25,326 nucleotides of DNA, taken from positions 1 through 25,326 of the forward strand of contig JAGYLS010000021.1 in assembly GCA_018400815.1 (NCBI GenBank). The letters run 5' to 3'. The DNA is from Candidatus Oleincola secundus. GTDB lineage: Bacteria; Atribacterota; Phoenicimicrobiia; Phoenicimicrobiales; Stramentimicrobiaceae. The notes under the pieces were generated by a model that made no database searches, had not been told where the DNA came from, and saw only the letters and a list, made by a program, of their open reading frames with translations. Every line of letters starts with the position of its first letter. Position 1 is the stretch's first letter. Shown here in pieces: positions 1 through 25,326 of the stretch. Both the position numbers and the translations under genes were made by a program.

Positions 1-127
1 TTTTGATTTATTTCCTGATTTACAATATACAATAGAACCAGTTTTTTATCAATCTTTTTTTATCAACACTTCTAAGCTGGATAATCATTATTTTAGAATC
101 AGCATCTAATTTTGCCAGTCCTCTAGG
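1..127 (-). pseudogene. Truncated, frameshifted MazF/PemK toxin remnant (paralog of 2574-2921)
   Basis: Reverse strand reads PRGLAKLDADSKIMIIQLRSVDKKRLIK, nearly the same as SRGLANLDADSKIMIIQLRSVDKNRLLKK of the intact toxin. It then shifts frame in an A run and has a 7-bp duplication (tacaata x2 at 21-34). The 5' half is missing and the 3' end runs off the window. Confidence 0.85.
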
Positions 128-166
128 AAAACGAAACTAGTGAACTAAAAAAATCTAAGTCTTTTA

Positions 167-200
167 TTGCTTTTTGAATGTGATTACATTATAATTACAT
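167..200 (+). promoter_or_regulatory. Sigma70-type promoter with overlapping putative TA operator
   Basis: TTGCTT (167-172), 17 bp, TATAAT (190-195). Overlapped by near-palindromic ATGTGATTACAT and a second ATTACAT half-site. Confidence 0.65.
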
Positions 201-230
201 AAGAAAAACAAATAATAGAAGGTGGTAGAA

Positions 231-479
231 ATGAAAGCAACAATAATTCCTATAGGAAATTCAAAAGGGATAAGGATACCAAAGACAATATTGGAGCAAT
301 GCAATATTTCTGAAAAGGTATCTTTAGAAATAAAAGGAAACTCTATTATCATTAAACCAATTAAAAATACACCAAGAAAAGATTGGGATAAATATTTCAA
401 AATGATGAAGGATAAAAAAGAGGATAGGTTGATGATAAATGATCAGGTTGATTTAGAAATGGAAGATTGGGAATGGTAA
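231..479 (+). CDS. AbrB/MazE/SpoVT-family antitoxin
   Basis: IGNSKGIRIPK swapped-hairpin motif and acidic tail (DLEMEDWEW). ATG at 231 follows GAAGGTGG. Overlaps the downstream toxin. Confidence 0.9.
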   Translation: MKATIIPIGNSKGIRIPKTILEQCNISEKVSLEIKGNSIIIKPIKNTPRKDWDKYFKMMKDKKEDRLMINDQVDLEMEDWEW

Positions 480-796
480 TTAAACAATATGATATATTTT
501 TAATATCTCTAGACCCTACTATAGGTCATGAAATTAAAACAGTTCGTCCATGTGTGGTTATTTCTCCAAATGAAATGAATGATCATATATCTACAATTAT
601 TATTGCTCCTATGACCACTCAGTCACATTCTTATCCAACCAGGGTTCCAATTGATTTTGAGGGTAAAAAAGGTTGGATTGTTCTAGACCAGCTCCGAGCT
701 CTTGACAAAAAAAGATTTGTAAAAAAGCTGGGAAAATTGGATAAAGAAACTATTATCAATGTAAAAAGGATAATACAAGAAATGCTGGTAGAGTGA
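473..796 (+). CDS. mazF: MazF/PemK-family endoribonuclease toxin
   Basis: LDPTIGHEIKTVRPCVVIS, IIAPMTT and DQLRALDKKR motifs. Confidence 0.92.
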   Translation: MVIKQYDIFLISLDPTIGHEIKTVRPCVVISPNEMNDHISTIIIAPMTTQSHSYPTRVPIDFEGKKGWIVLDQLRALDKKRFVKKLGKLDKETIINVKRIIQEMLVE

Positions 797-1290
797 TGCA
801 AGATGCAAGATGTAAAAGTTACGAGTTTCGAGTTGCAAGTTAAGAAAGTTACGAGATGCAAGGTGCGAGATTCAAGGTGCAAGATAAAATTAGTCGATAG
901 TCGTTGGTCGTTAGTATTTAGTTTAATACAATTAAATTCAGTAATATGTAACCAGTAATGAGCAAGACAATTAACCAATGAACTAATTATACTGGTCTGC
1001 CGGTCTGCCAGTCACCCGGTCTTCCAGTCTGTAGGTCAGGCAATCACCAATCGCCAATCTACAATCACTAGTCAAGAAAAAAAACAAAAAACAAATAATC
1101 AAGAATCAAGGCAATTTACCAGTTTACCAGTTTACCAGTTAAATTACAGTATTCAGTATCGCGTATCGGGTATCGAGTCGAAATATAATAAAGGCAATTT
1201 GCTGGTTTACCAGTTTAACAATTAATAAGAAGGGTTTTCAGTTGCCAGTTTACGGTTTTCAGTAAAAAAGATGAATACAATTTACTAATT
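795..1290. repeat. Spacer of concatenated 7/8-bp tandem-repeat modules
   Basis: Successive imperfect runs: GATGCAA/GTTACGA (795-883), TAGTCGT (891-923), CCGGTCTG (992-1040), CAATCAC (1041-1075), TTTACCAG x3 (1113-1140), AGTATCG (1148-1180), GTTTTCA (1234-1264). Confidence 0.9.
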
Positions 1291-1453
1291 CAAAACGTAT
1301 TGCGTGGAAATAAAAAAAACAATTCTATAAGTGTTCCAGTCCATTATTTTGCAATACGATAGATAATTAAAAATAAATTTCTATTCTTTAAAAATGTTTC
1401 TATTAAATGTATAATGATACAGAAGTAAACAAAAACTAAATAACTGTTAATAT

Positions 1454-1864
1454 TTGAACTTATTTGACAAGGTGGTGTTTAAAATTAAAACGGTCAGAGA
1501 TTTAAGTTTAAAAGAAATTCAAAGATATCAGAAGTTTTATAAAGAACAGGAAAAGAAGAAAAAAGAAAAACTACAGCAAAGATATTCCCAAGCATGGTCC
1601 ATAGCAAGGAAAGCAGCCAAGATATTGTATCAGGAGTACAAAGCTCAAAAAGTTGTTGTTTTTGGGTCATTGAGAAATATTGAACTTTTTAGTGAATGGT
1701 CTGATGTTGATATTGCTGTATTGGGTATTAAGCCTGAATTGTATTATAAAGCGGTAGCGAGTGTAATTTCGTTAAGTCCTATATTTAAAATAGATGTTGT
1801 CGACCTTGATGATTGCCAAGAATCATTAAAAAAGGCAATTATAAAAGAAGGTATAGTTTTATGA
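1454..1864 (+). CDS. Minimal nucleotidyltransferase (MNT) antitoxin of an MNT-HEPN pair
   Basis: VVFGSL...SDVDIAV and KIDVVDL Pol-beta NTase motifs. ATGA overlap with the HEPN gene. Exact start uncertain. Confidence 0.88.
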   Translation: MNLFDKVVFKIKTVRDLSLKEIQRYQKFYKEQEKKKKEKLQQRYSQAWSIARKAAKILYQEYKAQKVVVFGSLRNIELFSEWSDVDIAVLGIKPELYYKAVASVISLSPIFKIDVVDLDDCQESLKKAIIKEGIVL

Positions 1865-2314
1865 GTAAAAAGTATCTTGTTTTAAGTCAGAATATTAACA
1901 ATGAATTAGGCGAAATTAGCAAAACTGTTCAAAGAGCAAAAAAGGCCTGGGCTTTAGCTTTAGACAAAGATGATTCCTTATATTTGGATAGTGTGGCATT
2001 AAGTTTGCATGATTTTTATAATGGATTAGAAAGAATATTTGAACGAATTGCAGAAAATGTTGATGAATTTAAACCTAGTAGTATAAATTGGCATCAAGAA
2101 ATATTAAAACAGATGACTATCGAAGTCCCCATAAAAAAGCTCAGGAAGTTACAAAGCAAAATGCTCTGCAATAATTTCATTTATTAGAAATGTATATTCC
2201 CATAATTTCAGAATAGATAAGATGAAAAACTTGATAGGAAAAATCGATAAAGTATTTAATGAAGCAGAAAATAGTCTTCAAGTCTTTAGCAAATTTTTAA
2301 AGAGTACACAATAA
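1861..2314 (+). pseudogene. HEPN (HepT-like) RNase toxin disrupted by a 56-bp foreign segment
   Basis: N-part LHDFYNGLERIFERIA...WHQEILKQMTIEVP stops at 2187. The native C-terminus FIRNVYSHNFRIDKMKNL...KSTQ* resumes in another frame (stop 2312-2314). 2130-2185 is identical to 2555-2610. Confidence 0.82.
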
Positions 2315-2378
2315 TTATTTACTAATTATAAAATACAGTTACCAGCTTTCGGTTAAAAAGACATAATATTTAATCAAC

Positions 2379-2420
2379 ACATAGGTAACACTTTTGATTC
2401 AAGACATAGGTTACATTTTG
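2379..2420. repeat. Direct repeat ACATAGGT(A/T)ACA(C)TTTTG x2, 25-bp period; possible IS-end remnant
   Basis: acataggtaacacttttg (2379-2396) and acataggttacattttg (2404-2420). Confidence 0.5.
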
Positions 2421-2573
2421 CAAGATTGCAAGAATGGAATAATGCAATGATGTAAGAATGTTAATTCAGGAAAACCAATTTATTGGTTACATGTGAATGG
2501 TTGAATAAAGAAAAAAATCTTGTATTGATAATAGAAGGATATAGGTTTCATCAACATAAAAAAGCTCAGGAAG

Positions 2574-2921
2574 TTACAAAGCAAAATGCTCTGCAATAAT
2601 TTCATTTATTCTTTGATTTATTTCCTGATTTAGAATTGATCCAATTTTTTTTAATAATCTATTTTTATCAACGCTTCTAAGTTGGATAATCATTATTTTA
2701 GAATCAGCATCTAAGTTTGCTAATCCTCTGGAAATAAATACTTCAAAAGGATAGACATTCTTTATATTGGAAGATAATGGAGCAATAGTTACTAGGGGGG
2801 AGAATTGATTATGGATATCATTAGAAAGAATGATTGCAGGCCTCTTTTTCTTGGTTTCATGGCCAATCGTAGGATCAAAATTAACCAGGTATATTTCACC
2901 TTTTTTAGGATATGCCGTCAT
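2574..2921 (-). CDS. mazF: MazF/PemK-family toxin
   Basis: KGEIYLVNFDPTIGHETKKKRPAIILS, IAPLSS and QLRSVDKNRL motifs. Confidence 0.92.
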   Translation of the reverse strand: MTAYPKKGEIYLVNFDPTIGHETKKKRPAIILSNDIHNQFSPLVTIAPLSSNIKNVYPFEVFISRGLANLDADSKIMIIQLRSVDKNRLLKKIGSILNQEINQRINEIIAEHFAL

Positions 2922-3132
2922 TTATTGTTCCTTTCAGATTTTTATTCTCCTGGGCAATTTCCTGATAAGCTGATTGATAAGCCTTGATAAGATTTTTCTT
3001 TTTCATTTCTTTTAGCTCTTTTTCTATTGTTTTGGCAATGAATTTACTTCGATTTCTATCGGGAATATCTTTTCTAAGTGAATCAGCCAATTCTTTAGGC
3101 AAAGAAATAGTTACTTTTACTTTATTAGGCAT
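2905..3132 (-). CDS. Ribbon-helix-helix (CopG/MazE-like) antitoxin
   Basis: KVTISLPKEL...RSKFIAKTIE RHH pattern. Upstream of and overlapping mazF. Inverted repeat TTGAC-N6-GTCAA upstream at 3182-3197. Confidence 0.85.
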   Translation of the reverse strand: MPNKVKVTISLPKELADSLRKDIPDRNRSKFIAKTIEKELKEMKKKNLIKAYQSAYQEIAQENKNLKGTINDGIS

Positions 3133-3295
3133 AATATATCACCATCCATAAAATACTTCTATTTATTACATAATAACATGCTTGACTTATATGTCAATTT
3201 AATAATAAGAGTTTTCAGTTTACGGTTTTTGGTAAAACAATTTAAGAAATATGTGATAAAATAATATAAAAAATATATTGTATTGGAGTTCGAAT

Positions 3296-3514
3296 ATGAA
3301 AAAAAAGAGACAATTTACTGTGCTTATTGAAAAAGGCGAAGGCGGATACTTGGTTGGAACTGCTTTAGAGCTAAAAGGGTGTCATAGTCAAGGAAAGACA
3401 ATGGAGGAGCTTCTTGCAAATATGAGAGAGGCAATTGAATTATGCCTGGAAGTTCAAGGAGATAGTGAGCCTTATATTGAAGAGATAGTTGGAATTCAGA
3501 AAGTTGCAGTATGA
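3296..3514 (+). CDS. hicB: HicB-family antitoxin (short form)
   Basis: FTVLIEKGEGGY...LKGCHSQGKTMEELLANMREAIELCLE. Confidence 0.88.
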   Translation: MKKKRQFTVLIEKGEGGYLVGTALELKGCHSQGKTMEELLANMREAIELCLEVQGDSEPYIEEIVGIQKVAV

Positions 3515-3732
3515 GTAAATTACCAATAATGACCGGATTGGAAATTGTAAAAAGATTAGAGAAAAAAGGATTTATAATAATTAGACAAAAAGGAAGCCAT
3601 GTTTTTCTAAGACATAAAAATGATAGTAGAACAACTGTTGTACCAATACATAAAGGCAAGGATGTTGATAGATCTTTGCTTAAAAAGATATTAAATGATA
3701 CAGAGTTGTCTTTTAAAGAATTTGCGAGGTAA
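3511..3732 (+). CDS. hicA: HicA-family mRNA interferase toxin
   Basis: LEKKGF..IRQKGSHVFL...TVVPIH. ATGA overlap with hicB. Confidence 0.9.
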   Translation: MSKLPIMTGLEIVKRLEKKGFIIIRQKGSHVFLRHKNDSRTTVVPIHKGKDVDRSLLKKILNDTELSFKEFAR

Positions 3733-3764
3733 CAAGAATCTGTATCGAATGTCAAATACATTAA

Positions 3765-4005
3765 AGGATAACAAGTAACGAGTGAGAAGCGAATGATTAA
3801 GTTGTCACGGTGCAAGTTTCAAGTTAAGAAAACTGTTTTCAGTTTCCGGTTCTCAGTATTCAGTAAAAGGATCAATCCAATTAAGTATGTCAAAATGTAT
3901 CGAGTAGAAAATTCTATCATTAAATTAAATTGTATTATTTCCAGTAAACTGTTGCATGCTTTTGAACAAATCAATCAATTAACTAACGAAACGAATTAAC
4001 CAATG
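3765..4005. repeat. 7/8-bp module spacer
   Basis: GGTGCAA/GTTTCAA run (3808-3826), GTTTTCA/GTTTCCG run (3833-3865), AATTAAC-type run near 3968-4003. Confidence 0.7.
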
Positions 4006-4011
4006 TATCAA

Positions 4012-4040
4012 TTGGCAAATACAAAAGAATATGGTAGAAT
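4012..4040 (+). promoter_or_regulatory. Sigma70-type promoter
   Basis: TTGGCA, 17 bp, TAGAAT with TGn extension, upstream of the AGGAG RBS of 4081. Confidence 0.55.
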
Positions 4041-4080
4041 ATATTAGAATATTTAATATATTTTTATCAGGAGAAAATAA

Positions 4081-4323
4081 ATGGCAAAAGTAATTACTTT
4101 AAGATTATCAGAAGAAGAATATAAAATGATAGCTGCCGCTGCCAGGACAGAACGACGTCCTATTTCTAATTTTATCACTGCTAAAGTTATGGAAGACATC
4201 GAGGAATCATATTATGTTGACCCGATAGAGATGGACCAGATTAACTCAGACAAAAAACTGATTGAGAAGATGAAAACAGGACATCATGAAGCCTTGGAGA
4301 AGAAAGGCAAATTTGTTGATTAA
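4081..4323 (+). CDS. RHH-type antitoxin
   Basis: VITLRLSEEEYKMI..AA....ISNFI RHH pattern. Overlaps the downstream toxin. Confidence 0.78.
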   Translation: MAKVITLRLSEEEYKMIAAAARTERRPISNFITAKVMEDIEESYYVDPIEMDQINSDKKLIEKMKTGHHEALEKKGKFVD

Positions 4324-4594
4324 GTTTAAAATATTTGAAACTAATCAGTTTATGAAAGACCTTGAAGGAGATTTTAGCGGCCAGCAAACCAGGATAATAA
4401 GAAAACTTCACCATTATGTATACCCCCAAATTAAAGCTAACCCTTATTATGGAAAAAATATAAAAAAATTAATTAATTACCAACCAGAAACCTGGCGTTA
4501 CCGGATTGGGAATTATAGATTTTTTTATGAGATTGAGGATAAAGAAAAAATTATCTATTTGATTGCTGCAGACAGTAGACAGAAGGCTTATTGA
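4313..4594 (+). CDS. RelE/ParE-family toxin
   Basis: FMKDL...NPYYGKNIKKL...TWRYRIGNYRFFYEIE...IYLI. Probable TTG start at 4313 or 4316. Confidence 0.87.
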   Translation: MLIKFKIFETNQFMKDLEGDFSGQQTRIIRKLHHYVYPQIKANPYYGKNIKKLINYQPETWRYRIGNYRFFYEIEDKEKIIYLIAADSRQKAY

Positions 4595-4615
4595 TTTGCA
4601 AGATGCTAGGGAAAT

Positions 4616-4732
4616 ACAATTTACCAATTAACCTATTCACCAGTTTACCAATTAAGAATCAATAAAAAATAAGAATCAATCACTGGTCACCAATCAAAAT
4701 AGTATCAAGTATCGTGTATCGGGTATCGAGTC
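4616..4732 (+). repeat. Block A copy 1 (117-bp direct repeat)
   Basis: Matches 5575-5691 with 3 mismatches by eye. Confidence 0.92.
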
Positions 4733-5166
4733 AAGATAAAATTAAAGAACAAATACAGAGAAAAAAGACATTTTCAGTAAAAGTTGCAAGTTAAAAGAAA
4801 AATGATGATTCCTACTAAATACAACTTCTATCAACATTTTAGCGTTGATGGTTTTTTAATTTCTTTTACCACACACTCGATACTGGCGACTCGATACTTT
4901 TTTATAAATGGATGAGAAAGACATTCTGTGTTGATGGTTTTCAGTTTTCTAAAAAAATGCAAAACCAATGAATCATTAAGTTGTAAACGAGAAGATTTAT
5001 GCTAAACACTAAAAAAAACAGAAATATTTTATGTTATAATTAAAATAGGCCTTTATTTCCTCTATTGGTCTTAAATATGATTATTCCATAAAAATAAATA
5101 AATATAAGATATTTTAATATACATTATTAAAGATAAATTTATCTTAAGTAAAAAAAGGTGATAAAA

Positions 5167-5383
5167 ATGATATTTAGAGTAACTGTAGAGAAAGATGAAT
5201 CTGGTTATTATGTTGGAGAAGTGCCAGCTTTACCGGGATGTTTAAGTCAAGGTAAATCCATTGAAGAATTAAAGGTAAATATTGCGGAAGCAATCGAAGG
5301 TTGGTTAGAAGTTATGAATAGGAATTTTAAAGAAATTAATTAAGCAAGCTGGTTTGAATATTGATCAATTTAACAATTTATAA
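5167..5383 (+). pseudogene. hicB: hicBA operon with internal deletion: HicB N-part joined to a HicA C-terminal remnant
   Basis: HicB motif VPALPGCLSQGKSIEEL..NIAEAIEGWLE (stop 5343). A second frame at 5321-5383 reads GILKKLIKQAGLNIDQFNNL*, typical of a HicA C-terminal helix. Confidence 0.78.
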
Positions 5384-5465
5384 AAAAAAGTAATACCATA
5401 TTAAATTTGCTTCAATGAAACCGAAAATACGATAGTTAAAAATAGTATCAAGTATCGGGTATGTA

Positions 5466-5524
5466 GTATCGAGTCAAAAGACAAAGAAAAAAAGTCTGCC
5501 GGTCTGCCAGTCACCCGGTCTACC
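5466..5524 (+). repeat. Block B copy 1 (59-bp direct repeat)
   Basis: Matches 6536-6594 with 1 mismatch. Looser similarity extends on both sides. Confidence 0.9.
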
Positions 5525-5574
5525 GGTAATATAATCACTAATCAACAATCGCCAATTACCAGTCAACAATTAAA

Positions 5575-5721
5575 ACAATTTACCAATTAACCTATTCACC
5601 AGTTTACCAATTAAGAATCAATAAAAAATAAGAATCAATCACTGGTCACCAATCAAAATAGTATCAAGTATCGCGTATCAAGTATCGAGTCGAAATATAA
5701 TAAAGGCAAATTGCTGGTTTA
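5575..5721 (+). repeat. Block A copy 2, overlapping block D copy 2
   Basis: 5575-5691 matches 4616-4732. 5667-5721 matches 1155-1209 (55 bp, 3 mismatches). Confidence 0.9.
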
Positions 5722-5916
5722 ATGTAAAAAAAAGCAAAAAAAATTAATTATTAAATTGTATAGGTTTTGACTAAACAACGATGACAAAATATTGCATGTG
5801 AATTTACTAATAAATTTTGATATTATTGACATAGGAATCTTATTATGGTATATGTAAGAAAGTAAGAAATTATTACTATAAGAAAATATGATATATAAAA
5901 AATATAGGTGATAAGT

Positions 5917-6186
5917 ATGGCATTAGTTCAAATAAGAGAAAAATCACAAATAACCATTCCGAGTAGTATACGAAAGGAATTGGGAATTAAAAAGGGTGAT
6001 TATTTAGAAGTAATTAGAGAAGGTGATCGTATTTTACTCATTCCTAAAATAGTTGTTGATAAGAATTCGGTAGTATTATCGAGAAAAGGAGAAGAATATT
6101 TAAAAGAAGCTTTAAATGATGTCAAAGAGGGGAGAGTTAGGGACAGTAATAATGTTGAAGAATTATTTGATGACCTGAAAAGTTAA
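5917..6186 (+). CDS. AbrB/MazE/SpoVT-family antitoxin
   Basis: KSQITIPSSIRKELGIKKGDYLEV motif, with C-terminal EALNDVKEGRV...VEELFDDL. Confidence 0.87.
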   Translation: MALVQIREKSQITIPSSIRKELGIKKGDYLEVIREGDRILLIPKIVVDKNSVVLSRKGEEYLKEALNDVKEGRVRDSNNVEELFDDLKS

Positions 6187-6194
6187 TTTATAAA

Positions 6195-6452
6195 ATGAAA
6201 TTAATTTATACTAATAGTTTTAAAAAAGATTATCAAAAACTTTCTAATGTAATTCAAAATAAAACTAATCAAAAAATAAAATTACTTGTTGAAAATCTTT
6301 CTCATCCTTCATTAAGAGTAAAAAAAGTACAAAAATACCCGGGTATCCTTGAAGGTACTATCAACAAAAATTATCGTTTATTGTTTCAAATAACTTCTGA
6401 TGGGATAATTTTGCTGAGAATTGGTAAGCACGATATTTTAGAACAAATTTAA
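6195..6452 (+). CDS. RelE/YafQ-superfamily toxin
   Basis: YTNSFKKDYQKL...HPSLRVKKV...YRLLFQ...LLRIGKHD. Confidence 0.82.
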   Translation: MKLIYTNSFKKDYQKLSNVIQNKTNQKIKLLVENLSHPSLRVKKVQKYPGILEGTINKNYRLLFQITSDGIILLRIGKHDILEQI

Positions 6453-6535
6453 TGACTAACACCGATCACTGGTCAACAATTAAAATAATTTACCAATTTA
6501 CCAATTAAAATACAGTATTCAGTATCGCGTATCAG

Positions 6536-6594
6536 GTATCGAGTCAAAAGACAAAGAAAAAAAGTCTGCCGGTCTGCCAGTCACCCGATCTACC
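6536..6594 (+). repeat. Block B copy 2
   Basis: Matches 5466-5524 with 1 mismatch. Confidence 0.9.
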
Positions 6595-6741
6595 AGTCAG
6601 ATAATCACCAATCGCCAATTACCGTTCAAAATAGTATCAAGTATCGCGTATCAGGTATCGAGTCCAAAATACAATGAAATACAAGATGAAAACAATAAAA
6701 GTTGTTTTCGAACGTTGGTTGCCAGTTTAGAGTAAAAAGAT

Positions 6742-6853
6742 GCAATCTATAATTTACAAATTAACCAATTAATGAGAACGGTTTTCTGTTTACAGTTAAA
6801 TACAAGATAATTCAATTTACCAATCAAAAGCGTATATATTATAACGTATAACG
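6742..6853 (+). repeat. Block C copy 1 (112-bp direct repeat, upstream of cysQ)
   Basis: Matches 7896-8007 with 1 mismatch. Confidence 0.93.
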
Positions 6854-7024
6854 TGACAATATAAAAAAAAGAAAGTCTGCCTGCCAATTTAAGTTAAATC
6901 ATCAAAAAAAAGATAAATAATAATTTGTTTTTGTTGGTATCATAAGTGTAAACTATTGATATATTCAAGTATTGAAGAATGGCAATTGGCAAAACAAAAT
7001 TATCAATATTTCAGAGGTAAGGTA

Positions 7025-7849
7025 ATGTTAGAAGAGGTATACAAAAAGAAGAAAGACATTTTTGAGGTTATCAGAAAAGCAGGGGATGAGATACTAAAAG
7101 TTTATTCAGGTAATGATTTTCAAGTGGAAACAAAGAGTGATAAAACACCGCTAACACTTGCCGATAAAAAATCCAATGAAGTAATAGTAAATGGTTTGAT
7201 TAGATTATTCCCTGAGCTGCCGTTTTTATCGGAAGAAAGCAAAAAGACAGCTTATCAGGAGAGGAAAGGATGGGAATATCTATGGTTAATTGACCCTCTG
7301 GATGGAACCAAAGAATTCATAAAGAAAAATGGAGAATTTTCCATTAATTTGGCTTTGATAAAAGATGGTAAGCCAATATTTGGGATACTTTATTTGCCGG
7401 TTTTAGGATTATTTTATTATGCCGGAAAAGGATATGGAGCTTATAAAATAGAGAAGAACGGCAAAACAATTTGTTTGAAACACGAGAAATATAATAAAAA
7501 TGATGTTAATAGAAATATTAGAGTCATTTTTTCCAAATCACATTATAACCAGGAAACAAGGGATTATGTGGATAGGATAAGAAAACAATATTATAATACT
7601 GAAATGATATCAGTAGGCAGTGCTATGAAACTGGCTTATTTAGCTGAAGGGAAAGCTGATCTTTATCCACGGTTGGCAACAACTATGGAATGGGATATTG
7701 CTGCAGGCCAGGTAATATTAGAGGAATCTGGCGGAAAGGTACTAGACTTTTATAAAAAAACCCCGCTAATATACAATAAAGATGATTTAAGAAATCCCTG
7801 GTTTGTGGCATTTGGGAACAGTAATCAGTATCGTGTATCGAGCATGTAG
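7025..7849 (+). CDS. cysQ: 3'(2'),5'-bisphosphate nucleotidase CysQ
   Basis: KSDKTPLTLAD, LSEE, WLIDPLDGTKEFI, GSAMKL, YPRL..TMEWDIAAG motifs. Likely ATG at 7025 (ORF open from 6956). Confidence 0.93.
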   Translation: MLEEVYKKKKDIFEVIRKAGDEILKVYSGNDFQVETKSDKTPLTLADKKSNEVIVNGLIRLFPELPFLSEESKKTAYQERKGWEYLWLIDPLDGTKEFIKKNGEFSINLALIKDGKPIFGILYLPVLGLFYYAGKGYGAYKIEKNGKTICLKHEKYNKNDVNRNIRVIFSKSHYNQETRDYVDRIRKQYYNTEMISVGSAMKLAYLAEGKADLYPRLATTMEWDIAAGQVILEESGGKVLDFYKKTPLIYNKDDLRNPWFVAFGNSNQYRVSSM

Positions 7850-7895
7850 TATCGAGTTGAAAATACAGTAAAAAGTAATAAGTGATAAGTAATTG

Positions 7896-8007
7896 GCAAT
7901 CTATAATTTACAAATTAACCAATTAATGAGAACAGTTTTCTGTTTACAGTTAAATACAAGATAATTCAATTTACCAATCAAAAGCGTATATATTATAACG
8001 TATAACG
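7896..8007 (+). repeat. Block C copy 2 (downstream of cysQ)
   Basis: Matches 6742-6853 with 1 mismatch. Confidence 0.93.
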
Positions 8008-8248
8008 GGAAAAAACAAAAAAAGAAAGTTGGCTAGTCTCCCGGCCTGCCGGTCACCCTATATAATACAAGAAAAAACAAGATGCATAAAACAACTTAAC
8101 TTCCTGCAATGACGGGGAGGGAAAGCCCTACATTTTTACTATAATTACCTTCAAAGAAATTGGGTTTTAAGGTTAAATAAAAAGCTATTGTCTTTGGAAA
8201 GCAAAATATTATCATTATAGCAAAATAACATATTATGTTAATATAATA

Positions 8249-8277
8249 TTGACAAATAGTGATAATAATGCTATATT
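8249..8277 (+). promoter_or_regulatory. Sigma70-type promoter
   Basis: TTGACA (8249-8254), 17 bp, TATATT with TGn extension. Confidence 0.65.
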
Positions 8278-8311
8278 TCAGTAAGAAAATACAACAAAGA
8301 GGTGAATTGAA

Positions 8312-8593
8312 ATGGTAGAAGTTATTGGTAAAATTGCCAGGAATGGACATATTACAATTCCCGGGAAAATAAGAAAAATATTAAATATTGAAGATGGAGA
8401 TATTGTTAAATTCAATGTGGAAGGTAACAAAATAACTATTACCCCGGGAGTTATTATAGATAAAGACCAGGCGTATTTCTTTAAAAAAGAAACACAGGAA
8501 CAGATAAAAAAATCAGAGAAAGAAATTAAAGAAGGTAAGTATTCAACTTTTGCCTCTGCTAAAGATTTAAAGAAAGCAATTGAAAGTGAATAG
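8312..8593 (+). CDS. AbrB/MazE/SpoVT-family antitoxin
   Basis: RNGHITIPGKIRKILNIEDGDIVKF and DKDQAYFF motifs. GAGGTG RBS. Confidence 0.87.
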   Translation: MVEVIGKIARNGHITIPGKIRKILNIEDGDIVKFNVEGNKITITPGVIIDKDQAYFFKKETQEQIKKSEKEIKEGKYSTFASAKDLKKAIESE

Positions 8594-8852
8594 AAAAATA
8601 CACATACCAGAACATCTAGTTAAATCATTGAAAGGTAAGAGAAAATTTCCGAAACCGATTAAAGAAAAGTTTTACTGGTGCCTGACTATGCTTTTAGGAA
8701 ATCCACAATATCCTTCTTTAAGAAATAAAACGGTAAAAGGAACAACAGATATATGGGAATTTAGCATTAATAAAAACTATAGATGTATATACAGAAAAGA
8801 CAAAGAGGATATATATATTTTAGCGATTGCCAAACATGAAGATGCTTTTTAG
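8586..8852 (+). CDS. RelE-superfamily toxin (divergent)
   Basis: NPQYPSLRNKTVKGT..IWEFSINKNYRCIY...YILAIAKHE. Resembles 6195-6452. Start may be 8580 or 8586. Confidence 0.75.
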   Translation: MNRKIHIPEHLVKSLKGKRKFPKPIKEKFYWCLTMLLGNPQYPSLRNKTVKGTTDIWEFSINKNYRCIYRKDKEDIYILAIAKHEDAF

Positions 8853-8857
8853 GAAAT

Positions 8858-8969
8858 AATTTACTTTCAAAAATTTTATTGTATTTTGAGCTAAATACTA
8901 AGTACCAAAGACTAACGACTTTTTTATAAGTGGATGAGATTGCTTTGTCGCTACGCTCCGCGCAATGAC
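8858..8969 (-). repeat. Block E copy 1 (112 bp, includes GTCATTGCG...GCAATCTC REP-like element at 8932-8969)
   Basis: Inverted match to 23490-23601 with about 12 mismatches. Partial CGCAATGAC half-copies follow at about 8982-9075. Confidence 0.88.
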
Positions 8970-9194
8970 AAAAAAAGGAAAACTCCGCGCAATGACAAAA
9001 TAGTATCGTACAAGTATGTAGTATCGAAGTCTTCTCCAACGCAATGAAGCTCAAGGGTGACTACGCGCAATGACGGAGGGATGGTCTCCCATCTTTTTCT
9101 CTCTTAAAAAGTTGAATTAATACTGCCATGGTTGTAAACTATTAAAATAGATTTAATTTTTACTACATTAAGATCTTTCAAGGCGATAAATATC

Positions 9195-10337
9195 ATGAAA
9201 ATAATTATTGTTGGTGCTGGCCCGGTTGGTTGTTATACTGCTCAATTACTAACAAGAATGGGTTATAAGCCTATTGTGTTGGAAGAACATTCCAGTGTAG
9301 GAAAACCCGTACAGTGTGCCGGAATTGTATCTTCAAAGCTTTTTTCTAAGACAAAATCATTAATTTCAGAGGAAGCAATTATAAATCGGATTAATGGATT
9401 TTCTATCAGTTCACCATGGGTGGAAGAATTTTCAATCAATATTCCTGGTATTGCCTGCATTATTAATCGAGAAAAGTTTGATATAAATATGGGAAAAGAC
9501 TTAGATATTCGCTTGGATAAACGTGTTTCTTATATCGAAAAAGAGAAAAAGCAGTACTGTGTAAAAACAGTACAAGGGGAAACATTTAAAGCAGATATTT
9601 TGATTGGTGCTGATGGTCCTGATTCAATTGTCCGCAATTATATGCTGGAAAATTACAGCAAAAATAAAAGCAATATAAATTCAAAAATAAATTATTATTT
9701 CGGTATGCAATATCAAATACAATTGTATGAAGATTATTCGAACATTTCTGATGATTTAATTCAAGTTTTTTTTGATAGCAATATTCCATTTTTTCTCTGG
9801 ATTATCCCTGAGAGTAAAGAAAAGCTACGTGTTGGGGTAGTAGCTGAAAATGCAAAAAATATATTGGATGGGTTTATTAAAAGCAAAAATATAAAAGGGG
9901 AAATCATTGACGTTATTGCTGGTAAAATACCTATGGGGTTCATTCCAACCTACTATAACAATATTGCCCTGGTTGGAGATGCTGCCTGTCAAATAAAACC
10001 TTTAACAGGTGGTGGTCTGTCTTATGGTATCCAATCTGCCAGTTTACTTGCTGATTGCATAGAAGAAGGCCATCTAAGTAAATATGACCAGAGATGGAAA
10101 AGGAAGTTTGGGAAAGAAATACGGTTTGGTTTAAAGGCGAGAAATATTTATGAGAATTTAGATAGTAAGCAGAGGGGAAAAATATTTAGTTTATTCAAAA
10201 AGAATTCTCATTTTATTGAACAGGTTGTTGACTTTGATAATCACTCTATATTATTTAAAGAAGCATTTAAAAATCCCCAGCTGCTATTTGATGCAGGAAA
10301 ACTATTAGGATTTTATATGGAAGACATGTTAAAATAG
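9195..10337 (+). CDS. Geranylgeranyl reductase-family FAD-dependent oxidoreductase
   Basis: IVGAGPVG, PVQCAG, IGADG and LVGDAACQIKPLTGGGL motifs. Confidence 0.85.
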   Translation: MKIIIVGAGPVGCYTAQLLTRMGYKPIVLEEHSSVGKPVQCAGIVSSKLFSKTKSLISEEAIINRINGFSISSPWVEEFSINIPGIACIINREKFDINMGKDLDIRLDKRVSYIEKEKKQYCVKTVQGETFKADILIGADGPDSIVRNYMLENYSKNKSNINSKINYYFGMQYQIQLYEDYSNISDDLIQVFFDSNIPFFLWIIPESKEKLRVGVVAENAKNILDGFIKSKNIKGEIIDVIAGKIPMGFIPTYYNNIALVGDAACQIKPLTGGGLSYGIQSASLLADCIEEGHLSKYDQRWKRKFGKEIRFGLKARNIYENLDSKQRGKIFSLFKKNSHFIEQVVDFDNHSILFKEAFKNPQLLFDAGKLLGFYMEDMLK

Positions 10338-10372
10338 GTCATAGGAAGATATAGGATATAGGAGGAGTTTAT

Positions 10373-11443
10373 ATGAAAGCGATTATACTATGTGCAGGGA
10401 AAGGGACTAGATTAAGACCGCTTACTTATACCAGCGCAAAACATCTTATTCCATTGGCAAATAAGCCGGCTTTAGAATACGGTATAGAGAAAATAAAAGA
10501 ATGCGGAATAGATGAAATTGGTATTATTATTGGTGAAGAAACTGGAGAAGATATCAAGCGGGAAATTGGTGATGGACAGAAGTTTGGGATTAAGATTAGT
10601 TATATAATGCAGAAAGAACCGCTTGGATTAGCCCATGCTGTGAAAGTATCTCGAGATTTTTTAAAGGATGAACCCTTTCTGATGTATTTAGGTGATAATT
10701 TACTGAAAAATAATATTTCACAATATCGTAAAAAATTTGAAGAGGGCAAAAAACAGGCTTTTGTTCTGTTGACACATGTAGATAACCCACAAGCTTTTGG
10801 CATAGTTGAGCTTAAGGACAAGAAAATTGTTCGAATGGTTGAAAAACCAAAAGATCCGCCAACTGACTTAGCACTTATCGGGGTATATTTTTTTGATAAA
10901 GCTATCCATCAAGCTATTGATAATATTAAACCTTCAGGTCGGGGAGAGCTAGAAATAACTGATGCCGTTCAATGGCTGGTTGATAATCAATATGATGTTG
11001 AGGCTGAAGTTATTGAGGGCTGGTGGAAAGATACCGGCAAGCCTGAGGATATTATTGAGGCAAATCGCTTGATTTTAGAAGATATTTCCCGAGATTTAAG
11101 AAGTGCAATAATTGATACCAAGTCTAAGGTGTTTGGCAGAGTTAATTTAGCTAAAAATGTAGAAATCATTAATTCGACAATATTAGGTCCGGTTGTAATT
11201 GGTGAGAATGCCAAAATTATCAATTCTTATATAGGTCCTTTTACATCTTTATCCGAGGGAGTCACTGTTGAGAATGGTGAAGTTGAGTATAGTGTTGTAA
11301 TGTCCAATACTTATATCGAAAATGTCAAGTGTCGAATGCAGAATTGTCTAATTGGTAAGGATGTTCATATCTATCGTTCCGGAGAGATGCCCAGGGTTCA
11401 TGAATTTATACTGGCAGATGACAGCAGTGTTCGATTAATTTAA
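10373..11443 (+). CDS. rfbA: Glucose-1-phosphate thymidylyltransferase, long form
   Basis: AGKGTRLRPLTYTSAKHLIPLANKP, QKEPLGLAHA, YLGDN, SGRGELEITDA, WWKDTGKP, plus a C-terminal beta-helix extension. Confidence 0.9.
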   Translation: MKAIILCAGKGTRLRPLTYTSAKHLIPLANKPALEYGIEKIKECGIDEIGIIIGEETGEDIKREIGDGQKFGIKISYIMQKEPLGLAHAVKVSRDFLKDEPFLMYLGDNLLKNNISQYRKKFEEGKKQAFVLLTHVDNPQAFGIVELKDKKIVRMVEKPKDPPTDLALIGVYFFDKAIHQAIDNIKPSGRGELEITDAVQWLVDNQYDVEAEVIEGWWKDTGKPEDIIEANRLILEDISRDLRSAIIDTKSKVFGRVNLAKNVEIINSTILGPVVIGENAKIINSYIGPFTSLSEGVTVENGEVEYSVVMSNTYIENVKCRMQNCLIGKDVHIYRSGEMPRVHEFILADDSSVRLI

Positions 11444-11476
11444 AAGTGAATTTAAGGTTATTTTTAGATTAAGAAA

Positions 11477-14400
11477 TTAAAAAGAGATACCTGTTTGGAA
11501 ATAAAAGCGGAATTGGGAAGATTCAGTTATGGGTTTTCCTACTCCGAGAGTAATATTAAAAGGACTGTTGTGTGCAGAGTTAAATTTGAAAATTAACTCT
11601 GCACCGACAGATGCATTTATTTTATGATGGAAACTATCAAACTTTTCTTCCCAGGCATGACCTGCATCCAGGAATAGGGAGCCGGAAATTCTTTCTAAAA
11701 AGATAGAAGCCCAGTCAAAGCCAACTTTTTCTTCAACTGTTTTAATGGGAAAGCGATATTCCAAACTGCTACAGAATAGATTTTTCCCGCTAAAAGAAGA
11801 GGAAGAAAAACCTCGCAATGGAAAAGAGCTGTTATTAATAGAATTCAGTTTAGTGTTGTTTATATTTCCGCCAAGATGAAACTGTTCTTTTTCATTTAAG
11901 CTTTTTGATGTAGCCCCAACAACCAAACGAAGTGCCATAACTTGATTTTGACCGGAAAGGGGGAAATATTTTCTACCATCAAAGAGTATCTTGCTAAAGG
12001 TTAAATCACTACCCAGTATTTTATTGGCATGTTGATAGCTTAAAGAAAAAGAAGAGCCGGTTTCAGGACTGATAGAAGACTGATAGCTTTCTGTATCATT
12101 ATAGCTATACCTGAGAACAAGGGAGTTTATCTTTCTAAAAAAGCTGTCTGTGTTATCATTATCTTCTACCTTGAAACTATATAAATCATTTTGGAATCCC
12201 AGGGAAATATTCTCATTAAAATAACGGGCAGAGTCCTGTTGAGAAGTGTAACCTTCCCGGGGGAAGTTTATTTTAGCCTGAAATCTAGAGTTAGTGAATT
12301 CCGGGTCGAAAAAATTATTTATCTGTCTATCTTCCAGCAATGTTTCACCCTGCCAGGAAAATGAAAACACCGGTTTATGTGCATAATTGATAAATTGAAT
12401 ATCGTAATAGAGGGAAGGATTCATGATACCCCAGGCCATTTTGAAGGGGAGGTTATAAAATTTTAAATAGTCTTGTGCTAAGCTGGAGAAACCAAGATAT
12501 AGATCATTTGAAGTAAAGGCAAAATAAGGAGTCCAGTAAGTTGGTACTATGCTATCCCAGGGAGAATAATCTGTAGTTTGTGACAGGGGACGGTCCTTGA
12601 TACAGGGGATGATACAGGGGACGGTTCTCTGTTTTTCAACAAACAGAGAACCGTCCCCTGTATCATGATGAATATCCGATGATTCCCATAACAATTCTTC
12701 CGTTCTTGATAAATGTAATTCATAACCTGAAGAATGGTATTGAATGAAAGCCAATTCTTCTCCGTCAGGTGAAATTGCCGGTTCAAAAGCTCCCGTAAGA
12801 ACATTAGTCAATCTGAATAACTGCTCATTTTCTACATTATAGGCATATAGATTAAAGATTCCGCTTCGGTCTGAAGAAAAGAAAAGATATTGTCCATCTG
12901 GCGACCAATTGGGGCTGATATCTGTAAACTTGTCATGTGTGATAGCCTTAGCAGATTGAATTTGGTTATTACTATCTAGTTCTATAATATAAATATCCTG
13001 ATAACCATTTTGCCATAAGGAGAATGCTATTTGATTGCCACTGGGGGACCAGACCGGTTGGGAGATCTGTGTACCATCACTAAAATCAGTTAGATAGGTG
13101 ATATTTTCAAAAGATATCAAATTTGTTTTAGAAGAATTACTTTCAATTTGACTAACAGTTTTTTCATTAAAACTATCAAGAAATTTTTGCTCAATAGAGA
13201 AAAGAACCAGATTGTTATTGCCCGCATCATTAAGAACAGCTATGATTTTATTTTGCGAATGATGTGGATGCCAGCTGGGGTCTTTTATTCTCATTCCCTC
13301 AGATAGTCTGATTTGCTTTCCATTTTCCAGTTGATATAAAAATAGGTCATGATAGTGATAATATTGTTGATATTTGGATAGCTTGGTATAGAGAAGGTAT
13401 TTTTTATCTTGTGATAAGGTATATGAAGTTCCATGACCGCTAGTCCTATTAATAAGAATATTTTCATCTTTACTGTCAGGGTCATATTCACGAATAGTTG
13501 GATATAATTCTGTATTACTTACTTTGTAAAGCAGAGAAGCTGTCTTGCTGTCCGGCCTTGACAGCCATAATGGGTCATCAACCCAGTATTGGTGTTTAGT
13601 TAGTTGTTCTGATTGGGTAAGTTCACTGAATTGATATACTTCTTCTGCTTGATGTTGGTAGGATTCATACTGTTCATCCTGCCAGTTTTCATAGAGCCTG
13701 TCCTGATTAATACCGAGTGCCTTTTTTATCGCCCAGTTAATTCCCAAAAAAGGATAGGCAGAAAATATTTCACTAATGTCAATGAGTTTATCTTCACCAT
13801 ACTTTTGAACAATATAATGAATTATAGATTGTCCGTAAATATATGGTAGGTTGCCACCTGGCCAGGATGTGAGATAAGAACCAGCCAAAAGTTCTAAATT
13901 TTTGGGCTGATTTTCTAAAAAATCTGAACGAAGGTACATGTCATACCTGGAATCTTTTGCACGACCCCCCGTACTCCATTTGCTTTCATTGTAAATAGCT
14001 AATCCCTCGATAGCCCACATTGGCTGTAATGCATTAGGAGCAATTATTTGACCTAAAAAGAAACGAAGAAAGGTTGTTCCTTTCCTGGTCATATCAAAAT
14101 GGGCTAAATGGGTATATTCATGAGTTATTAGAATCTTTAACCAGTTTTCAAATTTTGTATCAAAGCTTTTAAATCCCGGTGCAGTAAGATTTATGCGGAT
14201 AGAGCGATGTGGTAATGCCGAGGCAAATCCATAGACATAATCACTAAAGTCCTCCAGGATAATGGCAATTTTATGATTTTCTTTAAACGGCTCGTCAAAA
14301 TATGGAGTTATTTGATGATAGGTTTCTTCGGCTATTTCGGCTACATGAATAGCAATTTGCTGGTACTCGAAAGATGTATGCACAGGACTTTCCCTGGGAA

Positions 14401-14566
14401 AAATTACTGAGAAATGCTGGCTTTCCAGGACCTGCCAGTCGAGAGACGGGTCATATAGTTTTGCCTGTGCTGGTATAGCACAAAACATGTTTAAGACAAG
14501 AGAAACAAATATTAAAGAAAAAATAAAAAATATTTTAATATTTTTATTATTAAGCATATTTATCAA
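11477..14566 (-). CDS. Exported protein: gluzincin-like peptidase domain + PD40/TolB beta-propeller + Omp85/BamA-type beta-barrel
   Basis: Signal peptide (…IPAQA). HEYTH...EGLA zinc motif. Repeated PxWSPDG motifs. LRGF barrel motif and terminal FYFQTGISF beta-signal. Confidence 0.82.
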   Translation of the reverse strand: MINMLNNKNIKIFFIFSLIFVSLVLNMFCAIPAQAKLYDPSLDWQVLESQHFSVIFPRESPVHTSFEYQQIAIHVAEIAEETYHQITPYFDEPFKENHKIAIILEDFSDYVYGFASALPHRSIRINLTAPGFKSFDTKFENWLKILITHEYTHLAHFDMTRKGTTFLRFFLGQIIAPNALQPMWAIEGLAIYNESKWSTGGRAKDSRYDMYLRSDFLENQPKNLELLAGSYLTSWPGGNLPYIYGQSIIHYIVQKYGEDKLIDISEIFSAYPFLGINWAIKKALGINQDRLYENWQDEQYESYQHQAEEVYQFSELTQSEQLTKHQYWVDDPLWLSRPDSKTASLLYKVSNTELYPTIREYDPDSKDENILINRTSGHGTSYTLSQDKKYLLYTKLSKYQQYYHYHDLFLYQLENGKQIRLSEGMRIKDPSWHPHHSQNKIIAVLNDAGNNNLVLFSIEQKFLDSFNEKTVSQIESNSSKTNLISFENITYLTDFSDGTQISQPVWSPSGNQIAFSLWQNGYQDIYIIELDSNNQIQSAKAITHDKFTDISPNWSPDGQYLFFSSDRSGIFNLYAYNVENEQLFRLTNVLTGAFEPAISPDGEELAFIQYHSSGYELHLSRTEELLWESSDIHHDTGDGSLFVEKQRTVPCIIPCIKDRPLSQTTDYSPWDSIVPTYWTPYFAFTSNDLYLGFSSLAQDYLKFYNLPFKMAWGIMNPSLYYDIQFINYAHKPVFSFSWQGETLLEDRQINNFFDPEFTNSRFQAKINFPREGYTSQQDSARYFNENISLGFQNDLYSFKVEDNDNTDSFFRKINSLVLRYSYNDTESYQSSISPETGSSFSLSYQHANKILGSDLTFSKILFDGRKYFPLSGQNQVMALRLVVGATSKSLNEKEQFHLGGNINNTKLNSINNSSFPLRGFSSSSFSGKNLFCSSLEYRFPIKTVEEKVGFDWASIFLERISGSLFLDAGHAWEEKFDSFHHKINASVGAELIFKFNSAHNSPFNITLGVGKPITESSQFRFYFQTGISF
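12579..12666. repeat. In-frame REP-like palindrome inside the Omp85-domain gene
   Basis: Perfect 26-bp arms at 12609-12634 and 12641-12666 with a 6-nt loop, plus two extra ACAGGGGA partial units to the left. Confidence 0.9.
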
Positions 14567-14723
14567 GGCACAACCTCCCCTGATTACAGTTTTACAATTA
14601 TTAATATAACTTGTTTTGCAAAACCTTACAACAAAAATAAATAAATTATAGATATATCTTGGAAACTATAATCATATTCAGGTATAATAAAAATTAATTT
14701 TGCATATGCAACGGAGGTATATT

Positions 14724-15854
14724 TTGGTAGAAAAAAAGGAAAGCTTCAAAAAAAATTCCAAGTCAACGAAGAAAAAATGGTTTGACATATTATTCTACAG
14801 TATGAGTGCGGTAGTTATTTTAGTATTACTATTCATTGGACTTAGGCAGAGAGGGTGGTTGCCTTTATGGATTGATAATTTACCATCATCGCAAATTTCA
14901 GAAATATCCGAAGAGGTTAGAGAGAGAAGATCAGGATTTAATATAATCAATGCTCATGAACATGTGCAGAGCGAAGAAAATATTCCTATGTTGAGAAAAG
15001 CCATGGAAGATTGTCAGGTTGAAAAAATGGTTATGCTGGGAACCTCAGACTTTACATTTTTTTTGGACCCTGAATATGGATTTACCGGATATGACGAAAA
15101 CAATGAAACGATTGTAGGGATTAGCAATAAATATCCCGATGTCTTTGCGGCATTGGTTACTATGGATCCTCGTGATGAAGAAAAGCTGGAAAAATTAAAA
15201 AAATACATTGATGCAGGGGCAGCAGGTGTTAAATTGTACAATGGTCATGGTAGTTTTTATGATATGTTTTTTAATATGCCTTTAGATGATCCCGGGATGA
15301 TGGAAGTATATGAATATTGTGAGCAAGAAGGTATTCCAATTCTGCATCATATTAATACCGGGCGTTTCTTAACTGAAATGGAGCATGTATTACAGGAGTT
15401 TCCGGATTTAGTCCAGGTTGTTCCTCATTTTATGTTATCATCGGGCAATTTATCCAGATTAACCCGCTTGATGAGAGAATATCCGCAGCTTTATACTGAT
15501 ATAAGTTTTGGTCATCCCGACTTTCTGGTTGCCGGTTTTGGAAGAATATCAAATAATCATCTTGCCTTTAGAGAGTTTATGAAAAATTACCGGGACCGGA
15601 TTACCTATGGGACAGACTTGGTAGTAACTACCTATAAAGCCAAAACACGGGCTTACATAGATGATATACATCTTGCCTATATGGACTTATTAGAAAAAGA
15701 TGAATTTACTTTGCCGGCAAGTATTTATGGGATGATGTCTAGCGATGCGCGGAAAAATGTGGACCAGGAAAGAATATATCGTGGCTTAGCATTAGATGAT
15801 GAAACACTACGCATGATCTATCATGATAATGCGATGAAATTGTTTTTCCAATAA
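14724..15854 (+). CDS. Membrane-anchored amidohydrolase-family (TIM barrel) protein
   Basis: N-terminal TM helix. INAHEH, GVKLY, PILHH, VPHF and YGTD metal-site motifs. TTG start after GGAGGT. Confidence 0.82.
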   Translation: MVEKKESFKKNSKSTKKKWFDILFYSMSAVVILVLLFIGLRQRGWLPLWIDNLPSSQISEISEEVRERRSGFNIINAHEHVQSEENIPMLRKAMEDCQVEKMVMLGTSDFTFFLDPEYGFTGYDENNETIVGISNKYPDVFAALVTMDPRDEEKLEKLKKYIDAGAAGVKLYNGHGSFYDMFFNMPLDDPGMMEVYEYCEQEGIPILHHINTGRFLTEMEHVLQEFPDLVQVVPHFMLSSGNLSRLTRLMREYPQLYTDISFGHPDFLVAGFGRISNNHLAFREFMKNYRDRITYGTDLVVTTYKAKTRAYIDDIHLAYMDLLEKDEFTLPASIYGMMSSDARKNVDQERIYRGLALDDETLRMIYHDNAMKLFFQ

Positions 15855-15864
15855 TATTTCGTAA

Positions 15865-16115
15865 ATCAGTATCGAGCCTTAATAGTATTACGTATACCGT
15901 ATAACGTATAACGTGAAGAAAAGTAAATATAAGATTCAAAGAAAGAGATAAGAACAGTCTTTTGTTTACGGTTAAAATCAGTATAGAGTCTGACCTGAAT
16001 AGTATTCCGTATAACGTGAAATAGTAATACAGGATACAAGCTGCAAGATACAAGTTGAGAAATAAGTTTTTTGAAAATTCACCTCCATCTTAATCCTCCC
16101 CCCTCAAGGGGGAAG
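15865..16115. repeat. Module spacer plus reverse BoxC-like palindrome
   Basis: ATAACGT runs (15885-15915, 16006-16020), GATACAA run (16029-16060). 16076-16115 is an inverted copy of the 18808/23322 element. Confidence 0.72.
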
Positions 16116-16257
16116 TAATGATAGAAGGGTATTGAGCATAAATAATATTACCTGTATCGTGAAGAAAATATAAATCTACTGATGAAAAGGTTAGTTTTGG
16201 TTGGTAGATAAACAGATGGGTTAATGAGTAGATTTTAGAAAGGGGAACCTATAAAGA

Positions 16258-17196
16258 GTGAATTATATTTTAGTTGCCGGGATTGCTTTTTTTGTTTCCT
16301 ATATTATTACTCCTTTTATTGCTCAGGTAGGGAAAAAAGAAAATTTCGTAGATAAACCTGGTTATCGTAAAATACATAGTGATTCAGTTCCAAATTTAGG
16401 CGGAATTGTTATATTTTTTGGTTTTATATTGAGCATACTTTTTATTATTCCCATTGAAGGAAAAGCAAAAGGCTTGTTGGCAGGCAGTGTGATTATACTT
16501 CTATTAGGCATTGTTGATGATATTGTAGATTTAAGGCCTCGTTATAAATTTGTAATTCAGATGGTACCCGCCTTACTTGTAATTGGATATCATTATCAGC
16601 CTATTAACCAGTTTATTGCTCAAGAACTATCTTTTTTGAGCATAATAGGTTATTTGCTTTACCCGCTATTGCTTTTTTGGATTACAGGAGTAACTAATTC
16701 AATTAACCTAATTGATGGATTGGATGGTTTGGCCTGTGGAATCTCTGTTATATCACTTGCTACATTATTTATATTGGGTTTGCTTATTGATGGCAATTTC
16801 GAATTATATAATCTTTTAAATATTGCTCTTTTGGGAAGTATGCTGGCTTTTTTTCGCTATAATTTTTATCCGGCAAAGATTTTTCTGGGTGATTCGGGCA
16901 GCACATTTGCCGGTTATATGATTGCTTCCATAGGAGCTTTGTGGGTAATATTATCCGGCAATGCTTTATTTTTATTAATTCCCTTGATTATTCTATTGCT
17001 TCCGGTAGGAGATACGCTTTTTGCAATAGGGAGAAGATATAGAAATCATAAACCAATTTTTCAGGCTGATCAGGGACATTTGCACCATAGATTATTGAAA
17101 AGAGGAATATCTCATCGTAATGTTGTGCTAATATTTTTAGGTATCAATGTAATATGCTGTTTGGTTGCCTTAGGTATTGTTTTGAGCGTAAGATGA
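16258..17196 (+). CDS. Undecaprenyl-phosphate GlcNAc-1-phosphate transferase (WecA/TagO, MraY family)
   Basis: DKPGYRKIH, PNLGG, GIVDD, NSINLIDGLDGLA, KIFLGDSG and DQGHLHHRL motifs. Confidence 0.9.
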   Translation: MNYILVAGIAFFVSYIITPFIAQVGKKENFVDKPGYRKIHSDSVPNLGGIVIFFGFILSILFIIPIEGKAKGLLAGSVIILLLGIVDDIVDLRPRYKFVIQMVPALLVIGYHYQPINQFIAQELSFLSIIGYLLYPLLLFWITGVTNSINLIDGLDGLACGISVISLATLFILGLLIDGNFELYNLLNIALLGSMLAFFRYNFYPAKIFLGDSGSTFAGYMIASIGALWVILSGNALFLLIPLIILLLPVGDTLFAIGRRYRNHKPIFQADQGHLHHRLLKRGISHRNVVLIFLGINVICCLVALGIVLSVR

Positions 17197-17204
17197 AAAT
17201 ATTT

Positions 17205-17272
17205 TAGGGGGTCAGGTCTTCACATTTGACATTTTATTAGAGAAATGTCAAATGTGAAGACCTGACCCCCTA
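17205..17272. repeat. Perfect 30-bp inverted repeat (REP-like; could also act as terminator)
   Basis: TAGGGGGTCAGGTCTTCACATTTGACATTT, 8-nt loop, exact reverse complement. Starts 8 bp after the stop codon. Confidence 0.9.
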
Positions 17273-17392
17273 TGATTGAATTTCATCAGTATATGGTATA
17301 CTTTATCCATAATACTTTTATACTTGGTACTAAATACCAAATAGCATCGACTAACGACTAAATACTATTTTTAAAAGGTTGCACTTATTACA

Positions 17393-18448
17393 ATGTTATT
17401 AACTTTACTTTTAATATTTATACTTGGATTTATAGGATATCGCGTTTTCGCCTTTTTACATATTCCCGGTGGCGCAGTTACTGGTGCCCTGGTAACTTTG
17501 GCTATAATTACCAGCCAGGGAGTGGAATGGGCAGAAATGCCAACTTATGTAACCACTTTTTTCCAGGTAATTATTGGAGTTATGATTGGTTGCCGATTTA
17601 AAAAGGAACAGCTTTCAACAATGAAATCGCTTTTACTTCCGGGAGTTTTGTCTTCTATCTGGATGATAGTTATCAGTCTGGGAGTAGGATATCTATTAAC
17701 AAAATTTACTAGAGTTGATCTTGGTACAGCTCTTTATGGTTCTGTTCCGGGAGGCTTATTTGAAATGGGCTTAATTGCTTTGACTTTTAATTTAAGTGTG
17801 CCGGTTGTAACCTTATTACAATTTGTCCGAATATTGTCAATTAGTATAAGCCTTCCTTTTATAGTTACAAAGTGTAATAATAACCTGGCAAAAGAGGAGA
17901 CAGAAAGTCAGTTTACAGCTGATATGAATAGTACTCAACAAAACAATAGTAAAACTGATTTTCCAAATATATTATTTGCCCTGTTTTTGGGTGGAATAGG
18001 TGGTTACACTGCAAATTATCTTGGGCTTCCGGTAGGAGGATTATTAGGAGCAATGATTGTCATCGGATTTCTAAAATCCGTTGGCGTACCTTTGAAAGAA
18101 CTTCCACAATGGTTAATTATCGGTACACAAATTGTCCTGGGTGGATATCTCGGTACCACTTTTACCCCGGAAATGGTTTCTACACTCCAGTCTTTGTTAA
18201 TACCGGTCGTATTCTTTTCTATCTTTGTGGTGTTAAACGGAATACTTGTGGGATTTTTATTTTATTGGTTTCTAAAGTGGGACCTTGCTACCTCATTACT
18301 GGCAACCGCAGCAGGCGGAGTTACCTTAATGACTCTAACTGCAATGGAAGTCAATGCAGACCCGGTTAGAGTGAGTATACTTCATTCGTTAAGGTTAGCA
18401 ATTATTCTTTTAACCATGCCTACCTTAATAGCTTTTATAATTGGATAA
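17393..18448 (+). CDS. Membrane AbrB-family protein (E. coli AidB-regulator / putative ammonia monooxygenase type), internally duplicated
   Basis: Two hydrophobic halves with IPGG/LPVG, QVIIG/QIVLG, PGG..EM/AGG..LM and QFVR/HSLR. Confidence 0.82.
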   Translation: MLLTLLLIFILGFIGYRVFAFLHIPGGAVTGALVTLAIITSQGVEWAEMPTYVTTFFQVIIGVMIGCRFKKEQLSTMKSLLLPGVLSSIWMIVISLGVGYLLTKFTRVDLGTALYGSVPGGLFEMGLIALTFNLSVPVVTLLQFVRILSISISLPFIVTKCNNNLAKEETESQFTADMNSTQQNNSKTDFPNILFALFLGGIGGYTANYLGLPVGGLLGAMIVIGFLKSVGVPLKELPQWLIIGTQIVLGGYLGTTFTPEMVSTLQSLLIPVVFFSIFVVLNGILVGFLFYWFLKWDLATSLLATAAGGVTLMTLTAMEVNADPVRVSILHSLRLAIILLTMPTLIAFIIG

Positions 18449-18528
18449 AAAATAAGTATAATGTATACTGTATTACGTATATCGTTAATATTGATAGAAT
18501 AAATCAAAGCAGAATAGTATTCATTTTT

Positions 18529-18566
18529 GTCATTGCGAGGAACGAAGTGACGAAGCAATCTCATCC
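18529..18566 (+). repeat. GTCATTGCG...GCAATCTC REP-like element
   Basis: Related copies at 8932-8969 (inverted), 23490-23527 and 25045-25082. Confidence 0.85.
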
Positions 18567-18609
18567 ACCTACACCCACAGTATTTTACTAAAAACTAAAA
18601 ACTTTTTAT

Positions 18610-18849
18610 CCCCCCTCACCCTAACCCTCTCCCACCGAGGGGAGAGGGAAATTTCAAATATCCTCCAAGGGGAGAGGAGTATGAGGAGAAGATAGTGTCC
18701 TCCCCATTAATGGAAAGATTGACTTTTCTTCTATTTTTCCCCTTTTGAGTGAAGGATTAACTATTCTTTAATCTCCTCACCCTTGAGGGGAGTTTAATTC
18801 TTTTATCATTTCCTCCCCCTTGATGGGGGAGGATGAAGGTGGGGGTGAA
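18610..18849. repeat. Cluster of purine/pyrimidine-skewed BoxC-like palindromes
   Basis: CCCCTCACCCTAACCCTCTCCC..GGGGAGAGGG (18610-18677, matches 23369-23437). TTTCCTCCCCCTTGA.GGGGGAGGA..AAGGTGGGGGTGAA (18808-18849, matches 23322-23363). Degenerate units lie between. Confidence 0.85.
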
Positions 18850-18883
18850 GGAAGTATGAGGAGAACTGAAAACTTTACTTATT

Positions 18884-18930
18884 TTGACTTCTCTTGGCAT
18901 TAGAGTATAATAAGTTAACACTAATGTTAA
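18884..18930 (+). promoter_or_regulatory. Promoter and inverted-repeat operator of the AbiE-like operon
   Basis: TTGACT, 16 bp, TATAAT (18906-18911). TTAACA-N4-TGTTAA at 18915-18930. Confidence 0.55.
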
Positions 18931-18971
18931 TATTCTGTACTTAACAAATAATACATTGTAAGAAGTTTCTT

Positions 18972-19556
18972 ATGAGATACAACGATTTGAAGAGAATCAA
19001 AAAAAAATATTTCAACTACCAGGATATAGCTAGAGTCCTTTCCATATCCGAAGCCTCGGCGAGGGTAATAGCAAGCAGATATGTTAAGAAAAATTATCTA
19101 ATTCGTTTGAAAAATAATTATTACATTTTCAAAGAAAGATGGAACAATTTAAGATACATAGAAAAAATGGAAATTGCAAATATTATTCAGGTCCCATCCT
19201 ATATTTCTCTTATGACAGCCTTATCCTATTATGAAATTACTACTCAGGTCCAGAAAAACTATTTTGAATCAATTTCTATATATAGAACTTTTAACAAAGA
19301 TGTAAATGACACCACTTTTAACTATAGTAAAATTCAACAGCTATACTATTTTGGTTTCAATAAAGAAAAGGGCATATTCATTGCCTCAACAGAAAAAGCA
19401 TTTATTGATGCTCTCTATTTGACTTATCGAGGGAAATATAATTTAGATATTAGTTCAATCGATTTAAAAAAAATAGATCAAAATAAAATTGATAAACTTT
19501 TACGGATTTACTCGGATAAATTTACGAATTATGTCAATAGGATATTAAATGATTGA
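18972..19556 (+). CDS. AbiEi-family type IV antitoxin / transcriptional regulator
   Basis: N-terminal wHTH (LIRLKNNYY), PSYISLMTALSYY, IASTEKAFIDALY. Confidence 0.85.
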   Translation: MRYNDLKRIKKKYFNYQDIARVLSISEASARVIASRYVKKNYLIRLKNNYYIFKERWNNLRYIEKMEIANIIQVPSYISLMTALSYYEITTQVQKNYFESISIYRTFNKDVNDTTFNYSKIQQLYYFGFNKEKGIFIASTEKAFIDALYLTYRGKYNLDISSIDLKKIDQNKIDKLLRIYSDKFTNYVNRILND

Positions 19557-20217
19557 TTTAGGACAACAGGAACTTTTTGAAATAGAAGTACTCGTATGGT
19601 TAAAAAATAAGAGATTTCTTAAAAATCTTATCTTTGGTGGTGGAACCATGATGAGGTTATGTCATAATCTGAATAGATATTCCATTGATTTGGATTTCTG
19701 GTTGTACAATGTTCAAGAGATAGATAAATTCTATAATAATATTAAAGATAGTTTGTTTCAAGAATACACAATAACAGATACCCAAAACAAATACCATACC
19801 TTATTATTTGAAATCAAAAAAACACCTTATCCCCGAAAATTAAAAATCGAAATAAGGAAAGAAATGGAAAAAGCAGATTTCCAGGAGAAAATAGCCTATT
19901 CAAAGCAAGGGAATATGCAGGTGCTTGTTAAAGGATTTACATTAGAGCAGATGATGCAAAACAAAACTAAAGCATTATTAGATAGGAAAGAAATCAGAGA
20001 TGCCTTTGATATTGAATTTTTGGTAAGAAGCGGAATTGAATTATCTGCTGATATGGAAAAAATTAAGAAAATGGAAAAAATTGTCAGAAATTTTAAAAAA
20101 AGAGATTATTATGTTACTCTAGGTTCATTATTAGAATCGAAAACTCGAGGTTATTATAAGCAAAATGGATTTTCTTATTTAATACAGATGCTCAATCAAA
20201 AACTATCTTATAAGTGA
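19549..20217 (+). CDS. AbiEii-family nucleotidyltransferase toxin
   Basis: FGGGTMMRL, RYSIDLDF, KIEI and K..AL..R...RDAFDI motifs. Confidence 0.88.
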   Translation: MIDLGQQELFEIEVLVWLKNKRFLKNLIFGGGTMMRLCHNLNRYSIDLDFWLYNVQEIDKFYNNIKDSLFQEYTITDTQNKYHTLLFEIKKTPYPRKLKIEIRKEMEKADFQEKIAYSKQGNMQVLVKGFTLEQMMQNKTKALLDRKEIRDAFDIEFLVRSGIELSADMEKIKKMEKIVRNFKKRDYYVTLGSLLESKTRGYYKQNGFSYLIQMLNQKLSYK

Positions 20218-20514
20218 TAGTATTGGTTAATTAGTTCCGCTAGTTAATTTGTTAATTTGTTACAAATACTAAAGAAGTATCTTGAAAATTTATTTAACCA
20301 TAAAAAGATTAAGATAAGCTAGAGGACAATTTTTCACCTGAAGTCCAAAGTATGAAGTTATATTACTTAGAAATATTATAGCTAAGGTATAAATAAAAAA
20401 TCGAAAGAAAAAGAGCTAAAAATTGGTAAAAAGTTAAACCTCTTTTAGAGGTTCTTAAAGCCACCCGCTATGCGGGTGCGATATTTATTGTATTTTATTG
20501 CAAATAAACTCTTC

Positions 20515-20780
20515 TAATTATTTGATCAATTGGACAATTGGTTAATTGATTTGATTGTTAACCAATAGACCGGTAGATTGGTCAACTTTATTTTTTTTAC
20601 ATTTTACGCAATACGCAATATGATATACTAATCATATCTTAAATTTATATGGTATACACTATACGATTTCGACTCTATATTGGTTGCTGTTTTGATTGGT
20701 GATTGGAGATTAGTGATTGGGGATTGTCTTTAGGCTCGATACTATATACTCGATACTATTTTTACGTTATTACGTTATAA
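20515..20780 (-). repeat. Module spacer in inverted orientation
   Basis: Reverse complements of the AATTAAC/TTACCAAT, CCGGTCT, CAATCAC (TGATTGG run 20692-20727), AGTATCG (CTCGATACT 20736-20759) and ATAACGT modules. Confidence 0.82.
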
Positions 20781-20813
20781 AAGTATATTATATCTTTTAA
20801 TAGGGGTATTTCA

Positions 20814-21578
20814 ATGATTGAAATAATTACAGGAATTATAATCTTTGTAATTGGGCTGGTAATCGGCAGTTTTAGCAATGTCTGCATTTACCGAATTCCC
20901 CGTAATGAATCAATCATACACCCGGGCTCACATTGCCCGCAATGCTCTAAGCCTATCCCATTTTATGACAATATTCCCGTAATCAGTTATATTCTCTTAA
21001 AAGGCAAATGCCGCTATTGCGGTCAACCGATACCGCTTCAATATCCAATAGTGGAGCTGGCAACAGGCCTGTTTTATCTTGCCTTGTATTTATTTTATGG
21101 GTTACAGCTAATTGCTTTCGTATACATGTTATTTTGCACCCTGTTAATAATTATCAGCTTCATTGACCTGAAAGAAAGAATTATTCCTGATGTTTTATCA
21201 TTACCCTTTATGGCTATTGGTTTTATATTAAGTTTCTTCATGAAGAGCCTTTCACCTATAGATTCCTTGCTTGGCATCCTGGCAGGTGGTGGCAGTTTGC
21301 TGATAATAGCAATTGCTGGTACTTATTTATTTAAAAAAGAGGCAATGGGAGGAGGGGATATAAAGCTGGGGGCCATGATTGGTGCCTTTCTCGGTTGGCA
21401 ATTAACCCTGCTTTCCCTGTTTCTTGGTTTCTTTCTGGGCTCTATTATCGGTGTTATTGTATTAATCATAAATAAAGGAAAAACTGACATTGTTCCTTTT
21501 GGCCCTTTTATTGCCCTTGGTGCTATACTCTCTATATTCTGGGGACAAGCCATTATCCACTGGTATCTGATGATTTGA
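20814..21578 (+). CDS. pilD: Prepilin peptidase / N-methyltransferase (A24 family)
   Basis: GSFSNVCIYRIP, SHCPQC, GKCRYC, IDLKERIIPD, MGGGDIKL and VPFGPFI motifs. Confidence 0.95.
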   Translation: MIEIITGIIIFVIGLVIGSFSNVCIYRIPRNESIIHPGSHCPQCSKPIPFYDNIPVISYILLKGKCRYCGQPIPLQYPIVELATGLFYLALYLFYGLQLIAFVYMLFCTLLIIISFIDLKERIIPDVLSLPFMAIGFILSFFMKSLSPIDSLLGILAGGGSLLIIAIAGTYLFKKEAMGGGDIKLGAMIGAFLGWQLTLLSLFLGFFLGSIIGVIVLIINKGKTDIVPFGPFIALGAILSIFWGQAIIHWYLMI

Positions 21579-21876
21579 TCTTCGAAGGTATAATTGATAG
21601 CAAGCCGTTTTCAGTTTCCGGTTTTTAGTTTACAGTTTTAATTCAATTAATGCATTTTCTAAAAAATTATTGACATATTAATAGATCCAATAATTTAGAA
21701 CCTGACAAAACAGAGAATTATAAAATATTATTTTCTTGCTACTTGTACCCTACATTTTTTATTTTATGTTATGCGCTTTATACAAATCCTAATCTTTTTA
21801 ATTATTGTAAAATAAAGTATAATTAATTTATAATATTGAATCGATAAGCAATATCTCTTAGAAGGACTTAATAATT

Positions 21877-22092
21877 ATGAAATTTATGGTTATATTAGAA
21901 CCTGCCGAAGAAGGGGGCTATAACGTTTCTGTACCTGCTCTTGATGGTTGCTTTACACAAGGGATGGATGAAAAAGAAGCCTTAAAAAATGTAAAAGAAG
22001 CAATTAAATGTTATCTGGAAGGCATGGAAAAAATCAATGAAATAAAGACAAAACCTGGATTTATTGCAAAAGAAGTAAAGGTTTCTTTATGA
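21877..22092 (+). CDS. hicB: HicB-family antitoxin (short form)
   Basis: [23 protein letters not shown]...[15 protein letters not shown]. Confidence 0.9.
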
Positions 22093-22306
22093 GTAAAGTT
22101 TTTTCAGGTCGAGAGCTAGTAAAAGCTCTTCATCGTACTGGTTTTATCATAGACCATCAAAGAGGTAGTCATATTTTTTTACATAATCCTGAAAAAATAT
22201 CTCTTTAATTGTTCCTACTAATCATAAAGAAATAAGAAAAGGTACTTTAAATTCAATTATTAAAAAGGCAGGAATTACTTTTAAACAGTTAAAAAAATTA
22301 GTATAG
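22089..22306 (+). pseudogene. hicA: HicA toxin with a 1-bp frameshift in an A6 tract
   Basis: [36 protein letters not shown], then stop at 22206-22208. Adding one A at 22192-22197 restores [36 protein letters not shown]. Confidence 0.88.
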
Positions 22307-22446
22307 AGTAGTGAATATCAAGTTGGTATTTTTAGTTAAAATTTCATTTTGATTTATTAAACACTATTAATTATAATCAAAACTATTAAAAAGAAATACA
22401 AATTATATTAACTAATACAACTAGAATATTTTATAAGGGAGGAACT

Positions 22447-22650
22447 ATATTCAATAGAATATATAAAGTTAATGTAACTATCGAAAAAGATGAATATGGT
22501 TATTTTGCTTATTGCCCGGCATTAGAAGGCTGCCAAACACAGGGTGATACCTTCGAAGAAGCATTAAGCAATATAAAAGAGGCTATAGCTGAAGAAGCCT
22601 TGAACATAAATAAAGCCAAAGAATATTATAATACCTTAAAAAAAAATTAA
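22447..22650 (+). pseudogene. hicB: HicB remnant with ATA in place of the start codon and a foreign C-terminus
   Basis: GGGAGG RBS, then IFNRIYKVNVTIEKDEYGYFAYCPALEGCQTQGDTFEEALSNIKEAI, continuing AEEALNINKAKEYYNTLKKN*. Confidence 0.75.
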
Positions 22651-22651
22651 T

Positions 22652-22753
22652 ATTATAGATTGCTTTTATAAAAAAACATTCTTAAAAGATTTAGCAAGCA
22701 TTCTGGAAATTTATCAAAAAAGAATTAAAATGTTTGTTTTTAAAAAATTATAA
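22652..22753 (+). pseudogene. RelE/ParE toxin N-terminal remnant
   Basis: IIDCFYKKTFLKDLASILEIYQKRIKMFVFKKL*. No start codon; truncated. Confidence 0.55.
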
Positions 22754-22784
22754 TAAATTCTTTGCAAGCAAAAGGAGATTTAAT

Positions 22785-23006
22785 ATGAGATTTCAAGTTA
22801 TTTTTACTTATGATCCCGAATATAGAGGATATGTAGCTGATGTACCTGAATTACCAGGTTGTATGAGTCAAGGAAAAACAATAGATGAGGCGGTCAAAAA
22901 CATAAAGGATGCAATAAAAGGTTATCTTTATGTGCAAAAAAAACATAATCGAAAAATTAAGGATATCGAAAGTGAAAGCGCCTTTATTGGTGAGGTAACT
23001 GTTTAA
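22785..23006 (+). CDS. hicB: HicB-family antitoxin (short form)
   Basis: AAGGAG RBS. GYVADVPELPGCMSQGKTIDEAVKNIKDAIKGYL. Confidence 0.9.
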   Translation: MRFQVIFTYDPEYRGYVADVPELPGCMSQGKTIDEAVKNIKDAIKGYLYVQKKHNRKIKDIESESAFIGEVTV

Positions 23007-23224
23007 TGGGTATTTTGTCTAATATATCAGGCAAGAAGGCTACTAAAATTTTTTGTAAAATTGGATATTTTGTGGATCACCACACTGGAAGTCACATGAT
23101 TTTATATCATGATTCAAGGCCAACACTATCTATACCGGAGCATAAGGAATTGGCTCCAGGATTATTACGTGGGTTAATTAGAAGAGCTGGTATAGAAGTC
23201 GAAGAATTTCTAAAGATAAAATAA
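23006..23224 (+). CDS. hicA: HicA-family toxin
   Basis: GYFVDHHTGSHMIL...LSIPEHKELAPGLLRGLIRRAG. Confidence 0.9.
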   Translation: MGILSNISGKKATKIFCKIGYFVDHHTGSHMILYHDSRPTLSIPEHKELAPGLLRGLIRRAGIEVEEFLKIK

Positions 23225-23285
23225 AAGAGATTTGGACAAAATACTTACAATATCTATTACAACTAAAGGATTAGCTCTTCTTTTG

Positions 23286-23601
23286 TTTCCTCCCCATGAG
23301 GGAAGGACTAAATCCCCTCTAATTTCCTCCCCCTTGAGGGGGGAGGACTAAGGTGGGGGTGAAATTGTCCCCCTCACCCTGACCCTCTCCCTCCAAGGGG
23401 AGAGGGAAATTTTCAAATATCCTCCGAGGGGAGAGGGAAGTACAAGAAAAGATGGAATTATAGGATTAGATATAAGGTTACCTCTGTTCGTCATTGCGCG
23501 GAGCAAAGCGACAAAGCAATCTCATACACTTATAAAATAGTCGTTAGTCGTTGGTATTTACTATTTAGTTCAAAGTGCAATATAATTTTTGAACGTAAAT
23601 T
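23286..23601. repeat. BoxC-like palindrome cluster plus block E copy 2
   Basis: 23322-23363 and 23369-23437 match the 18.6-18.85 kb units in swapped order. 23490-23601 is the inverted copy of 8858-8969. Confidence 0.88.
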
Positions 23602-23709
23602 TTATAAGACTCCTGGAGAGAGTGAATGATTAACAGTTTTTACTTTTAATTAGCAAATAGTATTTACTTGAAACATGTATTAAACAATTTGAAACTATTC
23701 GTATTCTTA

Positions 23710-23738
23710 TTGACATCCACGATATCTAATGCTATCAT
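23710..23738 (+). promoter_or_regulatory. Sigma70-type promoter
   Basis: TTGACA, 17 bp, TATCAT with TGn extension. Confidence 0.65.
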
Positions 23739-23759
23739 TTGCTAACAGAGGTGATGATA

Positions 23760-23999
23760 ATGAATAAAATATCTTTAGGCTCAAGAATTCCGGAAGATGT
23801 CATAAATGATTTGAGAAAATATTGCAAATCAAAAGGAATTGTTATCAATCATTTTGTAACAGAAGCTATAAAAGAGAAATTAAATAAAATAAAAGAAGAT
23901 GAAGAAGATATCCGGACTGTGGAGATAAGGAGAAGAGAATCTTCTATAAGTGAAGAAGAGTGGAATGAATATCTAAAAAACAGAGGAATGAGTGTATAA
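23760..23999 (+). CDS. RHH-type antitoxin (RelB-like)
   Basis: SRIPEDV..DLRKYC...INHFVTEAIKEKL, then acidic EDEEDI. GAGGTG RBS. Confidence 0.8.
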   Translation: MNKISLGSRIPEDVINDLRKYCKSKGIVINHFVTEAIKEKLNKIKEDEEDIRTVEIRRRESSISEEEWNEYLKNRGMSV

Positions 24000-24249
24000 A
24001 CTATTCTACAAATCAAGCATTAAAAAAGATGTTAGAGATATTCCAAATAATGAATTGCAAAGAATTACGGAAGATATAAAATATTTAAAAACTGATCCAT
24101 TACCGATTGGAGTTAAAAAAATAAAAAAGGGAAAAATATCATTTTTTAGAATACGACAGGGAAATTATCGGATTGGATATCAGGTTAACTTCTCTAAGAA
24201 TGAAATTGAAATCTTATTTATTAAAAGAAGAAATGAAGAAACTTATTAA
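23992..24249 (+). CDS. RelE/ParE-family toxin
   Basis: YKLFYKSSIKKD...DPLPIGVKKI...FRIRQGNYRIGYQV...IKRRNEETY. Confidence 0.88.
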   Translation: MYKLFYKSSIKKDVRDIPNNELQRITEDIKYLKTDPLPIGVKKIKKGKISFFRIRQGNYRIGYQVNFSKNEIEILFIKRRNEETY

Positions 24250-24427
24250 TATTTTTACTCAGTACTTATCACTGTATATTGGACTCGATACTCGATACTA
24301 ATCTTAACATTATACGCAATACGCACGACGCAATACGATTTCGAATACTTTTCTTGCTAAAAAATGTTATAATAGGGAATAATAAAATCAAAGGCAATAA
24401 TAAAAAAGTAAAAAGATATACAATTAA

Positions 24428-24898
24428 ATGAAGTATTGTTATAATAGCATCAAACGCAGTAATGGATTCACCCTCATTGAACTATTGGTTGTAATAGGAA
24501 TCATATCAATACTGTTAGTTTTATCCTTTAAAGGTCTTTTAAATATGAAACAGAACATGGACCTGAATCGGGTAGCCCACCAATTGGAAGCAACACTTAA
24601 AAATTGTCAATCCAAAGCCATGTACACCGGTAGCTATTATAAAATAGAATTCCATCAGAACCTTAACCGTTACAGGATTTTTAAAGACTTTGAGATTGAT
24701 AGGACTATTCAATTAGAAAATATTATTATACATGATGTAAACTTTACAGATAATAGAGTGGGTTTCAATAAGAAGGGTACTCCAACGATGGGTGGTACGG
24801 TAACCTTGAAAACCAAAAATGGCAAAAAGCTATACGTAATCATGACACCGGTAACAGCCCGAACCCGGATAAGTGACAAGCCACCGGAGAATTGGTAG
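24428..24898 (+). CDS. Type IV pilin-like protein (GspH/FimT/ComGD-like minor pilin)
   Basis: Class III signal NG|FTLIELLVVIGII, with C-terminal FNKKGTP..GGTVTL...TARTRI. Confidence 0.88.
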   Translation: MKYCYNSIKRSNGFTLIELLVVIGIISILLVLSFKGLLNMKQNMDLNRVAHQLEATLKNCQSKAMYTGSYYKIEFHQNLNRYRIFKDFEIDRTIQLENIIIHDVNFTDNRVGFNKKGTPTMGGTVTLKTKNGKKLYVIMTPVTARTRISDKPPENW

Positions 24899-25044
24899 GT
24901 TTTGCATAGTAAAACCAGTATCGAGTACCGAGCAAGTAGTATCGAGTTTAATACAAAAATGAAAAGGCAAAAGAATTCTTTAAAAATTTTATTTCTTTTT
25001 ATGATTTTACGCGATACGCGATACACAATACGCACGACTAATTC

Positions 25045-25082
25045 GTCATTACGAGGAGCATAGCGACGAAGTAATCTCATAC
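25045..25082 (+). repeat. GTCATT(A)CG...G(T)AATCTC REP-like element
   Basis: Variant of 18529-18566 with a paired ATTGC/GCAAT to ATTAC/GTAAT change. Confidence 0.82.
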
Positions 25083-25120
25083 AAATATACTAAAATTATT
25101 AAGAATTAGGTAAAATAATT

Positions 25121-25326
25121 ATGAAATATAGAATATTAATTGAACAAGATGAAGATGGCATTTTTGTTGCTGAATGTCCTTCCTTGCCCGGATGTATTTC
25201 TCAGGGAAAAACAAGAGAAGAAGTGTTAGAAAATATTCAAGATGCTATTAAAGGATATTTAGAAAGTTTAGAAAAACATAATGAACTAATACCACTTTCA
25301 ATTGAAGAAGAGATTGTGGAAGTTAT
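25121..25326 (+). CDS. hicB: HicB-family antitoxin (runs off window end)
   Basis: MKYRILIEQDEDGIFVAECPSLPGCISQGKTREEVLENIQDAIKGYLESLEKH; not in the ORF track because there is no stop in the window. Confidence 0.88.
   Translation, partial: MKYRILIEQDEDGIFVAECPSLPGCISQGKTREEVLENIQDAIKGYLESLEKHNELIPLSIEEEIVEV

Follow-up and report, generated by a model that had tools for sequence, protein, structure and literature searches.

The first 9 kb of the contig analysed here, from an uncultured member of the Atribacterota, hold a row of small toxin–antitoxin (TA) loci set apart by repetitive spacers, and pose the question of whether these spacers are an integron-like site at which small gene units are gained, shuffled and lost, as an earlier note on this DNA had proposed, or whether ordinary recombination could have built the row. 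The window (the whole stretch of 25,326 nt) opens inside a pemK remnant, and ORF calls together with Pfam searches agreed with the layout first described: nine TA loci or remnants and cysQ lie in a row within positions 1–8970, alternating with spacers (Table 1). The units are adjacent antitoxin–toxin pairs of known type II/VII families, the toxins being predicted; for the U3 antitoxin no Pfam family exceeded the cut-off, and we infer the RHH type from its position. At the contig start, the pemK remnant is joined to sequence upstream of the first TA pair, and G007 has an identical fusion point. Part of the HepT gene in U2 has been replaced by the 56-bp copy of the pemK 3′ end, and U2 is uninterrupted in G011 (94% over 672 bp).

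Table 1. Features of the TA array and adjoining genes, by position in the window
Feature	Position	Strand	Remarks
pemK interior, remnant of second RHH-PemK unit	1–128	−	84% to 2612–2734
U1: promoter region, AbrB/MazE antitoxin, PemK/MazF toxin	162–796 (genes 231–796)	+	PF04014, PF02452
Spacer S1: stacked 7-mer and 8-mer periodic modules	797–1300	+	Left-arm polarity throughout
U2: MNT-HepT, HepT broken	1384–2315 (genes 1472–2272)	+	Pfam
Perfect 56-bp copy	2130–2185 / 2555–2610		pemK coding sequence rather than module
Spacer S2: 25-bp tandem pair and 8-mer module	2337–2470	+	Also in G001, G002, G011, G012
U3: RHH-type antitoxin (by position), PemK	2571–3205 (genes 2574–3132)	−	Pfam for PemK
U4: HicB-HicA	3218–3732 (genes 3296–3732)	+	Pfam
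U5: DUF6290/RHH antitoxin, ParE/RelE	3998–4596 (genes 4081–4594)	+	Pfam; promoter-like site 4012–4040
Direct repeat A: octamer and heptamer modules	4613–4745 / 5572–5704	+	133 bp, 94%
Left-arm/right-arm pair without gene	4696–4900	+	Would fold as long hairpin; RNA fold z −3.97, 0/200 shuffles equally stable
U6: HicB joined to last codons of HicA	5130–5391 (gene 5167–5391)	+	Internal deletion, toxin lost
Direct repeat C	5436–5566 / 6505–6629	+	131–132 bp, 84%
U7: AbrB, RelE/ParE	5817–6452 (genes 5917–6452)	+	Pfam
Direct repeat D	6742–6876 / 7896–8029	+	135 bp, 96%
U8: cysQ (inositol monophosphatase family), upstream region, trailing arms	6889–7887 (gene 7025–7849)	+	PF00459
U9: AbrB, RelE/ParE	8224–8859 (genes 8312–8852)	+	Pfam; promoter-like site 8249–8277
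Right-arm module and CGTC-type REP palindrome	8858–9010	+	Array end
Anchor: FAD-dependent reductase, sugar-phosphate nucleotidyltransferase	9195–11443	+	Conserved

The spacers, reported earlier as roughly 150–660 bp of reused repeat modules, measured 163–675 bp and are made of 7/8-bp periodic modules in more than chance number, with 68 period-7 arrays in the genome against five in one block-shuffled genome. Blocks that bracket single units were likewise found, although not at the 55–117 bp first given, as three of them are longer (131–135 bp) and the 56-bp one is coding sequence. Left arms account for 21 of the 22 motif clusters in positions 1–9000, where the TA units are not each enclosed by a complementary left/right arm pair, and the array holds a single CGTC-type REP, at its end. 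A known RNA family in the spacers was rejected, as Rfam gave no match in 1–9000 and all eight of its matches lay farther along and below gathering scores. An integron was also rejected, in keeping with the original remark that no integrase or attC site was visible: the integrase model TIGR02249 exceeded its cut-off in none of 41 genomes (G000 being 86% complete), and a simple pattern scan of the 9 kb for attC returned no series, only two palindromic sites (four strand hits), one of them in coding sequence, which is chance level given that 5 of 20 shuffled controls gave one site.

The modules themselves were found well beyond the array. The genome contains 94 periodic segments on 25 of its 213 contigs, of which 14 lie in 1–8970, four in the variant contig C62 and 76 elsewhere, none within long ORFs; genes near them include aspS, wecB, pyrG, uvrA, lptG/B, ksgA, hypD/E/F, purM/F, thrC, murD, efp and upp. 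As so many segments stand elsewhere, often beside housekeeping genes, they are not a site type peculiar to the array, and the idea that the repeat spacers serve as its own junction sites is not supported by this comparison. They are instead the lineage's common intergenic filler, composed of REP palindromes and 7/8-bp arms of the types that flank four-helix-bundle (PF05635) genes. Such a gene occurs in 33 of 41 genomes, and inspection by eye found complementary arms on both sides at 19 of 30 loci, the others having arms on one side or same-polarity stacks. Genome-wide, left arms fell in the 5′ half relative to transcription in 10 of 15 cases and right arms in the 3′ half in 9 of 15 (10 clusters unscored; crude ORF calls). 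The modules also lengthen and shorten beside housekeeping genes: the xerD-PNP spacer, which has no cargo, differs in module content in all six genomes compared, xerD, whose synteny extends to G002, G006, G007 and G011, sits between copies of a 339-bp block (90%), and aspS between copies of a 69-bp block. Since brackets form around resident genes of the same genome, a block–gene–block arrangement is no proof of cassette insertion.

Relatives carry the same promoter-to-stop units in different orders at polysaccharide loci, with polysaccharide genes upstream of the FAD-dependent reductase of the anchor. The window order, U1-U2-U3-U4-U5-U6-U7-cysQ-U9, becomes U3-U1-U6-U5-U3-U2-U4 upstream of the same anchor gene in G014, U7-U5-U9-U1-U4 in G002 and U5-U2 in G011, so that identical TA content and order, which would have spoken against shuffling, is not what these genomes show. 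The U1 block is also present in G002, G006 and G029; U7 is 88% identical to its G002 counterpart, and 27 metagenome loci were mapped for it. Units are often more alike between relatives than core genes are (U2 94% and U5 91% to G011, against 74–80%), from which it follows that they move sideways, and copies of them are present in other genera and other families; the earlier description of them as small and self-contained is upheld. The cysQ unit has an 83% block in G001 in a different context. Among the matches listed in a search over species genomes, one locus, from the Atribacterota, was close to cysQ and 79 were distant, the next relatives (42–51% amino acid identity) lying outside the phylum. 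As a class, promoter-like sites are not in excess (63 against 51.3 ± 7.2), but strong ones at 8249, 3197 (minus strand), 4012, 1387 and 5817 coincide with edges of units conserved in relatives.

Decay within the arrays follows a direction. A decayed second copy of a unit lies within one array in the window, G014, G002 and L222, and decayed units mostly lose the toxin first: of 82 instances counted, 11 had an intact antitoxin beside a toxin that was broken or missing, and none showed the reverse, which is at most an indirect pointer to the predicted toxicity and neutralization of the pairs. U6 is a whole pair on contig C39 of G002, with a similar deletion in G006 and a different one in G029. 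At 98–99% identity some unit edges stay sharp, falling a few bases before the −35 box, which passive erosion predicts poorly and which sits awkwardly with the explanation that we favour below. The gene comEC occurs in 21 of 22 genomes, although its presence is no proof of competence.

We consider it probable that the array is an enzyme-free TA hotspot beside a polysaccharide locus, in which ordinary recombination drives the turnover, with the genome-wide modules and shared TA genes serving as its short anchors. The repeats would then aid shuffling, and because they also stand beside housekeeping genes throughout the genome it is likely that they act as ordinary anchors and not as a novel site of the integron kind. 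The block–gene–block brackets, whether they enclose TA units or resident genes, could arise when a tandem duplication at one short module is cut back by deletion at a second, and once present they may permit clean loss. For incoming DNA, to which comEC might give access, a module or shared TA gene would pin one end while microhomology closed the other, a scheme that would explain both kept orientation and mid-gene junctions; addiction may hold intact pairs in place, with the result that the region grows.

The junctions bear on how much the modules contribute. Amongst non-coding junctions, 16 of 52 (31%) shared a module against 22% expected (P = 0.09), as did 6 of 16 at 97% identity (P = 0.12); under a strict mask the share was 8 of 59 junctions against 16.6% expected, and 8 of 60 junctions fell mid-gene. 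Such numbers do not describe whole units gained and lost at one fixed site. No unit bears a constant terminal site, 3′ flanks differ between genomes and no common junction motif or nucleotide was found; junctions at −35 boxes, striking by eye, were not significant (6 of 52 against 6.7%, P = 0.14). As the excess of module sharing is weak and not significant, the anchor role draws mostly on two contig-end matches (21 and 32 nt). It is conceivable, if unlikely, that the modules are mere filler with no part in movement, a tolerant region gaining and degrading TA units through illegitimate events only, and the non-significant module excess, the four window junctions in coding sequence, the missing constant flank and the arrangement in G002, where U7 runs straight into U5 with no module between, all agree with that. 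Against it, the same octamer module is where both within-bin alternatives, contigs C62 and C120, diverge from their partners. C62 (98.9% identical) departs from the window path at 4625, in the first copy of repeat A, and is not a clean pop-out since no whole single copy of that repeat is kept. Illegitimate events alone also leave aside the genome-specific blocks repeated within arrays (four copies in G002, several in G014) and the antisense placement of U3 relative to module polarity at all four loci that could be scored, even at L067, where U3 and the units next to it point the same way. Orientation is fixed in six of seven scorable units; U7, with 10 sense and five antisense, implies that not every move keeps it.

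That fixed polarity also speaks for dedicated machinery encoded elsewhere, a reading close to that of the earlier note, in which arms or REPs would be recognized, and the units between them captured or excised, by a four-helix-bundle protein and partner, by a Y1 transposase or by a GIY-YIG nuclease of the Ssn-like kind. Every repeat type has a cognate gene in the lineage: the arms surround four-helix-bundle genes, CGTC-type REPs flank a stand-alone GIY-YIG gene adjoining a U6 unit in G002, and other REPs surround DUF559 and Y1 transposase genes, the latter present in 19 of 22 genomes. Moreover, the copies of repeat D enclose the cysQ unit almost exactly, and a unit on C209, 95% identical to one from another family, has one edge within a REP hairpin. 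We nevertheless regard this reading as rather improbable, as a shared junction motif is absent, brackets also surround xerD and aspS, and stand-alone GIY-YIG and DUF559 genes were not found in G000 (86% complete). A GxxExxY partner (1 of 22 genomes) and a retro-mechanism (reverse transcriptase in 9 of 22 genomes and, among the 13 good ones, in 2) were rejected, and inclusion of the −35 box in the units would argue against an mRNA-derived cassette. Just as doubtful is the broadest form of the idea, in which arms and cognate small proteins (four-helix-bundle, Ssn-like GIY-YIG) would make up a phylum-wide, integrase-free gene-capture system, polar modules acting as landing pads for promoter-to-stop units that move, always in one orientation, between genera and families, with the TA arrays of polysaccharide loci as its cassette stores. 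Least probable is that the duplications and the C62 allele are assembly artefacts of a strain mixture. The bin does contain strain variants such as C62, and the contig start coincides exactly with the end of the 56-bp perfect repeat in pemK, whose copy in HepT is the sole feature still exposed to doubt; yet repeat copies differ by 4–16%, the same design recurs in independent assemblies of other genera, and four public runs from two studies contain 48–79% of the stretch's words (the best may be the source sample). Sixteen further runs, both RNA runs included, had a small share of these words or none and were left out.

Integron cassette arrays and CALINs are rows of small units, mostly co-oriented, many of them TA pairs that carry a promoter themselves, and their order differs from genome to genome. 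Our array resembles them in its co-oriented TA rows, reordering and the fixed orientation of an inverted unit, but lacks IntI, an attC series or a constant unit-borne site, its junctions are often mid-gene, and its spacers are long and genome-wide. Four-helix-bundle cassettes share the same 7/8-mer units, whereas complementary arm pairs around each cargo were not seen here. In the literature covered (main texts, few subscription journals) we found no account of TA arrays spaced in this way; in the hicAB hotspots of ANME-1, variable regions of sediment microbes contain TA operons altered by insertions and partial deletions, and repeat-module spacers are not described for them in the part of that report available (PMC13385816). 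In homology-assisted illegitimate recombination, one end is anchored by homology and the other joined illegitimately, orientation being kept and resident DNA replaced, as the portion consulted describes (PMC2884548); it has been demonstrated only in other naturally competent species, and its anchors here would be short (20–135 bp).

The earlier view that no described system matches this architecture needs correction, for the Neisseria NIME arrays are similar: as far as the available text goes, they are mosaics of non-coding repeats at many loci, with lengths that change from one relative to another; they are proposed to promote the exchange of adjacent genes as homologous substrates or recombinase targets, and had not been seen outside Neisseria (PMC1797815). 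We likewise found mosaic arrays at many loci, variable between relatives. Here, however, the spacer bulk is 7/8-bp periodic arms rather than dRS3/RS, dRS3/NTS palindromes alternating with RS were not encountered (one CGTC-type REP stands at the array end), and the cargo is TA pairs that change order as whole units, not surface-antigen genes (PMC1797815, in part). Recombination endpoints within arrays, as considered for NIME, gave the 31% against 22% above and the two within-bin switches. CGTC-tagged palindromes with a cognate GIY-YIG gene, Ssn, are also known from Neisseria, according to the excerpt seen (PMC11893778). The locus offers a case outside that genus, from an abundant sediment phylum, in which mosaic intergenic repeats coincide with a common stock of mobile TA units. 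Heptamer repeats of Beggiatoaceae, cyanobacteria (STRR) and Bacteroidetes are, in the sections consulted, intergenic 7-bp direct repeats with strand bias and a suggested role as recombination hotspots (PMC4679880), and the words toxin, intervening and 23S are absent from that main text as available. Ours share the intergenic position, 7-bp direct repetition and strand bias, but combine several unit types per spacer, and at four-helix-bundle genes they come as left and right arms on either side of the gene. For a deletion assay the 133-bp and 135-bp brackets could be used as they stand, which makes a concrete test of the role of bacterial heptamer repeats possible.

The host bin comprises 2.02 Mb in 213 contigs and is 86 % complete, the window being the entirety of one of these contigs. 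By Pfam, the array contains seven TA pairs, an orphan HicB and cysQ, with a pemK remnant at the contig start and spacers of 163–675 bp between units; the array of TA loci and repeat spacers described in the earlier note is thus real. The near-identical blocks it had reported around single units were also recovered, as three repeats of 131–135 bp (84–96 % identity) that bracket U6 (HicB fused to the end of HicA), U7 (AbrB with RelE/ParE) and cysQ, whose closest relative among the matches listed is from an Atribacterota genome (80 % aa); on this basis the host is assigned to the Atribacterota. Downstream of the array is a conserved pair (the anchor) encoding an FAD-dependent reductase and a nucleotidyltransferase, and in relatives polysaccharide genes are found upstream of that reductase. 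The array is a real, well-marked TA hotspot.

Features located in the window and on other contigs of the host bin
Feature	Sequence	Position	Observation
TA array	window	1–8970	
Repeat copy in HepT	window	2130–2185	Perfect copy of 56 bp whose source lies 425 bp downstream; breaks HepT
Only match of first 21 nt of C62	window	4605–4625	
Stretch with variant contig C62	window	5648–7934	98.9 % variant
Anchor gene pair	window	9195–11443 (+)	
Inverted repeat, 127 nt	window	8858–8984 and 23475–23601	87 %; arm + REP; 14.5 kb apart
Inverted repeat, 30 bp	window	17205–17272	Perfect; arm matches end of Y1 transposase locus on C119
Second TA cluster	window	18972–25326	AbiEi/AbiEii, several HicB/HicA pairs (some broken), CopG–RelE; surrounds prepilin peptidase and pilin; REPs and both arm polarities
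Element of ~200 bp	window	20286–20490	Some 50 genome copies; possible MITE/REPIN
Frameshifted xerD	C134 (L192)	3536–4421	339-bp module block (90 %) on both sides
UDP-glucose dehydrogenase	C101 (L193)	13605–15218	537 aa

An integron reading of the array is rejected: an integron integrase over the cut-off was found in 0 of 41 genomes, a scan of the array with the attC consensus pattern gave matches at chance level only, and comparison of the unit blocks across relatives revealed no terminal site common to them. The earlier note, too, had seen neither an integrase nor attC.

In relatives, each unit recurs as a block that begins near the −35 box and ends with the stop codon. Besides U6 and U7, these are U1 (AbrB/MazE–PemK), U2 (MNT–HepT), U3 (RHH–PemK, minus strand), U4 (HicB–HicA), U5 (DUF6290/RHH–ParE) and U9 (AbrB with RelE/ParE), where RHH, like REP, is our presumptive label for unannotated parts. 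In relative G014 the order, upstream of the same anchor gene, is U3–U1–U6–U5–U3–U2–U4; it is U7–U5–U9–U1–U4 in G002 and U5–U2 in G011. None of these units was seen upstream of the anchor in at least 10 further relatives whose sequence covers that region. Identity to G011 is 94 % for U2 and 91 % for U5, with core genes at 74–80 %; an MNT–HepT unit on contig C209, which at 5.2 kb could be misbinned, is 93–95 % identical to two genomes of another family, with aspS there at 66–72 %. Judged from sequence, the array units move, and the proposal that self-contained units are gained and shuffled is upheld by the differing orders. C209 and C120 are further TA-array contigs with the array's module types, and may be the upstream part of the locus or strain alternatives.

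Addiction is an argument for the retention of TA pairs, and toxin-first decay (11 vs 0) is what it predicts: among 82 TA instances, counted without three redundant loci or broken instances at contig edges, 55 were intact pairs, 11 kept the antitoxin with the toxin lost or broken (two ‘broken’ calls, at 73–79 % coverage, may be alignment limits), none showed the reverse and 16 were both-broken or cross-family matches. As comEC is present in 21 of 22 genomes, and prepilin peptidase and pilin are encoded in the window, DNA uptake by the host is plausible.

The modules, 7/8-bp periodic intergenic repeats, are not confined to the array. Period-7 arrays number 68 genome-wide vs 5 in one shuffled genome, and a periodicity scan found 94 segments on 25 of the 213 contigs (14 in the array, four in C62), none of them inside ORFs of ≥ 150 aa. 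When 75 of the 220 ORFs on fetched module contigs were compared with NCBIfam, the genes included aspS, wecB, pyrG, uvrA, lptG, ksgA, hyp and pur genes, thrC, murD, efp and upp. The array's 7-/8-mer unit types also flank four-helix-bundle genes (PF05635; 33 of 41 genomes), with complementary arms on both sides at 19 of the 30 loci fetched (judged by eye). The array spacers are left-arm stacks (21 of 22 motif clusters in 1–9000), and one left/right arm pair without a gene within the array folds well (z −3.97). In relative G029 (C145, L173), a fusion joins a module and pemK unit to the opening codons of a sugar dehydrogenase-like gene; it lies within a right-arm stack that includes a four-helix-bundle gene. 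Contig C189 (L206), which has parA, mazEF and an 8-mer module of a type of its own, is possibly a plasmid or integrated element.

The claim that the modules act as junctions held only in part. In its favour, the sole match of the first 21 nt of C62 makes this contig read as an allele without U6, the switch lying inside an octamer module, and C120 and C209 share 32 nt before parting within the module where C62 switches. Units lie sense to module polarity for U1 (9/9), U2 (2/2), U4 (4/4), U5 (6/6) and U6 (5/5), an orientation confounded with transcription; U3, antisense in 4/4, is the informative case (34 of 79 instances, including U9, gave no or mixed signal). Against it, U7 occurs in both polarities (10 and 5), and four junctions in the window fall within coding regions: two delimit the 56-bp copy inside HepT, a third belongs to the pemK remnant and the fourth to the hicB–hicA fusion. 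Alignments of ≥ 200 bp and ≥ 95 % identity across 65 loci gave 60 distinct ends after contig-end and N-containing ends were dropped; eight were mid-gene, and a custom-made mask placed a module on the shared side at 16 of the other 52 vs 21.9 % background (P=0.09, the ends not being independent), or, when strict, at 8 of 59 vs 16.6 %. The end of the 56-bp copy is also the point of the contig start and of a pemK deletion in G007; a template switch, a fragile spot or an assembly effect are alternatives for this copy.

Brackets also surround resident genes. Four relatives have an intact, syntenic counterpart of the frameshifted xerD, and the host has a further Xer-like gene, on C170, that is intact; since the downstream 339-bp copy has the same end as in G001, the upstream copy is likely derived. 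The xerD–PNP spacer differs in each of the six genomes seen, aspS is bracketed by a 69-bp block, and C167 contains a 1.2-kb gene-less spacer built of repeated module blocks. A bracket of 171 bp encloses an AAA gene that G007 lacks at that site; this is compatible with insertion and with duplication/deletion alike. A bracket is no sign of insertion. A block–gene–block arrangement would also result if one short module mediated a tandem duplication and a different one a deletion; this route is consistent with the decayed second unit copies present in four arrays.

We consider it most likely, with reasonable though not high confidence, that the array would be turned over without an enzyme by short-homology duplication and deletion, incoming DNA being taken up by anchoring, for which the modules would be one of several anchors. 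Homology-assisted illegitimate recombination is described in PMC2884548. A merely passive hotspot appears unlikely. A dedicated enzyme is more doubtful still; palindromes in module spacers have cognate genes (stand-alone GIY-YIG, DUF559, Y1 transposases), and Ssn nucleases occur with their CGTC repeats (PMC11893778). That the duplications and the allele C62 are assembly artefacts is very improbable. The closest system in working is the Neisseria NIME array (PMC1797815), from which ours differs in its TA cargo and in the type of repeat. Heptamer repeats as such have been described before, without an explanation (PMC4679880), and TA hotspots are known from ANME-1 (PMC13385816). A literature search, supplements aside, found no published description of this combination of TA array and modules. 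We regard the array as a novel variation on gene shuffling associated with repeats, rather than as a new site-specific system.

Elsewhere, one copy of the ~200-bp element is on C133, with an IS200-like Y1 transposase directly downstream of it, and the 127-nt inverted repeat could allow inversion of the intervening stretch. The UDP-glucose dehydrogenase on C101 is ~100 aa longer than family models, which it matches in two stretches.
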